Notes under the pieces: model-generated
What the model was told of the DNA's origin: nothing
The model's input: only the letters and a program-made list of their open reading frames with translations
Databases searched by the model: none
DNA from: Candidatus Rifleibacteriota bacterium
Lineage (GTDB): Bacteria > Muiribacteriota > UBA6191 > JACPRK01 > JACQZM01
Reading direction: 5' to 3'
Assembly: GCA_016213885.1 (NCBI GenBank)
Contig: JACQZM010000163.1
Location: 57,590-121,589 of the forward strand
Length of the DNA: 64,000 bases
In this document: positions 1-64,000 of the stretch, one piece after another
How positions within the stretch are numbered: position 1 is the first letter of the stretch
How the letters are laid out: the number at the start of each line of letters is the position of its first letter
Position numbers and translations under genes: made by a program

Positions 1-1096
1 TGACGCCGGCGGCGTAGACGTCGCCGTAGATCTTGAGCCTGAGCTGGCGCGCGGCCGCCGGCGCCAGCGGCGCCAGCACGAGGTTGATGCAGGCCCTGTT
101 CAATCCCTTGTCGAACACGGTGTGGACGAGGTTGGCCACCAGGATCGCCACGAACCCGGCCCCGAGCACCACCGCCGCGGCCGAGAGCCCCAGCACGATC
201 GGCAGCACCGCCAGCACCCGCCCCGGGGGGAACCAGGAGAGGAGCCGGGCGACGAGCCCGCTCTGGATGATGAAGATCGTGAGCTTGGCCAGCGAGTCGA
301 ACCGCCCGAGGAAGCCGGCCACGTCGGTCAGCGACGTGTAGCGCAGCGCCACCGCCTGGTTCAGCTGGTAGTCCACCAGGTACTTGATCACGGCGAACCC
401 GAAGCCCAGACAGGTCATGAGGCGGACCAGCGAACCGGGGGCCAGCGCCCCGGGAGCGATGTCGATGTCGAGGTCCCCCTGGACCGGCCGGCTCGACCCG
501 GCGCTGCCGGCGGGGAACGCGAACTGGAGCACCACCAGCGACAACAGCGCCGTGGCCGCGCCCAGGGCGAACAGCGTTCCGATGCCGACGAGCCGGCTCA
601 AGGGGCCCACGGCCAGGCCGACCAGCACCTGGGCCAGGAACCCGCAGGCCATGATGGGAGGCGACCAGTTCTTGACCTCCTTGAGCACGAGCCGCCCCTC
701 CAGGACGTTGAAGAAGAGCGTGTAGGCGAGGATCGGGTACGGGACGGTCACGGACAGGATCGTCAGGTACGCTGGAAAACCGCCGTCGGCGCCGATCAAG
801 GCCGCAGCCAGGAGGAAGCCCGAGTGGACCGTGAAGTACCCGACCATCAGGCCGAAGGCGCTGGTCCCCTCGAGGCGCCGCAGCACCGCCGAGAGGCCCA
901 GGGAGAGGAGGTACCCCCCGAGGAACGTCCAGGGCAGGTGCTGGGCGCCGCACTTCTTGACGAACAGCGTCATGGCCGCCAGGTACGGCAGCAGGGTGCT
1001 GGTCTGGTTCAGGGCGTAGGCGGCGACGATCGGGGCCAGCCGCGGGAGGTCGGCCCGTCCGATCCCGGGAAACAGCGCCGCGAAGATCCGGGTCAC
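1..1096 (-). CDS. Multi-pass membrane transporter (MFS/TLC ATP:ADP-antiporter-like), 3' end outside window; GTG start overlaps upstream stop (GTGA)
   Basis: Reverse-strand translation from GTG at 1096 gives a hydrophobic multi-TM protein (VTRIFAALFPGIGRADLPRLAPIVAAYALNQ ... IQSGLVARLL ... NLVHTVFDKGLNRACINLVLAPL) with no stop before position 1. It is not in the ORF track because it runs off the window. Confidence 0.45.
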   Translation of the reverse strand, partial: MTRIFAALFPGIGRADLPRLAPIVAAYALNQTSTLLPYLAAMTLFVKKCGAQHLPWTFLGGYLLSLGLSAVLRRLEGTSAFGLMVGYFTVHSGFLLAAALIGADGGFPAYLTILSVTVPYPILAYTLFFNVLEGRLVLKEVKNWSPPIMACGFLAQVLVGLAVGPLSRLVGIGTLFALGAATALLSLVVLQFAFPAGSAGSSRPVQGDLDIDIAPGALAPGSLVRLMTCLGFGFAVIKYLVDYQLNQAVALRYTSLTDVAGFLGRFDSLAKLTIFIIQSGLVARLLSWFPPGRVLAVLPIVLGLSAAAVVLGAGFVAILVANLVHTVFDKGLNRACINLVLAPLAPAAARQLRLKIYGDVYAAGV

Positions 1097-2268
1097 CGTC
1101 GCCGGACCTCCCGCCAGACCTCCTCGATCAGCTGGTCGCGGTGGAGCCGCTCCGCCATCCTGTTGAACGCCGCCGCGGCCTCACCCAGCTCGTCCTCCCG
1201 ATCGAGCGTCACCCGGTGGGAGAGCACCCCCTCTCCCACCCGCCTGATGCCGCTCACCAGCTGGGCGATCGGCCTGAGCAGCCGGCTGGCCAGGAGGATC
1301 GCCCCGGCCAGCCCCAGGGCGATCGCCGCCACGACCGCCAGGACCGCGGGCCACGTGAGGTCTTCCATGGGCGCGTACGCCACGGAGCGGGGCAGCCCCA
1401 CCAGCACCCTCAGACCGGCCGTGGAGAGCGGCTCCTGGATGACCAGGTCTTCCCGCCCGTCGATGACGATGATGCCCACGCTCCTCGAGCCCAGCGGCGC
1501 CAGCGACCCGGCGGACCGGGCGCGGCCCTCGACGAGACTTTCCGGCGCCGGCCCGGTCAGCGCCAGCACCCGGTCGTTGACGTCCAGCACGGCGATGTAG
1601 CCCTGACGGCCCGGCTCCAGCCCCTTGATCCAGGCGTTGATCTGGTCGGATACGGCGTACAGGGCCAGCGAGAGGACCTCGACCGGCTTGCCGTCGGCCC
1701 CGGCCACCGGCAGCACATGGGCGATCTGGGGCCGTCCCGTGGTGGTGTAGAACACCGGGGTGAACGTGGTCTTGCCGGAGGCGAGCACGGCGTCGGCCGC
1801 GGCCGGGAACGGCCCGGGGTACGACCGGTAGTTGACGCCCCGCCGGCTGTGCCCTTCGTCTCGCCCCTCCCGGTAGCGGGTCAGCACGAGCGTCCCGTCG
1901 GCCTCGAACAGGTAGGCGTTGGAGAACAGCGCCCCGAAGTCGAGGAAGTGATCGATCAGCTTCTCCCGCTCGGCCGGGCTGGCCCGGGTCGCGGCGAGAC
2001 GCTGGGAGAGAGCCTCCGCCGACCGGGCGCCGCGGGCCAGCCCCTGCTCCAGGTGCCGGCGCACCGCCTTGGCCAGAAACCGGTTCGACCGGATCATCCA
2101 CGCCTCGAGCACCCGGCTGCCGCCCGCGTACATGACCGCCAGGCTCAAGGTCGAGACCAGGCCCACCACGGCGAGGAAGTACCCGAGGATCTGGACCTTC
2201 AGGCTTCGGGCAGGGTGCACGGGAGACCACCTCGAGTCGGCTTCGACGGATCCAGGCTCGGCGGGCAA
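1093..2268 (-). CDS. Membrane sensor with periplasmic Cache-like region and C-terminal HAMP domain, no output domain
   Basis: TM helix ILGYFLAVVGLVSTLSLAV, a roughly 250-aa extracytoplasmic region, a second TM PAVLAVVAAIALGLAGAILLA, then a HAMP-like segment (RLLRPIAQLVSGIRRVGEGVLSHRVTLDREDELGEAAAAFNRMAERL). The protein ends right after HAMP. Confidence 0.6.
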   Translation of the reverse strand: MPAEPGSVEADSRWSPVHPARSLKVQILGYFLAVVGLVSTLSLAVMYAGGSRVLEAWMIRSNRFLAKAVRRHLEQGLARGARSAEALSQRLAATRASPAEREKLIDHFLDFGALFSNAYLFEADGTLVLTRYREGRDEGHSRRGVNYRSYPGPFPAAADAVLASGKTTFTPVFYTTTGRPQIAHVLPVAGADGKPVEVLSLALYAVSDQINAWIKGLEPGRQGYIAVLDVNDRVLALTGPAPESLVEGRARSAGSLAPLGSRSVGIIVIDGREDLVIQEPLSTAGLRVLVGLPRSVAYAPMEDLTWPAVLAVVAAIALGLAGAILLASRLLRPIAQLVSGIRRVGEGVLSHRVTLDREDELGEAAAAFNRMAERLHRDQLIEEVWREVRRR

Positions 2269-2429
2269 GGTCGAGGATCCCGATCCCCCTCGATCGACTG
2301 ATCGGCCGAACCGACCCGGCTCATGAGCTCGTCGACGCTTCCGGGTGCCCCCGGGGCTGTCCGGGATAGCAGGTCCGAAGAGAAACTGTCAAGTTGCGTG
2401 AACCGTGGGCCGTGTTAGACTTGAAGCGT

Positions 2430-3101
2430 ATGACAAAACCATGGGTGCTCTTCACCGTGGCTCTCGTGATCTTCTCCCTCGGTTGCGCCAGAGAATCCTC
2501 CACCTCCGCTGCCGGCGGCGCCCAGATCGGCAAGCTGCAGGTCGTGAAGGGTTCGGCCGTGGTCACGCACGGCGCCCAGAAGACCACGTTCCAGTCCGGC
2601 GCGCGGGCCAGCGTCATGGTCGGCGACACGGTGGCGACCGGCCCTGGATCGGAAGCGGTGGTCCTCGCCTCCAAGCAGGTACACCTGTTGGGCGAGAACT
2701 CCCAGCTGAAGTTCGAGACCGTCGCGACCGACGGGAGCGGCGCCGGGCGGGTGAGCCTCCTGGAGGGGGTCTCCACGTTCCTGCTGCCGCCGAGCCCCGT
2801 CCAGAAACCGCAGTTCGAGGCGGCGGCCAACTCCGTGGTCGCCGCGGTTCACGGCACCATCTTCCAGCTCGAGCTGAAGGGTGGCGACGTGCAGGTGACC
2901 GTGGTCCGCGGCGAGGTCGAGGTACGCCCCGACCAGGGAGCGCCGCCGGTTGCCGCCAAGCTGCTCAAGGCCGGCGAGCGGGTGCTGGCCCGGGCCGGCA
3001 AGATCGAGAGCGCTCCGGCCTCGGCCGACGAGGTCGGCAAGATCCGCACCGAGGTGCTGCTCAAGAAGCAGATCCTGGGCGCCGACCTCTCGACGTTCTA
3101 G
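2430..3101 (+). CDS. FecR-domain lipoprotein
   Basis: Signal peptide plus lipobox (MTKPWVLFTVALVIFSLGC), then a beta-rich FecR-like region (VVKGSAVVTHGAQKTTFQSGARASVMVGDTVATGPGSEAVV ... HGTIFQLELKGGDVQVTVVRGEVEV). Confidence 0.55.
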   Translation: MTKPWVLFTVALVIFSLGCARESSTSAAGGAQIGKLQVVKGSAVVTHGAQKTTFQSGARASVMVGDTVATGPGSEAVVLASKQVHLLGENSQLKFETVATDGSGAGRVSLLEGVSTFLLPPSPVQKPQFEAAANSVVAAVHGTIFQLELKGGDVQVTVVRGEVEVRPDQGAPPVAAKLLKAGERVLARAGKIESAPASADEVGKIRTEVLLKKQILGADLSTF

Positions 3102-3149
3102 ACCCTCGAGCCGGCAGGCCCCAGGCTCTCTAGGTCTCGTGCGCCAGCG

Positions 3150-4478
3150 CTATGGCCCCGCGTTCGACGGGATGCCGCAGCTCGTGGGCTCCGGGGCGTA
3201 CGTGAGGTTGCCGTCGGCATCGTAGTTGGTCGGGGGCTGGACGAACACCTGGCCGCACCGGGCCACGGCCGGATTCAGGCTCTGGGCCAGGTTCACGACG
3301 GCGGAACAGAGGTTCTTGCTGCACTCCATCGCCGCCTTGGCCTCGGCGATGAGCTCGTCGGCCTTGTCCTGGGTGGGACCGGGCGCCGGCGACGCGGCGT
3401 TCATCTTGTCGGCCATCGCCTTGAGCGTCTGCTCGCAGCTGTCGATCCGGCTGGTGAGATCGTTCCGCGCCGCCTGGGTCGCGTCGAGCCCGGCCAGACA
3501 GGCACACGCGTCCGCCTGGGTCGGGCAGCCGGTGGTGGTGCAGCACTGCTGGTAGCTGGTCCTGAGCGCGTTGAGCTTCGTGTCCAGGTAGGTGCCGAAG
3601 ACCCCCCTGGCGGTCCGGACCCCGTCCAGAGCGTCCTGGAGGTCCCTTCTGGTCTGGGCCAGCAGGTCCAGCGTCTCCGGCTTGGCCGGGCCGTTGTCGG
3701 GCGGGTTGGTGGTGGGGAAGCCAGGCACCGTGGGCGGGTCCGACAGCCCGGGGCCGCTGATCCCCGACGGCAGCGGCGACGGAGAGGCGCTCGGTTCCGG
3801 GGCCGGGATCGCGGAGGTGAGCCGCCCGTCCAGCGGCAGACCCAGCTGGGTGAACGGGCCCGACGGGCTGCCGCCGGCGCTGCCGGCGAGCTGGTCCCTG
3901 ATCCCCTGGTGCCACGGCGCGTTGGCGGCCCTGGTGTCGATCAGCTGGTTCACGTGGTTGGACACCGCCCCCAGCCCGGCCGCGTTGTTCGGCGTGCCCG
4001 GGTCGAGCAGGGTGAAGAAGTCGGTCTTCACCTGCCGGTACGGCGAGAGGGTGAACGGATCGGCCTTCAGGCGCCAGTACATGGTCACCTTGTTGTCGCC
4101 CATGTACGTGAAGACCAGGAGCTCGGCTTCGAGGTTCCTGGCGGGCACGTTGCCGATCAGGTACTCGTAGTGGCCACCCTCCCAGGTCCCGGTGTCGCTC
4201 TTCACGGAGTCCTTGAACCATCGATCGCCCCAGGGCTTGCTCTGGAGCCGGGAGACCACCCTGGAGTAGCACGCCTCGCCGACCGCCACCGCCCTGAGGT
4301 AGCCGTCGAGCCAACCGATGTTCTTGTACGACTGCTGACGCATGGTGTGGACGGCGAACGCCATGAGGCCCAGCACCACCATGGTGGCCAGCACCAGCGG
4401 AAGGACCAGGCCGCTGAAGCGACCGGGGCCGGGGGCGAACCTCAGGTGCGGGCCGAGCCACCATCCAGGACGTCTCAT
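3150..4478 (-). CDS. Membrane-anchored secreted protein, last gene of pseudopilin cluster (possible GspK-like), Cys-rich C-terminus
   Basis: N-terminal TM LVLPLVLATMVVLGLMAFAV, a Pro/Ser-rich linker and a Cys-rich C-terminal domain. Its start overlaps the upstream pseudopilin gene by 4 nt (ATGA). Confidence 0.4.
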   Translation of the reverse strand: MRRPGWWLGPHLRFAPGPGRFSGLVLPLVLATMVVLGLMAFAVHTMRQQSYKNIGWLDGYLRAVAVGEACYSRVVSRLQSKPWGDRWFKDSVKSDTGTWEGGHYEYLIGNVPARNLEAELLVFTYMGDNKVTMYWRLKADPFTLSPYRQVKTDFFTLLDPGTPNNAAGLGAVSNHVNQLIDTRAANAPWHQGIRDQLAGSAGGSPSGPFTQLGLPLDGRLTSAIPAPEPSASPSPLPSGISGPGLSDPPTVPGFPTTNPPDNGPAKPETLDLLAQTRRDLQDALDGVRTARGVFGTYLDTKLNALRTSYQQCCTTTGCPTQADACACLAGLDATQAARNDLTSRIDSCEQTLKAMADKMNAASPAPGPTQDKADELIAEAKAAMECSKNLCSAVVNLAQSLNPAVARCGQVFVQPPTNYDADGNLTYAPEPTSCGIPSNAGP

Positions 4479-5710
4479 GGCTTGTCCTCGCTATCACACA
4501 GGAGGATCTGGAACGCTGCTTGGCTGAAGTGCTCGCGGATGAATCGTACCTTGCGGGCCGCCGCCACCAGCGGGTAGCTGGCGTTCAGGTCCGACAGATC
4601 TCGCTCCTCGATGGAGAAGGCGTGCCAGGGGTTGGGCATCCGGTCCTGGTAGAAGGCTGCCACGTCCCTCAGCATCGTGGCCAGGGAGCCGGAGTTCGGC
4701 CAGGGCCTCGTCAGGAGATCCATCTTGGCGCACCGGACGACCCTCCGGTGCGCCCCGAGGTAGACGCCGATCGGAAGAGAGGGAGCCGCCCCGGCCTGAC
4801 CGGACTTGCCGATGGAGCCGGCGAGACAGTCGTTCAACCCCTGGAGCGTCTTCCCCAGCAGGGTCACGGCGAGCCGCCTCTTGTCCTTGGGAACCGGGAG
4901 CTGGTCGCGGCTCACCCCCGCGGCCAGGTCCTGCACGGCGGGGTGCATGTCCTGGAGGATCCCCAGGAGCTCCGCGGCGACCGCTTCATTCAACGTCGCC
5001 TGGGACAGCAGTGCCACGGCCCGGGAGTAGGCGCCGCCGGTCTGGGTCGCCGGATCGAGCGCCGCCACCTTCACCTTGACCGCATCGACCAGCGCCTTGG
5101 CGCTCTGCCCGAGAGCCATGAGGGTGTTGAAGCTGGCCAGCTTCCCCGTCCCGCCGGTCGCGGCCGGCGCGACCGTCTCCACCCTGTCCAGGGCGTGCCA
5201 CGACACCACGTTGGTGGGGAAGAGGAACTCCATCGGTCTCTTGCGCTTGTCCAGCCAGTCGAACCTGGTCTTGAACCGGATCTCCTCGAGGCCGGAGTCC
5301 GGGGCCGTGCCGAACTCAGGGGCGACGAAGAGACCCAGCGGCTCCACCAGCGGATAGATCGCCCCCAGTCCGGGACCGAGCGCGGCGTCCTTCCCCTTCT
5401 GCATCCGACCGAACGGGGTGGCCGAGTCTTCCACCACGGCCAGGTAGGGATGGTTGCCCCTGAGCACCGTGGTGCGCAGCCGGCAATAGCTCTCCTGGGT
5501 GAACCGATCGACGTAGTGAGGGTCTTCGCTCGCCCCGAGTCGCGACTCCTCCGCGGCGAGCTCCGCCAGGAAGATCGCCTGGTAGTACGGGAACGTCTGC
5601 CTGATCGAGTCGCCGGTGGAGAGGAACACGGAGATCATGGGAAGCACGCCGACGACGATCACGATCAGCGCCACCAGCACCTCGGTGAAGGACAGGCCGC
5701 GGCGGTTCAT
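4475..5710 (-). CDS. Large pseudopilin with prepilin-type N-terminal cleavage/methylation motif
   Basis: N-terminus MNRRG|LSFTEVLVALIVIVVGVL has Gly at -1, Glu at +5 and a hydrophobic helix; 411 aa. Confidence 0.6.
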   Translation of the reverse strand: MNRRGLSFTEVLVALIVIVVGVLPMISVFLSTGDSIRQTFPYYQAIFLAELAAEESRLGASEDPHYVDRFTQESYCRLRTTVLRGNHPYLAVVEDSATPFGRMQKGKDAALGPGLGAIYPLVEPLGLFVAPEFGTAPDSGLEEIRFKTRFDWLDKRKRPMEFLFPTNVVSWHALDRVETVAPAATGGTGKLASFNTLMALGQSAKALVDAVKVKVAALDPATQTGGAYSRAVALLSQATLNEAVAAELLGILQDMHPAVQDLAAGVSRDQLPVPKDKRRLAVTLLGKTLQGLNDCLAGSIGKSGQAGAAPSLPIGVYLGAHRRVVRCAKMDLLTRPWPNSGSLATMLRDVAAFYQDRMPNPWHAFSIEERDLSDLNASYPLVAAARKVRFIREHFSQAAFQILLCDSEDKP

Positions 5711-5714
5711 GGCC

Positions 5715-6230
5715 CTAGAGCCCTGCCGCGTCCCTGTTGCGGCACCGGATCTGGGTGTAGAAGGCGTACCGCCGGTTCCCGGTCATCAGCGTCATGTGGA
5801 GTCGCAGGGCGCCGTCGGACAGCGTCGAGAACGTGAGCCTCGAAACGCCGGACATGATCGACTGCCCGGATCGGCCCTGGGGGGTCAGGAGCTCCATCTT
5901 CAGATCGTACTCCCCCTTGGTCTTGGACTCCACCAGGCTGAAGACCACGACCTGGTTCAGCTTGTCCCGGACCATGGCGTAGGGAAGCGTTGATCCCGGC
6001 TGGGGGAGCATCACCTCCATGGACTCCTGGATGGTGGCCAGGAACCGGACCACCGACCGTTGAGAGTCGGCCTGGAGGCCCAGGAGCTCCAGCTCCTGGC
6101 GGCTCATCTTCGTGCCCGCGCCCAGCAGGTCGAAAAGCGCGTACAGGACCAAGGCGAGGATGAGACAGCAGACCACCACCTCGATGACGGTGAACCCGCC
6201 CGGTCGCGCCGGACCGACCCGTGCCAACAA
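5715..6230 (-). CDS. Minor pseudopilin (type IV pilin-like / T2SS GspI/J-like), prepilin N-terminal motif
   Basis: MLARVGPARPG|GFTVIEVVVCCLILALVLYAL is a classic G-F-T-x-I-E prepilin signature; 171 aa. Confidence 0.65.
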   Translation of the reverse strand: MLARVGPARPGGFTVIEVVVCCLILALVLYALFDLLGAGTKMSRQELELLGLQADSQRSVVRFLATIQESMEVMLPQPGSTLPYAMVRDKLNQVVVFSLVESKTKGEYDLKMELLTPQGRSGQSIMSGVSRLTFSTLSDGALRLHMTLMTGNRRYAFYTQIRCRNRDAAGL

Positions 6231-6536
6231 GAGATCCCTCCCACGAGAACCCTACTACATTATAAACAGCACCCGCTCCTGGTCGCGCAACTGGATCGAC
6301 GCCGATCCTCCCTCTCCCGATCCCGTTCTCACCCGATCCGCCGGGGGGGATCTCCCCTGGATGGACCTCGTCGGACTCGGGGGCCCACATGATGAGACGC
6401 CCTGAGCGGGCCAGATGGACACCAGGCCGAGGTGTCGCGGTCGGCGAGCATCGGCCGGACGCTGCGCCCTTGCCCCGGGTCGCGGCCAGAAGGTACAGTG
6501 CCCCGGGGTGAAGACACTGGTGGGGAGCGACCGTCG

Positions 6537-8906
6537 ATGGACCGGGTGAACCGACGGCACCTCGTCATCTTCGCGATCCTCATGGTGGCCTGCTGGGTGG
6601 CCGCCGGGATCGTGGGCGCCTCCTGGTTCCGCGCTCCCCTGGACCTCTTCCACAACCTCCTCTTGCCCCGGGCGGAAGAGGGGCGCGCCCCGCCCACGGC
6701 GCTGTCCCTCTCGTCGAGTCGCGTGGTGCTCGTGGACGTCTCCGTGGACCAGGGCGAGGGCTCGCCGATCGCCCCCCGACCCACCCTGGCCGACGTGATC
6801 CAGAAGCTGGGCGATCTGGGCGCCTGGGCGATCGGGGTGGACATCCTGTTCGAGAACCCCACGAACCCGGTCATCGACGCCAGGCTGGAATCGGCGATCC
6901 GGTCGGCCCGTCGGGTCGTGCTGGCGACCCGGTACGAGCGCAAGAGCCTCCAGGAGGTCCGTCCCCGGTTCGCCGACGCCGCCGGCTGTCTGGGCATCGC
7001 CAACATCGTCGTGGACAGCTACGACGGCTATTTCCGGATGGTCCAGCACTACTACGACCAGCCCGGGATCGAGACCCGGTTCTCCCTGAGCCTCCAGATG
7101 TCCAGGCTGATGCTGGCCGAGGGATCGCTGGACCTGGCGCCGGTGGTGGTCCGGAAGGATGGGCTGACGATCAAGGGAGCGGCCGGGGAGGCACTGGATG
7201 TCCCGTTCGATCGCCAGGGGATGAGCCTGATCCAGTACCAGGGGCCGGCGGGCACGATCCCCCAGGTCCCCTGGCGTCAGCTCGTCGGCATGACCAGGAA
7301 GCAGCTGGACCTCACGGGCAGGGCGGTCCTGGTGGGGGACACCCGGCTGGTGACCCGGGACGCGTACCTGACCCCGTTCCACCGGGGCGACCTGAGCCGC
7401 ATCTCCGGGGTGGAGGTGCACGCCCAGAACCTCCTCGGCATGCTCTCCGGGTCGTGGCGACGCACCACGACGCTGGCTACCGACTGGGCCACGGCGCTGG
7501 CCGGCGTGGCTCTGGTCGCGGCCCTGTCGCGGCTGGCGCCGGTGCTGGCTCTCCTTGGCCTGGTCTTGATCCTGGTCGTCCTGACCTGGTTTGCCAGCTA
7601 CCTCGCCTTCACGGAGCTCGCGGTCTTCGTGAACCCGCTTCCCGGCACGGTCGGGGCCGCGTTCTCCCTCCTGGTGACCCTGGTCCTCGCCCCCGGCGTC
7701 CGGCGGGCCCGGCGGGACGCCGCCCCCATGGATCCCCGACTGGTCAAGGCGGTGGAGCTCCTGGAGCAGGGGCAGGTGGATCGGTCCGTCGAGGGGTTCC
7801 AGGCTCTGCTTCCGGCCGACGGCACCGAGGCCGATCCGACGGTCCGGTGGGGGCTGGCCATGGCGTTTCTCGCCCTGAACAAGATCGAGCTGGCGCTGCC
7901 CCACATCGGCGGCCTGAAGACCGACACGCTGCCGCTGGAGCGCCTGTACGCGCTCGCCGAGACCCTCGAACGGATCGGAGCGCTCTGCGAGGCCGAGGAC
8001 CTGTTCCGTCAGATCCTGGCGCGCAACCTGGGCTTTCGCGACGCCGCCGAGCGGGCCCAGGTGCTGTCGAGCCGCGACCCCCGGGTGCCCGACTCGCTCC
8101 GGCGAACCCTGGTGCACCGGTACACCGACATCAGCTTCCTGGCGTCCGGCGGCATGGGCCGGATCTACAGGGCGCTGGACCGGCAGCGGGAGGAGTACGT
8201 GGCCGTGAAGGTGCCGGACCTGGAGCTGTTGAAGGACCGTGACGTGAAGAAGCGGTTCATCAGGGAGACGGACCTCTTGATGAAGCTGACCCATCCTCAC
8301 ATCGTCCGGCTCTTCGACGTGGGACCGGAGGAGATGCCGTTCTACGCCATGGAGCTCATCGAGGGCGAGACGCTGAAAGAGCTCCTGGACCGGGAATGGC
8401 GGCTCTCGATCCCCCGGGCGCTCCGCCTGCTCGGGCCGGTCGCGTCGGCCTTGGGGTTCAGCCACTCCAAGGGGGTGATCCATCGCGACGTGAAACCCGA
8501 GAACATCCTCCTGGATGCCCAGGAGGTGGCGAGGCTCACGGATTTCGGCCTGGCGTTCCTGGCCGATCGCACCCGGCTCACCCGCCTGAGCGTCAACGTG
8601 GGGACCCCCATGTACATGGCCCCGGAGCAGATGGAGGGCAGCCCCCCCTCGCCGGCGATGGACGTCTACGCCCTGGGCGCCGTGCTGTACGAGACGATCG
8701 GCGGCAAGCAACCGTACCGGACCGACTCCGCGGTCTCCAAGCTCGTGGAGGACGCCATCCCGCTCAACGAGTACCTGCCGGAGGTGCCGCGGGAGCTGGA
8801 GAAGCTGATCCACGCCTGCCTCTCCCGGGACCCGACCCGCCGCCCTGCCGACGGAACCGTCCTCTGCCAGAGCCTCGAGGCGCAGGCAGCGTCTCTCGGC
8901 GGGTGA
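6537..8906 (+). CDS. CHASE2-domain sensor Ser/Thr protein kinase
   Basis: N-terminal TM, an extracytoplasmic CHASE2-like region, three to four TM helices, a TPR-like segment, then Hanks kinase motifs (VAVKVP, HRDVKPENILL, DFGLA, GTPMYMAPE). Confidence 0.8.
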   Translation: MDRVNRRHLVIFAILMVACWVAAGIVGASWFRAPLDLFHNLLLPRAEEGRAPPTALSLSSSRVVLVDVSVDQGEGSPIAPRPTLADVIQKLGDLGAWAIGVDILFENPTNPVIDARLESAIRSARRVVLATRYERKSLQEVRPRFADAAGCLGIANIVVDSYDGYFRMVQHYYDQPGIETRFSLSLQMSRLMLAEGSLDLAPVVVRKDGLTIKGAAGEALDVPFDRQGMSLIQYQGPAGTIPQVPWRQLVGMTRKQLDLTGRAVLVGDTRLVTRDAYLTPFHRGDLSRISGVEVHAQNLLGMLSGSWRRTTTLATDWATALAGVALVAALSRLAPVLALLGLVLILVVLTWFASYLAFTELAVFVNPLPGTVGAAFSLLVTLVLAPGVRRARRDAAPMDPRLVKAVELLEQGQVDRSVEGFQALLPADGTEADPTVRWGLAMAFLALNKIELALPHIGGLKTDTLPLERLYALAETLERIGALCEAEDLFRQILARNLGFRDAAERAQVLSSRDPRVPDSLRRTLVHRYTDISFLASGGMGRIYRALDRQREEYVAVKVPDLELLKDRDVKKRFIRETDLLMKLTHPHIVRLFDVGPEEMPFYAMELIEGETLKELLDREWRLSIPRALRLLGPVASALGFSHSKGVIHRDVKPENILLDAQEVARLTDFGLAFLADRTRLTRLSVNVGTPMYMAPEQMEGSPPSPAMDVYALGAVLYETIGGKQPYRTDSAVSKLVEDAIPLNEYLPEVPRELEKLIHACLSRDPTRRPADGTVLCQSLEAQAASLGG

Positions 8907-8954
8907 GCGGGCGCTGACCACCCGGTCCTTCCCCCGCTCGATCGCCGGATCAGA

Positions 8955-9068
8955 TTCGCGCCTGAGAGCGCGACTTCAAATGAATCGATTCCACTTCCTT
9001 GGTGACTCTGCAGCCAGGCCGAGGCCTGATCACAGGCCCGACTCCGCGAAACAGGTGGGGATCCCGGC
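8955..9068 (+). repeat. Copy A of composite intergenic repeat family (65-bp core GTGACTCTGCAGCCAGGCCGAGGCCTGATCACAGGCCCGACTCCGCGAAACAGGTGGGGATCC)
   Basis: Core at 9001-9065 is near-identical to 34959-35023, 47988-48052 and, inverted, 62977-63036. Confidence 0.6.
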
Positions 9069-9081
9069 CGCCCGGCTACAC

Positions 9082-9110
9082 TTGAGGTTACACACATGGA
9101 TGTGTAGAAT
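9082..9110 (+). promoter_or_regulatory. Sigma-70-like promoter (-35 TTGAGG, 17 nt, -10 TAGAAT) overlapped by imperfect palindrome TTACACACAT-GG-ATGTGTAGAA, likely vapBC operator
   Basis: Hexamers and palindrome read directly at 9082-9110, 22 nt upstream of the vapB ATG; RBS AAGGGAGAG follows. Confidence 0.35.
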
Positions 9111-9131
9111 GAGCTCGGGTGTGAAGGGAGA

Positions 9132-9344
9132 GTGCCCATGGCGACGAACCTCGCTCTGGATGACGGCCTGATCGATGAAGCCCGCCGTGTCGGACAGCAC
9201 AAGACCAAGAAGGCCGCCGTGACCGCGGCCCTGCGCGAGTACATTCAGCGACGGCGACAGCTCAAGATCGTTGAGCTGTTCGGGACGGTCGACTACGATC
9301 CCGACTACGACTACAAGAGGGACCGCCGGAGGCGGTGCCAGTGA
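9132..9344 (+). CDS. vapB: Type II antitoxin VapB (ribbon-helix-helix, Rv0623/DUF2191-like)
   Basis: MATNLALDDGLIDEARRVGQHKTKKAAVTAALREYIQRRRQ...LFGTVDYDPDYDYKRDR matches the VapB family pattern (LDLDDxLL, LFGT.D.DPDYDYK). Confidence 0.8.
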   Translation: MPMATNLALDDGLIDEARRVGQHKTKKAAVTAALREYIQRRRQLKIVELFGTVDYDPDYDYKRDRRRRCQ

Positions 9345-9790
9345 ATGTCCTCGTGGATACGTCGATCTGGTCGCTCGTTCTACGCCGGCGCCGGAAGGAC
9401 CTGAGTCCCGACGAGCGTTCCATCGGACTGGAACTGACGGAGCTGATCAAGGAGGGCCGCGCTGTCCTGATCGGCGCAATCCGGCAGGAGATTCTCTCCG
9501 GCGTTCGCGAGAGAGCGACGTTCGATCGTCTCCGCGACCATCTGCGGTCGTTCGACGACGAAATGCTGAGCTTCGAGGACTACGAGGAAGCGGCCGCCTG
9601 CGGCAACCGTTGTCGCGCGGCAGGCGTTTCAGGGTCGATGATCGACTTCCTCCTGTGCGCGGTCGCCCGACGCAGAGGTCTCTCCGTCTTCACGACCGAC
9701 GCCGCCTTCGAACGATACTCCCGCCACCTCCACATCCGGCTTCACCATCCAGCTGGTCAGAACGATAGTGCGATTCGGCCGCGGCAGTGA
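9335..9790 (+). CDS. vapC: PIN-domain toxin VapC
   Basis: VNVLVDTSIW... has the PIN acidic residues (D at the start, E/D later, TTD near the C-terminus). A GTG start at 9335 or 9341 overlaps the vapB stop (GTGA). Confidence 0.8.
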   Translation: MPVNVLVDTSIWSLVLRRRRKDLSPDERSIGLELTELIKEGRAVLIGAIRQEILSGVRERATFDRLRDHLRSFDDEMLSFEDYEEAAACGNRCRAAGVSGSMIDFLLCAVARRRGLSVFTTDAAFERYSRHLHIRLHHPAGQNDSAIRPRQ

Positions 9791-10062
9791 GCGCCTGACG
9801 AGGCGCGGTGACGGTCCAGAGATCCCGTGGTGACGGGCCTTCTGGAATTCGTCGCCAAGATCGACAAGCCAGACCTCCGGAGGCGTGACGCTCTCAAGGA
9901 GATTCGGGCCGTCCGCTGAACTCCAGCGTTGGGCATCTGGGCCTGCGGAGCGTCGAAGCGACGAAGAGACCCCGATAGACTGGCGCCATCGACGCGACGC
10001 ACGGCCAGGAGCCGAGGGCCGACCGGTACGGCCTGGCGGCGCCGGCGACGGCAGGCGCGGCG

Positions 10063-10890
10063 CTACATCCTCTTCAGCTTCTCGCGGGCCATCGAGACGA
10101 GGGCCTCATGGAAGTGGGATTCGGTCTTCTCCGGCTTCCCCTCCGCGACCTCGTGGAGCAGGGGCCTCGCCTCTTCGTCGTCCCCGTTGTCGATCAGGGC
10201 GAGAGCGAGCTGGAGCTTGTTCTCCTGGCGTCCTGGAGCGAGATCCAGCGCTCTCCGGAAGCACTCGATCGCTTTGCGGACGTCTCTCTTGGGCCAGGGG
10301 GCTTCGCGGTAGTACCGCCCCATCGCTCGATGCCCGGCCGCGGAGCGCCAGCCCGGATCGGCCGCGATGAGAGCGTTGGCGAGTCGAACGTACGTGCCCG
10401 CCGCCCCCGTGAGGAACGCTCTCAAGATCCCGATGGCGATGGAATGGTAACCGTACGCGACGAGGTGCCACCCGATCGCATCCGGTGATTCCGGACAGAG
10501 CTCGTGCGCCCGGTCAGCGGCCTCGAGAGCCGCCTTGCCGTACTCGTCCAGCGCCTTCTGGTACTCGGGTCTCTCCTCCAGGACCGTGCCGGTCTCGGAT
10601 TCCAGGAGCTGCGTCCACGCCCGGGCCGTTCGAAGAAGCGCTTCGAGGTCCCCGGGGTCGTCTTTCAGTCGGTCGGCGAGGAGCGACACGATCTTCTTCG
10701 TCGATGCCTTGGTCACCGGGCCATCGAGGAGTCTGTCCACCTCCTTGAACTCCGCCGCCCTGGAGCCACCCTTCCCACGACCACCGGCTCTTGCTCTGGT
10801 TGCCATCAGCTCCCTCGTCTTCTTCGGTCGGCCGGACCCGTTGCTCGGATCGTTCCGGGACATGGTACGACCGCCGACGTGGCACGGCAA
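10063..10890 (-). CDS. TPR-like repeat protein
   Basis: Helical repeat protein (ALLRTARAWTQLLE, YQKALDEYGKAALEAADRAHE, IECFRRALDLAPGRQENKLQLALALIDNGDDEEARPLL); the real start is probably internal (MSRND/MATRA). Confidence 0.5.
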   Translation of the reverse strand: MPCHVGGRTMSRNDPSNGSGRPKKTRELMATRARAGGRGKGGSRAAEFKEVDRLLDGPVTKASTKKIVSLLADRLKDDPGDLEALLRTARAWTQLLESETGTVLEERPEYQKALDEYGKAALEAADRAHELCPESPDAIGWHLVAYGYHSIAIGILRAFLTGAAGTYVRLANALIAADPGWRSAAGHRAMGRYYREAPWPKRDVRKAIECFRRALDLAPGRQENKLQLALALIDNGDDEEARPLLHEVAEGKPEKTESHFHEALVSMAREKLKRM

Positions 10891-11172
10891 GATCGCCAGC
10901 AGGGCGACGCCCGGGAGCGCGATCGGACGGACAATCCCGAGGACGCGGTGCCGTCCCAGCGATACGCCCGACCCTCCACGTCACCGTTCCAGGCCTGTTC
11001 CCCTGTGGCCACTCTTCCCCGCCTCTGGCATACTGTCGAGGCCATGAGACTCGCCGCCTTGCTCCTCGACCCTCGGGCGTGAGCCGGGTCTCGTTTCCAG
11101 GTGCAACGCTGCAGCGTGACGACTCGTGAGACCGCGGCACGCGGTCTCGAATGAACGTTCAAGGAGGCCCCC

Positions 11173-12480
11173 ATGCCCGATTCTCGCGTGCACCTGACCG
11201 AGCCCCAGAAGGGGGTGTGGTACGAGGAGCAGCTCCAGCCAGGCACCGGCATGTGGAACCTCCCGTACCTGGTGCGGCTGCACCAGCCGGTGAGCCTCGA
11301 CACGGTAGAGGAGGCCGCCTGGCGTCTGATCGAGACGTTCGACGCCCTCCGCGTACGGGTAAAGACCGAGGCCGATGGCGTCTGGCAGCGGGTCGTCGAC
11401 GTCCCTCGCCGGCCGCTCGAGCGGGTCGACTTCTCCACGGTGGAGGGGCGGGCGCGGTGCGACACCTGGCTGGCCGGGCGGGCCAGAGCCGCGATCGGGC
11501 TCGGTGAAGCGCCCCCGGTCGACGTCGTCCTGCTGACGTTCCAGGACGGCTCCCCGGGCCTGCTCCTCAAGGTGCACCACCTGGCGGCCGACGGCTTCTC
11601 CATGGCGCTCTTGGTGCGTCACCTCGTGGAGGGGTGCCGGCGGCTGGCCTCTGGCGACGGGTCGTGGCGGCCCGTGCCGGGCCGGTCCGTGGCCGAGCAG
11701 GCAGCCGACGAGGACCGCTACCTCGCCTCGGAGCCGGCCAGCGCCGACCGGGCCCACTGGAGCGCCCTGCTCGACGGGGTGCCCGATCCGGTGTCGGTGC
11801 AGCCGCTGCGCCGATCCGTCGCCCCGGCGGTCGAGCGTGTCACGGTCCGGGTGCCTCCGGACCTGACCCGGGCGATCTACGACCACGGCCGGGAGCACCG
11901 CAGCTCCGTGGTCCGGCTGGTGCTCGCGGCGCTGGGGGCGTACCTGTTCCGGTTCTGCTCCGGCGAGGACGTGGTGATCGGCACGGCGATCTCCGGGCGC
12001 GTCGGACCCGGCGCCGCCGACGCCGTCGGGATGCTCACCCGGATGGTGCCGGTACGGCTGCGGATCGACCGGGCAACGACCTTCGGAGCGCTCGCGGACT
12101 CCGCGGCCGCCCAGGTCAGAGCCGCCAAGGAGCACCAGCTCTTCCCCCTGGGACTCATGCTCCAGGAGGTCCGGCGCCGCGGCCCGGAGCGCGACAGACT
12201 CCTCGACGTGGGCGTGTCCGAGTTCGTCGACCCGGGTCGAGAGGCCGGCGCCGACCTGCACTTCCTCTGCCCCGGGGCGGCGCCCCGCGAGCTCACGGTG
12301 TACGTGGCCAGCGATCACCAGGCCGGGACTCCCATCGAGCTCATGGTGGACTATCGCACGGACCTGTTCGGAGAGCGAGAGGCCGCGGCGCTGGTGGACC
12401 GGCTCCTGGCGATCCTCCGGACCGGACTCGCCGGGCCCGACAGACCGGTCGTCGAGCTCGACCTGCTCACCCCGTCGGAG
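11173..12480 (+). other. NRPS domain C1 (N-terminal starter-type condensation domain)
   Basis: HHLAADGFS at aa 135-143, placed N-terminal before any A/T domain. Confidence 0.7.
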
Positions 12481-15400
12481 CGCAACCAGCTTCTCGTCGC
12501 GTTCAACGCCACCGCCAGCCCCTACCCCCAGGGTCGCACCTGGATCGAGCTGTTCGAAGAGCGGGTGCTGCGCTCGCCCCGCCGGGTGGCCGTGGAGCTG
12601 GGCGACCGCTCTCTGACCTACGTCGAGCTCGACAGCTGGGCGAACCGGCTGGCTCGGCGGCTGCGCCGACACGGCGTCGGCCCGGAGGACCGCGTCGCGA
12701 TCGTGGCGGACCGGAGCGTCGAGATGATCCCGGGGCTGGTGGGCATCGCCAAGTCCGGCGCCGCCTTCGTTCCCGTGGACCCGGACTACCCCCCCGACCG
12801 CATCCGGTTCATCCTGAAGGACAGCGGCGCCCGGGTGCTGGTGACCCGGCAGCATCTCAGGGAGCGGGCGCCGTTCGACGGGGTGGTCGTGGATCTGGAC
12901 CGGCCACCGGACGAGGACGACTCCGCCCCGGAGCTGCTGGCCGGCCCTTCCAGCCTGGCCTACGTGATCTACACCTCCGGGTCGACCGGCAAGCCCAAGG
13001 GCGTCATGATCGAGCACCGCAACCTGGTCAACCTATGCACCTGGGCCTGCCGCTTCAGGTCGCTGACCGAGCACGATCGATGCACCAAGTTCACCGCCTT
13101 CGGTTTCGACGCCTCCGTCGTCGAGGTGTTCCCCACCCTGCTGGCAGGCGCCGCCCTGGTCGTGATCCCCGACGACATCCGCCTGTCCCCGACGCTGCTC
13201 AGGGACTACCTGGATGACCGGCGGGTCACCGTCTCGATCCTGCCGACCCTGCTGTGCGAGCAGTTCATGGAGCTGCCGGAGCCGCGGGCGTTGCGGTGGC
13301 TGTACACCGGCGGGGAGGCGCTGCGCCAGGTCACCAGGCGGCGGTACACGTTCTCGAACGAGTACGGCCCCACGGAGACCACGGTGATCGCCACGGCGGC
13401 CATCATCGACGGGCCCGGCGCCTCCCTCCCGATCGGTCGGCCCGTGGCCAACACCGAGGCTCTGGTGCTGGACCGGTTCGGCAACCTGCAGCCCTGCGGG
13501 GCGCCCGGCGAGCTCTGCGTGGCGGGGGACGCCGTGGGACGCGGCTACCTCGACCGCCCGGAGCTGACCGCCCAGCGGTTCGTGGCCCACCCGTGGAACC
13601 CTGACAGGCGGATGTACCGCACCGGGGACCTGGTGTGCTGGCGGGAGGACGGACAGCTCGAGTACCTGGGTCGCGTGGACCTGCAGGTGAAGATCCGGGG
13701 CTTCCGCATCGAGCTGGGCGAGATCGAGAACGTGCTGCGCACCCACCCCGGAGTGACCGATGCCGTCGTGGCGGACCGGGTCGACGCGGCCGGCGGAAAG
13801 TACCTGGCCGGCTACTACGTGGCCGACTCCGATCTGGCTCCCGGCGAGATCCGGGCGACGCTGGCGCGCCAGCTGCCGGACTACATGGTGCCGCCGTACC
13901 TGGTGCGCATCGACCGCATCCCGCTGTCGCCGAACGGCAAGGTGGACCGCAAGGCGCTGCCGGAGGTGTCCGGGCTTTGCCAGCAGAGAGCGGAGCCCGT
14001 GCCGCCGGGGACCCCCACCGAGACCGCCCTGGTGGGCCTCTTCAAGGAGATCCTGGGCGTCCCGGTCGGCATCGACGACAGCTTCTTCGCCATGGGCGGC
14101 CAGTCGCTCAGGGCCGCTCTGCTGCAGACGCGGATCGGGCGGGAGTTCGGAGTCCATGTGGCGCTGAAGGCGATCTTCACGGGGCCCACGGTGCGGGCGC
14201 TGGCCGTGGTGGTCGACCGGGAGGTCCGGGCGGCTCCGGCCGCCGGGATCGACGAGACGCCGCCGGCGCCCGCGGCGCCACCTCCAGCGGAGGCGGCCGC
14301 CGGCCAGGCGGCGACCGGGCCCCAGGCCCGCCCGGCATCGGCCACGGGGAGGTTCCCGCTCTCCCACGCCCAGCGTCGCGAGCTGATCACCGAGGTGATG
14401 CACCCCGGCACGGCCAGAGCCTGCCTGCCGTTCTCGGTGATGTTCCGGGGCGCCGTGGACCTCGACCTCCTGGAACGTGCGATCCACGGCGCCGTCGAGA
14501 GGCTCGACGCCTTGCGGCTGCGCCTCACGGCCCGGGGGGGCGACCACGAGCAGATCGTGGCCGAGCCGCGCACTGCCGGGCTGGAGCGGCTGGACCTGGG
14601 AGACGATGCCGACGGCGAGGCGCTGAAGGCGGTGCTGGCCGGGCGGAGCCGCCAGCCGTTCGGGCTCCTGGACACGGACCTCCACCGGTTCGTGCTGCTG
14701 CGGCGCGGCTCCGGCGGCGGTTTCCTGATGGTGCTGCACCACATCGTGGCCGATGGCTGGACCGTCAAGCTGGCCATCGAGACGATCGTGGCGGGCTACC
14801 GAGCCCTGGTGGCGGGTGGCGAACCGGACTCCACGCCGACGCCGTCGTACCGGGAGTACGTGGCCTCCGAGCAGGCCTACCTCGCGTCGGACTGCGCGGC
14901 ATCGGATCGCGACTGGTGGCTGAACAAGCTCGGCGACATCCCCGAGGAGGTCGTGCTGCCGTTCTGCCGGTCCAGGGAGTCCAAGGTGGCCGCGGACAGC
15001 CGGTGGTTCCGCCTGGACCCGGGGGTGACGGCCCGGATGCTCGCCCGTTGCGAGGCCGCCGGGACCACGCCGCACGGTCTGGTCCTCGCCGCGACCTACG
15101 CCTGGGTGGCGAGACTGACCGGCCTCGAGGACATCGTCGTCGGCACCCTGACCCACGGACGGGCCGGGCCCCGCGAGAAGACCCTGGCCGGGATGTGCGT
15201 CAACGCGCTGCCGCTCCGTCTCGCCGTCACGCCGGCCCTCCCGATCGGTGCGCTCGCCCAGGTCGTCGCCGCCGAGCTCAGGGCGACGCTGAAGGGGCAT
15301 GCCCGGTACCCGTTCGACCTTCTGGCCATCGACCTGCGCCGGCTCAACGGCAACCGGGCCGTGAGGCTCCTGAACGTCGTGGTGGTGGGTCAGGATTTCC

Positions 15401-18400
15401 CCGGGGATGCGGAGTACACCACGGAGTACCACCACGCCGGGGGGGAGCAGCCTCCGTACCATCTGATCTTGAACGTGGTTCACAACCGCGCCAGGGCCGG
15501 CGTCGTCGAGCTGCTGCTGGCCTCCCCGGAGGGGATGTTCACCGACGCCGATGGCGCTGCCATGGTGGACGACCTGACGAGCCTGGTGGACCAGCTCGTG
15601 ACGTCGCCCGAGCGCACCGTGGGCCAGCTGTCGGTGCCGTCGCTGGATCGAGGTCTCGTCGATGCGCGGCGAACCTGTTTCCCCCTGGCGCCCGCCCAGA
15701 GGCGGGTGTTCCTGGTGGAGCAGCTCACCGGGGTGGGAACGACGTACAACATCCCGGTGCGCCTCGATATCGAGGGGCCGCTCGACGAGGCCCGGCTGCT
15801 GGCCAGCATCGATGCCCTGGTGGACCGACACGGGGCGCTGCGGACCTCTCTCGAGATCAGAGACGGTGAGCCGGTGCAGGTCGTGCACCCGAAGGTGCGC
15901 TACCGCCCCACCCTGCGGGAGGTCGGGGAGGAGGAGATCGATGCCGCCGTGGCGGCGTTCGTGCGACCGTTCAACCTGGCGGTGGCGCCGCTCATCCGGG
16001 TGGAGCTGATCAGGATCGGTCGGGCCCGGCGGGCGCTCCTTCTGGACTTCCACCACACGGTGTTCGACGGCACCTCCCTCATGGTGTTCCTGCAGGAGCT
16101 GATGATGCTCTACGGAGGTCGAGAGCTGCCTCCGCCAGGCCTGCTCTACCACGAGCACGCCCTGCGCCAGACCAGGGAGCTGGGCTCGGCCAGGCTGCGT
16201 CGACAAGAGCAGTTCTGGCTCGCCGAGCTCGCCGACGGCGCCCCGGTGCTGGACCTTCCCACCGACCTGGCCCGTCCGCCGGTCATGGACTACCGGGGCG
16301 ACCGCTTCACGCTGGAGCTCGATCGCGACCTGACCTGCCGGATCAACGAGCTGGCCAGCCGGACAGGCTCCACCCTCTACATGGTCCTGATGGCGACCTT
16401 CGCGACGCTGCTCTCCCGCTATTCCGGCCAGGACGATCTGGTCATCGGCGCCGGGGCGGCCGGACGGGTCGGCGCCGGCGCGGAACGGACCATCGGGATG
16501 TTCGTCAACACCCTGCCGGTACGGTGCCGCCCCGCCTCCCAAAAGAGCTTTCTGGCCTTCCTGGACGAGACCCGGGACCACCTGCTGACCATCCTCGACC
16601 ACCAGGACTACCCGCTCGAACGGCTGGTGGAGAAGCTCAACGTGAAGCGTGACGCCAGCCGGAGCCCGCTGTTCGACGTGGGTTTCGTGCTGCAGAACAT
16701 GGGGATGCCGCAGCGTCAGACCGTGGGGCAGACGACGTTCGTCCGGCGTGATGCGGCGGCGCCCGTGGCCCGCCTCGACCTGATGCTGGATTGCCTCGAG
16801 GACAGCGGCCGGCTGAGGCTCTCGTTCGAGTACCGCACGTCGCTCTTCCTGCGTCAGACCGTGGGCCAGCTCGCCGGCCACCTGCGCAACCTGCTGCAGG
16901 ACGTGACCGCCCGGCCCGAGGCCCGCTTGGCCGACCTGCAGCTGCTCGCGCCGGCCCAGGAGCGGACGCTCCTGTTCGAGTTGAACCGGCCCCGGGTCGG
17001 CTGCCACGAGGGAGCCACGGTCCTCGCCCGGACGCTGCGCGCCCGGGGGGTGGACCGCGAGGCGATCGTGGCGTTGATGCTCGACAAGGGCCTCGAGATG
17101 ATCGTCGGGATCCTGGCGATCCTGAAGGCCGGCGGCTGCTACCTGCCGATCAAGCCCGACTTTCCCGCGGACCGGATCCAGTTCATGCTGGAGAACTCCG
17201 GCGCCCGGCTCCTCGTCACCACCCCGGAACACCGCGGTCGGGCCGGCACCTTCGACGGCCAGGTGGTGGACCTCCTCTGCACGGCGAGCTTCGACGAGGA
17301 CCCCGGCGATCTGGAACCGGTCAACACCCCCGGGGACCTGATCTACATCATCTACACCTCCGGCTCCACCGGGAAGCCCAAGGGGGTCATGCTGACCCAC
17401 CGCAACGTGGTGTCGCTGATGGCCAACGGCCGGATAGGGCAGCCCGGCTACTACTCCTTCGACGAGACCGACGTGTGGACCATGTTCCACTCGTTCTGCT
17501 TCGACTTCTCGGTGTGGGAGATCTACGGCGCTCTGCTCCACGGCGGCCGGCTGGTCATCGTGTCGAAAGACGTGGCGGTCGACCCGGCGGCGTTCGTGAG
17601 GCTGTGCAAGAGCGAGCGCGTCACGGTGCTGTCCCAGACGCCGGGAGCCTTCTACAACTTCGTCGCCGAGGATCTCAAGACCCCGGACCGCGACCTGACC
17701 ATCCGCTACGTCACGTTCGGCGGCGAGGCGCTGAAGCCGGCGCTGCTGGCCGAGTGGCACACCCGGTACCCCGGCACCAGGCTCATCAACATGTACGGCA
17801 TCACGGAGACCACGGTGCACGTGACGTACAAGGAGATCACGGACGTCGAGATCGCCGCTGGCGCCTCCAACGTCGGCGGCCCCATTCCCAACTGGACGAC
17901 CTACCTCATGGACCGGAACCTCCGGCTGGTCCCCCTGGGCGTGCCGGGAGAGATCTGCGTCGGCGGCGACGGCGTGGCCCGGGGCTACCTCGGCCGGCCG
18001 GAGCTGACGGCGGAGCGGTTCGTGGCCAACCCCTACCGTCCCGACGAACGGGTCTACCGTTCCGGAGACCTGGCGCGGATGCTGCCCTCCGGCGAGATGG
18101 AATACCTGGGGCGCATGGACTTCCAGGTCAAGATCCGGGGTTTCCGCATCGAGCTGGGCGAGATCGAGGGCTGTCTTCTGAAGCACCCGGACGTGAATCG
18201 GGCGGTGGTCGTCGCCAGGGCGGACCGGGACGGCGCCACCTGCATCGTGGCCTACCTGGTGTCGACGGCCGACGTCTCGGTCAACGCTCTCAGGGAGCAC
18301 CTCCTGAGGGATCTTCCCGACTACATGGTGCCGGCCTACTTCGTGAAGCTCGCCGGGATGCCGCTCACCCCGAACGGCAAGGTGGACCGCAAGGCGCTGC

Positions 18401-20361
18401 CCGAACCCACCCCGGACGTCGTCACCGGCGCCCGGATCGTGGAGCCCCGCAACCCGGTCGAGCAGAAGATCGCCGCGGCCTGGTGCAAGGTGCTGGGGCT
18501 CGAGCACGTCTCGGTCCTGGACAACTTCTTCGCCCTGGGCGGACACTCCCTGAGGGCCGTGTCGCTGGTCTCGGAGCTGCAGAAGGACTTCGAGGTCTCG
18601 GTGAACGACATCTTCTCCTACCAGACCGTGGCGGGCCTGGCCGAGCATGCCAAGGTCCGGGAGGACAATCTCAAGCTGCGGATCGGCGAGCTCAAAGAGC
18701 TCATCCCTGCGGCCCGAGCCACCCTGGACCGGGCCGAGCTGTCGGCCCGGCTGGCCGCCTACCGGGAGAGCAACCGGGCGCTGGCCGGGCTCGATCTGGA
18801 GCGTCGATCAGCCTACCGGAACGTGCTGCTCACCGGCACCACGGGCTACCTGGGCGCCCATCTCCTGTACGAGCTCATGACCACCCGGGACGTCGAGGTG
18901 TCCACGGTGGTGCGGGGGAGCTCCGACGCCCTGGCCGGGGCCCGGCTCGAGGAGGTGCTGGCCGGCTACTTCGGCCCCGGGTTCGTGGAGGCGCACCGGG
19001 GGCGGCTGCGGGTGCTGGCCGGCGACCTGGGGGCGGACCGCCTGGGGCTCTCCGAGAGGTGGTGGCAGGCGCTCGGAGCGGGGACCGACGCCATCATCCA
19101 CCCGGCCGCCACGGTGAAGCACTACGGGCCGTACGAGGAGTTCCACCACCACAACGTGAAGGCCGCGGCCAACCGGCTGGAGCTGGCCCGGACCGGTCGG
19201 CCCAAGGCGATGCACCACGTCTCGACGCTGTCGGTGATCCAGGGCCACGCCCCGGGCGTCCGGCACCTCTACCTCGGAGAGGACGATCTGGACCTGGGGC
19301 AGCGTTCGGACAACTACTACGTCAAGACCAAGGTCGAGGCGGAGCGCCTGGTCCTGGCCGCCCGGGCCGAGGGGCTGGACGCCCGCATCTACCGGGTCGG
19401 CAACATCTCCATCAACTCCAGGACCGGTGCCCTGCAGCGGAACATCGAGGAGAACGCCTTCTTCCACCAGGTGCAGGCGTTCGTCAACCTGGGGGTGGTG
19501 CCCCAGGTCGAGGACGAGGCGGAGCTCTCGTTCGTGGACCAGCTCGCCCGGGCCATGGTGTTGCTGCACGACCGCGAGGCGCTGAGGGGCCAGACGTTCA
19601 ACCTGTGGAACCCCCACCGGATCAAGCTCTCGGAGGTGCTCACCGCGCCGGGGCTCGACCTCGCCGTCCGGGCTGTGCCGCTGGATCAGCTCGTCGACCT
19701 GCTCCTGACGCGTTATGACGCCCGCGGCTTCAAGCCGCACGTCGAGGCGATCATGCTGCACCGGGGCTGGATGGATCTTCTCGCTGCCGGGCACGGCCAA
19801 AACGGTGGATCCACGCCGTTCACGATCTTCTCGGAGCGGACCGACCGGATCCTGGACCGGCTCGGTTTCGCCTGGTCCCGGGTCGATCCGCCGCTGCTTT
19901 CGGCCATGGTGGCCGCGGCGCTCTCGGCCCGGGTGGCGTCGTTCCGGTCGAGCCGGATGCTCGCCGGTTGCGACGACGAGACCGTGCTGGCCGTGGCGCG
20001 TCGCGCCCGGATGGGGCTGGCTCCGGCCGGCAGCGCCATCGTCTGGGAGGGGGCGCCGGTGGACGCCGTCCACGTCATCGCTGACGGCCACGTGGAACTG
20101 TTCTGCCGCTCGTCGGCCGGCTGGTTCGGCACGGTCGCCGTGCTGGGGGCCGGGGAGATCCTGGGCGAGGAGAGCCTGGTGGGTCACGGCGAGGCGGCTC
20201 TGTCTGCCGAGGCTCTGTTCGACGACGTGCTCCTCTACTCGATACCTGCTCAGGAGATGGCGCGGCTCCTGGACCGCACGCCGGCCCTGGGCCGGGCCGT
20301 GCTCGCCGCGGTGGTGAGGCGGCTGCACAGCACGGCGCGGCTGGTCGTGGAGATCTCGTGA
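11173..20361 (+). CDS. Non-ribosomal peptide synthetase, two modules: C(starter)-A-T-C-C-A-T-R(thioester reductase)-cNMP-binding domain
   Basis: Strong RBS AAGGAGG at 11158-11164. HHxxxDG motifs at aa 135, 1189 and 1627 (three C-type domains). Two adenylation cores ([50 protein letters not shown] twice). Two PCP motifs ([22 protein letters not shown]). SDR-type reductase ([20 protein letters not shown]). C-terminal Crp/cNMP-binding-like fold. Confidence 0.95.
   Translation: [3062 protein letters not shown]
12535..13960 (+). other. NRPS domain A1 (adenylation), substrate undetermined
   Basis: [28 protein letters not shown], FDAS..., YGPTE, [11 protein letters not shown]. Confidence 0.8.
14005..14217 (+). 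other. NRPS domain T1 (PCP)
   Basis: [16 protein letters not shown] phosphopantetheine-attachment motif. Confidence 0.8.
14350..15640 (+). other. NRPS domain C2 (first of two tandem condensation-type domains)
   Basis: LSHAQRRE (C1 motif), [21 protein letters not shown] (C5-like). Confidence 0.65.
15676..16960 (+). other. NRPS domain C3 (second tandem condensation domain)
   Basis: [36 protein letters not shown]. Confidence 0.7.
16990..18420 (+). other. NRPS domain A2 (adenylation), Thr-like specificity residues
   Basis: FDFSVWE (D235/F236/W239), [27 protein letters not shown]. Hand-extracted code approx D-F-W-S-T-G-M-V-H against Thr D-F-W-N-I-G-M-V-H. Confidence 0.7.
18440..18660 (+). other. 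NRPS domain T2 (PCP)
   Basis: [17 protein letters not shown]. Confidence 0.8.
18820..19900 (+). other. NRPS terminal thioester reductase (R) domain
   Basis: Rossmann motif [14 protein letters not shown], catalytic YYVKTK and the SDR fold. Confidence 0.8.
19950..20358 (+). other. C-terminal cyclic-nucleotide-binding (Crp-like) domain fused to the NRPS
   Basis: [79 protein letters not shown] follows the cNMP-binding beta-roll pattern. The canonical phosphate-binding Arg (RxA) is replaced (LSAEA). Confidence 0.55.
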
Positions 20362-20388
20362 TCCCTTGAGGATCGCTGATGAAACAAG

Positions 20389-23300
20389 ATGGTAGAATGG
20401 GGGTACCGATTCCGGCCGATTTCTCCGGAGAGCGCCTCTCGAGGCCTCATCAGTGGGGTGAATCGCGGTATGGACTCAACGCTCGGCCCGACGAAGCCCG
20501 ATGGCCTGCCCGATCGGACACCGCGGGCGCCGGTGCAGCGCTCGGGCGGTCCGAGAGTGGGCCTCAGGGGGCTCTTGATCCTGGTGAATCTCATCGGGAT
20601 CGGTGGCGGGCTCATCTTCTGGTGGATGCCGGACCAGCGACTGAAGGCCCAGACGCGGACCTGCTACTCCTACCAGAAGATCCTGTCCGGCGGCCTCCGG
20701 ATGTGGTGCGACGACCGTGGCTACCCACCGGAGACCAGAAAGAAGCTCGTCTTGAACGCCGACCTCCTGGCCGCCATGGGGATCGACGGGGCCTACGTCA
20801 GCTGGCAGATCCAGGATCCCGGGGGGGGAGCCGGCAGCTGGAAGTACTACCGGATCGTCCCGGAGACGCTGACGGTGGAGTGCCTGCACCACGGGCCAGT
20901 CGATGGCCCGGGACCGGTCTCGGCCACCAGGGCGCTGGTGCCGACGCCTCTCCGCTCCCCCGTTCCTTTGGCCCCATCGAAGACCTACCGCCGAGACACG
21001 GCCGAGGACCGCGCCGGGGAGCTGCAGCGGCAGGCCGAGGAGCTCGACCGGCGTCTGGCCTTTGGCCTCCTCGACGGCCCGAGCCGCAGGCGACAGCCCT
21101 CACCGGAATCGCCTGCCGACCGGGGCCCGAAGAGGGTCGTCCTGACCGCCGGTCCGGACGTGCCCGACGAGGTCCTCTCGCTGGCCCGGACGCTGCAGGA
21201 GAAGACCGGACCGGTGGCCGATCAGGCGCGGCTGCGGCTGATCCAGACCGGGGCGCCCGCCGTCCCCGCGTTGATCCAGCTGCTCGAGGACGCCAGCGCC
21301 GGCACCCAGGCCCAGGGGGCGCTCGCGCGGATCGGTGCGCCGGCTGTGCCGGCACTGGCTGCGGCGCTTGGTCACCGCGACCCGCTGGTGCGGAGCCGCG
21401 CGGCGTCGGCGCTCGAGCAGATGGGGCCAGCGGCGCAGGGCGCGGTCGCTGACCTCGGAAGAGCGCTGGGCGACGAGGTCGCAGGGATCAGGCGCACCGC
21501 CGTCGCCGCTCTGGGGGCGATCGGGCCGACGGCGGTACGGGCGCTCATCGATGCTCTGGCGCACGACGATCGGGAGGTCAGGGTCGGTGCTCTGCAGGGG
21601 CTTGCGAAGATCGGCCCGGCCGCGGCCCCGGCCGTCCCGGACCTGGTCGCGGCGCTCGCCGACAGAGAGGCGGGCGTGAGGGAGAGTCTGGCCCGGTCGC
21701 TGGGCGCGATCGGCCCGGACGCCGCGGCCGCGGTGCCGCACCTCGTCCGGCTCTTCACCGACTCCGACCGGAGCGTGAGAGTGGAGGCGGTGGCGGCGAT
21801 GGCCAGGCTCGGGCCTGCCGCCGTCGCGACCGTCCCCGACCTGGTACGGATCCTGAAGGATCCGGACTGGACCGTACGGAAGGTGGCCTGCGCCGTGCTC
21901 GCGAGCATGGGGACTGCGGCGAGCGTCTCGTCGCCTGCTCTCATGGAGCTCTGGAAGGACTCGAACGAGCAGGTCCGGACCGCGGCCCTGAGCGCCCTGG
22001 AGAGAGTCTCGCCCACGGCGGCGGCGCTCGAGCAGAACCTGATCGAGGCGCTGAAGCAGTCAGACGCGGCGATCCGGCGCGAGGCGTGCGAGGCGCTCGG
22101 GAGGCTCGGCCCGGCGGCCACCACGGCGACGCCTCATCTCGCCGCGGCCACGCGCGACCCGGCGCAGACGGTCCGGGCCGCGGCGCGGAAGGCGCTGGCG
22201 GCCGTCGGGGCAGGCTCTTCGAGCCTCTTCGCGTCGCTTCTCGAGTCGCTGAAGAGCGACCTGGTCTCGCACAAGAAGGAGGCCTGCCAGGGCCTGGCCG
22301 CCATGGGGCCGTCGGCTCGTGCGGCGATCCCGCCGCTCTCGGCGCTTCTGGCGCACCCGGACCCTTCGGTCAAGGGAGAAGCGATGAAAGCGCTGGCCAG
22401 CATCGCACCGACGCGGGAGACGGTCCAGGCTCTGATCCAGGGGCTGAACGACAAGAACGGCAAGATCAACCTCGCGGCCGCCACGGCGCTGGCCAGCCTG
22501 GGACCGGCCGCGGCCGGTGCCCTGCCCGATCTGGAACGTGCCACTCGCCACTGGAACGCCGCGGTGCGGGTCGAGGCGGTGAAGGCGCTGGTCGCCTCGG
22601 GGTCGCCGGAGGAGATCGTCCCCGTCATGGTCCGGGCGACGAGAGACGGCTTCCCGGAGGCGCGCCACCTCGCCTGCCAGGCGCTGGGGACCCTGGGCCC
22701 CAGGGCCAGCGTGGCGATTCCGGACCTGGCTGCAGTGCTCAGCGACAGGAACGACAAGGCCGCTCGCACGGCGGCCTGGGCGCTGGGCAGGATGGGGCCC
22801 GCCGCGATCCCGGAGCTGGTGCGGGTGCTCATGGATACGTCTCCGCGGCCCCGAGCCCACGCCAAGGTCGCGCTGGAGGCCATCGGGCCCGAAGGCCTGA
22901 TGGCGATCGAGAAGTACGGCTCCAGAGGCCGGTCCAGCGATCGCTCGGAGCTTTCGGAACGCGACATCGGCGCCGACGAGGGCGATCCGGTCGCTGTCGA
23001 GGCGACCCAGGCCGAGACCGCCTCCGGCCTCGACGTCTCCGGGCTCGTCGATCAGCTCCGGAGTCCGGATCACCGGGTGCGGGAGCGGGCCACGGCAGCC
23101 CTTTCGCGGGTCGGTTCACCAGCGGTGGCCACGCTTGGCGTCTCGCTGGCCGACGTGAACGCCACTGTGCGACAGGGAGCCGCGAAGGCGCTCGGGGAGA
23201 TCGGGCCGCCGGCAGCCGAGGCGGTCCCGGCGCTCGTGGCGGCGTGCAAGGATCGAACGGCCAGTGCCTCCGCCCAGAGGGCGCTCGAGAGGATCGGCCC

Positions 23301-23793
23301 CGCGCCGGCCAGCGCCATCGGAGCGCTCTCGGAGCTCATCACCGACCGGGACCCGACCGTGAGAGAGGCCGCTGCCCGGGCGCTGGCCATGATCGGCGCC
23401 GTCGCGGTCCCGGCGCTCGTGAGCTCCATGGGAAGCCGGTCCGGCGAGGCGAGGACGGCGGCCCTCGACGCCCTGGCCCGGATGGGTCCGGCGGCGCGCG
23501 CGGCGCTGCCGACCCTGCGCAAGGCGATGCACGACGGCGATGGATCGGTCAGGATGCAGGCCGCGGTGGCCGTGGGCCGGATGGGTGAAGCCGCCGTGCC
23601 GGTGCTGATCGAGGAGCTTGGCGCCCCGGAACAGTCCGTCAGGCAGCTGTCGGCATGGGCGCTGGGCGAGATCGGGCCCGAGGCCGGTCACGCCATCCCG
23701 GCGCTGCAGCAGGCTTCGAAAGACCCTGAGCCGTCGGTGCGCAAGGCTGCGGCGAAGGCTCTCGACAAGATCGGATGGGTGCGGGGCCGCTGA
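20389..23793 (+). CDS. Membrane-anchored HEAT-repeat (PBS-lyase-type) protein, about 1100 aa, 28 bp downstream of the NRPS
   Basis: N-terminal TM (LLILVNLIGIGGGLIFWW), then more than 20 HEAT-like repeats (ALGAIGPTAVRALIDALAHDDREVRVGALQGLAKIGPAAAPAVPDLVAAL...). Confidence 0.75.
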   Translation: MVEWGYRFRPISPESASRGLISGVNRGMDSTLGPTKPDGLPDRTPRAPVQRSGGPRVGLRGLLILVNLIGIGGGLIFWWMPDQRLKAQTRTCYSYQKILSGGLRMWCDDRGYPPETRKKLVLNADLLAAMGIDGAYVSWQIQDPGGGAGSWKYYRIVPETLTVECLHHGPVDGPGPVSATRALVPTPLRSPVPLAPSKTYRRDTAEDRAGELQRQAEELDRRLAFGLLDGPSRRRQPSPESPADRGPKRVVLTAGPDVPDEVLSLARTLQEKTGPVADQARLRLIQTGAPAVPALIQLLEDASAGTQAQGALARIGAPAVPALAAALGHRDPLVRSRAASALEQMGPAAQGAVADLGRALGDEVAGIRRTAVAALGAIGPTAVRALIDALAHDDREVRVGALQGLAKIGPAAAPAVPDLVAALADREAGVRESLARSLGAIGPDAAAAVPHLVRLFTDSDRSVRVEAVAAMARLGPAAVATVPDLVRILKDPDWTVRKVACAVLASMGTAASVSSPALMELWKDSNEQVRTAALSALERVSPTAAALEQNLIEALKQSDAAIRREACEALGRLGPAATTATPHLAAATRDPAQTVRAAARKALAAVGAGSSSLFASLLESLKSDLVSHKKEACQGLAAMGPSARAAIPPLSALLAHPDPSVKGEAMKALASIAPTRETVQALIQGLNDKNGKINLAAATALASLGPAAAGALPDLERATRHWNAAVRVEAVKALVASGSPEEIVPVMVRATRDGFPEARHLACQALGTLGPRASVAIPDLAAVLSDRNDKAARTAAWALGRMGPAAIPELVRVLMDTSPRPRAHAKVALEAIGPEGLMAIEKYGSRGRSSDRSELSERDIGADEGDPVAVEATQAETASGLDVSGLVDQLRSPDHRVRERATAALSRVGSPAVATLGVSLADVNATVRQGAAKALGEIGPPAAEAVPALVAACKDRTASASAQRALERIGPAPASAIGALSELITDRDPTVREAAARALAMIGAVAVPALVSSMGSRSGEARTAALDALARMGPAARAALPTLRKAMHDGDGSVRMQAAVAVGRMGEAAVPVLIEELGAPEQSVRQLSAWALGEIGPEAGHAIPALQQASKDPEPSVRKAAAKALDKIGWVRGR

Positions 23794-23802
23794 CCATCGG
23801 CT

Positions 23803-23871
23803 TCCGGATCCACCACGAACGTTCGAAAGAAGTCCCGGCGGCGCGGCCACGGGAGACCCGCCGGAAGCCCT
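23803..23871. terminator. Long inverted repeat (GGCTTCCGG ... CCGGAAGCC with inner CCGGCGG/CCGCCGG) between convergent genes; possible bidirectional terminator
   Basis: Perfect 9-bp arms at 23803-23811 and 23863-23871 with nested inner arms, lying between the HEAT gene stop (23793) and the ATPase gene stop (23883). No U-tract. Confidence 0.25.
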
Positions 23872-23882
23872 CCGACCCGGCT

Positions 23883-25439
23883 CTACGCCTGGACCACCAC
23901 CACGCTGACCCCGTCCGCGGTCCTGGCCTCCATCCGCCCGCGCTCGTCCCACGGGAGCTCGCTGTCGCGATCGAAGATCACCAGGTATCCCACGTCACGG
24001 CCGATCCGCTTCGCGTACCGGGCCACCTGGACGAGCCCCTCGTCCAGGGTGTACCGGCCCCTGCGGAGCTTCAGCTCGATGACGTCCTCACGGCCGCCGT
24101 ACGTCACCCACAGGTCCGCCGCGCCGGTGCCGACGGCGAACTCCCGCTCGATCCGCCCGCCGGAGTTCACGATCCGTTGCAGATAGGCCATCAGGACCAG
24201 GTGGGGCGCCGCCTCGTGGTACGGCATCCCCTTGAGCAGCACCTCGCCGTGTCGTCGCCAGAACTCGAGGAATCCCTCCAGCAGCTTGCCCATGTCCAGC
24301 GTGCCCTCGGCGGTGACGAACCAGAGCGGATCATCGGGAATCGAAGTCTGGATCTGGTGCGTGAGAATTCGCGGGATGATCTCCTGGTAGATCGGGTTCG
24401 CGATCCGACGGGCCCCGCGGGTCACAGTGACCAGACCCAGGTCGCGGACGTACGAGAGATCGTCGTCGTATGTCGGATCGACCCGGATCTCCCCGGTCAT
24501 GATCGGCTCTATCACCCGACGGACCCGATCTTCCTGGAGCCGGGCCACCAGGCTGTCCAGGTGGGTGTCTCGCCGTTCGATCAGGATCTCCCGGGCCTCA
24601 AGGACCCTCTCTCTCGTCACCGGCGTGGACCGGTCCTTCACCAAGGCGTCGTGGCGAGTGACGAGCTGCGCGGCCAGAGCGTTGACGAGCCACGGCTGTC
24701 CCTGGGTCTGGCGGAACAGCTCCTCGCAGGCCTCCGGTTCGAAACGCTGGCCGGTCTCCTCCGTGTGTTGACCCAGGAGGATTCGTGTCTCCGTCTCGTC
24801 GAAGTTTGCGAGCGTCAGCGATTCCACCTTGATGTTGAACGGACTCGAGGTGCCCAGGCTGGTGGTCTCGTCCCGGACCCGCACCCGGTAGTCCCTTACG
24901 TCCCTGAGTCCCACCAGGGCAACGCTGGTCGGGAACGGGGCCGGCCGGGCGGTGTAGCCGCTTCTGAGCTGTCTCAGCACCGAGAGCAGGACGTCCGGGC
25001 AGAGCGCGTCGATCTCGTCCAAGAAGATCACCAGCGGCCGGTCGATCGCGGCGCTGAAGGCACCCAGGTAGGCTTTGAGGCCGATGTGAGGACTGTCCAG
25101 GAACAACCTGGGCTCCGGAGCCGTGAGTTCTGGTGGAAGCTGACTCCTCGACACCCCGGCGATCTCCTCGATGATCTGGGGCATCGTGGCCGGCACGTCG
25201 TCGGAGGTGAAGCTCTCCAGGGAAATCGTAAGCGCCGCGTGCCGCCCAGCGGCGGTGAGCGAAGCAGAGAGGCTCTTCAGCAGCGTGGTCTTGCCGGTCT
25301 GACGGGGAGCGTGGAGCACGAAGAAGTACTCGCCGTCGATGAGGTCGTGGACCACGGGGAGTCGCCGTTCCGGCGGGAGCATGTAGTGCTTGTCGGGCAG
25401 GCAGGGACCGGCCGTGTTGAAGACCCGGGGCATGGCCAC
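23883..25439 (-). CDS. AAA-ATPase-like protein with C-terminal PD-(D/E)XK nuclease-like domain (AAA-ATPase_like/PDDEXK_9 family)
   Basis: Walker A (HAPRQTGKTT), Walker B (VIFLDEID) and a C-terminal DLWVTYGGREDVIELKLRRG...IFDRD restriction-endonuclease-like fold. Confidence 0.8.
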   Translation of the reverse strand: MAMPRVFNTAGPCLPDKHYMLPPERRLPVVHDLIDGEYFFVLHAPRQTGKTTLLKSLSASLTAAGRHAALTISLESFTSDDVPATMPQIIEEIAGVSRSQLPPELTAPEPRLFLDSPHIGLKAYLGAFSAAIDRPLVIFLDEIDALCPDVLLSVLRQLRSGYTARPAPFPTSVALVGLRDVRDYRVRVRDETTSLGTSSPFNIKVESLTLANFDETETRILLGQHTEETGQRFEPEACEELFRQTQGQPWLVNALAAQLVTRHDALVKDRSTPVTRERVLEAREILIERRDTHLDSLVARLQEDRVRRVIEPIMTGEIRVDPTYDDDLSYVRDLGLVTVTRGARRIANPIYQEIIPRILTHQIQTSIPDDPLWFVTAEGTLDMGKLLEGFLEFWRRHGEVLLKGMPYHEAAPHLVLMAYLQRIVNSGGRIEREFAVGTGAADLWVTYGGREDVIELKLRRGRYTLDEGLVQVARYAKRIGRDVGYLVIFDRDSELPWDERGRMEARTADGVSVVVVQA

Positions 25440-25670
25440 CCTCCAGGGAGTTGCGCTGTCCGGTGGTATCCTAACGCGCTCCCGCAGTCCGCGCCACAGC
25501 CCGGTCGTCGCCAGGACTGCCGGGTGGCAGCAGCCGAGGAACGAGGCCGGGCCGGGTCATCTCCGGCCTTCCCAGGGATGCTGGAGTCCTCCCCTGCAAG
25601 CCACCTCCCCCGTTCTCGGTTCCCGGAGATACCCCTTCTGCGACGCGCGGAGAAGAGCTAGAATGACGCC

Positions 25671-26500
25671 GTGGAACGATGCCTTCATCGACCTCCAACG
25701 ACACCGACGCCCATCGATTTCACCGGTCACGACGGCAGACGCTACAGCTACTGGACCCCGGGTCAATCTGTCGTCGGCATTCCTCTCCTGATCGCGGCCA
25801 GAGCCGGAGGTCGGCTCGTGCCGGGCGTGCCACGGGAGGACCTGGACAAGGCCGCGTATTCTCTCATCAATCAGCTGGCGACCTCCGTCACCCTGGGGCT
25901 CCTCTACCTGGTGATCCGGGGATCGGCGTCGGCCCCGTCTCCAGCGTCCTCGTCTTCTTGGTTCCGGCCTCGGCCTGTCTGCTGGAGGACCGCTGGCATC
26001 GATCGGGAGTGCGAAACGCCTTCCTCGCCCTGGCGCTGGTCTCTCTCTCGATCCAGATCCTGTCGGTGAGCGTGCACTACAGGCGGACATTCTACCTGGA
26101 ACCGCTTCGCATGGCCGCGCCGGTGGCCCCCTCTGGAGAGCTCCTCTACGGCCAGAACCTGATCGTCGAGCAGGCGCGCAACGTCGTCTTCGCCATCGAG
26201 ACGACCAGGAAGGCGCTCGACGGCAAGCTCGAGCGATCGATCCCGGACGCCAGACTCGCTGAGAAGGTCGATATGTCGCTCTCCAGGCCCGATGGTGCCG
26301 GAGAGGGTTGCCGGCGGTGCCACGTCGAGCGGGACGCCGACGACGTCCGTGGCTTCGCCCAGTTCAAGGCGCTGCTCGGTTGCGACACCGGGTTCTCCTC
26401 GCCGGAGCGGGAGACGTTCATCTCCCATCTTGAAGGGCTGGTCGGAAAGCCCGGGCTGCTCGAGCTGGCTGAACCGTGGTGGTGGGGGACCCCCTCAGGT
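25671..26500 (+). pseudogene. Frameshifted, N-terminally truncated membrane-protein gene fragment
   Basis: Coding signal switches frame near 25925: ...TLGLLYLVIRG in frame 0 continues as IGVGPVSSVLVFLVP...ALALVSLSIQILSVSVHYRRTFYLEP in frame 2. There is no N-terminal region. Confidence 0.35.
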
Positions 26501-26705
26501 CGCCTTCTCTCGTCTCCTGGCCGAGGAGGTGGGCGGAGTAGCCTGCGTCTTCGGGGGGCTGGACTGCTTCCCGGACGCCCCCGGGGGTGTTTGGGCCAGC
26601 TGGTCCGGCTCCAAGGGTGGCGGGACGCCATCACTCGCACCTCCTCATGGCACGCCCCGGTGGCGACGTTCCGCGAGCAGAGCTACCCCGCCAGAGGCAA
26701 GGGCT

Positions 26706-27674
26706 TCACCCCACCACACGTTCCATTTCGTCGAGGTTCCTCGCAGACTTGATGGCGTGGGCGACCGCTTGAAGGCTGTTGACGTCCTGAATAGCCTGGA
26801 TCTTGGCCAAGAGCCGGTGGCTGGCCTCCCCGAATTTCACCTCCAGCGCGAGGAGAATGCCCTCCCTGAGGCCTTCCTTCTGACCCTTCTCCCAACCGTC
26901 TCGTTCGCCTTCCTCGCGAGCCAGTCGCTCAACGCTCGTCACGTAAGGCATCTTCCTGTCCTCCTCGAACCGATCGATCTCCGCACGGAATTCCAGTTCC
27001 TGGTCCTTCGGGAGCTCCATCATCCAGTCGATCAGCCGGAACAACTGCCGCACCTTCTCCGCGGACAGACCACGATCGTACAGCCCCTTCACCAACCGCA
27101 CCTTCCACCGCCGCCGCTCGTCCGGGGTCCGGCGTGTCTCCGACGCCTTCAGCTGAGCCAGCACGATCGGCGCGAACACGTTCCGGTTGCTCTCCAGCGC
27201 CGCCTCATCAGACCTCAGATCGATGAGCTTCACCATCAGGAACCTGAAGTCGTGGGAGCTGCCCCACCGCTCATACCCGAACCTGTCCGGCCTCCAGTCA
27301 GGGTCATCGTCGCACAGCACGGCCAGACTCACCACCGGCTTGCGGTAGCGATCGTAGATGCGGTAGCTGTAGATGAACATGCGCTCGGTGAAGCCTGGCT
27401 CCTTCCGGCCCTGCACTTCGATGTGGATCAGCAGCCACGCCTCCTGGCCGTCCCGTAGCCACACCTTGAACAGCTTGTCGGCAAGGCGCCGCCCAACGCG
27501 GGCGGCCTGACTGATCCTGAGGAGCTCCTTGTCGAGGATCTCGTAGCCGCGCTCCCAGTCGATCTCGGCGTGGATCGAGGGGTAGAACAGCGAGAGGAAC
27601 GGTGCCAGGAAGAGGTCGAGAGCCTCCTTCCAGGGGCTATCCAGGTCGGCGCGGGGCTGCTGCTTCGAAGCCAT
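26706..27674 (-). CDS. Rpn-family recombination-promoting nuclease / putative transposase (PD-(D/E)XK, YhgA-like) with DUF4351-like C-terminus
   Basis: MASKQQPRADLDSPWKEALDLFLAPFLSLFYP...WLLIHIEVQ...FTERMFIYSYRIYDRYRKPVVSLAVL... is the typical Rpn/transposase_31 pattern. Confidence 0.8.
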   Translation of the reverse strand: MASKQQPRADLDSPWKEALDLFLAPFLSLFYPSIHAEIDWERGYEILDKELLRISQAARVGRRLADKLFKVWLRDGQEAWLLIHIEVQGRKEPGFTERMFIYSYRIYDRYRKPVVSLAVLCDDDPDWRPDRFGYERWGSSHDFRFLMVKLIDLRSDEAALESNRNVFAPIVLAQLKASETRRTPDERRRWKVRLVKGLYDRGLSAEKVRQLFRLIDWMMELPKDQELEFRAEIDRFEEDRKMPYVTSVERLAREEGERDGWEKGQKEGLREGILLALEVKFGEASHRLLAKIQAIQDVNSLQAVAHAIKSARNLDEMERVVG

Positions 27675-27837
27675 CAAGCTCAGTCTAGCCACCACCAGGT
27701 CGAGGCGGCAACAGGCGTCGGTGCCGATCGGCGGAGTCGACGCACCGCATGGCCGATGGGCGGGGCCACCGGCTCTTGGAGTCCGCGTTGACGAGCCGTC
27801 AGCGAGTTGGAAAGACGATCCCGGTGCCTGGACGAGG

Positions 27838-28400
27838 TCATCTCGCTCCCCGTCGATCGGATTGTAGTAGTGCCTGGTTGGGCCTCCCGTCCTTCCACGG
27901 GATCGTCCGGCACAAGTCCGCCGGTGTCCTTGGCGCAGACGCCCGCCTGGCCGTGATGCTCGCCCGCCGACCCGGCATCTGCTGACGCCTCCTCCCGACC
28001 CGGACATCCTCGAGGAGCTCCACGGACGGAAAGTCCCCGTGCTTGAGGCACTTCCTCCTGAGGATGCCGAACCAGATCTCGACCATGTTCAGCCAAGAAG
28101 CGTGAAACGGGACAAAGTGAACGACGATGCGTTTGTGCTCTGACTGGAGCCACGCTCGACGCGCTCGACCGGTCTTGAGCGAGGTATAGGGTACCCCGCC
28201 GAGGTCAGCCACGGTCTTGCAGAAGTTCTCATGGAAGTGCGGGCTCAGATTGTCCATTACGTAGTGGATGATGGCATCCGGAGCCAGGGTACCCACGTGA
28301 TCCTTGAAAGCCCGACAGAAGGTCTCCGTGTTGTGGTTATCGGTGCACTGGCCGTAGATCTTGCCTGTCTTCGGGTTGGCGTCTCTTTGTCATGGGCTCG
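27838..28400 (-). mobile_element. IS630-family transposase remnant (C-terminal DDE-domain part only; N-terminal HTH and first Asp missing; tail altered)
   Basis: VMDNLSPHFHE (second catalytic Asp motif) and HFVPFHASWLNMVEIWFGILRRKCL (Glu motif). Short direct repeat CATGGGCTCG x2 at 28383-28415. Confidence 0.65.
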
Positions 28401-28435
28401 TTCGCATCTTGATCATGGGCTCGCTCTAAGACAAA

Positions 28436-30904
28436 TTGCCTCGATTTCACGTGATGTGCTGGATTCTCACCCCAGCCGCACCTGCCTCCCGCCCGGTGAC
28501 GCTCGAGCCTGCTCCCGGGAAGCCGTGCCCTGGGCCTGGCTCGAGTGCTAGAGTGCCACGCGATTCAACCGAGACGGGCGCAACCCGGATCGCGCAAGAG
28601 GCCACGGTGGCAGCTCCTGACTCTTCGAGCTCCTCTTTGCAGCCGACGGTGCTGTCGAGCCTTTCCAGAGCGCTCCACGAGCTGGCCCGCGGCAAGCTCG
28701 GCGCGGCCGTCCTGTCGATCTCGGCTGCACTCCTCGCCCTGGGCCTGCTCCTCGGCCATCTCCCAGGCCGGTCTTACGCGGAGGAAGGGCCCCCTGCCCT
28801 CGTCGCCGTCTTGGCCCTGGCGCTCTGCCTGACCCTCCACCTCTCGATCACGACCCTCATCCTGCTCACGTCTCCCGACTCGCCGCCGGAGAGGGTGTGC
28901 AGGCGCGTCTCCTCGTGGCTCCTCCTCGCCGTCGTCGCGGGGCTGCTCCCCAACGTGAGGCCGGCCACCTATGCTCATGCGCGCTACCTGGGAGCGATGG
29001 CGTGGTGTCTCGCCTCCCTGGCGCTCCTGCGCCTGGTGCTCCCCGACGAGGTCGTGAGGCTCTGGCGGCGGGTTCCCTGGAAGACCCCGATCCTGTCCAC
29101 GCTGGTGGCGGGCGCGGCCGTGGGCTTCTTCGAGACTCTGACCGCGATCGTCGCCGTGGGCGACTACCGGGTCCTGCTCGCCTGTCCTCTGCAGAAGCCT
29201 GTCTCCCTCGTCCTGAACATGGCCTTCCTCGCGCTGGCGTTGGTCTCCCTCTCGTTGCTCACCGGTCGGCCACGCTTCGCCTTTGCTCTTGGCACAGGCC
29301 TCTATGCCCTCCTGGCCATCATCAATGCCGTGAAGCTGCACTACCTCGACGCGACCGTCCAGGTGACCGATACCCAGTATCTCCTGGAGCTCTTCGAGAC
29401 GTCGCGAGGGTTCCTCCTGAGCTGGCACTCCCTGGCGTTCGCGGCGGGAGCGGTCGCGTGGGCCGCAGCGCTTGCGAGGTTGTGGCGAACCGAGCCAGAA
29501 GCGGGCCGCGGTCGGGCCGGCCGATGGATGGGCGGCACGGCTCTGGCCCTGGTCCTCTGCGGGACCCTTGCATCGATGAACTCGCCCGCGGTCGCGCTTC
29601 GCCTCAGGTTGCTGGACGTGTACGAGCGCCCCTGGGATTCCCGCGAGTCCTGGCTTCAGAACGGGACGTTGCTGGAGCTGGCCCTTGGACGCCCGGAGCC
29701 CCCGGCCGCTCCGGCCGGGTACGGCCGGCTGGAGGTCGAGCGGGCTGCCACGGGCCTGCAGCCTTCACCTCCCGCAGCCCCGGGAGGCGCCGTCGACGAG
29801 CCAGCGAGCCTCCTGGTCTATCTCGTCGAGTCCCTGGCCGATCCCGCCTGGTTCCGGGCGGAGTACTCGGCGGATCCCACTCCCTTCCTGCGCCGGCACT
29901 GGGCTGCAAGCGGCAACGGGCTGGCCATGGTTCCCCACTACAGGTTCGGATCGGCCGACGTGGAGTTCGAGATCCTGACGGGCATGTCCACCGGGTTCCT
30001 GCCCCCTGGCGTGTGTGCCTACAAGCAGCTCGTCAAGCGGGCCCTGCCCAGTCTCCCCCGTGTCCTGCGCGCGCGGGGATACCGCTCCACGGCCATCAAC
30101 TCCAGCTCGGCCGCGATGTACAACCGCACCGAAGTCTACGGGCACCTGGGGTTCGACCGCTTCGTGGCGGCCGATCGGTTCGAAGACCTTCCACGGTCGA
30201 TCGCCGATCGACTCCCCGCCGAGGAAGCGGTGATCGACGGCATCGTCCACTGTCTCTCCGAGAAGACCCCGTCCTTTGTCCTCGCCCTGTACGTGGCCAC
30301 TCACTTCCCGTACAACCGGCGTCACGCTTCTCCGCCTGCGATCGTGGTCCGGGCACCCGTATCGGAGAACGCCCGGCTCCAGCTCCAGGACTACGTCAAT
30401 CGCCTGCACGAGGCCGATACAGCGCTGGGGCGCCTTCACGAGAGACTGACCGCGGTCAGAAGGAGGGTCCTCGTCGTGGTCCTGGGGGACCATCTGCCCC
30501 CCCTGTCCACCGAGATCTACGACGCATCCGGCTACTCCCAATCCAGAGACCCTGCCCGGTGCCGCATGGTCCCTCTGGTCGTCTGGTCGAACTTCGCGCG
30601 GACGACTGCCCCCGGCAGGATCAGCACGAACTGCCTCGGAGCGCTTCTCTGCCACCTTGCGAAGGTCCCTGCCACGGGCCTGTTCGCACTGACCGATCGG
30701 CTCCTGGGGCTCGACGCGGTGCTGCAACACACGGGCTCCTCCCCCGACGGATCCGGGGCACCGCCGGCGCTCCGGTCGTTCCGGCCAGGCTACGAGATGC
30801 TCCAGTACGACCTGCTGCTCGGCAGCAGGTTCTGGCAGGACATGCCAGCTCCGCGGCCAGGAGTCAGCCCATCCCGTCCGCGGGACACGACTGACGCGCC
30901 TTGA
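28436..30904 (+). CDS. LTA-synthase-family / sulfatase-domain membrane protein (phosphoglycerol or phosphoethanolamine transferase-like)
   Basis: Roughly 10 N-terminal TM helices, then an extracytoplasmic alkaline-phosphatase-superfamily domain (LLVYLVESLADPAWF...GFLPPGVCAYKQL...LYVATHFPY...VVVLGDHLPP). Confidence 0.7.
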   Translation: MPRFHVMCWILTPAAPASRPVTLEPAPGKPCPGPGSSARVPRDSTETGATRIAQEATVAAPDSSSSSLQPTVLSSLSRALHELARGKLGAAVLSISAALLALGLLLGHLPGRSYAEEGPPALVAVLALALCLTLHLSITTLILLTSPDSPPERVCRRVSSWLLLAVVAGLLPNVRPATYAHARYLGAMAWCLASLALLRLVLPDEVVRLWRRVPWKTPILSTLVAGAAVGFFETLTAIVAVGDYRVLLACPLQKPVSLVLNMAFLALALVSLSLLTGRPRFAFALGTGLYALLAIINAVKLHYLDATVQVTDTQYLLELFETSRGFLLSWHSLAFAAGAVAWAAALARLWRTEPEAGRGRAGRWMGGTALALVLCGTLASMNSPAVALRLRLLDVYERPWDSRESWLQNGTLLELALGRPEPPAAPAGYGRLEVERAATGLQPSPPAAPGGAVDEPASLLVYLVESLADPAWFRAEYSADPTPFLRRHWAASGNGLAMVPHYRFGSADVEFEILTGMSTGFLPPGVCAYKQLVKRALPSLPRVLRARGYRSTAINSSSAAMYNRTEVYGHLGFDRFVAADRFEDLPRSIADRLPAEEAVIDGIVHCLSEKTPSFVLALYVATHFPYNRRHASPPAIVVRAPVSENARLQLQDYVNRLHEADTALGRLHERLTAVRRRVLVVVLGDHLPPLSTEIYDASGYSQSRDPARCRMVPLVVWSNFARTTAPGRISTNCLGALLCHLAKVPATGLFALTDRLLGLDAVLQHTGSSPDGSGAPPALRSFRPGYEMLQYDLLLGSRFWQDMPAPRPGVSPSRPRDTTDAP

Positions 30905-31200
30905 GGGCGATCGCTGGTCGAGGCCGACCCGGTCTCCACCGACGGCCCGTGGCGCTCAAGCTGTTGCACGCGGAGGCGCTCACCGAGCCCGCGCAGATCC
31001 AGCGGTTCCTGACCGAGGCCAGGGTGACCGGGCACCCGCCCTTCGTCGATGAGCATCCGATGCTCGTGCTGCAGCGTCATCTCGATCAGAAGCCCCCCTT
31101 GCCGAGTGCGATCCGTCCAGGCGTGCCCCCACGTCTCGACGAGGTCGTGGCGAGGACCCTCGAGAAGGAACCTGGCAGACGCTTTCCATCGGCTTCGCCG
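30901..31200 (+). pseudogene. Ser/Thr kinase gene remnant (internally deleted, no ATP-binding N-terminus)
   Basis: VALKLLHAEALTEPAQIQRFLTEARV matches kinase subdomains II-III. It then jumps to ...PPLPSAIRPGVPPRLDEVVARTLEKEPGRRFPSA (subdomain XI tail). An in-frame stop lies 4 codons upstream. Confidence 0.5.
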
Positions 31201-31219
31201 GGGGAGCCGCCCAGGGCTC

Positions 31220-32134
31220 TCAGCTCGGGCTGGTGCCGAAGCGCGCCGAGATCGCGGCGCTGGCCCGCGGCGGGAACTGGAAGTTCGGCAAGAGATCGTC
31301 GGTCCACTCGGAGCCCTGGCCGCCCCGGGTCACGTTGTGGGTGATCAGCTCCGCGATGTGCTCGATGCTGTTGGACGTGGCGTACTCCCTGGGGTAGCTG
31401 TTTGCGGGCACGGCGCTCGTCGCCCATTCTCCCAGGTTCGCGGTCTGCTCCTGGCCGTTCAGGCTCTGGCCCGGCTTGAGGGTGTAGCCCACCGTGGAGC
31501 AGAGGTTGACCCCGAAGTTCGGGTCGACGTAGAGCGTCAGGTGGTGGGACAGCTCGTGCACCAGGATCCAGAGGTCCGGCCGCTGGCCGTAGTAGGTGAT
31601 CTTGCCGGAGGCGATCGGGTTCCGGCTCCGGGCCTCGTCGTAGTAGGTCAGCTGTCCCGAGGCGTCGAGAGGATCCCAGAATCCGGAGAACCCATCGGAG
31701 GAGGTCTCCTGACCGGACTCGAACACGACCGCCAGGTTCCTGCAGCTGCCGGCGGGGTAGCGCGCGTACGCCTCCTCCAGCCTGGTCAGGTTGTCGGGGG
31801 TGGCGCCGGAGCCGGTGATGCTCTGCATCCCGAACCGCTGGACGATCCTCTGGATCTGGGCGGCCGATTCGGCCGGCGGCGGCAGCGCCACGACCGGCGG
31901 GTTGCCCCCGGGGGCCGTGGGGCCGGTGATCGGGGCCGGAATCGTCCCGAGCGGGGTCGGGGCCGCGGTCTGCCCGGTCGTGCCGGTCAGGCCGGTCGGC
32001 GTCGACACCGGGCCCGCCACGGGGGTCACCGGGACCACGGAGGTGGTCCCGCAACCGGTGATCTGCAGGGCCACGACGACCGTGAGGAGCGCCACGAGCC
32101 CGGTGTACGGGGTCCGGCTGTTCGCCTTCATCAT
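31220..32134 (-). CDS. Lipoprotein with HExxH zinc-metalloprotease motif
   Basis: Signal peptide plus lipobox (MMKANSRTPYTGLVALLTVVVALQITGC), a Pro/Thr-rich linker and HELSHHL. Confidence 0.55.
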   Translation of the reverse strand: MMKANSRTPYTGLVALLTVVVALQITGCGTTSVVPVTPVAGPVSTPTGLTGTTGQTAAPTPLGTIPAPITGPTAPGGNPPVVALPPPAESAAQIQRIVQRFGMQSITGSGATPDNLTRLEEAYARYPAGSCRNLAVVFESGQETSSDGFSGFWDPLDASGQLTYYDEARSRNPIASGKITYYGQRPDLWILVHELSHHLTLYVDPNFGVNLCSTVGYTLKPGQSLNGQEQTANLGEWATSAVPANSYPREYATSNSIEHIAELITHNVTRGGQGSEWTDDLLPNFQFPPRASAAISARFGTSPS

Positions 32135-32466
32135 ATCGAGTCTCCCGGGGCCGGTTCTTCCCGGCGGAGCCGGCCGGCGGCCGGCACTCCCTCCGGGACG
32201 ATCGCTCGAACGCCAGGGGACGAGGCAACCGGTGTGCCAGAGTCGACGAGAGCCGGAGTCGGAACCCGCGCTTCGCAGGCCAGCGTAGCCCCGGATCAGC
32301 ATCTACGAGAACGAACAAACGGTCGAGCCGCCCCCGATGGCGGCGCGGAGAGGCCGTGGGACCGGGAAGGCGACCGGCTCATCGTGAGCCGGCAGCTCGA
32401 AACGGACCGGGACCGCCGACCTGTGCGGTCCCGGTCGGCGGTCGGCGCGGGAGCGGCGGCCGGGCG

Positions 32467-33288
32467 TTACTTGTCGCCCAGCTCCCTGGCCCTGGCGGTG
32501 GATTGCCTGAGGCCCTCCACGAAGATCTCCAGGAACCCTTTTTCCTTGTAGACCTGCATGCCCGCCTCGGTGGTCCCGCCCGGGCTCGCGACCGTTTCGA
32601 TGATTTTTTTCGTGCTCCATCCGCTCCTCATGAGCTTGCCGGTCCCGAGGAACGTCTGGGCCACGCATCAGGATCATGGCGGTGGCGATCTCGCGGGGCA
32701 GCCCCTGGGAGATCCCGAACTCCACCAGCGCCTCCGCCATCATCAGGTAGTAAGCGGGAGCGCTACCGGAGAGGGCCGTGGTCACCGACATGAGAGCCTC
32801 GTCCTCCACGCGGAACACCTTTCCGACCTGGCTGAGCACGGAGTACACCGGCGCCAGGTCCTGGATGGTCATGGCAGGCTCCGCGTAGAGGCTGATGATG
32901 CTCTTGCGGACGCTGGCGGAGAGGTTCGGCATGATCCGGCAGAGCCGCGGTTTCTCTCCCAGCGCGTCTCTGACCCGTGCCAGAGACGTCCCGGCCGCCA
33001 CGGAGATGAAGAACTGGTCCGATCGGGCGACGTCGCGGAGCTCCCGCGCGACGCCGGGCACCTGCGCGGGCTTCACCGCGAGGAACACGATGTTCGCCCG
33101 GGCCACGGTCTCCTGGTTGGAGGCGGCGATCATCGGCCCCAGGGTCTGGTGGACCCGGTCCAGCTGCTCCTGTCTCACGTCGGAGATGATGATCTGTCCA
33201 GGGTCCACGTGACCGGAGGTGATGAGGCCCCGGATGATGCTCTCGGCGATGTTGCCGGATCCGATGAATCCGATGTGCTCGTGGTGCA
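32467..33288 (-). pseudogene. proC: Pyrroline-5-carboxylate reductase gene with +1 frameshift near 32665 (or sequencing error)
   Basis: N-terminus MHHEHIGFIGSGNIAESIIRGL... runs through to ...EIATAMIL in one frame. The C-terminus ...AQTFLGTGKLMRSGWSTKKIIETVASPGGTTEAG...ARELGDK is in the +1 frame; there is one extra base within ATCCTGATGCGTGGCCCAGACG. Confidence 0.75.
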
Positions 33289-33610
33289 TGGGCTCCTCGT
33301 TTCCTTGTCTCCAGGGCGCCGTCTGGCGAGCGCCGGGACAGGCTCCAACGGCCCTGGACGGCGATGCGAACCGGAGACGAGCGCGTGAAGGTCGGGCGGA
33401 GGATCGCTCCGCCGGGTCGATCGACCGCCGGGATTCTACCACGATCCGGGGCCGGCGAGATGCCGGTTGAGGCAATCCGTCGCCGGTGGTAGTAGACTCC
33501 CCTGGATCCGGCGGGGAGATGGCCCGGCGGACGATCCCTGCGGGCTCGCCGGCTTCGCCGGTACTCGGCCGGGGGACGACCGGCTCGCGAGTGGTCCTTG
33601 GAGGGCGACG

Positions 33611-34810
33611 ATGAATCCAGCAGGACTGATGGTGGCGGAGAAGCTCGATCAGGTTCCCGGCATCCTCCGGGAGGTGGGCGTGGACGTCTGGCTCCTGTTC
33701 ACGCGGGAGAGCCACGCGGTCCACGACCCGAGCCTCGACCTCGTGGTCGGCACCGGCGTGACCTGGCAATCGGCGTTCATCCTGACGGCGAGCGGCGACC
33801 GGGTGGCGATCGTGGGCAGCCTCGAGATGGCTCTCATGAAGACGCACGGTCACTACCCCGAGGTCGTGGGCTACGTGGGAGGCATCTCCGACGACCTCCG
33901 CCGGGTGCTGGCGCGCCTCGACCCGAAGCGGATCGCCATCGACTTCTCCGAGAGCGATCCCATGTCCGACGGCCTCACCCACGGCATGTACCTGACGCTC
34001 CGCCGGATCCTGGGCGAGACCCCCTACGGGGACCGCCTGGAATCCTCGGAGCGGGTCGTGGCGGCGCTCCGCGGGAGGAAGTCGGTCACGGAACGGGCCC
34101 GGATCCGGAAGGCCTGCGAGATCACGGTGGAGATCTTCGATCGGCTCACGAGCAGGCTGCGGGCCGGGCTCACGGAGAAGCAGGTGGCGGCGCTGATCAT
34201 GGACGAGGTGCAGGCGCTCGGAGGGCCTGAGCTGGCCTGGACCGCGGAGTGCTGCCCGGCGGTGTTCACCGGACCGGAATCGGCCGGCGCCCACGCCGGT
34301 CCCACCGACCGGGTCATCGAGCCGGGTCACATCATGAACGTCGACTTCGGCGTGAAGGTCGAGGGGTACTGCTCGGACCTGCAGCGTACCTGGTACTTCT
34401 TGAGGCCCGGCGAGGACCGGGCCCCGGAGGAGGTGGCGCGGGGGTTCGACGTGATCGTCCAGTCCATCAGGGCCGCGGCCGCCGCGGTGAAGCCGGGCCG
34501 TCCCGGGTGGGAGATCGACCGGGTCGCCCGCTCGACCATCACGGAGCGAGGCTACGCGGAGTATCCCCACGGCACGGGCCATCAGGTCGGCCGGGCGGCC
34601 CACGACGGCGCCGGCGGGTTCCTCCCCCTGTGGGAGCGGTACGGCAACACCCCCAACCTCCCGATCGAGGTGGGGCAGTGCTACACCATCGAGCCGCGGC
34701 TCACGGTGGAGCGCCACGGCATCGCCACCTGCGAGGAGATCGTGGCGGTCACCCGGGACGGCTGCGAGTTCCTGTCGCGCCCCCAGGACACCCTCTACCT
34801 CGTCCGGTGA
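33611..34810 (+). CDS. M24-family Xaa-Pro aminopeptidase/dipeptidase (creatinase N-terminal domain plus pita-bread domain)
   Basis: HIMNVDFGVKVEGYCSDLQRTW, HGTGHQVG and CYTIEP metal-ligand motifs. Confidence 0.85.
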   Translation: MNPAGLMVAEKLDQVPGILREVGVDVWLLFTRESHAVHDPSLDLVVGTGVTWQSAFILTASGDRVAIVGSLEMALMKTHGHYPEVVGYVGGISDDLRRVLARLDPKRIAIDFSESDPMSDGLTHGMYLTLRRILGETPYGDRLESSERVVAALRGRKSVTERARIRKACEITVEIFDRLTSRLRAGLTEKQVAALIMDEVQALGGPELAWTAECCPAVFTGPESAGAHAGPTDRVIEPGHIMNVDFGVKVEGYCSDLQRTWYFLRPGEDRAPEEVARGFDVIVQSIRAAAAAVKPGRPGWEIDRVARSTITERGYAEYPHGTGHQVGRAAHDGAGGFLPLWERYGNTPNLPIEVGQCYTIEPRLTVERHGIATCEEIVAVTRDGCEFLSRPQDTLYLVR

Positions 34811-35035
34811 AGACCCGGCGTCCAGCCGGGTCCGAGTCGCAAGACCCGGCGCCTCGCCGGGTCCGAGTCGCGCCCCCGAGCGCGACCTCAATCCGGATCC
34901 CCTCCTCTTTCCTCTCTCTCCCGAGCGCGACCTCCAACCTGATCCCCTCCTCTTCCTTTGTGACTCTGCAGCCAGGACGAGGCCTGATCACAGGCCCGAC
35001 TCCGCGAAACAGGTGGGGGATCCTGGCCTGGCCCA
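34811..35035 (+). repeat. Copy B of composite repeat: two ~30-bp direct repeats, two ~38-bp direct repeats, then the 65-bp hairpin core
   Basis: Direct repeat pairs GACCCGGCG..CCGGGTCCGAGTCGC and CGAGCGCGACCTC.A.C.GATCCCCTCCTCTT, then the core at 34959-35023. The element starts right after the peptidase stop codon and is near-identical to 62975-63185 inverted. Confidence 0.65.
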
Positions 35036-35118
35036 GGATTTGACAGACAGAATCTCACGGCGGTATCGTTCATCGAGGGCTGTCGAGGCATGACCCGCCG
35101 GCTTGCGGGACTCTCGGC

Positions 35119-35472
35119 ATGGCCTCCGAGGAGAGACCCGTGGATCACTACTACGAAGCAGGAGACCTGGCCCATTTCCCGGACGTCGGCAAGAACAGGC
35201 CGGAGCTGGCCCGGAAGTTCTTCGACTGGTACGGCGCCGTGTTCGCCGACGGGGCGCTGTCGGCGCGGGAGAAGGCGCTCATCGCCCTGGCCGTGGCCCA
35301 CGCGGTGCAGTGCCCCTACTGCATCGACGCCTACAGCAAGGAGTGCCTCCAGAAGGGCTCCGACCTGGACCAGATGACCGAGGCGGTCCACGTGGCCTCG
35401 TGCATCCGGGGCGGCGCATCCCTGGTCCACGCCGTGCAGATGCGAAACCACGTGGAGAAGGTGGGCATGTGA
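35119..35472 (+). CDS. Arsenosugar-biosynthesis-associated AhpD-like (carboxymuconolactone decarboxylase family) protein
   Basis: AhpD core with the CxxC-like motif (AVQCPYCIDAYSKE). Its stop overlaps the ArsS start (ATGTGA). Confidence 0.75.
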   Translation: MASEERPVDHYYEAGDLAHFPDVGKNRPELARKFFDWYGAVFADGALSAREKALIALAVAHAVQCPYCIDAYSKECLQKGSDLDQMTEAVHVASCIRGGASLVHAVQMRNHVEKVGM

Positions 35473-36458
35473 CCCGGGACGACGCAAACGAAGGCCCCCG
35501 CCCCTCCCGGGGTCCGCCGCTCCAGTCGAAGACCGGCCAGTTCAGGTCGCTTCGGGGAGCCTTCCCCGCGCCGGAGTTCTCCGCCGCGCTGGCCGAGCAC
35601 GGTCTCGCGCCGCTGAAACCGACCCGGATCCGCACGCTCCAGGTCAACCTGGGGAAGCTCTGCAACCAGGCGTGCCGCCACTGCCACGTCGACGCCGGCC
35701 CCACCCGGACCGAGATCATGTCGCGGCAGACCATGGAGCAGTGCCTCGCCGCCCTGGCCGGGACCGTGATCCCCACGGTCGAGCTGACCGGCGGGGCGCC
35801 GGAGCTGAACCCGCACTTCCGGTGGTTCGTCCAGCAGTGCCGCGCCCTGGGCCGTCACGTCATCGACCGGTGCAACCTGACGGTGCTGGAGCTTTCGGGC
35901 CAGCAGCGCGGCGAGGGTGTGTACGAGACGTCGATTGCGGCGTTGAAGCGACTGAACGCCCTGGGGTACGGCGACGGCCGGTCGGGGCTCAGGCTCGACC
36001 TGGTGACGAACCCGGCCGGGGCCTACCTCCCCCCGGACCAGGGATCGCTGGAGCTGGACTGGAAACGGGAGCTCCAGAGGAGCCACGGCATCGTCTTCGA
36101 CTCCCTGTTCTGCATGACGAACATGCCGATCGGTCGGTTCCTCCAGTGGCTGGAGGCTTCGGGCAACCTGCAGGGCTACGTGGAACGTCTGCTCGGCGCC
36201 TTCAACCCGGTCGCCGCCCGGGCGGTCATGTGCCGGTCGCTGCTGTCGGTCGGGTGGGACGGCCGTCTGTACGACTGCGACTTCAACCAGATGTTGAACA
36301 TGGGAGTGGGCGAGAGCGCCCCGCAGCACCTCGAGGCGTTCGATCTCGCCGCGCTGGAAGCCCGGGAGATCGTGTGCGGTCCCCACTGCTTCGGCTGCAC
36401 CGCCGGGGGCGGCTCCAGCTGCGGCGGCGCCCTGGCCCGGGGGCCGGAGGAGCGCTGA
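35469..36458 (+). CDS. arsS: Arsenosugar biosynthesis radical SAM protein ArsS (Cys variant)
   Basis: Radical SAM CNQACRHC (Cx3Cx2C), then GRFLQWL...GWDGRLYDCDFN and a Cys-rich tail CGPHCFGCTAGGGSSCGG. GTG start at 35469. Confidence 0.8.
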   Translation: MTRDDANEGPRPSRGPPLQSKTGQFRSLRGAFPAPEFSAALAEHGLAPLKPTRIRTLQVNLGKLCNQACRHCHVDAGPTRTEIMSRQTMEQCLAALAGTVIPTVELTGGAPELNPHFRWFVQQCRALGRHVIDRCNLTVLELSGQQRGEGVYETSIAALKRLNALGYGDGRSGLRLDLVTNPAGAYLPPDQGSLELDWKRELQRSHGIVFDSLFCMTNMPIGRFLQWLEASGNLQGYVERLLGAFNPVAARAVMCRSLLSVGWDGRLYDCDFNQMLNMGVGESAPQHLEAFDLAALEAREIVCGPHCFGCTAGGGSSCGGALARGPEER

Positions 36459-36839
36459 CCCTCGGACGCCCACCTGGATACCACCCGGGAGCCGCGGCCG
36501 GCCCGGGCTACCGCCCCGCCGGTTTCGAGAGCAGCAGGGCCGGAGCCGGATCTCCCTGGGCCCGGGAGGCGGCTCCCAGGCGTTCATCCGTGCCGCTGGC
36601 GACGATGAACACCAGACACGCGACGAGCACCGCCAGGACCGCCCAGGACCTGTCTCGATCGAGCATGCGAGGCGACCTCATCGCCGCTTGAAGGTCAAAC
36701 ATGACCATCGGCACGAAGGCGCCGGCGGTTGAGAGCCGAGTAACCTCCCCACCGGTGCAGGTCTCTCGATGGATTGCGGGGGCGAAGCGAGCTATGATGA
36801 TCATGGCTTGCGGGCCGCGGAAGGAGCTGGAGGTGCCCG

Positions 36840-37505
36840 GTGCATCCGCGAACGCCGACGCTGGTGGCGGTGGTGTGGCTCTCGCTCCTGGCCGTGCCCG
36901 TATGCCGGGGTGGAGATGTGGGGTCCGTCCTCATGAGCCCGAGGCCAGAGAGCGCGACTGAGATGGCGACGGAGCCGGCCACGTTCGGCGCCGGGTGCTT
37001 CTGGTGTGTCGAGGCGATCTTCTCGGAGCTGGAAGGTGTCGTCACCGTCGAGTCCGGCTACGCCGGAGGCACCGTGGCCGACCCCACCTACGAAGAGGTC
37101 TGCACCGGCACCACTGGCCACGCCGAGGTCTGCCAGATCCGCTTCGACCCGCGGCGCCTCCGGTACGAAGACCTCCTGGAGGTCTTCTGGAAGACCCACG
37201 ACCCGACCACGCTCGACCGGCAGGGTCACGACCAGGGGACCCAGTACCGTTCGACGATCTTCTATCACGACCAGCGGCAGCAGCAGCTCGCCTTGACGTA
37301 CAAGAAGAAGCTCGACGAGGCCAGGGCGTTCGCGGCTCCGATCGTGACCAGGATCGAGCCGTTCACGAGGTTCTACCGTGCCGAGGGCTACCACCAGGGT
37401 TACTTCCGGGCGAACCCGGAGCAGGGCTACTGCCGGAGGGTCATCGCCCCCAAGCTCGACACGTTCCGCAAGGTGTTCGGCAACAGGTTGAAGAAGGATC
37501 GATGA
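36840..37505 (+). CDS. msrA: Peptide methionine sulfoxide reductase MsrA with signal peptide
   Basis: ATFGAGCFWCVEAIF...GYAGG...HDPTTL...QYRSTIFY is the canonical MsrA active site GCFWC. Confidence 0.9.
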   Translation: MHPRTPTLVAVVWLSLLAVPVCRGGDVGSVLMSPRPESATEMATEPATFGAGCFWCVEAIFSELEGVVTVESGYAGGTVADPTYEEVCTGTTGHAEVCQIRFDPRRLRYEDLLEVFWKTHDPTTLDRQGHDQGTQYRSTIFYHDQRQQQLALTYKKKLDEARAFAAPIVTRIEPFTRFYRAEGYHQGYFRANPEQGYCRRVIAPKLDTFRKVFGNRLKKDR

Positions 37506-39045
37506 GCAGAGCCGCCGGGCGACCGGGCGGACTCGAGGGGGGCAAGATGACCGATCTCGTGTGCGCCGTGGATGCAGGGACGACCCGCATCAAGGCCGCC
37601 CTGGTCGACTCCACGGGAAGGGTGAGACGGCTCGCCGCGGCTCCCACGCCCTCGAGCAGCCCGGGTCGGGCTCTCCCTGACGTGGATGCCCGGGCGTGCG
37701 CGGATCTGACCTGCGACCTGATCCGGTCGGCTCTCCGGAAGGGGTCGATCTCGCCCCGCCGGGTGAAGGCGCTGGTCGTCACGGGCCAGCGCGCCACCGT
37801 GGTGCCGCTCGACCGGGCGGGCGACCCGGCCGGCCCTGGCCTCTCCTGGCAGGACACGCGCTGCGCCCCGGCGCTGGAGCGGTTCCACTCGAGGCTGGGG
37901 GCCCGGCGGTTCTCCCGGATCACGGGGCTCCCGCCCAGCGCCCTGTGGACCCTCGGGAAGATCCTGTGGCTGAAGGAGGCGACCGACGGGGCGGCCCGAT
38001 CGACCCTCCGGTTCGCCCTGCTGGTGGACTACCTGCTGTCGCGCCTGGGAACGCGCGACCTGGTCACGGACCGCTCCCACGCCTCCCTGACCGGCCTCCT
38101 GGATCTCGCCACGTCGGCCTGGTCCGACGAGATCCTCGCGGCCGCGAGGGTCGATCCGTCGCAGCTGCCGGCGCTGGTCCAGTCCGGCTCGATCGTGGGC
38201 AGGCTGAGCCGATCGGCCGCAACGGCCACCGGCCTCGAAGAGGGTACGGCGCTGGTGGCCGGCGGGGGCGACCAGCAGTGCGCGGCGCTGGCCGTGGGGG
38301 CGCTGCAGCCGGGCGTGGCGAGCCTGTGCCTCGGAACCGCGGCGGTGCTGAGCTGTCCGGTGACCCGACCGGTGAGGGACCGGTCCGGCCGCTCGTTCTG
38401 CACCGTCCACGTGATCGATGGACGGTGGATGCTGGAAGGGATCCACAACACCTTCGGCAGCGCCCTGAACTGGGCCCGTCGCCTTCTGGGGCTCACGTCG
38501 AGCCGGGCGTTCATGCGCTGCGCCGCCGGCGGCGCTCCCGGCTCGTCCGGCGCCACCTTCCTCCCGTTCCTGGCCGGCATCGGCTCGCCGGACTACGACG
38601 CCTCGCGTCGTGGCGCGCTGCTGGGTCTGGGGCTCTCGACCGGCCGGTCCGACGTGGCCAGGGCAGTGCTCGAGGGGGTATGCCTGGAGGTCCGCCGGAT
38701 CGTCGACTCCCTGGAGCGCCATGTCCGGATCGAGCGCCTGATCGTCTCCGGAGGCGCCTCGATCCAGCGCTCCGTGGCCTCGATGCTGGCCGGCCTGACC
38801 GGTCGCACCGTCGTGGTCCAGCGGGAACCGGAGACGACGCTCCTCGGGGCGGCGATGCTCGCCTGGACCGCCATCGGCCGGTTCAGCGACCCGGCCGCCG
38901 CGTTCCTCGAGCTGGGAGGATCTCCCGGCAGACCGATGAGGCCCGCGGACCCCGCCGGTTCGGATATACTCAATCGGCGCTATCTTCGACAGCTCCACGA
39001 GCTCAGAAGTCGCGGGGGGCCGGCGGCCCCAGGGGAGGGAGCGGC

Positions 39046-39049
<4 letters not shown>
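37502..39049 (+). CDS. FGGY-family carbohydrate kinase (xylulokinase/glycerol kinase-like)
   Basis: DAGTTRIKAAL (N-terminal sugar-kinase motif) and GGGDQQCAALAVGA...FLPFLAG. ATG overlaps the msrA stop (ATGA). Confidence 0.8.
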
Positions 39050-42465
<3,416 letters not shown>

Positions 42466-45400
42466 GAGTCCCGGGGGCGGAGCGTCCCTCGAGAGAGGGC
42501 AACACCTCGCCGTACCACTTCCAGAGGAGATAGATGGCCGGGTAGACCAGGAGCTCCATGGCGAACGACGTGCCCAGACCGCCGACCATCGGGGCGGCCA
42601 CCCGTTTCATCAGGTCCGCTCCGGTTCCCGTGCTCCACATGATCGGCATCAGGCCCATCGACGCCGCGGCCACGGTCATCAGCTTGGGGCGGATGCGTTT
42701 GACGGCGCCGTGGATGATCGCCTCGTGCAGATCCGCCAGGCTCCTCAGCCGGCCCTCGCGCCGGGCCTGGTCGTACGAGAGATCCAGAAACAGGAGCATG
42801 AAGACCCCGGTCTCGGCGTCCAGGCCCATCAGGGCGATCATGCCGACCCAGACCGCGATGGAGACGTTGTAGTCGAGCAGGTAGAGGAGCCACACCGCCC
42901 CGACGACCGAGAACGGCACGGCCAGCATGACCACCAGGGTCTTGAACGCCGAGCCGGTGTTCAGGTAGAGCAGGAGGAAGATGAGCAGGATCGTCAGCGG
43001 CACGACGATCTTCAGCCGCTCGCGAACCCGGAGCATGTTCTCGTACTGACCGCTCCACACCACCGAGTAGCCCGTGGGCAGGTTCAGCTGCCGGGCCACC
43101 TCCCGCTTTCCCTCCTCGACGTAGCCGCCGATGTCGCGGCCGGTGATGTCGACGTAGACGTAGCCCGCCAGCATCCCGTTCTCGTCCCGGATCATCGCCG
43201 GGCCGTCGACGAGCCGGATGTCCGCCAGTTCGCCCAGAGGAACCTGGCGCCCCATCCGCACGGTGACCAGCACGCGGTGGAGCTGATCGAGATCGGCCCT
43301 CAGATCGCGAGGATAGCGGAGGTTGATCGAGTAGCGCTCCCTCCCCTAGATCGTCGTCGCGATGGTCTCCCCGCCGATGGCGGTCAGGAGGACCGTGTGC
43401 ACGTCGTCGATGGACAACCCGTGACGGGCCAGCGCGTCTCTCCTGGGAGCGATGTCCACGAAGAAGCCGCCCGACGCACGCTCGGCGAAGATGGAGCGCG
43501 TGCCGGGCACCTTCCGCAACACGCTCTCGATCCGCTCCCCGATGCGCTGGATCTGCCCGAGGTCGGCTCCGAAGATCTTGATGCCGATCGGAGTGCGGAC
43601 GCCGGTGGAGAGCATGTCGATGCGCCCCTTGATCGGCATCGTCCAGGCGTTGATGTTGCCGGGGATCTGGAGCGCCCGGTCCATCTCACCGATCAGATCC
43701 TCCCACGAGATGTGCTCGGGCCAGATGTGACCGAGGAGCGCTCGCAGCGGTCCGGGCCAGGACGAGAAGAACCGGGTCTTCTTCCGCCACTGGTCCTTCG
43801 GCTTGAGCACGACGGTGGTCTCCATCATCGAGAACGGGGCGGGGTCGGTGGACGTGTCGGCGCGCCCTGCCTTTCCGAAGACCGAGGCCACCTCCGGGAA
43901 CGATCGGAGGATACGGTCCTGGATCCTCATCAGCCGCTGGGCCTCGGTGACGGCGAGCCCGGGCATCGTCGTGGGCATGTAGAGGATCACGCCCTCGTTG
44001 AGCGGCGGCATGAACTCGGTGCCGAGCCGGAGATAGACCGGCACCGTGCCGGCCACGACGAGAACCGAGAGGGCGATGACGGTCCTGGGGTGTCGCAGCA
44101 CGAAGCGGCAGGGCTTCTCGTAGAGCCAGAACAGCACCCGACTTATCGGGTGCTTGTCCTCGGGATAGTACGTTCCCACGAACAGACCGCTCGCCAGCGA
44201 CGCCAGCCAGCGGGGACGGAACGTGTACGGTTCCATCCGGGCGAACAGCATCCGCACCGCCGGGTCGAGAGTCACGGCCAGCAGGGCGGCCAGCGCGATG
44301 GTCAGAGTCTTGGTGTAGGCCAGCGGTTTGAACAGCCGACCCTCCTGGTCCATCAGGGTGAACACCGGAAGGAACGAGACCGCGATCACCAGGAGCGAGA
44401 AGAAGACCGACGGCCCGACCTCCATCAACGCTTCCAGCCGGATCTTGTGGAAGTCTCCCTTGCGCCCGCCCTCCTGCCAGAGCTCGAGCTTCTTGTAGGC
44501 GTTCTCGACCTCCACGATCGCCCCGTCCACCAGCACTCCGATGGAGATCGCGATGCCGGCCAGGCTCATGATGTTCGACGACAGGCCCGCGGCGTACATC
44601 GGAATGAACGCCAGCACCACCGAGATCGGTATGGTCACGATCGGCACGATCGCGGACGGGATGTGCCAGAGGAAGAACAGGATCACGAGGCTGACGATGA
44701 TCATCTCCATCGTCAGCTCCTCCTTGAGGTTGTCGATCGACTTCTCTATCAGCTCCGAGCGATCGTAGGTGTTGACGACCTCGACGCCCTCGGGCAGCGA
44801 GGGCGCAAGCTGGGCGAGCTTGGCCTTGATCCGCTCGATGACGGTCAGCGCATTCTCTCCGTGGCGCATCACGACGATCCCGCCGACCACGTCGCCCTTC
44901 CCGTCGAGATCGGAGACCCCCCGGCGCATCTGCGGTCCCAGCGAGATGTCGGCCACGTTCCGGAGCAACACGGGCGTCCCTTGCTGGCTGGTCTTCACGA
45001 CCACCTGACCCAGCGTGGCCGGATCGTTCACATAGCCGCGGCCTCGCACCATGTACTCGCGCCCGTTCCACTCGAGGAGTCGACCGCCCACCTCGTTGTT
45101 GCCCTTCCGGATGGCGTCCATCAGCTGCATCAGCGAAAGACCGTGGTCGGCCAGCCGGTTCGGGTCGATCGTCACCTGGTACTGCTTCTGGAAGCCGCCG
45201 ATCGACGCCACCTCGGCCACGCCCGGCACGCTCTGCAGCGCATATCGGAGGTTCCAGTCCTGGAAGGAACGCAGCTTGGCCAGGTCATGCTTGCCCGCCC
45301 GGTCGACCAGGGCGTACTGGAACACCCAGCCGACGCCGGTGGCGTCGGGGCCCAGCTGAGGCGTGACCGAAGGGGGGAGGCTGCCGGTGATCCTCTGCAA

Positions 45401-45774
45401 GTACTCGAGAACGCGGCTGCGGGCCCAGTAGATGTCCGTACCGTCCTGGAAGATGACGTACACGTAGGAGAATCCGAAATCCGAGAATCCGCGGATCGCC
45501 TTGACCTTCGGCACTCCCAGGAGCGCCGTGATGATCGGGTAGGTCACCTGGTCCTCGACGATGTCGGGGCTGCGATCCCACTTCGTGAAGACGATGACCT
45601 GGGTGTCCGACAGGTCCGGGATGGCATCGAGCGCGATGTTCTTCATCGCGAAGATCGCGTAGGCCACCGAGGCCGCGGTCAGCATGATGACGAGCGCCCT
45701 GTTCGTGGCCGAGAACCCGATCAGTCGATGGATGACCGTGGAGGAGGAACCGTGAGGGCTCTCGGTGTCCGTGA

Positions 45775-47016
45775 TCATGGCCGGGTCTCGGCGTTCAGGG
45801 CCTCGATCGCCGCCCTCATGGACGATTCCGAATCGACCAGGAAGTTCGCCGCCGTGACGACGCGGTCGCCCGCGGCCAGACCCGACAGAACCTCGTAGAC
45901 GCCGTCGAAGCGCGAACCGATCGAGATCTCGACCGGGACCAGCCTCCCCCTCCCGGCGTCACGGAACGCGTACATCTTCTCACCGGTCCGCATCACGGCT
46001 TCCTCCGGGACGGCGAGCCTCTCGCCCAGCGAATAGGACAGTCGCGCGTTTGCGAACATCTCGGGCTTGAGCAAGAGGTCGCCGTTGGGAACCGTCATGC
46101 GGGCCTTCATCGTTCGCGTCTCGGGATCCAGTGTCGGGGAGACGAAGGTCACCGTCCCCTTGAAGCTCCGCCCCGGCCAGTAGGGCAGCGTCAAGGTCGA
46201 CGACATGCCGACCTTCACGTAGGGCAGATCCGACGGGTAGATGTCCGCGTCGGCCCAGACCGACGACAGGTCCGCGATGGTGAAGAGCGGCTCCCCCATG
46301 ATCTTCTGGCCGGGCAAGACCGTCCGCTCCAGGACGACACCGGTCGCCGGGGACTGGATCGTCAGCGTCTTGTCCACGGCGCCGGTCCTCTCCAGGCGGG
46401 CGATCTGCGCGTCGGTGATGTCGAACAGGGAGAGCCGCTTTCTCGCGATCTGCATGAGATCCCTGCCGGACTGCAGGGCCGTGAGATACTCCTGTTGCGC
46501 CGTGACCAGCGTCGGGCTGTAGATGGTCAGAAGGGGCTCCCCAGCCTTCACGAACTGACCGGTCGTCGCGACGAAGAGCCGGTCGACCCACCCCTCGACC
46601 TTCACGCTGACCCTGTGGAGTCTGGTCTCATCTGCCACGATGCGCGCCGAAGTGCGAACGATGCGGGACAGGGGGCGTTTCTTCACGGTCCCGAGCGCCA
46701 GTCCCATGAGCTCGCGCGTGGAGGTCGTGATCGACACGGCCGAAAGACCCGCCGGAGTGCCCTCGTCTTCCCCGGGCGAAGACGCGGGAGACTGTTCGAT
46801 CGGCACGAGCTTCATCCCGCAGATCGGGCAGTCGCTGGGTCTGTTATCGATCACGGTAGGGTGCATGGGACAGTGGTACTGCGTGGCCGCGGCGAGGCCG
46901 GGCGAGCTCGAGCCTCCGCCGCAGCCTCCGGCCAGCACCAGCAGGCCGAGCATCGGCGCCAGGAACGCCGCCAGGCCAGGGCGACGGGTCTTCGGGTTCG
47001 ACATGATCCTCCGCAA
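45775..47016 (-). CDS. cusB: CusB-like RND periplasmic adaptor with N-terminal heavy-metal-binding motif
   Basis: YHCPMHPTVIDNRPSDCPICGMKL metal-binding domain plus the membrane-fusion-protein barrel-sandwich/beta-barrel regions. Start overlaps cusA (ATGA). Confidence 0.85.
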   Translation of the reverse strand: MRRIMSNPKTRRPGLAAFLAPMLGLLVLAGGCGGGSSSPGLAAATQYHCPMHPTVIDNRPSDCPICGMKLVPIEQSPASSPGEDEGTPAGLSAVSITTSTRELMGLALGTVKKRPLSRIVRTSARIVADETRLHRVSVKVEGWVDRLFVATTGQFVKAGEPLLTIYSPTLVTAQQEYLTALQSGRDLMQIARKRLSLFDITDAQIARLERTGAVDKTLTIQSPATGVVLERTVLPGQKIMGEPLFTIADLSSVWADADIYPSDLPYVKVGMSSTLTLPYWPGRSFKGTVTFVSPTLDPETRTMKARMTVPNGDLLLKPEMFANARLSYSLGERLAVPEEAVMRTGEKMYAFRDAGRGRLVPVEISIGSRFDGVYEVLSGLAAGDRVVTAANFLVDSESSMRAAIEALNAETRP

Positions 47017-47084
47017 GCCCGGTCCGTCGCCGGGCCGGGACAGGCGCCGGCCGTGATCGTCCTGCGACTCCTGGTCGATGGTCT

Positions 47085-47100
47085 AGCAAGAAGGAGGCCG
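47085..47100 (-). promoter_or_regulatory. Candidate weak sigma-54-type promoter for cusBA (CGGCCT-N5-TTGCT on minus strand)
   Basis: GG/GC spacing is correct and -12 TTGCT is perfect, but -24 is degenerate. It sits about 100 bp from the shared inverted repeat at 47184-47216. Confidence 0.25.
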
Positions 47101-47182
47101 TCGGGCTCGCAGATCGCCGCGAGCCGCCCGGACGCGTGTGACCCATCGATCACACCGGTAGCCTCCGTTGGCGGCGGCCCTT

Positions 47183-47218
47183 TGAGACTATTGTGAGACG
47201 GGCCGGACAATAGTGTGA
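47183..47218. promoter_or_regulatory. AT-rich inverted repeat GAGACTATTGT-N13-ACAATAGTGTGAG, candidate enhancer/UAS for divergent promoters
   Basis: 10-bp arms at 47184-47193 and 47207-47216, within an AT-rich patch of the otherwise GC-rich cusB/DUF3347 intergenic region. Confidence 0.4.
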
Positions 47219-47293
47219 GCTGGCCGCCTCGCCATCAGGAAGAAGCGGGTCGTCATCCGACCGGTTCAGGTCCAGACCGGCGCTCGCCGGCCG

Positions 47294-47309
47294 CCACTCG
47301 ATTGGCACA
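47294..47309 (+). promoter_or_regulatory. Sigma-54 promoter TGGCAC-aggtt-CTGCA
   Basis: Exact -24 GG / -12 GC spacing; located 54 bp upstream of the DUF3347-like gene. Confidence 0.55.
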
Positions 47310-47362
47310 GGTTCTGCATCCACGTTCCACGGACCGGCCGACCGGTCGGTCCCCGCGCGATC

Positions 47363-47950
47363 TTGTGCCGAGGAGGCGCTCCCGTGACTCGTCTCATCAC
47401 CATATCACTCGTGCTGCTAGGCACGATCTCGTCGTCTCTCGCGGCGGACAACCCGGAGTTCGACGGCGCCATGAACTCCATCGCTTCGGAGTACACGGCC
47501 ATCCACAAGGCGTTCTACGGCGACTCGACGACCGGGGTCGACGAGGCGGCCAAGAAGATCGACGAGCTGGCCCGGGCGATCGACCCCTCGACGATCGAGG
47601 GAGAGAACGCCCAGCTGTTCAAGACGCTGCCCAGCCTGCTCGTGGGCTCCACCGCCAAGCTGCTCCAGGCCAAGGACCTCGCCGGGAAGAGGATCGCCTT
47701 CAAGGAGCTGAGCGCCGCCATGGTCAAGTGGGCCCGGGCAGCGAAGCCCCAGGGGATTCACGTCGCCTTCTGCTCCATGGCGAAGGCTCGCTGGCTGCAG
47801 CGCGAGGACAAGGTCTTCAATCCGTACTACGGATCGTCGATGCTCCACTGCGGGACGATGGAAGACAAGCGATCACAGCCCGCGAACACCGGACACGAGG
47901 GGTGCGCCGGCAGCGTCAGCGGTCACGCTGGTAGCACCGGCGATCGATGA
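47363..47950 (+). CDS. Secreted DUF3347-like periplasmic protein with Cys/His-rich C-terminus (candidate metal chaperone)
   Basis: Signal peptide, a helical body, a CSM motif and the tail HCGTMEDKRSQPANTGHEGCAGSVSGHAGS; adjacent to cusBA. Confidence 0.4.
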   Translation: MCRGGAPVTRLITISLVLLGTISSSLAADNPEFDGAMNSIASEYTAIHKAFYGDSTTGVDEAAKKIDELARAIDPSTIEGENAQLFKTLPSLLVGSTAKLLQAKDLAGKRIAFKELSAAMVKWARAAKPQGIHVAFCSMAKARWLQREDKVFNPYYGSSMLHCGTMEDKRSQPANTGHEGCAGSVSGHAGSTGDR

Positions 47951-47987
47951 GAGGGCGGGGGGGGGGCGGCCCGGGTTCTCGCCCCTG

Positions 47988-48052
47988 GTGACTCGGCAGC
48001 CAGGCCGAGGCCTGATCACAGGCCCGACTCCGCGAAACAGGCGGGGGATCCT
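47988..48052 (+). repeat. Copy C of 65-bp hairpin-core repeat, preceded by a G10 homopolymer
   Basis: GGTGACTCGGCAGCCAGGCCGAGGCCTGATCACAGGCCCGACTCCGCGAAACAGGCGGGGGATCC; poly-G at 47957-47966. Confidence 0.6.
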
Positions 48053-48115
48053 GGCGCGGCCTCCTGAGCCTTCTACTCGAGACTGCTCCGAGGTCGTTCC
48101 CGGGATCCCCGCACC

Positions 48116-49261
48116 CTACCGGTCCGGGTCGAAGGCCTGGGCAAGGTCCTCGATCAGATCCTCGGCATCCTCGATGCCCACCGAGAGACGGATGGTCCCC
48201 TCGCAGATGCCTCGGTGCTCCCGCTCGGCCTTCGGGATCGAGCCATGCGTCATCAAGGGTGGATAGCGCGCGAGAGACTCGACGCCGCCGAGGCTCTCCG
48301 CCAGCGAGAAGATCTTCAACCTCTTCAAGAAGTCGTTCGCTTCGCTGGGCCCGCCATCGATCCGGAAGGTGACCATCCCGCCGAAGCCGGTCATCTGGGC
48401 AGCGGCGAGCTTGTGCTGGGGATGAGACCCCAGGCCCGGGTAGGCCACCGACTTCACGCGGGGGTGTCCGGACAGGAACAGTGCGACCCTCCGAGCGTTT
48501 TCTTCGTGCTGCACCATGCGCACGGCCAGCGTCTTCACGCCGCGCAGGATGAGCCAGGCGTCGAAAGGCCCGGGAATCGCGCCCACGGCGTTCTGGTGGA
48601 ACTTGATGGCGTCGGCCAGATCGTCACGACGCGTCACGACTGCCCCCCCGACCACGTCCGAATGCCCCCCGATGTACTTGGTCGTGCTGTGGATGACCAG
48701 GTCCGCGCCCAGGTTCAGCGGGTTCTGAAAATAGGGCGTGGCGAACGTGTTGTCGACGGCGAAGGCGATCTCGTTTTTCGCGCAGATCTCCGCCACGCTG
48801 GCCAGATCGATGACCTGAAGAAGAGGGTTGGTGGGCGACTCCACCCAGATCAGCTTCGTTGTCGGTCGGATGGCCTTCTGGAAATCGGAAGGGTCGACAC
48901 CGTCCACGGTGCAGAAGTCCACCTGTCGGGTCTTGTAGACCGTCTCGAAGAGGCGGTACGTGCCGCCGTACAGATCGGCGTTGGCGACCACGTGGTCGTA
49001 CGGTCTCAGCCACGACAGGGCCGCATCCGCTGCGGCGAGTCCCGATGAGAAGGCACAGGCGTAGCGTCCATCCTCCAGAGACGCGAGGCACTCCTCCAGC
49101 GCCGTGCGCGTGGGGTTGCCGGTGCGCGAATACTCGTAGCCCTTGTGCCTGCCGACCTCCTCCTGCGTGTACGTGGCCGTCTGGTAGATCGGGACCACGG
49201 TGGCGCCGGTAGCCGGATCGGGCTTCTGACCCGCGTGAATCGCCTTGGTCGAGAATTTCAC
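48116..49261 (-). CDS. PLP-dependent transsulfuration enzyme (cystathionine gamma-synthase / beta-lyase / O-acylhomoserine sulfhydrylase family)
   Basis: VKFSTKAIHAG..., lysine motif STTKYIGGHSDVVGG. GTG start at 49261 with RBS GGGAGG. Confidence 0.85.
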   Translation of the reverse strand: MKFSTKAIHAGQKPDPATGATVVPIYQTATYTQEEVGRHKGYEYSRTGNPTRTALEECLASLEDGRYACAFSSGLAAADAALSWLRPYDHVVANADLYGGTYRLFETVYKTRQVDFCTVDGVDPSDFQKAIRPTTKLIWVESPTNPLLQVIDLASVAEICAKNEIAFAVDNTFATPYFQNPLNLGADLVIHSTTKYIGGHSDVVGGAVVTRRDDLADAIKFHQNAVGAIPGPFDAWLILRGVKTLAVRMVQHEENARRVALFLSGHPRVKSVAYPGLGSHPQHKLAAAQMTGFGGMVTFRIDGGPSEANDFLKRLKIFSLAESLGGVESLARYPPLMTHGSIPKAEREHRGICEGTIRLSVGIEDAEDLIEDLAQAFDPDR

Positions 49262-49489
49262 CTGGGGTCTGCCTCCCTGTCGTTGCCGCCGCTGCCGGCG
49301 CCCGAAGTGGTTCCGCCGGTGCCCATCGCCGCCACGGACCGGTCGATGCTCCCGTCGGTGTCCGCCCGGATCTCGGGGCCGGTGGAGCGACAGTGTGCCC
49401 ATGGAGCAAGAATCCGGCCCGGTGGTGGTCTCCAGGACGAAACCCGGCCGACTGGACGCTCCCGCGAGCCAGGCGTCGCCCTCTCTTTC

Positions 49490-49521
49490 GGACTTCTGTG
49501 AAACCGGTTGGAGAATAGTCT
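49490..49521. promoter_or_regulatory. Degenerate inverted repeat GGACTTCTGTG-N12-AGAATAGTCT (same architecture as 47184-47216)
   Basis: AATAGTCT at 49514-49521, partner half at 49491-49500, about 90 bp upstream of the sigma-54 promoter at 49608. Confidence 0.35.
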
Positions 49522-49607
49522 GGAATCCACGCCCCGACCTCGGAGAGGAGCGAGCGGTCATCGGGGCGGTTCCGACCTGGACAGGCCCCCGCAGCCCGCC
49601 ACTCGAT

Positions 49608-49623
49608 TGGCACCGCTCGTGCA
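49608..49623 (+). promoter_or_regulatory. Sigma-54 promoter TGGCAC-cgctc-GTGCA
   Basis: Shares the 17-nt block CGCCACTCGATTGGCAC with the promoter at 47283-47299; upstream of the tandem TolC-like genes. Confidence 0.55.
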
Positions 49624-49728
49624 TCGCCCGGCGAGCGGCCGGTCTCCGGTCCGGTCGTGACGAGGGCGCCGGCGAGACCGGTCGATTTCCCGGGACCAAC
49701 TCTGTTATGATGGCGGCGAAACCGTCAC

Positions 49729-51174
49729 GTGAGGATGTTCGGCCACCGTGCCCGCACTGCCGGTGAGCGCATCGATCGTGGGGTTCGTGTCTTGAAGACC
49801 ACCGCGTTGATCACGAGCCTGATCGTCTTGACCGCTCTCGCTCCGACGCCCGCCGCCGGGGACGATCCCGGCACCAGCAAGAGCGTGCCCGTCCAGTCGC
49901 CGACAGACCTCCGGTCCATCGGCCTGACGGTCAAGCTCGATGAGGTGGTCCGTCTCGTCGCCCTGAGAAACCCCACGGTGCTCGCCGGAGCGGCCCGGTG
50001 GAGCGGTTCGAGAGAGAAACGGGCCCAGGTCACCTCCCTGCCGGATCCTCGGATCGAGTGGATGAGCTTCACGAGGCAGATGATGCCCGAGAACGAACGC
50101 TGGGGACTCTCCCTGTCCCAGAGCTTCCCCGTTCCGGCGAAGCTGTCGCTGGCCGGGCGGGTCGCGGACAGGGAGTCCCGTCAGGCGCGCCTCCGGTACG
50201 AGATGGCGCTCCGGAACGCCCTCTCCGAAGCGAAGGAGGCGTTCTTCGAACTCTACTACATCGACCGGGCACGCCGTGTGACCGGCGAGGTCCTGGCGCT
50301 GTACGAGCGATACGCGTCGCTGGCCGTCGGCGGCGATGAGGCGGGGCAGCCGCGGCTGCCCGAGACGTTCCGGGCCGAGAGCCAGAAGGCGCAACTGGCC
50401 CACGACCTGATCCTGTTGACCGAGATGAGACGGGCCGAGGTCGAGAGGCTGCGGGGCCTCCTGGGAGCTCCGGAGGGAACGCCGATCGGAGCCACCTCCG
50501 ACGTGGTCGAGCCCACGGGCGACCTGCCCCCTCTCGAGCACCTTCAGTCACTGTCCCTAAAGTACAACCAGGAGCTGGCCAGCTCCGGCGTGGAGGTCGA
50601 CAAGGCACGCGATCAGGTCAGGCTCGCCCGGCTGGCTCCGCTGCCGGAGCTGATGATCGGAACCCGATACATGGGCACCGGAGGCAAGGGTTTTCCGGAG
50701 GGAGATCCCACCAGCGATCCCGTCGTGGTGACCGCCGAGATCACTCTGCCCATCTGGTACGGGAAGTACCGCGCCATGGCGAGGGAGGCGCGGCAGAACG
50801 AGACGGCCGCCCGGTTCGACCAGGAGGCGCAGAAGCTCCAGGTTCGAACCGATCTCGCCCGCGCTTACTTCACTCTCTCCAACGCGTCCCGGCTGGTGAG
50901 GCTCTACGGGCGGACGCTCTTGCCACAGGCCAGGCAGGCACTCGGATCGGCCGAGTCTCTCTACCGGAACGGAGCGACCAGCATGTTCGCCCTGATCGAG
51001 GTCGCGTCCACCGTCCACAACTTCGAGCTGGCCCGCCTCCGGGCGCTGGCCGATCTCTACCAGAACGTGGCCCGCATCGAACGGATCGTGGGCACGGCGA
51101 TCGAGCTGGCGCCGGCGCAGCCGGACGCACCGGGCCGGCCGGACGTCGAGGCGACAGGCGAGGCCGGACGATGA
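49729..51174 (+). CDS. TolC-family outer-membrane efflux protein (CusC-like), paralog 1
   Basis: Signal peptide, then two repeat halves with OEP-family heptad/coiled-coil pattern. Confidence 0.8.
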   Translation: MRMFGHRARTAGERIDRGVRVLKTTALITSLIVLTALAPTPAAGDDPGTSKSVPVQSPTDLRSIGLTVKLDEVVRLVALRNPTVLAGAARWSGSREKRAQVTSLPDPRIEWMSFTRQMMPENERWGLSLSQSFPVPAKLSLAGRVADRESRQARLRYEMALRNALSEAKEAFFELYYIDRARRVTGEVLALYERYASLAVGGDEAGQPRLPETFRAESQKAQLAHDLILLTEMRRAEVERLRGLLGAPEGTPIGATSDVVEPTGDLPPLEHLQSLSLKYNQELASSGVEVDKARDQVRLARLAPLPELMIGTRYMGTGGKGFPEGDPTSDPVVVTAEITLPIWYGKYRAMAREARQNETAARFDQEAQKLQVRTDLARAYFTLSNASRLVRLYGRTLLPQARQALGSAESLYRNGATSMFALIEVASTVHNFELARLRALADLYQNVARIERIVGTAIELAPAQPDAPGRPDVEATGEAGR

Positions 51175-52760
51175 AGACGAGCGGCTTTCCGCGATCCCTG
51201 GCCTGGCTGGCGATCCTGCTCGTCCTCGCGAGCGCCGGAAACGGCGAAGCGGTCCGATCCACCCGGCCGGCGTCGGATCCCACCGAGGCGCTCGTGAGAG
51301 CTCACCTCGAGCAGACCCGGGCTCTCTCGAACGTTCGGTCCGGCGTGGCCTCGACGCAGCCAGGGGCGAGCCCTGGAACCGACGAGGCGCTGGAACGGTC
51401 CAGGGTCGAGATCGCTGCCGCTCGCGACCGCTGGACCAGGCGGATCGAGGCGAGGCCCTCGCTCCAGGGAAGACTCCTGAAAGGCATCCCGGCCGTGATC
51501 GTGCGCCGGGTGGACGCCATGGCCGGTGACGCGCGCGCCGCGGGCTCGATCCTGGCGAAAGGGGCCTCGTGTCCGCTGGTGCTGGCGCTGGTGGCCGGGC
51601 GCAACCCGGAGGTCCAGGCCGCGTACGAGGCTCTCCGGGCGGTTCATCGACAGTTCGACCAGGCCTCCTACCTCGAGGATCTGGTGAGTCGGTATCGCTC
51701 GTTCACGCGGGAGCTCGACACCCGGGTCGGTCCGCAAAGTCACAAGGAGATGTCGGAGAAGACCTTCCCGTTTCCCGCCAACCTCGCCCTGAAGGGGCAT
51801 CTGGTCCAGCTCGCGTCGGAAATCGCGCTCCTGAGATACCAGCAGACCCTCCGGAAGGCGCTCGACGACGCCGGGCGCGGCTATGTCCAGGTCTACTTCG
51901 ACGGCCGGATGATCGCCCTCACCGAGGAGAACCGGAAGCTCGTGAGCGAGATGGAGGCGCTCACGCGAACTCAGGTGGCCGCCGGTGTGGCCACCCAGGC
52001 CGATCTTCTCAAGGCCCAGTCGACGCTGGCGACGATGGTGAACCAGGCCGAGTCGCTCGCGCGTCAGCGGATCGCCGACATCGCGCAGGTCAACGCGTTG
52101 ATGGGGCTGACCACCACTCCCTGGGGGGGCGTCCGCGACCCCGGTCTGGCCATGGACGTCCCCACCAGGGAAGGCCTCTTGAAGCGGGCGCTCTCGAACA
52201 GCCAGGAGCTCGCCATGGCCGATAAAGACGTCGAGCAGATGGAGACCATGGTCCGCATGGCCGAGTCGATGACCTATCCACGCGGCTCCGTGGGATACAC
52301 CCTCGTGGCTCCCTCCACCGGTGCGGAGGCAGGGCCCACACGGAGCATGATGGCCGCGTTTCCGCTGCGACAGGAGCCCGACGTGCAGCGGGCCGCCTTC
52401 GGCGCCCAGGCGGCGTACCTCGACGAGCTCCGCGTCCGGATCGTCAGGGCCAAGAGGGAGAGGGAGGCGGCTCGAGTCAAGGTGGAGCTGGCCGTCAATG
52501 ACGCCTGGGCACGCGTTCAGATCGCCCGCCGCACGCTTTCGACGCAGGAGCGGGAGATCGTGCCGCGGGCCAGACAGTCCTACCAGACGATGAGAGTCAG
52601 CTACGGCACGGGGCGTACGTCGTTTCTCGATCTGCTCGATGGCGCGCGGATGGTCGTGATGTCCTCCCAGGCCGTGGAGGAGGCCCGGCGAGACTTCTGG
52701 AAGAGCCGGATCGACCTGGAGGAGGCAGCCGGTGGAAGCGCTTGTGCGCTGCTCCGCTGA
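51171..52760 (+). CDS. TolC-family outer-membrane efflux protein, paralog 2
   Basis: Signal peptide (LAWLAILLVLASAG) and OEP-like repeats. Start overlaps the paralog 1 stop (ATGA). Confidence 0.7.
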   Translation: MKTSGFPRSLAWLAILLVLASAGNGEAVRSTRPASDPTEALVRAHLEQTRALSNVRSGVASTQPGASPGTDEALERSRVEIAAARDRWTRRIEARPSLQGRLLKGIPAVIVRRVDAMAGDARAAGSILAKGASCPLVLALVAGRNPEVQAAYEALRAVHRQFDQASYLEDLVSRYRSFTRELDTRVGPQSHKEMSEKTFPFPANLALKGHLVQLASEIALLRYQQTLRKALDDAGRGYVQVYFDGRMIALTEENRKLVSEMEALTRTQVAAGVATQADLLKAQSTLATMVNQAESLARQRIADIAQVNALMGLTTTPWGGVRDPGLAMDVPTREGLLKRALSNSQELAMADKDVEQMETMVRMAESMTYPRGSVGYTLVAPSTGAEAGPTRSMMAAFPLRQEPDVQRAAFGAQAAYLDELRVRIVRAKREREAARVKVELAVNDAWARVQIARRTLSTQEREIVPRARQSYQTMRVSYGTGRTSFLDLLDGARMVVMSSQAVEEARRDFWKSRIDLEEAAGGSACALLR

Positions 52761-52801
52761 AGAGCTTCGGTGCATCGGAGGGCGCACTCGCGACCAGCGG
52801 C

Positions 52802-53401
52802 TCACCGCCTCCCGTCGATCACGGCAGCCGCAACCTGGAGAAGCTGCGAGCTCAGCTCGACGTGGACGAGTCTCGCGGCATCACGGTTGACCTCGAAGCG
52901 AATGCGCTTGTCGACCGTCTTCAGGCCGAAGACTCCGCCGGCGTGGGCGAACCCTTCGGTCTCGCCCACAGTCAGGATGCCCTGCTTCTCCGTGACCGCG
53001 AAGATGCTCTTCAATCGGGGAAGCTCCGACGAGCCGACAAACAGAAGGTGGCAGCTCGTGACCTCGGCCAGCGACTTGAACCGCCGCACGGCGATCCTCT
53101 TGCCCTGAACCTCCTTGCCCCTGATAGCGTCCAGCGTGGACCCGAACGGGTCGGATCCGAGCACCGCAACCGTCAAGGTATCGCCAAGGGTAGCGTGGGC
53201 CGGGAACCTGGAAAAGCGGAGGAAGTTGAAGACGAAGCCCGCCTTGATCGTGTACTCACGCGTCTCCGCATCCTGCGCCAGCGCTGTCGAAACGGGCGCA
53301 ATGGCGACCAGCGCAACCACGATCGCACCGACATGGAAACGTCGACGACCCAGGGTCGGTCCGTCCGGACCGGCGGCAGGTCGACCGGTGGCACGGTTCA
53401 C
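52802..53401 (-). CDS. YfiR-family (DUF4154) periplasmic protein
   Basis: Signal peptide, then EYTIKAGFVFNFLRFSRFP ... CHLLFVGSSE is the YfiR signature. Confidence 0.6.
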   Translation of the reverse strand: MNRATGRPAAGPDGPTLGRRRFHVGAIVVALVAIAPVSTALAQDAETREYTIKAGFVFNFLRFSRFPAHATLGDTLTVAVLGSDPFGSTLDAIRGKEVQGKRIAVRRFKSLAEVTSCHLLFVGSSELPRLKSIFAVTEKQGILTVGETEGFAHAGGVFGLKTVDKRIRFEVNRDAARLVHVELSSQLLQVAAAVIDGRR

Positions 53402-53414
53402 GGCTCCCGTCCCC

Positions 53415-54491
53415 TCACCACACGTACTGGAGCCTCAACCCCAGGGTGAAGTCGGTCTCGAGCTGCGTTCCGTTCAGGCGCTGGTAGACCGGCACTCCGG
53501 CCTCGATGGTGAACCGGAGCTTCTGGAACCGGCCCTTGGGCACGTAGAAATCCAGCCCGCAGAGGGCGTCGGTACGGTCCCCTCCCTGCTGGTCGGGATC
53601 CTCGGCAGGCGTGTTCGCTGTGTCCAGTAGAGCATCCCGTCCCCCGAGCCTACCAACGGACTGGCCATCGAGCCTCAGGTGCACGGAGAACCAGCCCGTG
53701 ATCTTCCGGGCCACCCAGGCGGCCCAGTGGAGCTCATCACCGAGGCGGTAGCCGTTGCTGTTCTCCCCCAGCCTGGTCGTTGCCCCCACGGACACACCGA
53801 CCACCCCGTCTCGTCTCTCATGGAGGCATATCAGTCCAGGAAGCAGATCGAAGGTGCCGGAGCCGAGCTGCATCGAGTACGGAAGCCGCCGCGAGCCCGT
53901 GGGAGTCTGATCCCACCGGTCGATCGATCCGGTCGGAAGGCTCAAGGACGCGTTGGCGAGCAGGCGCACGCCCCCCTTCTTGTAGACTTGCATGGTCGAT
54001 CCGAGGTGAACGTCGCCAATGCCCTCCGATCTGGTTCTGAACAGCACGGGCGGATCCGACACGCCCATCCCGCCCATGGCCCCCGACTGGATCTGGTCCA
54101 TCTCCTTCCGGATGAAGGGGATCATCAGGGTGAACGACAGCTCATCGGAGGGGGCGTGCATCACCTCGACGCTGGTCATGCTCATGAACATCCCGGTTTC
54201 GGCCATGGGGTAACGGCCCAGAACGTCCTCGACGTCGACCTGCTGGCTACCCCGCCGATTGCCTTTCAGGTTCATGCTCGTGAACTGATTGGCGACCATC
54301 CACTCGCCCTTGTGGTGGGTGTGGGTACCCATCACGCCCGTGCTGAACAGGTCCACCCGGAGCGTCATCAGTTCCTCCAGCGTCAGCTTCGTCACATCGG
54401 ACGGAAGGTCCTGGTGGGCCGGGCTGGCCGCCCAGCCCAGGCAGACGAAGCAAAGCAGCGGAGTCAACACGCGGCAGGCCGCGACGATCAC
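53415..54491 (-). CDS. Outer-membrane beta-barrel protein (MetA-pathway/phenol-degradation-like transporter family)
   Basis: GTG start with RBS GAAGGAGG, signal peptide, alternating beta-strand pattern, C-terminal ...LRLQYVW. Confidence 0.6.
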   Translation of the reverse strand: MIVAACRVLTPLLCFVCLGWAASPAHQDLPSDVTKLTLEELMTLRVDLFSTGVMGTHTHHKGEWMVANQFTSMNLKGNRRGSQQVDVEDVLGRYPMAETGMFMSMTSVEVMHAPSDELSFTLMIPFIRKEMDQIQSGAMGGMGVSDPPVLFRTRSEGIGDVHLGSTMQVYKKGGVRLLANASLSLPTGSIDRWDQTPTGSRRLPYSMQLGSGTFDLLPGLICLHERRDGVVGVSVGATTRLGENSNGYRLGDELHWAAWVARKITGWFSVHLRLDGQSVGRLGGRDALLDTANTPAEDPDQQGGDRTDALCGLDFYVPKGRFQKLRFTIEAGVPVYQRLNGTQLETDFTLGLRLQYVW

Positions 54492-54540
54492 GGACGACCT
54501 CCTTCGCTGAAGGTTGCGGGGTCGGGCTGGCAGGATCGGA

Positions 54541-55098
54541 TCAATGATGCCCTCCGTGGGTCGAACCGGCTCCACTCCGCGCACTCCCGGCGCTCTCACC
54601 GTTCGAGCTCCGCTGGGGGTCCGCGTCGTCGACCCGGCGCTGTTTGATCCTGACGGCATCGAGACCTGTCTTCAGCTGGTTGATCTTCTCGTCCAGGCGT
54701 TTGGCCTTCTCCGTGCCGCCCCGCGCGCGAAGCTTGTCCCGTGTCGCACGCAGGGTGGCGATCTCTCGTCTCAGGCGGATCTCCTCCAGCTTCAAGTCGA
54801 GCGCCTCGAGCGCCTCCGGCGAGGCGCCCGCTTCCTCCGACTCCCGCTTTGTGCGAATGAGCTCCTGCTCCTTCTTTACGAGCTCGTCAGGCTTCTCGTT
54901 GGCCTTGCGCCCGAACGGCCAGAAGCTTCCCGAGGATCTCTCCGTGGTCGGTGCCGCACTTTTCTGATCGGACGCGGCCTCGGCGGGCGCCATCCCCGCA
55001 GCTGCGGGCTGATGGCCGCCCCCTTGGGCTGCGAGCCGAGTCGTCCCGATCAAGATGGCGATGATCATCAGAGCGATCTGGCGTCCGTCGAGTCTCAT
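54541..55098 (-). CDS. Secreted coiled-coil periplasmic protein
   Basis: Signal peptide MRLDGRQIALMIIAILIGTTRLAAQ, then a Lys/Glu/Arg-rich coiled coil. The annotated upstream extension covers the promoter. Confidence 0.45.
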   Translation of the reverse strand: MRLDGRQIALMIIAILIGTTRLAAQGGGHQPAAAGMAPAEAASDQKSAAPTTERSSGSFWPFGRKANEKPDELVKKEQELIRTKRESEEAGASPEALEALDLKLEEIRLRREIATLRATRDKLRARGGTEKAKRLDEKINQLKTGLDAVRIKQRRVDDADPQRSSNGESAGSARSGAGSTHGGHH

Positions 55099-55135
55099 TC
55101 GTCCTGCCTCCTGGCGCATCCGCGCCTGGAGAGCC

Positions 55136-55151
55136 AGCACGACCAGTGCCA
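55136..55151 (-). promoter_or_regulatory. Sigma-54 promoter TGGCAC-tggtc-GTGCT (minus strand), AATAGTCT motif about 90 bp upstream at 55240-55247
   Basis: Exact spacing; drives the coiled-coil / OM-barrel / YfiR operon. Confidence 0.5.
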
Positions 55152-55654
55152 ACCACGGCCCTGGATGAAAGCCGGTCCGGACGGGGGCCGGGTAGGCGAG
55201 AGCGCCCTCTCTTCACACGATTCTCAACATCCGGTTACCAATAGTCTCATCCCTCCTTCCGTATGTCACGAGGGACATCCGCCCCCGCCTCTCGCCGACA
55301 TCCACCGGCGCGGAACAAGAGAAGCACCCGCCGGCCGAGCGACAGAATCGAGGCGGTTTCTCGTCCTGGCTCGACGCGGATGGTTCGGGCAGGACAGTAA
55401 CACGGTGATGGCACTGAAATCCACTCATGATCAGCACTTCGGAAGGACTGAACGAGATATCGGATGGCCCACATGCGAAAAGAGGGGTCTCATGTCCCCG
55501 GGCTCGGACCGGGTGCACCGTCAGCTCCCCTCGCCATGCGAGCTCTCCTCCGGTGGACAGGCCATGGACCGGCTTGCACGGACCCGGCGAGGTCAGCTAT
55601 GCTGAACCACGTGATGTGATGCGCCCTCGGGTCTGTCCGCAAGAGGAGACTGCG

Positions 55655-56515
55655 ATGAGCACAGCGACGGCACCCCTGCTCCCTACCATCGAGCTCCCCT
55701 ACGATGATGGCGAACCCATGGACTCACCGTGGCACCGTGCTCAGATGGAGCTCCTGATTCAGTCCACCCACGTCCATTGGGGTGACCGTTCCGACTACTA
55801 CACCGGCGGCAACATGTTCGTGTACTTCAGCTTCGATCAGGTGCGCACGCACGATTACCGCGGCCCGGACTACTTCACCGCCGTCGGAGTCGACGGCACC
55901 AAGGAACGCAAGGCCTGGGTGGTATGGGAGGAGGGTGGACGGTACCCGGACATCATCATCGAGCTTCTGTCGCCGTCGACCCGCTCCGACGACCTCGGGA
56001 CGAAGAAGAGCCTCTACGAGCGGGTTTTCCGGACGATCGAGTACTTCTGTTACGACCCGGAGTCCCGGGACCTGTCAGGGTGGCGGCTCCTCCGGGGACG
56101 ATACGAAGCGATCGAACCGGGAGGCGGAGGCCGGATGGGGAGTGACGTGCTCGGGGCGTCCCTGGGGCTCTGGGAGGGTACCTTCGACCGGATCAGCGGC
56201 GCGTGGCTCCGACTCTGGGACCACAAGGGCAGACTCGTGTCGCTGGACAGCGAGCGCGCCGAAGCCGAGCACGCGCGAGCCGAAGCCGAGCACGAGCGCG
56301 CCGAAGCCGAGCACGCACGAGCCGAAACCGCCCAGCAGCGAACCGCCATCGTCCAGGAGGCGGGTCGCTTTCTCGGGCTGTTTCATCGACAGGGTGCCCA
56401 GGCGACGCTCGCCCAACTGCGTCGGGTCGGCGGGGGTCGAGTCGACCGTCTGATCGACGAGATCGAGGCGTTGGACCCGGACGCCGGGCACGCGCTGCGG
56501 AGCGCGGGTTCGTGA
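55655..56515 (+). CDS. Uma2-family endonuclease (DUF820) with internal RAEAEH x3 tandem repeat
   Basis: LPYDDGEPMDSPWHR ... PDIIIELLSPST ... is the Uma2 signature. RBS AAGAGGAG. 18-bp repeats at 56258-56330. Confidence 0.8.
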   Translation: MSTATAPLLPTIELPYDDGEPMDSPWHRAQMELLIQSTHVHWGDRSDYYTGGNMFVYFSFDQVRTHDYRGPDYFTAVGVDGTKERKAWVVWEEGGRYPDIIIELLSPSTRSDDLGTKKSLYERVFRTIEYFCYDPESRDLSGWRLLRGRYEAIEPGGGGRMGSDVLGASLGLWEGTFDRISGAWLRLWDHKGRLVSLDSERAEAEHARAEAEHERAEAEHARAETAQQRTAIVQEAGRFLGLFHRQGAQATLAQLRRVGGGRVDRLIDEIEALDPDAGHALRSAGS

Positions 56516-56656
56516 CACCCGGACCGCCCCCTTCGAGGTTTTCCCGGACCCACCGGTCTTGCGGCCCTGACGGCAGGAAGCTCGCCCCGGAGGGTCCCGT
56601 GGTCGGTGACGCACTCGCCCGAAGAGAGAAGTGAAGCTGAGGCGCCTGGAGAGACG

Positions 56657-58015
56657 ATGGCACGCATTCTCTTCGCCGACGACGATCAGACCGGCCGCGA
56701 GGTGGCCCGGTATCACCTGACCGAGGCGGGTTACGAGGTCGACGCCGTCGGGGACGGCCAGCAGGCGATCGAGCTCTTCTCGGAGCACCCTCACGATCTC
56801 GTGGTGGCCGATCTGAAGATGCCCGGAGCCACCGGTCTGGAGATTCTGGCTCACGTCAAGAAGCTCGCTCGTGAGGTTCCCGTGGTCGTCATCACCGCCC
56901 ACGGGAGCGTGGAGACGGCCATCTCGGCGATGAAGGGGGGCGCCTACGACTTCATCGAGAAGCCATTCAAGCGCGACGTGCTGCTCCTGGTGGTGCTACG
57001 CGCCCTTCAGATGCGCAGCCTGGCGCTGGAGAACCGGACGCTCAGACGCAAGGTCCTGGGCGTGGAGCGGGACATCGTCGTCTCCTCCAAGGCGCTCCTC
57101 CGGCTGCTCGAGTCCGTGGACAAGGTGGCCCAGAGCGAGGCGACGATCCTGATCACGGGAGAGAGCGGCAGCGGCAAGGAACTGATCGCGCGGCGCCTTC
57201 ACATCAAGAGCCTTCGCGCGGACGGGCCGTTCGTGGCGGTCAACTGCGCGGCCATGCCCGGCGAGCTCCTCGAGACGGAGCTGTTCGGTCATGAGAAAGG
57301 GGCCTACACCGGCGCCACGAAGGCACGGCTGGGTCGGTTCCGGACCGCCGAGGGGGGCACGCTCTTCCTCGACGAGATCGCCGAGCTCCCGCTGACCTTG
57401 CAGGCGAAGCTCCTCCGCACTCTTCAGGAACGCGTCATCGACGTCGTGGGATCGGACCAGCCGGTGGCCGTGAACGTGCGTGTCGTGGCCGCCACGAACC
57501 AGCCGCTGGCCGAGAGGATCGAGGCCGGCACGTTTCGAAAGGACCTCTACTACCGGCTCAACGTCGTCGAGATCCAGGTGCCGCCTCTGAGAGACCGCAT
57601 CGAGGATGTCGCCGCCCTGGCGCGACACTTCGTTCATCGATTGGCCGCAGGGCGTGAGCTGTCCATTCCCGAAGAGGTCCTCTCGGCGCTCCAGCGGTAC
57701 TCGTGGCCGGGCAACGTGCGGGAGCTGGAGAACGCCTGCGAGCGGCTGGTCCTCCTCTGCGACGGAGACACCCTCCGGGTCGAGGACCTCCCCCCGGCGA
57801 TCGGCAAGCTGGCCGCCGGGCCGTCGAACCAGAGAGGAACGGACCTCCTCCAGCTTCCTCCGGAAGGCCTGTCTCTCATGGACTTGGAGCGCCGCGTCAT
57901 CGAGAGCGCGCTTTTGCTCAAGAAGGGAAACGTCACCCAGACAGCCGCCTACCTGCGTATTCCACGGCACGTCCTGGCCTACCGGATCGAGAAGTTCGGT
58001 ATTCGACGTGGCTGA
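56657..58015 (+). CDS. Sigma-54-dependent response regulator (NtrC family: REC, AAA+ sigma-54 activator, Fis HTH)
   Basis: REC (DLVVADLKMPG), Walker A GESGSGKE, GAFTGA-equivalent (GAYTGA), ESELFGHEKG, C-terminal HTH. Confidence 0.9.
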   Translation: MARILFADDDQTGREVARYHLTEAGYEVDAVGDGQQAIELFSEHPHDLVVADLKMPGATGLEILAHVKKLAREVPVVVITAHGSVETAISAMKGGAYDFIEKPFKRDVLLLVVLRALQMRSLALENRTLRRKVLGVERDIVVSSKALLRLLESVDKVAQSEATILITGESGSGKELIARRLHIKSLRADGPFVAVNCAAMPGELLETELFGHEKGAYTGATKARLGRFRTAEGGTLFLDEIAELPLTLQAKLLRTLQERVIDVVGSDQPVAVNVRVVAATNQPLAERIEAGTFRKDLYYRLNVVEIQVPPLRDRIEDVAALARHFVHRLAAGRELSIPEEVLSALQRYSWPGNVRELENACERLVLLCDGDTLRVEDLPPAIGKLAAGPSNQRGTDLLQLPPEGLSLMDLERRVIESALLLKKGNVTQTAAYLRIPRHVLAYRIEKFGIRRG

Positions 58016-58058
58016 TCGAGCGTCCCCCCGCGTCCTCGGCAGGTTCTTCTCGCTCCAG

Positions 58059-59132
58059 ATGACGCTCGTCGCCTGGCTCCCCGTGGCGATCATCACGGTT
58101 CTCCACTACACGACCAGCTCCCATCAGCATTGGCTGCACGACATCTTCCGGAGGCTCTACTACATGCCGATCCTCTTCGGCGCCTTCTCGCGGGGCCTGG
58201 TGGGTGGTCTGGGCGTGGCCGTGGTGGTGGTGGCGGTCTACACCCCTCATGCCTTCACCCACGTGGGACACATGGATCCGGCCCGGTCGCTCGAGAAATC
58301 GCTCGAGATGATCCTGTACGTGTTGATCGGTTGCGTGGCGGGCTGGCTCGTGGACCGGGAGAGACGCAAGCACGAGGATCTGCTGGCGACCGGGCGGAAG
58401 CTCGAGGAGGCTCTGGAGGAACAGCGCCGCGCCGTGGACCAGCTGATCCGGGCCGGACGGCTGGCGGCGCTGGGGGAGATGGTCGCGGGCATCGCGCACG
58501 AGATCAAGAACCCGCTGCACTCGCTGGAGGGCACGGCGGAGATCGTGGACGCGGTCGTGCCGGAGAACGCTCCCCAGCGCCACATGTGGGAGCTGCACCT
58601 GGACGAGATCCGGAGGCTGAAACGAGTCCTGGAGCGGTTCCTGTCGTTCGCGCGCCCGGCCGCTCCGGAGCGCCGCACCACGGACATCGTGGGCATCGTC
58701 GAGCGCGTCCGCCATCTCGTCTCCTCTCAGGACCGACAGCAGCACGTCCGGATCGTGAAGGAGGACCCTCCGACCGGCTTCGACCCCACGCTTCGGGGCG
58801 ACGAGGAGCAGCTCGTACAGGTCCTTCTGAACATCTCCCTGAACGCCCTGCAGGCCATGGCCAAGGACGGCGGCTCCCTGGCCTATTCGTTCCGACGGGA
58901 ATCTCGCGGCGCGCGAGAGTACGTGCTCGTCCTGGTCTCCAACACCGGCCCCTCGATACCGGAGGGAGATCTGGAACGGATTTTCGACCCGTTCGTCACG
59001 ACCAAGAGCGACGGGATCGGTCTGGGACTGTCCATCGCTTCGAGGATCGTGGAGCAGCACGACGGATTCATCGAGGTCGCCAACCACCCCCAGGGGCGAG
59101 GCGTGACGTTCACGGTGTGCCTGCCCGTTTGA
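58059..59132 (+). CDS. Membrane sensor histidine kinase, partner of the NtrC-like regulator
   Basis: Three TM helices, H-box MVAGIAHEIKNPL, N/G boxes (LNALQAM, GIGLGLSIA). Alternative GTG start at 58008. Confidence 0.85.
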   Translation: MTLVAWLPVAIITVLHYTTSSHQHWLHDIFRRLYYMPILFGAFSRGLVGGLGVAVVVVAVYTPHAFTHVGHMDPARSLEKSLEMILYVLIGCVAGWLVDRERRKHEDLLATGRKLEEALEEQRRAVDQLIRAGRLAALGEMVAGIAHEIKNPLHSLEGTAEIVDAVVPENAPQRHMWELHLDEIRRLKRVLERFLSFARPAAPERRTTDIVGIVERVRHLVSSQDRQQHVRIVKEDPPTGFDPTLRGDEEQLVQVLLNISLNALQAMAKDGGSLAYSFRRESRGAREYVLVLVSNTGPSIPEGDLERIFDPFVTTKSDGIGLGLSIASRIVEQHDGFIEVANHPQGRGVTFTVCLPV

Positions 59133-59233
59133 GGATATTCTAGAATCGGCTCCAAGAAGCCAGGCGAGCTCTCACTCTCTCGAACGGCCACCGGTCCGCA
59201 CGAGAAGCCCCGGTCCAGGGCTGGTGGTCGCTG

Positions 59234-59249
59234 TGGCATCCATCCTGCT
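59234..59249 (+). promoter_or_regulatory. Sigma-54 promoter TGGCAT-ccatc-CTGCT; 10-bp palindrome ATTCTAGAAT about 90 bp upstream (59139-59148)
   Basis: Exact spacing; 78 bp upstream of the small secreted protein gene. Confidence 0.5.
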
Positions 59250-59326
59250 AGTGAGGGGGCCGTGACGATCGCCACGGTAGGTTCCTGGCCGTCGTCACGG
59301 TCTTTGCCGGACAGAAGGAGTGCCCC

Positions 59327-59662
59327 ATGAATCGCTCGCGGTGTTTGACCGTGGCTGCCGTGCTCTTGACCCTCGTCCTGATCTCGTCGGTGTCGGCGTC
59401 CTCGTTGACCCGGGAGCAGATCCTGAAGGAGCTCGGCGGCCTGGAGGTCTGCCTGAGGACGATGTGCCTTCCCGCGGGCGACGCCTCGATGTCGATCGGT
59501 GGCGCCCAGGCTCTGATCACCAAGCTCGGCCAGAACTCGAATGCTCTCGACAAGTGGGTCATCCAGCGGCTCAACGCCGTCGTCATCCTCCTGAAGCAGA
59601 AGAAGCTGAAGGAGGGGCTCGACGAGCTCCAGAAGATGATCAAGGAGCTGCCGGCCAAGTAG
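59327..59662 (+). CDS. Small secreted protein (111 aa), unknown function
   Basis: Signal peptide MNRSRCLTVAAVLLTLVLISSVSA; no recognisable family. Confidence 0.5.
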   Translation: MNRSRCLTVAAVLLTLVLISSVSASSLTREQILKELGGLEVCLRTMCLPAGDASMSIGGAQALITKLGQNSNALDKWVIQRLNAVVILLKQKKLKEGLDELQKMIKELPAK

Positions 59663-59750
59663 CCGCTGGCCGGGCGGGCGTCGTGGTAGCAGCAGCCAGA
59701 GAAGAGGAGCGGTGCGGCGGCGTCGTCCGGAAGCCCGGGGGGTCAACCAG

Positions 59751-60444
59751 CATGACCGGGTCCCGGGACCGGCCACGAGAGGTCGCCTCGTCAGGCATGT
59801 CCCGCCGGGAGGCTCTCTTCAGGGGTGCCCTGGTGGTCCCGCTCTGGGTCGGCGTCGTCTGGTGCACCCTGGTCGGACAAGCTCCAGCGGATGAGAAGAA
59901 GCCGGCTCCGGTCGTGGACCGGGAGGCGGTTCTCAAGGACTGCCGGGCGTTCCGGGCATTCTGTCGTGCCAAGGACGGGCGGATTCGCGACGCGCTCAAG
60001 CGCGGAGGCGATGAGATTGCACGCGACCTGGCCGAGCGACTCCAGACCGAGGAAGCGCGAATGCTCCGGCGCGTCATCTGGTACCTGGGACGCGATCGAT
60101 CCCAGGCAGACCGCGTGACGCAGTTCGGCAAGCTGCTCGAGGAGTGCCAGGGCCTGTCGGCCGACGAGGCGCTCAGGCGGCGCGTGGCGAGCAAGTTTGC
60201 CATCCCGACGTGGCTCGATGATCCGTTCCGGATCCGGGTCGACCACATCCGGCCGGCCGCCGCCGAGAAGGGAGCGGAGTCGGCTTGGGCGCCCGTCCGG
60301 CCCTCGGCGGTCACGGGCTACGGCCGCCCCGGCAGGGGGGCCAAGATCGATCTCAACCCGGTGGCCGCGCCCGCCAAGCCCGAGGGCGAAGGTGCTGCCG
60401 GGTCGGGCTCGGCAGGCTCCTCAGGCAGCAGGAACTCACGCTGA
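59751..60444 (+). CDS. Putative Tat-secreted protein, unknown function
   Basis: SRREALFRGALVVPLWVGVV twin-arginine-like signal; the start could be 59796. Confidence 0.4.
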
Positions 60445-61923
60445 TTCGACCTTCCCGTGCTCGGGGGCTCCGAGAAGGCCACCGACCAGTTCCTGGAGCG
60501 CGCTTCGATCGACCGGCTTCTCGAGGTACGCATTCGGATGGGGCAGGTGGTCGACATCCAGAAACGAGTGCACGAACGTCGAGGCCGCCGGGTCGCCTCC
60601 CAGCAGGCCGCTGACGACCACGACGGGGATGTCGCGATAGCTCTCCATCGACTTCAACTGGCGGTAGAACAGCGCGCCTGACTTCTTCGGCATCTGGATG
60701 TCCAGCGTGATCAGATCCGGCCGTCTGGCCGTGACCCGTTCCAGCGCCTCCTGCCCGGTCGAGGCCATGTCGACGTCGTACCCCAGACTCCGGATGATCG
60801 ACTCCATCAATGCCGCGCAGTCTGGCTCGTCTTCCACAACGAGCACCCTCCTGGGGAACTTGGCTCGAGTCATCATCGATCCGCTCCTTTCTGCTTTCAA
60901 CGTGAAGTGAAACGCCGCACCCGAACCGAGGTCGCTTTCACACCAGATCCGTCCCCCGTGGGCCTCCACCGCGGAGCGCGCGAACGCGAGCCCGAGTCCG
61001 GTCGAGTCGCTCGGGGCGTCGAGGGCGAGCTGGTGCGCGTCGAACAGAGTCGCGATCCGCGCGGGCGGGATGCCGGTTCCACTGTCCCTGCAGGTGAACT
61101 GCACCATCCGCTCGTCGTCGCGCGGCTCGACCGTCAGGACGACCTCGACCCGGAAGTCGTTGTGCTTGACCGCGTTCACGGCCAGGTTCAGCACGACCCG
61201 GCGGATCAGCTCCGGCTCCATGCTGACCAGGGGGCACGGGCTCGACGGGCGCACGAGATGGATGGAAACCTGCTTGGCCCCGAAATCGAGGTCGTCCAGG
61301 ACCGACTCCAGGAGCTCGACGGGGTCGACGAACCGGAGCCGCAACGCAGGCGCCGCCTCCAGCCTTGCGATGTCCAGCAGGTTCATGACGGATGTGGCCA
61401 TCAGACGGGCCTGTCTACGGACTCTCACCAGCGGGCGCCTGAGGGCCTCGTCCTGATGGATGAGCGGCTTGGCGAGCAAGACATCGGCGAACCCTGTGAT
61501 GCACGCGAGGTGGTTCTTGAAGTCGTGGACCAGGAAGCGGGTCGTGCGCTCCTTCACCTTCTCGAGGTCCACGAGCTGGGAGTTCTGTCGTCGGAGATGC
61601 CCTGACGCAGCCTCGAGCTCCTTCATGAGCGCGTCGGTCCTGGTCAGCTCCCGGCGAAGGTCGTCCCGCTGAGATTGGATGGTGAGCGCCTGCAGCCCGT
61701 AGACCAGACCGACCAGCGATCCCAGCATGCCGAACGCGAACGCCATGGGCAGCATCTTCAGCCCGAACGATTCGATGATCTGGGCGGACACGGTCGAGGA
61801 AAGGCCACCGCCGACGCAGTGTCCGGGAGCCTCGTGGAGCAGGGCGAAGACGACCATGGCCACCGGGTGCAGCACGACATAGCCGTTCAGGAAGCCGACG
61901 AGCGCGATCCGCGCCAGCCGCAT
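60436..61923 (-). CDS. Hybrid sensor histidine kinase (TM sensor, HisKA, HATPase, C-terminal REC)
   Basis: H-box FLVHDFKNHL, ATPase motifs (NLAVNAVKHN, DSGTGI, GLGLAFA), REC (VLVVEDE...LITLDIQMP). Confidence 0.85.
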   Translation of the reverse strand: MRLARIALVGFLNGYVVLHPVAMVVFALLHEAPGHCVGGGLSSTVSAQIIESFGLKMLPMAFAFGMLGSLVGLVYGLQALTIQSQRDDLRRELTRTDALMKELEAASGHLRRQNSQLVDLEKVKERTTRFLVHDFKNHLACITGFADVLLAKPLIHQDEALRRPLVRVRRQARLMATSVMNLLDIARLEAAPALRLRFVDPVELLESVLDDLDFGAKQVSIHLVRPSSPCPLVSMEPELIRRVVLNLAVNAVKHNDFRVEVVLTVEPRDDERMVQFTCRDSGTGIPPARIATLFDAHQLALDAPSDSTGLGLAFARSAVEAHGGRIWCESDLGSGAAFHFTLKAERSGSMMTRAKFPRRVLVVEDEPDCAALMESIIRSLGYDVDMASTGQEALERVTARRPDLITLDIQMPKKSGALFYRQLKSMESYRDIPVVVVSGLLGGDPAASTFVHSFLDVDHLPHPNAYLEKPVDRSALQELVGGLLGAPEHGKVESA

Positions 61924-61987
61924 GCCGTCTCACCTCCGATCGCTCGTGGGCCGCACTCGATCCTGACCGCTCGTCACGAACAGGGTC

Positions 61988-62003
61988 AGCAGGACCAGTG
62001 CCA
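61988..62003 (-). promoter_or_regulatory. Sigma-54 promoter TGGCAC-tggtc-CTGCT (minus strand); AATAGTGT motif about 85 bp upstream at 62085-62092
   Basis: Exact spacing; upstream of the hybrid kinase gene. Confidence 0.5.
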
Positions 62004-62172
62004 CTACCCTCGGCGAAGGTCGAGGGGCTCAGCATCCACTACGCGAACGGGTGGCTTCCTCCACGAACCGGGCTCTCTTTTCAGAATAGTGTCCAAGACG
62101 GCGTGAGAAATCTCTCCAATCGAGAGCGGGAACGAGGTGCCCGTGAGGGACATCCTCAGGGGGATCCGGTCT

Positions 62173-62664
62173 TCATCTCCGGTGACCGCGAATCGCCAGG
62201 AACTCGGCCACGAGCTGGGACACGGCCTCCTCGAGGTGTGCCACGACCGCCTCGCTCTCCGGATCGGAGAGAGAGCCGGTCGCGGCGATGACGGGTGGAC
62301 CGCTGCGCGCCCCGACAACCTGGACCCTCACCGTGGCGAGCGGATAATCACGAGTCAGTCGGGCCCTCACCCAGGCCTCGACGGTTTCGTCTCCCGCGTG
62401 GTTCTTGACGCCCACGGAACAGAAGATCGTCTCCACGCGATCCGGATGGGGAGCCGGCGGCGCGACGGCCGGCGGGCCTCCCCGCGCGCGGCTATGCAAC
62501 TGGGGCAATACGCGGCGAAAATAGTCCCGCAGAGCCATGCGCATGACCGCGTTCATCGACTCACCCAGGAGTTGCGCCGTCTCCACGAGGCGCTTGGCGT
62601 CTGGTTCTCCAAGGTACAAGACCAGCTGGCGACGTCCAGTTCGAGCGCGGTTCGAGTCTGCCAT
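62173..62664 (-). CDS. Ribbon-helix-helix (CopG/Arc-type) regulator fused to a ferredoxin-like C-terminal domain (NikR-like architecture)
   Basis: RRQLVLYLGEPDAKRLVETAQLLGESMNAVMRMALRDYF (RHH), then ETIFCSVGVKNHAGDETVEAWVRARL...VRVQVV (beta-alpha-beta-beta-alpha-beta-like). Confidence 0.45.
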   Translation of the reverse strand: MADSNRARTGRRQLVLYLGEPDAKRLVETAQLLGESMNAVMRMALRDYFRRVLPQLHSRARGGPPAVAPPAPHPDRVETIFCSVGVKNHAGDETVEAWVRARLTRDYPLATVRVQVVGARSGPPVIAATGSLSDPESEAVVAHLEEAVSQLVAEFLAIRGHRR

Positions 62665-62974
62665 CCGCGCACCTCCCTATGTCTCCTGGCGGAGTACACT
62701 CACGAAAACGGTATCATACTAGTATACTACGCGTCCACACGGCGACTGCATGTTCCCGGAGGCGAACAGGTCTCGCGGGTCCGCCCACAGCTGAAGGTCG
62801 AGCGGCGTTCCCGGGACTCCGGACCGACCTCGAGGCGCAGGAGTCCTTGCGGGAGATGCCCCCCCCCCCAAGCAGACTCCCCATCTCGTGCAGGAGTACG
62901 CGCTGGAGTCGCCCCTGCCGAGAGCGCGCCACTGGCCTCAGCGAGAGTGCCCGCTTGCGCCGGGCCTCCAGGAC

Positions 62975-63185
62975 CCCCCACCTGGTTGGCGGAGTCGGGC
63001 CTGTGATCAGGCCTCGGCCTGGCGGCAGAGTCACCAGGGAAGAGGAGGGGTCCGGATCGAGGCCCGGCGCGGGAGAGAGATGAAAGAGGAGGGGATCCGG
63101 ATCGAGGTCGCGCTCGGGGGCGCGACTCGGACCCGGCGAGGCGCCGGGTCTTGCGACTCGGATCCGGCGAGGCGCCGGGTCTTGG
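62975..63185 (-). repeat. Copy D (inverted) of the composite repeat with nested direct repeats
   Basis: Reverse complement is near-identical to 34811-35035, including both direct-repeat pairs and the hairpin core. Poly-C(11) tract at 62859-62869 lies nearby. Confidence 0.65.
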
Positions 63186-63232
63186 GCCCGACGTTGCGGA
63201 TCTCCGATCGCCTGCCCTATTCTTACGTTCCC

Positions 63233-64000
63233 ATGGCAGTCGTGTGCCCTCGATGTGGCGCTTTCCCCACGAAGGCGCTGGTGACCCACTGCGCGTCCTG
63301 TGGCGCTCCGCTCAGCCGAGCCGTGGAGACCCAGAGCGGCAGTCCAGCGGGAGCGCAGGTCTCCGAAGACGCGGCCGTACCACCCACGCGCAGGGGGGGC
63401 GAGGTCGGGCCTGCCACGCAGCACACGACCAAGCTCTCACAGCGTTTCCTGTCTCAGTACCGCATCCAGGAAACGCTCGGCGCGGGTGCCATGGGCGTCG
63501 TCTACAAGGCTGTCCAGCTGGGGCTGGATCGAGAGGTGGCCATCAAGGTCCCGTCGATCTCGTCGCCAGAGCTGATGGCGCGCTTCGTCCGTGAGGGCAG
63601 GATCCTGGCCCGCCTCGAACACGCGAACCTCGTCCGCGTCTACGATGCAGGCGAGGACGAGGGCCAGCCCTATATCGTCTTCGAGTTCGTCAGGGGCCAT
63701 ACTCTGAGAGCGGTGTGCCAGGCGAGATTGCTGCCGGTGCCGGTGGCGGTCGGCCTCTGCGTGCAGATGCTGGAGGGCTTGGGTCACGCGCATCGTCACC
63801 ACGTGCTGCACCGTGACGTCAAGTCCGATAACGCCCTCGTGACCGCCGATGGCACGGTCAAGCTCGCCGACTTCGGCCTGGCCCGGTCGGAGGTCGAGTC
63901 CGGGGGAACCTGCCAGGGCTTGATCCTGGGAACAGCGGCGTACATGTCTCCAGAGCAAGCCCAGGGTCTGCCGCTCGATGCCAGGGCCGATCTGTATTCG
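63233..64000 (+). CDS. Ser/Thr protein kinase with N-terminal zinc-ribbon (CPRCG...CASCG), 3' end outside window
   Basis: LGAGAMGVVYKAV (Gly loop), AIKVP, HRDVKSDN, DFGLA, AAYMSPE. Not in the ORF track because it has no stop. Confidence 0.8.
   Translation, partial: MAVVCPRCGAFPTKALVTHCASCGAPLSRAVETQSGSPAGAQVSEDAAVPPTRRGGEVGPATQHTTKLSQRFLSQYRIQETLGAGAMGVVYKAVQLGLDREVAIKVPSISSPELMARFVREGRILARLEHANLVRVYDAGEDEGQPYIVFEFVRGHTLRAVCQARLLPVPVAVGLCVQMLEGLGHAHRHHVLHRDVKSDNALVTADGTVKLADFGLARSEVESGGTCQGLILGTAAYMSPEQAQGLPLDARADLYS

Follow-up and report, generated by a model that had tools for sequence, protein, structure and literature searches.

An NRPS gene whose terminal thioester reductase is fused to a cyclic-nucleotide-binding homology domain with a degenerate nucleotide site

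What might a Crp-like cyclic-nucleotide-binding (CNB) fold do at the end of an NRPS, a type of enzyme whose output is usually regarded as set by transcription, helper proteins and post-translational modification? The question is raised by a single gene (11173..20361; this and all other features given below are on the plus strand) in the window, the whole stretch of 64,000 nucleotides that was analyzed. Its translation and Pfam matches give a protein of 3062 residues, plus a stop codon, with the domain order C1-A1-T1-C2-C3-A2-T2-R-CNB, where C, A, T and R are condensation, adenylation, carrier and thioester reductase domains.

Domain order and predicted product

The window protein is encoded by one intact gene for a two-module NRPS, and that the fused gene is real is virtually certain. 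The reading frame is continuous and open over the whole 9.2 kb, a Shine-Dalgarno sequence (AAGGAGG) lies 6 nt upstream of the ATG, and GC3 across the frame is of the coding type (0.93). Pfam detects three Condensation, two AMP-binding and two PP-binding domains, followed by NAD_binding_4 (residues 2553-2795) and cNMP_binding (residues 2951-3035). In a motif scan, each of the three C domains shows HHxxxDG and each T domain GGxS; the two A domains have TSGSTGKPKG as well as NGKVDR, and R has TGTTGYLG plus YxxxK. The protein therefore has the C, A and T order and the core motifs of a modular NRPS, the exception being the absence of motif A1 from the second A domain, and the order C-A-T-C-C-A-T-R with a C-terminal Crp-like fold, as proposed in a first-pass annotation, is borne out.

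The N-terminal condensation domain, C1 (residues 1-445; 11173..12507; Pfam and the motif HHLAADG at 11575-11595), has a mixed set of LCL and acyl-accepting domains as its best PDB matches: FscG PCP-C, an LCL domain (1.4e-25), PvdL (5e-25), and CDA C1 and RzmA Cs (both about 1e-19). The first-pass annotation had called it a starter domain. Its N-terminal position agrees with this, and so, to a modest degree, does its leaning toward acyl-accepting domains among the PDB matches, but LCL domains are also among them, and C1 can be called starter-like only loosely, by position; in addition, no acyl-activating gene was found among the genes neighboring the NRPS. C2 (residues 1075-1495; 14395..15657; HHIVADG at 14737-14757) is a second starter-like domain as judged from the PDB, where it matches the initial C domain of PvdL best (E 2.7e-34) and then Txo1, RzmA Cs and CDA C1; it is 32% identical to C1. 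C3 (residues 1500-1940; 15670..16992; HHTVFDG at 16051-16071; best Pfam stretch 1502-1934) is a canonical elongation domain that matches TycC PCP-C (2jgp) at E 1.2e-100. With C1 and C2 of one type, the C-C tandem reads as a starter-like C domain followed by a canonical elongation C domain. The Ala/Pro-rich low-complexity linker ahead of it, evident in the sequence (residues 1016-1059; 14218..14349), probably marks the site of an ancient gene fusion, since stand-alone proteins with the architecture C2like-C3-A-T-R-CNB exist (homologues P0033 and P0040). Both carriers are identified by Pfam PP-binding matches and by the motif around the Ppant serine; this serine is at 14104-14106, in GGQS, in T1 (14035..14217) and at 18547-18549, in GGHS, in T2 (18445..18672; Pfam match at residues 2431-2492).

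The first A domain (residues 446-945; 12508..14007) is complete, with Pfam AMP-binding (461-793) and AMP-binding_C matches and the motifs LTYVEL, TSGSTGKPKG and NGKVDR. The second, A2 (residues 1941-2415; 16993..18417), lacks 35 N-terminal residues, with the junction near 17002-17007. Alignment with the first A domain and with six A domains of the family indicates that the missing residues include core motif A1 and its flanking structure, and the L[ST]YxEL motif occurs only once in the whole NRPS. The motif scan finds the remaining catalytic motifs of A2 intact. The specificity codes, read manually on GrsA numbering, serve as leads only: DAVIYGEVIK for the first A domain has no recognized match, and DFWSTGMVHK for A2 agrees at eight of ten positions with the Thr code DFWNIGMVHK, which hints at a Thr-like specificity.

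The terminal thioester reductase (residues 2545-2905; 18805..19887; Pfam NAD_binding_4 at 3e-45) directly follows the last T domain and has the features of SDR-type R domains, namely the Rossmann motif TGxxGxxG (here TGTTGYLG) and the Thr/Tyr/Lys residues. In 27 members of the family there is no variation at G2555/T2557/G2558/G2561, R2581, S2684/T2685, Y2716 or K2720, and Foldseek matches include the R domain of MxaA (4w4t, 30% identity), an archaeal T-R protein (6vtj), the R domain of AusA (4f6c) and the R domains of CARs. R is thus predicted to be catalytically intact and to carry out reductive release of the NAD(P)H type. A Dieckmann-type R* domain was considered and rejected in view of the intact NADPH-binding and Tyr/Lys residues.

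Since the terminal R appears catalytically intact, an aldehyde or alcohol is a reasonable prediction for the product of the window NRPS. To that extent the N-acylated dipeptidyl aldehyde or alcohol predicted by the first-pass annotation stands; its acyl part is affected by the weaker case for a starter C domain, and the N-acyl dipeptidyl aldehyde as a whole becomes less safe because A2 is without 35 residues that include core motif A1. This in-frame deletion may leave the window enzyme impaired. It could even mean that the synthetase in the window is in decay or has lost part of its function, with a crippled A2 and a shorter product or none, in which case the architecture would still be informative for the family. 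What speaks for decay is that the deletion removes a core motif and flanking segments kept in the first A domain and in six relatives. Set against it are the frame, open for all 9.2 kb with its high GC3, the intact remaining motifs of A2, and a tail 86% identical to that of the window in a second metagenome-assembled genome, which indicates that the gene is maintained; we consider decay improbable.

Downstream, a gene for a HEAT-repeat protein of 1134 aa (20389..23793; twelve Pfam HEAT_2 matches) begins 28 nt past the NRPS stop codon. No terminator-like site was found between the two genes, and they are probably co-transcribed. The HEAT-repeat gene was nevertheless rejected as part of a conserved NRPS system: the neighborhoods of the homologues differ, and beside six of them no recurring partner was found among genes for cyclases, transporters, PPTases, MbtH or HEAT proteins.

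The C-terminal fold and its recurrence in a family

The region that follows R (residues 2906-3062; 19888..20358, with the Pfam core at 20023-20277) is a CRP-type CNB homology domain according to both Pfam and the structural model. The cNMP_binding family (PF00027) matches the full NRPS at E 6.8e-13 and 48.9 bits, and the tail alone at 54.5 bits, against a Pfam gathering score of 27.5 bits. The AlphaFold2 model of the tail (pLDDT 91.8) is a CNB beta-roll of eight strands with N-terminal helices before it and a full-length C-helix after it, and its Foldseek matches are the CNB domains of CRP, GlxR, PKA-R and HCN (probability 1.00, TM 0.6-0.75). A profile of the family tails retrieves CNB domains from the PDB with E down to 1e-36. 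The tail thus almost certainly adopts the CNB fold, as the first-pass annotation had claimed. It aligns with CRP effector domains through the entire C-helix, and the protein ends about seven residues beyond, near the CRP hinge. No helix-turn-helix DNA-binding domain (PF13545 or PF00325) was matched by Pfam in the tail, which is therefore not a transcription factor of the CRP/FNR kind.

In the model of the R-CNB didomain (pLDDT 90.4, pTM 0.88) the helices are continuous over the junction and there is no flexible linker. We infer that the CNB homology domain would be a fixed extension of the C-terminal, substrate-side subdomain of R, with the interface read from pTM and conservation only. Family-specific invariant residues lie at the junction (W2901, in GFxWP) and in the tail (G2972, and W2984 in GWxGT).

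Is the fusion peculiar to this locus? An index-free search of 1.84 billion representative proteins revealed a family with the same ending, the tail being at the extreme C-terminus in 44 of the best 150 matches. The R-CNB ending is present in all 32 homologues whose domains were mapped, which have one to four modules, and Pfam confirms the order T-R-cNMP in each of the seven homologues scanned. Over 523 residues, the T-R-CNB portion of the window protein is 42-44% identical to two independent homologues (P0001 and P0002). We define the family by a T-R-CNB unit that ends the protein, a GFxWP junction, the WEG and GWxGT motifs and a phosphate-binding cassette (PBC) without Arg; the window protein, with GFAWS, VWEG, GWFGT and ...EAALSAEA, fits this definition. 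The commonest architecture upstream of the CNB domain is C-A-T-C-A-T-R, and three relatives (P0033, P0040 and P0061) have two C domains and one A-T pair, that is, a single-module C-C-A-T-R-CNB. Bearers are mostly solo-gene, two-module synthetases of uncultured anaerobes from several phyla, with Syntrophomonas, Vulcanimicrobiota and the isolate Azotosporobacter soli (WP_346355761.1) among the named sources. On sequence grounds, R-CNB is a conserved termination cassette of this NRPS family.

Other searches gave a much thinner picture. A word-indexed search misses the family: the tail profile retrieved only ordinary Crp/Fnr proteins and P0009 from such a database. Genome-contig searches found no relatives of the NRPS, and the metagenome-contig search found one weak relative (L007, 34% identity over the R domain). 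Literature searches, with subscription-only papers outside their reach, found no description of an NRPS-CNB fusion, and the survey of 30 CNB families by Kannan et al. (PMC2246266) does not include it. The earlier suggestion that the fusion is undescribed thus holds as far as papers are concerned, but it is no one-off; the recurrent family is already in databases under generic names.

The recurrence also bears on whether the fusion could be an artefact, with two genes joined through a sequencing or assembly error or a missed frameshift. In favor of this reading is the origin of the window in a metagenome-assembled genome; another protein encoded in the window is 100% identical to one from a 'Ca. 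Riflebacteria' MAG. Against it, the frame is continuous, the junction motif GFxWP is invariant, and all 32 homologues checked, which come from independent assemblies and include that of the A. soli isolate, have the same junction. A separate gene split off by a frameshift is ruled out on these grounds, and the chance of any such artefact is negligible.

A degenerate nucleotide site and the role of the domain

Does the domain bind a cyclic nucleotide? The canonical cNMP-binding PBC is FGE[LIV]AL..[PV]R[ANQV], which includes the clamp Arg (PMC2246266). In an alignment to 4ev0, the corresponding segment of the window tail (20152..20214, GEILGEESLVGHGEAALSAEA) is a degenerate PBC with the clamp Arg replaced by Ala: the R of GERSASA in the T. 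thermophilus CAP aligns with an Ala of GEAALSA. The column has no Arg in any of 46 family tails (Ser in 26, Ala in 13, and others). In cNMP binders the clamp Arg co-evolves with a Gly of the beta2-beta3 loop (Kannan et al. 2007, PMC2246266), and this Gly is gone as well, a Val standing opposite the second Gly of GDLGQ in the T. thermophilus CAP; the family consensus of the loop is PND. The Gly-Glu pair of the PBC is kept in the window (GEE). The Glu is conserved in only 26 of the 46 family tails, so that a ribose-like ligand of any kind becomes less likely.

The missing Arg noted in the first-pass annotation is thus a property of the family, and the suggestion made there that the ligand may not be cAMP or cGMP gains support from it: with the clamp Arg gone, any ligand is unlikely to be either. 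Because the coupled Gly is missing too, the tail has neither sequence hallmark of a cAMP/cGMP receptor, and we call it a CRP-type CNB homology domain that is probably no such receptor. Points in favor of a genuine receptor, through which cyclic nucleotides would switch the synthetase, are the cNMP_binding score above threshold, the retained Gly-Glu and the cAMP-binding CRPs as closest fold. The 0/46 count at the clamp and the Val at the co-evolving position (PMC2246266) weigh against it, as does the failure to find a conserved cyclase gene near the homologues; the C-helix Thr/Ser pair that contacts adenine in CRP is also not conserved, although the manual alignment is a weak basis for that point. 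Such a receptor is very unlikely. Other CNB families with a non-canonical PBC, such as CooA, bind other ligands (Kannan et al. 2007, PMC2246266). No conserved neighbor that would hint at a signal, such as a cyclase or transporter, was found beside the six homologues compared.

From the sequence evidence, the most likely role of the domain is control or scaffolding of reductive release, via a non-cNMP ligand or dimerization. In the mechanism to which we commit, module 1 (C1-A1-T1) would load residue 1, possibly with N-acylation via the starter-like C1, C3 would couple residue 1 to the residue on T2, and R would free the product by reduction to an aldehyde or alcohol. Fixed to R, the CNB homology domain would modulate this release, acting on R as a sensor of something other than cNMPs or as a conformational switch; the analogy is with CNB folds in which occupancy of the pocket is relayed to the helices at both ends, and here those helices would be welded to R. 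That the domain acts on R in cis is somewhat probable. The whole statement up to that point, with no specific ligand-switch mechanism, is marginally favored. We are inclined to doubt that the action goes through a small-molecule ligand rather than being purely structural or by dimerization, and a built-in sensor of a non-cyclic-nucleotide ligand (a metabolite, a redox cofactor or the released aldehyde) that gates release through the R-fused helices is a still more tentative idea.

Allosteric control, as suggested in the first-pass annotation, is one possibility, and a dimerization or scaffold role is equally compatible with the kept C-helix and the linker-free junction. The domain could be a ligand-free structural or dimerization module whose C-helix pairs two synthetase chains or buttresses R, a reading to be entertained just as tentatively as the built-in sensor. 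It would account for an alignment with CRP-family effector domains that spans the C-helix and stops about where the CRP hinge starts, and it is in keeping with the dimeric state of the nearest folds, CRP and GlxR, with the loss of both cNMP hallmarks and with the lower pLDDT (67-77) of the last 10-20 residues of the tail in monomer models; moreover, the relatives with two C domains and one A-T pair are hard to explain as monomers. However, NRPSs are generally monomeric, and the conserved Trp and Gly residues lie in the beta-roll (WEG, GWxGT) rather than in the C-helix; a pure coiled coil would have no need of them. As a side point, chain pairing might permit condensation in trans, for instance in the single-module C-C-A-T-R-CNB relatives.

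If the CNB domain acts on R, a sensor-type fold on the release domain would add enzyme-level gating or organization of chain release, and with a ligand switch the family would be the first NRPSs known to have one acting allosterically in cis. Even a mere dimerization domain would be unusual in enzymes of this generally monomeric class. R-CNB would be a portable cassette for engineering, and the family lends itself to genome mining as a compact target: it probably makes short peptide aldehydes or alcohols, which may be N-acylated, a class that includes protease inhibitors and precursors of pyrazinone signals.

Relation to known systems

The body of the enzyme resembles NRPSs with a terminal reductase (AusA for aureusimine, MxcG for myxochelin, MxaA for myxalamid and the archaeal T-R protein), with which it shares C/A/T modules and an SDR-type R domain with TGxxGxxG and Thr/Tyr/Lys. 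AusA and MxcG are also its best partial NCBIfam matches, with no equivalog cut-off reached. The window enzyme differs in its extra starter-like C2 and truncated A2, and none of the characterized or solved R domains of the NRPSs compared has a C-terminal CNB domain; nor does any PDB chain contain both folds. The peptide-aldehyde synthetases of gut Clostridia have the order C-A-T-C-A-T-R, and the commonest architecture of the R-CNB family matches this type.

The best sequence and fold matches of the tail, extending through the C-helix, are the CRP/FNR effector domains with a non-canonical PBC (FixK, FNR, CooA, CprK and NtcA). The loss of the clamp Arg parallels that in CRP/FNR families that sense non-cNMP ligands, and the ...TAEA end of the family PBC resembles the FixK consensus (PMC2246266 Table 1). 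In contrast to CRP/FNR proteins, the tail has no helix-turn-helix, ends at the hinge and forms the C-terminal part of an enzyme rather than a protein by itself, and the invariant Trp motifs GFxWP and GWxGT are features of the R-CNB family and not of CRP. A second likeness is to the CNB homology domains of KCNH (EAG/hERG) channels. These no longer have the clamp Arg, bind no cNMP and act through fixed contacts with a neighboring domain of the same protein. The window tail has the same fold and the same loss, with no specific sequence relationship between the two; the KCNH domains belong to eukaryotic channels and have an intrinsic-ligand strand after the C-helix, whereas no such strand is predicted in the tail, whose helix reaches the C-terminus.

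Precedents for CNB domains associated with adenylating or secondary-metabolite enzymes are the mycobacterial cAMP-dependent lysine acetyltransferase (CNB-GNAT), whose substrates are adenylate-forming enzymes, and the Family 2B encapsulins of 2-methylisoborneol and geosmin clusters. The CNB domains of these proteins have a canonical cAMP site and act in trans or within a shell protein, whereas that of the window enzyme lies in cis on an NRPS reductase and has a degenerate cNMP site.

Domain organization of the synthetase

The nonribosomal peptide synthetase (NRPS) is encoded by a single open frame of 3062 residues (11173-20361, + strand), with a Shine-Dalgarno sequence, AAGGAGG, 6 nt 5' of its ATG and a third-position G+C of 0.93, as in the real genes of the window (~68% G+C). 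Pfam detects three Condensation domains, two AMP-binding domains (each with AMP-binding_C), two PP-binding domains, NAD_binding_4 (residues 2553-2795) and cNMP_binding (residues 2951-3035; E 6.8e-13, 48.9 bits against a gathering score of 27.5, and 54.5 bits when the last 151 residues are scanned separately). A motif scan finds HHxxxDG in each condensation (C) domain, GGxS in each carrier (T) domain, A3 and A10 in each adenylation (A) domain, and TGTTGYLG and YYVKTK in the thioester reductase (R) domain. Based on these positions, the order given in the first-pass annotation, C-A-T-C-C-A-T-R followed by a CRP-type cyclic-nucleotide-binding homology (CNB) domain, is correct.

The Crp-like fold proposed there for the C-terminal tail is likewise borne out, both by the Pfam score and by an AlphaFold2 model of the last 175 residues, built with a 35-sequence alignment (pLDDT 91.8), which comprises helices, an eight-strand roll and two further helices. 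Foldseek searches of the PDB place CRP-family effector domains first (T. thermophilus CAP, GlxR and M. tuberculosis CRP), followed by PKA-R and HCN, with a probability of 1.00 throughout and TM scores of 0.6-0.75; the family profile matches the CNB domains of PKG, PKA and CRP (E 1e-36 to 1e-10). Because the pairwise HMMER alignment with T. thermophilus CAP starts in the first beta strands and takes in the C-helix to its end, and the NRPS terminates a few residues beyond, the tail is, by alignment, the counterpart of the CRP N-terminal effector domain and dimerisation helix, without the DNA-binding domain.

Among the C domains, C3 is a standard elongation domain (PDB match TycC 2jgp, E 1e-100), while C1 and C2 are more divergent and share 32% identity. 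In the PDB, C2 matches the acyl-accepting first C domain of PvdL best (2.7e-34), with Txo1/Txo2, RzmA Cs and CDA C1 next, and the matches of C1 mix LCL and acyl-accepting types. Given these match types, the earlier assignment of C1 as a starter C domain is plausible but falls short of demonstration. The internal C-C pair (14395-16992) thus consists of a starter-like C2 and a canonical elongation C3, and such a pair also opens two stand-alone C-C-A-T-R-CNB proteins (P0033 and P0040). This correspondence, and an Ala/Pro-rich low-complexity segment of 44 residues between T1 and C2 (residues 1016-1059; 14218-14349), suggests the ancestral joining of a C-A-T gene to a C-C-A-T-R-CNB protein, the segment being the apparent seam.

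The second A domain contains an in-frame 35-residue gap relative to the first and to six homologous A domains (16984-17013; residues ~1938-1947). The gap takes out core motif A1, L(T/S)YxEL, and leaves the remaining motifs intact; this domain may be impaired, or loaded differently. The specificity codes, hand-read and unverified, are DAVIYGEVIK for the first A domain and DFWSTGMVHK, a Thr-like code, for the second.

Recurrence of the R-CNB ending and its genomic setting

The R-CNB fusion is not unique. A query with residues 2540-3062 returned two partial proteins, from a Vulcanimicrobiota MAG and a Logan assembly, with 44% and 42% identity over the full length and an identical Pfam set. The last 173 residues were also used as the query in an index-free search of 1.84 billion representatives, which produced 102 matches at E <= 1e-10; among the best 150 listed, 44 span the whole query, starting at its position 1, and carry the domain at their own extreme C terminus. 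Many of these 44 are 1600-4900 residues long, and all seven long homologues scanned with Pfam contain Condensation, AMP-binding, PP-binding, NAD_binding_4 and cNMP_binding. When the domains of the window NRPS were mapped onto 32 family members, every one ended in R-CNB, and all except two N-terminally truncated fragments in T-R-CNB, which excludes a frameshift or misassembly as the origin of the fusion. The most frequent architecture is C-A-T-C-A-T-R-CNB (~2610-2660 aa); variants with one, three or four modules also occur, as do C-C-A-T-R-CNB forms. Named sources are the isolate Azotosporobacter soli (WP_346355761.1), a Syntrophomonas MAG, and Vulcanimicrobiota and 'Ca. Riflebacteria' MAGs, one of the last providing the nearest tail among the listed matches (86% identity); the others come from metagenome assemblies. 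Database names are just 'amino acid adenylation domain-containing protein' or 'SDR family oxidoreductase'. That the ending recurs across phyla raises the likelihood of a real function.

Upstream of the NRPS are a CHASE2 Ser/Thr kinase (6432-8906), a TPR protein encoded on the opposite strand and, just upstream, the paired genes of a VapB antitoxin and a PIN-domain toxin, VapC (9132-9344 and 9335-9790, + strand). Downstream, a 1134-aa gene with at least 12 HEAT_2 repeats (20389-23793, + strand) begins 28 nt past the NRPS stop, an interval without a terminator-like site, and is followed by an AAA ATPase on the opposite strand. An alternative ATG at 20379, in a different frame, has better Shine-Dalgarno spacing, and the CNB matches include a TLC-HEAT-cNMP protein (P0106). 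No other biosynthetic genes were found among the ORFs scanned on both sides. Six homologue neighbourhoods share nothing with the window or one another, except that a PPTase, an MFS transporter or a free-standing C domain occasionally appears; the R-CNB synthetases are thus essentially solo-gene clusters, and the HEAT-repeat gene, which has no counterpart beside the other homologues, was rejected as a conserved partner. Some CRP-like proteins bind c-di-GMP, and the gene immediately downstream of the R-CNB synthetase of Azotosporobacter soli (P0021) encodes a GGDEF protein, a diguanylate cyclase (L003, 18081-18731); being confined to one locus, this neighbour is probably coincidental.

Signaling proteins are abundant in the window and include, besides the CHASE2 kinase, a 1589-aa hybrid sensor kinase (37696-42465, + strand; two to three GAF and three PAS domains, HisKA/HATPase and a receiver domain), a sigma-54 activator (56606-58015) and a second hybrid kinase (60436-61923). 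An AcrB/CusA-type RND transporter appears to be split into two ORFs (42362-43273 and 43346-45778, - strand; Pfam profile positions 2-629 and 779-1019), which may reflect a frameshift or pseudogene, and adjoins the gene for a CusB-like HlyD protein that includes a heavy-metal-binding domain (45775-47016). The longest ORF for cystathionine gamma-synthase (48116-49699, - strand) has 527 aa; since a 100% identical protein (P0187) from a 'Ca. Riflebacteria bacterium' MAG, not the one with the 86% identical tail, has 381 aa, the real start is probably internal.

A degenerate nucleotide site and a possible role for the tail

The canonical phosphate-binding cassette (PBC) was defined by Kannan et al. 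(PMC2246266), in whose analysis the phosphate-contacting Arg and the beta2-beta3 Gly co-evolve in cNMP binders. In the HMMER alignment, the Arg of CAP 'GERSASA' lies opposite an Ala of NRPS 'GEAALSA', and the second Gly of CAP 'GDLGQ' opposite a Val. The absence of this Arg, already noted in the first-pass annotation, extends to the whole family: the column is S26/A13/others over 46 tails, with Arg in none; the PBC Gly is retained in 41 and the PBC Glu in 26. Judged by these residues, the family is without a canonical cyclic-nucleotide site. It has invariant residues of its own instead: one Trp in GFxWP, where R meets the CNB domain, one Gly, and another Trp in a GWxGT hairpin; a WEG motif is almost invariant.

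The R domain retains a full set of catalytic and cofactor residues, invariant over 27 sequences, by which the reductase is predicted to be competent. The R-CNB didomain model has a pLDDT of 90.4 and a pTM of 0.88, with helices crossing the junction uninterrupted. Since this pTM exceeds expectation for arbitrary placement of two such domains (~360 + ~160 residues), we read the model as a fixed arrangement, joined without a linker. No chain among the PDB matches combines the two folds.

The NRPS would build a short, possibly N-acylated peptide, which R would free reductively, with the CNB homology domain acting on R in cis. We tentatively favor a sensor or switch for a non-cNMP ligand; CooA and other families whose PBC departs from the canonical form bind ligands of other kinds (PMC2246266). 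A ligand-free role in dimerisation or as a scaffold, through the CRP-like C-helix, is a possible and close second. Genuine control of the synthetase by cAMP or cGMP is quite unlikely, as the cNMP hallmarks are lost across the family.

Full-text searches of the open literature found no paper describing an NRPS-CNB fusion, in line with the earlier claim of novelty, and a fusion to a synthetase or reductase is absent from the 30 CNB families of Kannan et al. (PMC2246266). The components themselves are familiar; their combination, its conservation and the degenerate binding site appear to be undescribed. The R domain resembles those of MxaA (30% identity), an archaeal T-R didomain and AusA, and the '...VTAEA' of the R-CNB family resembles the end of the FixK consensus, '...FTAEA' (PMC2246266).

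Follow-up and report, generated by a model that had tools for sequence, protein, structure and literature searches.

In well-studied bacteria, mRNA stability, termination and gene ends are influenced by small dispersed repeats, among them the REP/BIME, BOX, ERIC and Correia elements. We know of almost nothing on small dispersed repeats in candidate phyla. The BOX elements of Streptococcus pneumoniae and S. suis are built as boxA-boxB(n)-boxC (Croucher et al. 2011, PMC3049150); both of their strands contain open frames, which lead to false or lengthened ORFs, they are transcribed together with adjacent operons, and neither a transposase nor a duplication of the target is known for them (PMC3049150). 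The REP and BIME sequences of enterobacteria and pseudomonads are linked to RAYT transposases (PMC3733652, PMC2817692), a REP being an imperfect palindrome of 20–40 nt with a GTAG/CGTC tag at the foot of its hairpin (PMC3733652). The cuckoo/CcsR (RSs0680) sRNAs of Alphaproteobacteria consist of 2–4 adjacent hairpins with CCUCCUCCC in each loop (PMC4615179, PMC8034643). The 64-kb stretch of the genome of an uncultured groundwater bacterium, a member of Candidatus Riflebacteria, analysed here (hereafter the window) contains four copies of a GC-rich repeat, which we think it reasonably probable represent a new, lineage-restricted mosaic family of dispersed repeats of the BIME/REP or BOX class. 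The family is new as a sequence family, and its kind is well known.

The exact 26-mer GAGGCCTGATCACAGGCCCGACTCCG, which includes the perfect hairpin GGCCTG-ATCA-CAGGCC, occurs four times in the window, at positions 9021, 34979 and 48007 (+) and at 62990–63015 (−), and its chance expectation in 100 dinucleotide-preserving shuffles is 0.00. This count and direct reading of the sequence confirm the four copies at the places given by the original prediction. Alignment and profile searches delimit a core, termed module C, at 8990–9066 (+) in copy 1, 34948–35027 (+) in copy 2, 47976–48055 (+) in copy 3, which consists of the core alone, and about 62967–63046 (−) in copy 4. A separate repeat search retrieved the same family, with copies 2 and 4 as an inverted long pair (34810–35035, +, and about 62967–63185, −) displaying 90–92% identity over 217–220 nt, in agreement with the near-identity over about 220 bp initially proposed. 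The copies diverge from one another by 3–11%, in addition to their module content, and searches of the 64-kb window with each module using blastn and nhmmer returned zero additional copies. The right boundary is sharp and constant, directly after CCTGG in all copies, while the left part is variable. The flanks of all four copies are unrelated in the alignments and the family is thus not a segmental duplication, the origin that the original prediction had named as its refutation.

Three hairpin-bearing modules were resolved by alignment and within-copy repeat searches, A of 31 nt, B and its variant B' of about 45 nt, and C of about 80 nt, which follow each other as A-A-B-B-C in copies 2 and 4 and as B'-C in copy 1, with C by itself in copy 3. 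Module A (consensus AAGACCCGGCGCCTCGCCGGGTCCGAGTCGC) is a 31-nt unit that displays a 9-bp G+C hairpin, and both long copies contain a tandem pair of it. The first A unit of copy 2 (AAGACCCGGCGTCCAGCCGGGTCCGAGTCGC; 34810–34840, +) has an 8-bp GC hairpin and overlaps, through its first base, the TGA of an M24 peptidase gene, and the second (34841–34871, +) is the consensus unit with the 9-bp hairpin GACCCGGCG-CCT-CGCCGGGTC. The two A units of copy 4 (63122–63183, −) end 49 nt before the ATG at 63233 (+) of a divergent Ser/Thr-kinase-like gene. The A pair is predicted to fold at −43 kcal/mol versus −26.6 kcal/mol when shuffled (z −5.5), and the whole elements have predicted folding z values of −4 to −4.6. 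Module B has a 45-nt period and is also present twice in each long copy, at 34872–34947 (+) in copy 2 and 63047–63121 (−) in copy 4, with 86% and 76% identity, respectively, over 42 aligned nt; the second unit of copy 4 is the more diverged. Unit 1 of copy 2 completes the hairpin TCGCGC-CCCCGA-GCGCGA, and each B unit is closed by the CU-rich tract GGATCCCCTCCTCTT. The 25-nt polypyrimidine run at 34898–34922 is the sole run of at least 18 nt in the window. In copy 1 the diverged unit B' (8955–8989, +) displays the hairpin TCGCGC-CTGAGA-GCGCGA followed by a degenerate CU tract, and this variant was found again in three ORFs elsewhere in the genome. Core C opens with the CU-rich lead TCCTCTTCCYTGG, part of which is retained by the shortest copy. 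Within each pair, the A units and the B units follow one another in tandem and in the same orientation, without spacers, at periods of 31 nt and 45 nt, respectively. Thus, of the repeats initially described, the tandem pair of about 30 bp is present with an exact unit of 31 nt (90–97% identical), the pair of about 38 bp is present but with a period of 45 nt, and the common core of about 65 bp, with its hairpin, is retained but extends to about 80 nt when the CU-rich lead is included.

Core C is predicted to fold into a three-way junction, identical in all copies, formed by the outer stem CCAGG/CCUGG and two hairpins. Hairpin 1 is predicted as CG-A-GGCCUG AUCA CAGGCC-CG and hairpin 2 as CUCCGC GAAACAG GUGGGG; hairpin 2 requires two G-U pairs, thus restricting the predicted core fold to the sense strand. 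In the minimum-energy folds the CU tract is predicted to be unpaired and to lie between hairpins. The best-conserved stretch comprises hairpin 1 and the 3'-adjacent CGACTCCGC. Among the five copies available as nucleotide sequence, 17 of the 19 predicted core pairs are invariant, one changes from G-U to G-C and one is broken. Only two of the 12 variable columns, out of 71 columns common to the five copies, fall within the 38 paired positions (Fisher p 0.006, binomial p 0.010), values to be read with the structure having been predicted from the same sequences and the copies not being independent. The substitutions in the core may therefore avoid the predicted stems, a pattern that is suggestive only. 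Amino-acid differences between the proteins that encode the extra copies described below imply that position 30 of the junction, which is unpaired, varies (C, A or T), and that there are changes at junction A52 and in the loop of hairpin 2, twice more a U-to-C change opposite G in hairpin 2, and a U54-to-C change opposite G70. The hairpin 1 translation, RPDHRP, is invariant. This substitution pattern is consistent with the hairpins being under selection or being recognised, either as RNA or as DNA.

The neighbouring genes were assigned from frames with high third-position G+C, ORF lists, Pfam and one translation, and the ORFs of the neighbours confirm the earlier claim that all four window copies are intergenic. 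Copy 1 has a CHASE2 Ser/Thr kinase gene (stop at 8906) on one side and the toxin-antitoxin genes vapBC on the other. Copy 2 starts at the TGA of the M24 aminopeptidase gene (33467–34810, +), whose protein has an intact C-terminus (...LYLVR) when compared with homologues, and ends 13 nt before the promoter-like TTGACA-18-TATCGT (35040–35069), which is followed by CMD-family and radical-SAM genes. Copy 3 lies between the convergent genes of a DUF3347 protein (stop at 47950) and a Cys/Met PLP enzyme (stop at 48116). Copy 4 is placed between a divergent ribbon-helix-helix-like gene (start 62664, −) and the kinase-like gene (start 63233, +), the latter recognised by its HRD...DFG motifs. The neighbours thus display arrangements of all kinds, tandem, convergent and divergent, with copies 1–3 downstream of co-oriented genes. 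A position mostly directly after a stop codon, as initially described, is observed for copy 2, but copies 1 and 3 start about 35–50 nt and 26 nt past the stop, respectively, and copy 4 follows no stop. No promoter-like or T-run terminator-like site was found inside any copy, with zero terminator-like sites in or next to the copies, and Pfam and ORF searches found no transposase, RAYT, Y1 or IS gene in the 64-kb window.

The surroundings of the copies have features of their own. Just outside copy 1, a promoter-like site of vapBC (9082–9110, TTGAGG-17-TAGAAT) overlaps the inverted repeat TACACA-N6-TGTGTA (9089–9106), which is likely the VapB operator. Matches of the M24 aminopeptidase in the protein collection do not exceed 74% identity, although other proteins of the same contig are present there exactly; the gene may be unannotated or differently annotated in the MAG, possibly due to the repeat at its stop codon. 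On the antisense strand of copy 4, an open frame at 62795–63232 (+) is in phase with the kinase-like gene and its ATG at 63233, such that gene callers could add a repeat-encoded N-terminal extension to the kinase-like protein, mirroring the C-terminal tails of five ORFs described below. In the 64 kb, homopolymer runs of at least 9 nt are found only at 47957–47966 (G10) and at 62859–62869 (C11, +), both no more than about 100 nt away from a copy. Read on the sense strand of copy 4, the latter is G11, versus G6 in two related contigs (L044 and L045), and its length is thus variable; the homopolymers beside the copies could be due to chance, to a tract prone to slippage, or to an effect of sequencing or assembly. 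The ribbon-helix-helix-like gene (163 aa, HY815_09750) with about 245 nt upstream (62163–62907, −) was found at 86–92% nucleotide identity in Logan contigs of other runs with different flanks. Its 90% protein cluster has 14 members (JGI, ENA, Logan), all on contigs shorter than 3.4 kb, and contig L044 also carries a UPF0236 (transposase-family) gene; this unit may itself be mobile or multi-copy. At the copy 4 locus the related Logan contigs share only 62163–62907 and diverge 60 nt before the repeat, and no pair of empty and filled sites was found among the loci compared.

Further copies were retrieved with a query made as a chimera of six-frame translations of copy 2, searched against 5.8 billion proteins. 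Exactly five proteins matched, all from one MAG, Candidatus Riflebacteria bacterium, on five other contigs (HY815_14940, HY815_26200, HY815_07585, HY815_00235 and HY815_11155). Five proteins of the window are identical in sequence to the GenBank proteins MBI4860495.1, MBI4860496.1, MBI4860499.1, MBI4860530.1 and MBI4860531.1 of the same HY815 MAG, encoded on a contig of 132,964 nt, which places the extra copies in the genome that the window itself comes from. The modules of the extra copies, as read from the protein frames by comparison with the window copies, are A-B-B'-C in the tail of ORF P0122, a partial A followed by A-B'-C in P0126, A-A-B-B-B' and then the start of C in P0125, and A-partial B-A-B in P0124. 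The tail of P0123 displays, on the opposite strand, B-B-B-A and then B-B-A, with the core not visible. Only about ten copies are documented. The five ORFs are all annotated with repeat-encoded C-terminal tails, and in four of them the repeat lies directly past the last conserved protein residues, without a stop codon, such that the ORF runs into the repeat. The tails are probably a consequence of annotation or read-through, and the translation-based search, which finds only copies abutting open frames, is biased to the 3' ends of genes. The location of copy 2 at the M24 stop, together with the repeat past the last conserved residues in the four ORFs, suggests an insertion-like placement.

Outside this MAG, a scan of genome collections gave at least one match, a 2,096-nt contig (L001, CAZCDK010000258.1) of a MAG labelled uncultured Anaerolineaceae. 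The contig ends inside the core (2024–2096), displays 93–96% identity to the window copies (blastn) and has 69% G+C, and the protein collection contains no relatives of its CPBP-protease-like protein. L001 is probably a mis-binned fragment of a Riflebacteria-like genome and not a repeat of another phylum. The exact core 23-mer had zero matches in JGI metagenomes, and the 40 loci retrieved there with a degenerate core pattern are all chance matches that lie in coding sequence. No repeat match was obtained in viral contigs or plasmids, and the loci of the nearest M24 homologues (72–74% identity, not syntenic) contain no repeat copy. The Logan contig L047 (SRR12113402), from the same organism, is 100% identical to window 9032–11372 and has its first bases within hairpin 1 of copy 1, the kind of break that a repeat is expected to cause in an assembly graph. 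As far as these sequence comparisons reach, the family is restricted to one lineage. A literature search returned no description of repeats in Riflebacteria.

When the family is compared with known systems, its closest analogue is the pneumococcal BOX element and the second closest the BIME/REP clusters. The comparison with BOX is made by described architecture and is one of analogy, not of homology, which would be unexpected given 68% GC and a different phylum. Like BOX, the Riflebacteria family displays three kinds of module in a fixed order with the internal module present from zero to several times, is intergenic and often located just downstream of genes, and is predicted to fold tightly if transcribed. 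Similarly, both strands are open, ORFs are extended or invented, and neither a transposase nor a clear target duplication has been identified. In contrast with BOX, the family resides in a GC-rich host of another phylum, its first module, A, is also tandem, and its arrays can be without module C; boxA pairs with boxC, but no A-C pairing is evident. The likeness to REP/BIME lies in GC-rich extragenic hairpins combined with other short motifs in mosaic clusters, without terminal inverted repeats (TIRs) or target-site duplications (TSDs), mostly downstream of coding regions and sometimes inside genes, where protection of mRNA 3' ends and attenuation have been proposed. Unlike REP/BIME, the modules are of 31–80 nt, carry no GTAG/CGTC and follow each other in direct, not alternating, tandem, and no RAYT is present in the window. 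A canonical REP, as defined in PMC3733652, is thus rejected, there being no tag, no inverted dimers and longer units in direct tandem. Of the three identities initially suggested, a REP-like element is nevertheless the closest, the family being dispersed, hairpin-rich, intergenic and modular, while the tag and the inverted pairs are missing. With cuckoo/CcsR RNAs the family shares a modular series of hairpins, a CU-rich motif similar to an anti-Shine-Dalgarno sequence and multiple copies, and cuckoo is co-transcribed with its upstream gene. The Riflebacteria motif is CCCCUCCUCUU versus CCUCCUCCC and is located between hairpins instead of in loops, there is no Rfam match, the contexts are mutually unrelated, and antisense and core-less arrays exist. 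Membership of the cuckoo/CcsR RNAs was rejected on the description in PMC4615179, CCUCCUCCC being absent and the CU tract lying outside the hairpin loops. Rickettsia palindromic elements (RPE) and intragenic REPs similarly represent insertions tolerated in or at the end of coding regions and translated as an extra peptide (PMC3049150, PMC3733652). RPE insert in frame inside genes, whereas the Riflebacteria repeat replaces the stop codon.

Several other identities were considered and rejected. The exclusion of a CRISPR, an IS and a tRNA in the original prediction was correct, with no spacers and no IS gene in the window; for a CRISPR, the A and B units are contiguous, without unique spacers of similar length. 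The stems are strong but are followed by no T run, as the usual definition of an intrinsic terminator requires. A hammerhead ribozyme was rejected despite CUGAUCA...GAAA, since the essential G of CUGAUGA is C, stem II is missing and the junction strands are of 1, 1 and 3 nt; other small ribozymes were considered along with it and also rejected. The frames of the core are open, but the differences between copies are non-synonymous and the loci use different frames and strands, which argues against a coding core. The perfect 16-bp palindrome could suggest an operator or regulon site, but the conservation around it extends over 80–220 nt, and the genes beside the copies are not related to each other. 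The spacing and architecture are unlike those of integron attC and dif/Xer sites.

Three origins of the repeat were weighed. In the first, single-stranded hairpins of a REP/RAYT-type or IS200/IS605-derived element would be moved by a Y1 tyrosine transposase whose gene lies elsewhere in the genome, either a RAYT or a TIRYT, the latter a Y1 transposase described in Acidobacteria. Cut-and-paste of a single-strand hairpin would account for the absent TIRs and TSDs and for one constant end. The hairpins of the family, the sharp right boundary that is constant after CCTGG next to a varying left part, and the conservation peak at hairpin 1 and its 3'-adjacent stretch are consistent with this origin, as is the location of REPs mostly downstream of genes, also inside genes and in mosaic clusters (PMC3733652). 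However, GTAG or CGTC adjoins no A, B or C hairpin, the units are in direct tandem without head-to-head or tail-to-tail dimers, the window contains no Y1 transposase and modules of 31–80 nt are far above the 20–40 nt of a REP, and we consider this origin unlikely. A classical MITE, the deletion derivative of an IS moved by the DDE transposase of that IS, is agreeable with a size of 70–225 nt, intergenic positions, strong predicted folding and multiple copies. A search for inverted repeats with 6-nt seeds in both long copies found internal hairpins only, with no pair joining the start of A and the end of C common to both, and no target-site duplication was observed at any of the four copies when their flanks were aligned and read. 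A strict MITE is thus rejected for want of both signatures, and the MITE option of the original prediction falls with it. The repeat is, in addition, GC-rich and not AT-rich, its copies differ by whole modules and not by internal deletions, and no IS is present in the window; a classical MITE is largely refuted and very improbable. A trivial origin in assembly chimeras of a metagenome bin or in local segmental duplication is scarcely credible: the MAG was assembled from short reads and the repeat does interrupt assemblies, but the copies diverge by 3–11% and differ in module content, the flanking genes are intact and unrelated, and more copies are found on five other contigs and in an independent assembly.

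As the main rival to a dispersed repeat, the copies would encode regulatory small RNAs, either as separate transcripts or as products cleaved from 3'-UTRs, in which the core would serve as a scaffold and the CU tracts would pair with ribosome-binding sites. The sense-strand core fold is predicted to be identical in all copies, with hairpin 2 made specific to a single strand by its G-U pairs, the changes in the extra copies turn U-G/G-U into C-G/G-C, and the avoidance of stems by the substitutions could equally mean that selection acts on an RNA having its own function. In the predicted fold the CU tract is unpaired, copies 1–3 lie downstream of co-oriented genes, and multi-copy modular anti-Shine-Dalgarno sRNAs co-transcribed with the upstream gene are known (PMC4615179). 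In contrast, Rfam 15 gave zero matches at the gathering threshold in the whole window, and permissive thresholds returned only E values of 0.7–7, far under the gathering scores. There is no promoter inside the copies or at their 5' edge and no T-run terminator past the core, the core-only copy has just a degenerate CU lead, B and A arrays without the core occur in antisense beside genes, and copy 4 occupies the promoter region of divergent genes. The copies lack the exact cuckoo motif, their CU tract is not in a hairpin loop, and covariation is not observed, 17 of 19 pairs being invariant among near-identical copies. This explanation, in which the CU tract GGAUCCCCUCCUCUU would act through its resemblance to the anti-Shine-Dalgarno end of 16S rRNA, as in the modular CCUCCUCCC cuckoo/CcsR RNAs, is rather unlikely. 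The small structured RNA suggested by the original prediction thus retains the substitutions that avoid the core stems, set against the missing Rfam match, promoter and T-run terminator and the existence of core-less arrays. A shade more doubtful is the view that the core is a structured RNA of an undescribed kind, in which a three-way junction with protected stems would be carried on a mobile modular cassette with anti-Shine-Dalgarno-like CU tracts, as a dispersed post-transcriptional regulator. If so, the family could supply 3'-UTR-derived sRNAs that occlude ribosome-binding sites, or the core could be the RNA or single-stranded-DNA handle of a mobilising enzyme.

The mosaic dispersed repeat is the reading to which the observations point. 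The sequence is repeated, modular and restricted to one lineage with unrelated flanks, and signatures of coding, promoter, terminator, TIR and TSD are absent. Ordered modules in variable unit numbers, hairpins, unrelated flanks, occurrence in every kind of intergenic context, placement at or over stop codons, restriction to one lineage and non-coding character together argue for this class. We infer that the units would spread as DNA through a trans-acting activity that recognises hairpins, as for REP/BIME with RAYT and BOX with an enzyme yet to be named, and that unit numbers would afterwards be altered by slippage or unequal recombination. Co-transcription with the upstream gene would place the A hairpins and the folded core at mRNA 3' ends, where they would most plausibly impede 3'-to-5' exonucleases or read-through; the A hairpins are without a U tract, and a role as terminator is therefore uncertain. 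An insertion that removes the stop codon would leave a repeat-encoded tail on the protein.

The family provides a concrete and well-delimited example, with a clear module grammar, of a dispersed repeat in Candidatus Riflebacteria. Its effect on annotation is visible in the five ORFs with repeat-encoded tails and in assemblies that break at the core, and for practical work it gives rise to mis-annotated proteins and to fragmented or mis-binned contigs in metagenomes of this lineage. It could also serve as a marker for strain typing. Its biological importance hinges on functional transcription and on what moves the repeat.

Other features of the window were observed at a distance from the repeat. 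The gene of a CusA/AcrB-type RND transporter is present as two separate ORFs on the reverse strand (42362–43273 and 43346–45778, −), which match Pfam ACR_tran positions 779–1019 and 2–629, respectively, suggesting a frameshift, a stop or an assembly error; the split gene adjoins a CusB-like gene (45775–47016) and outer-membrane efflux genes. The 21-nt tandem repeat CGAGCGCGCCGAAGCCGAGCA, with about four units that are 90% identical (56251–56334), lies near the end of a Uma2-family endonuclease ORF (55427–56515). A 3,062-aa ORF (11173–20361, +) contains internal repeats about 4.4 kb apart that, by their sequence, resemble adenylation motifs of a non-ribosomal peptide synthetase with two modules. 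Next comes a HEAT-repeat protein of 1,134 aa (Pfam; 20389–23793, +), the DNA of which displays a 99-nt periodicity.
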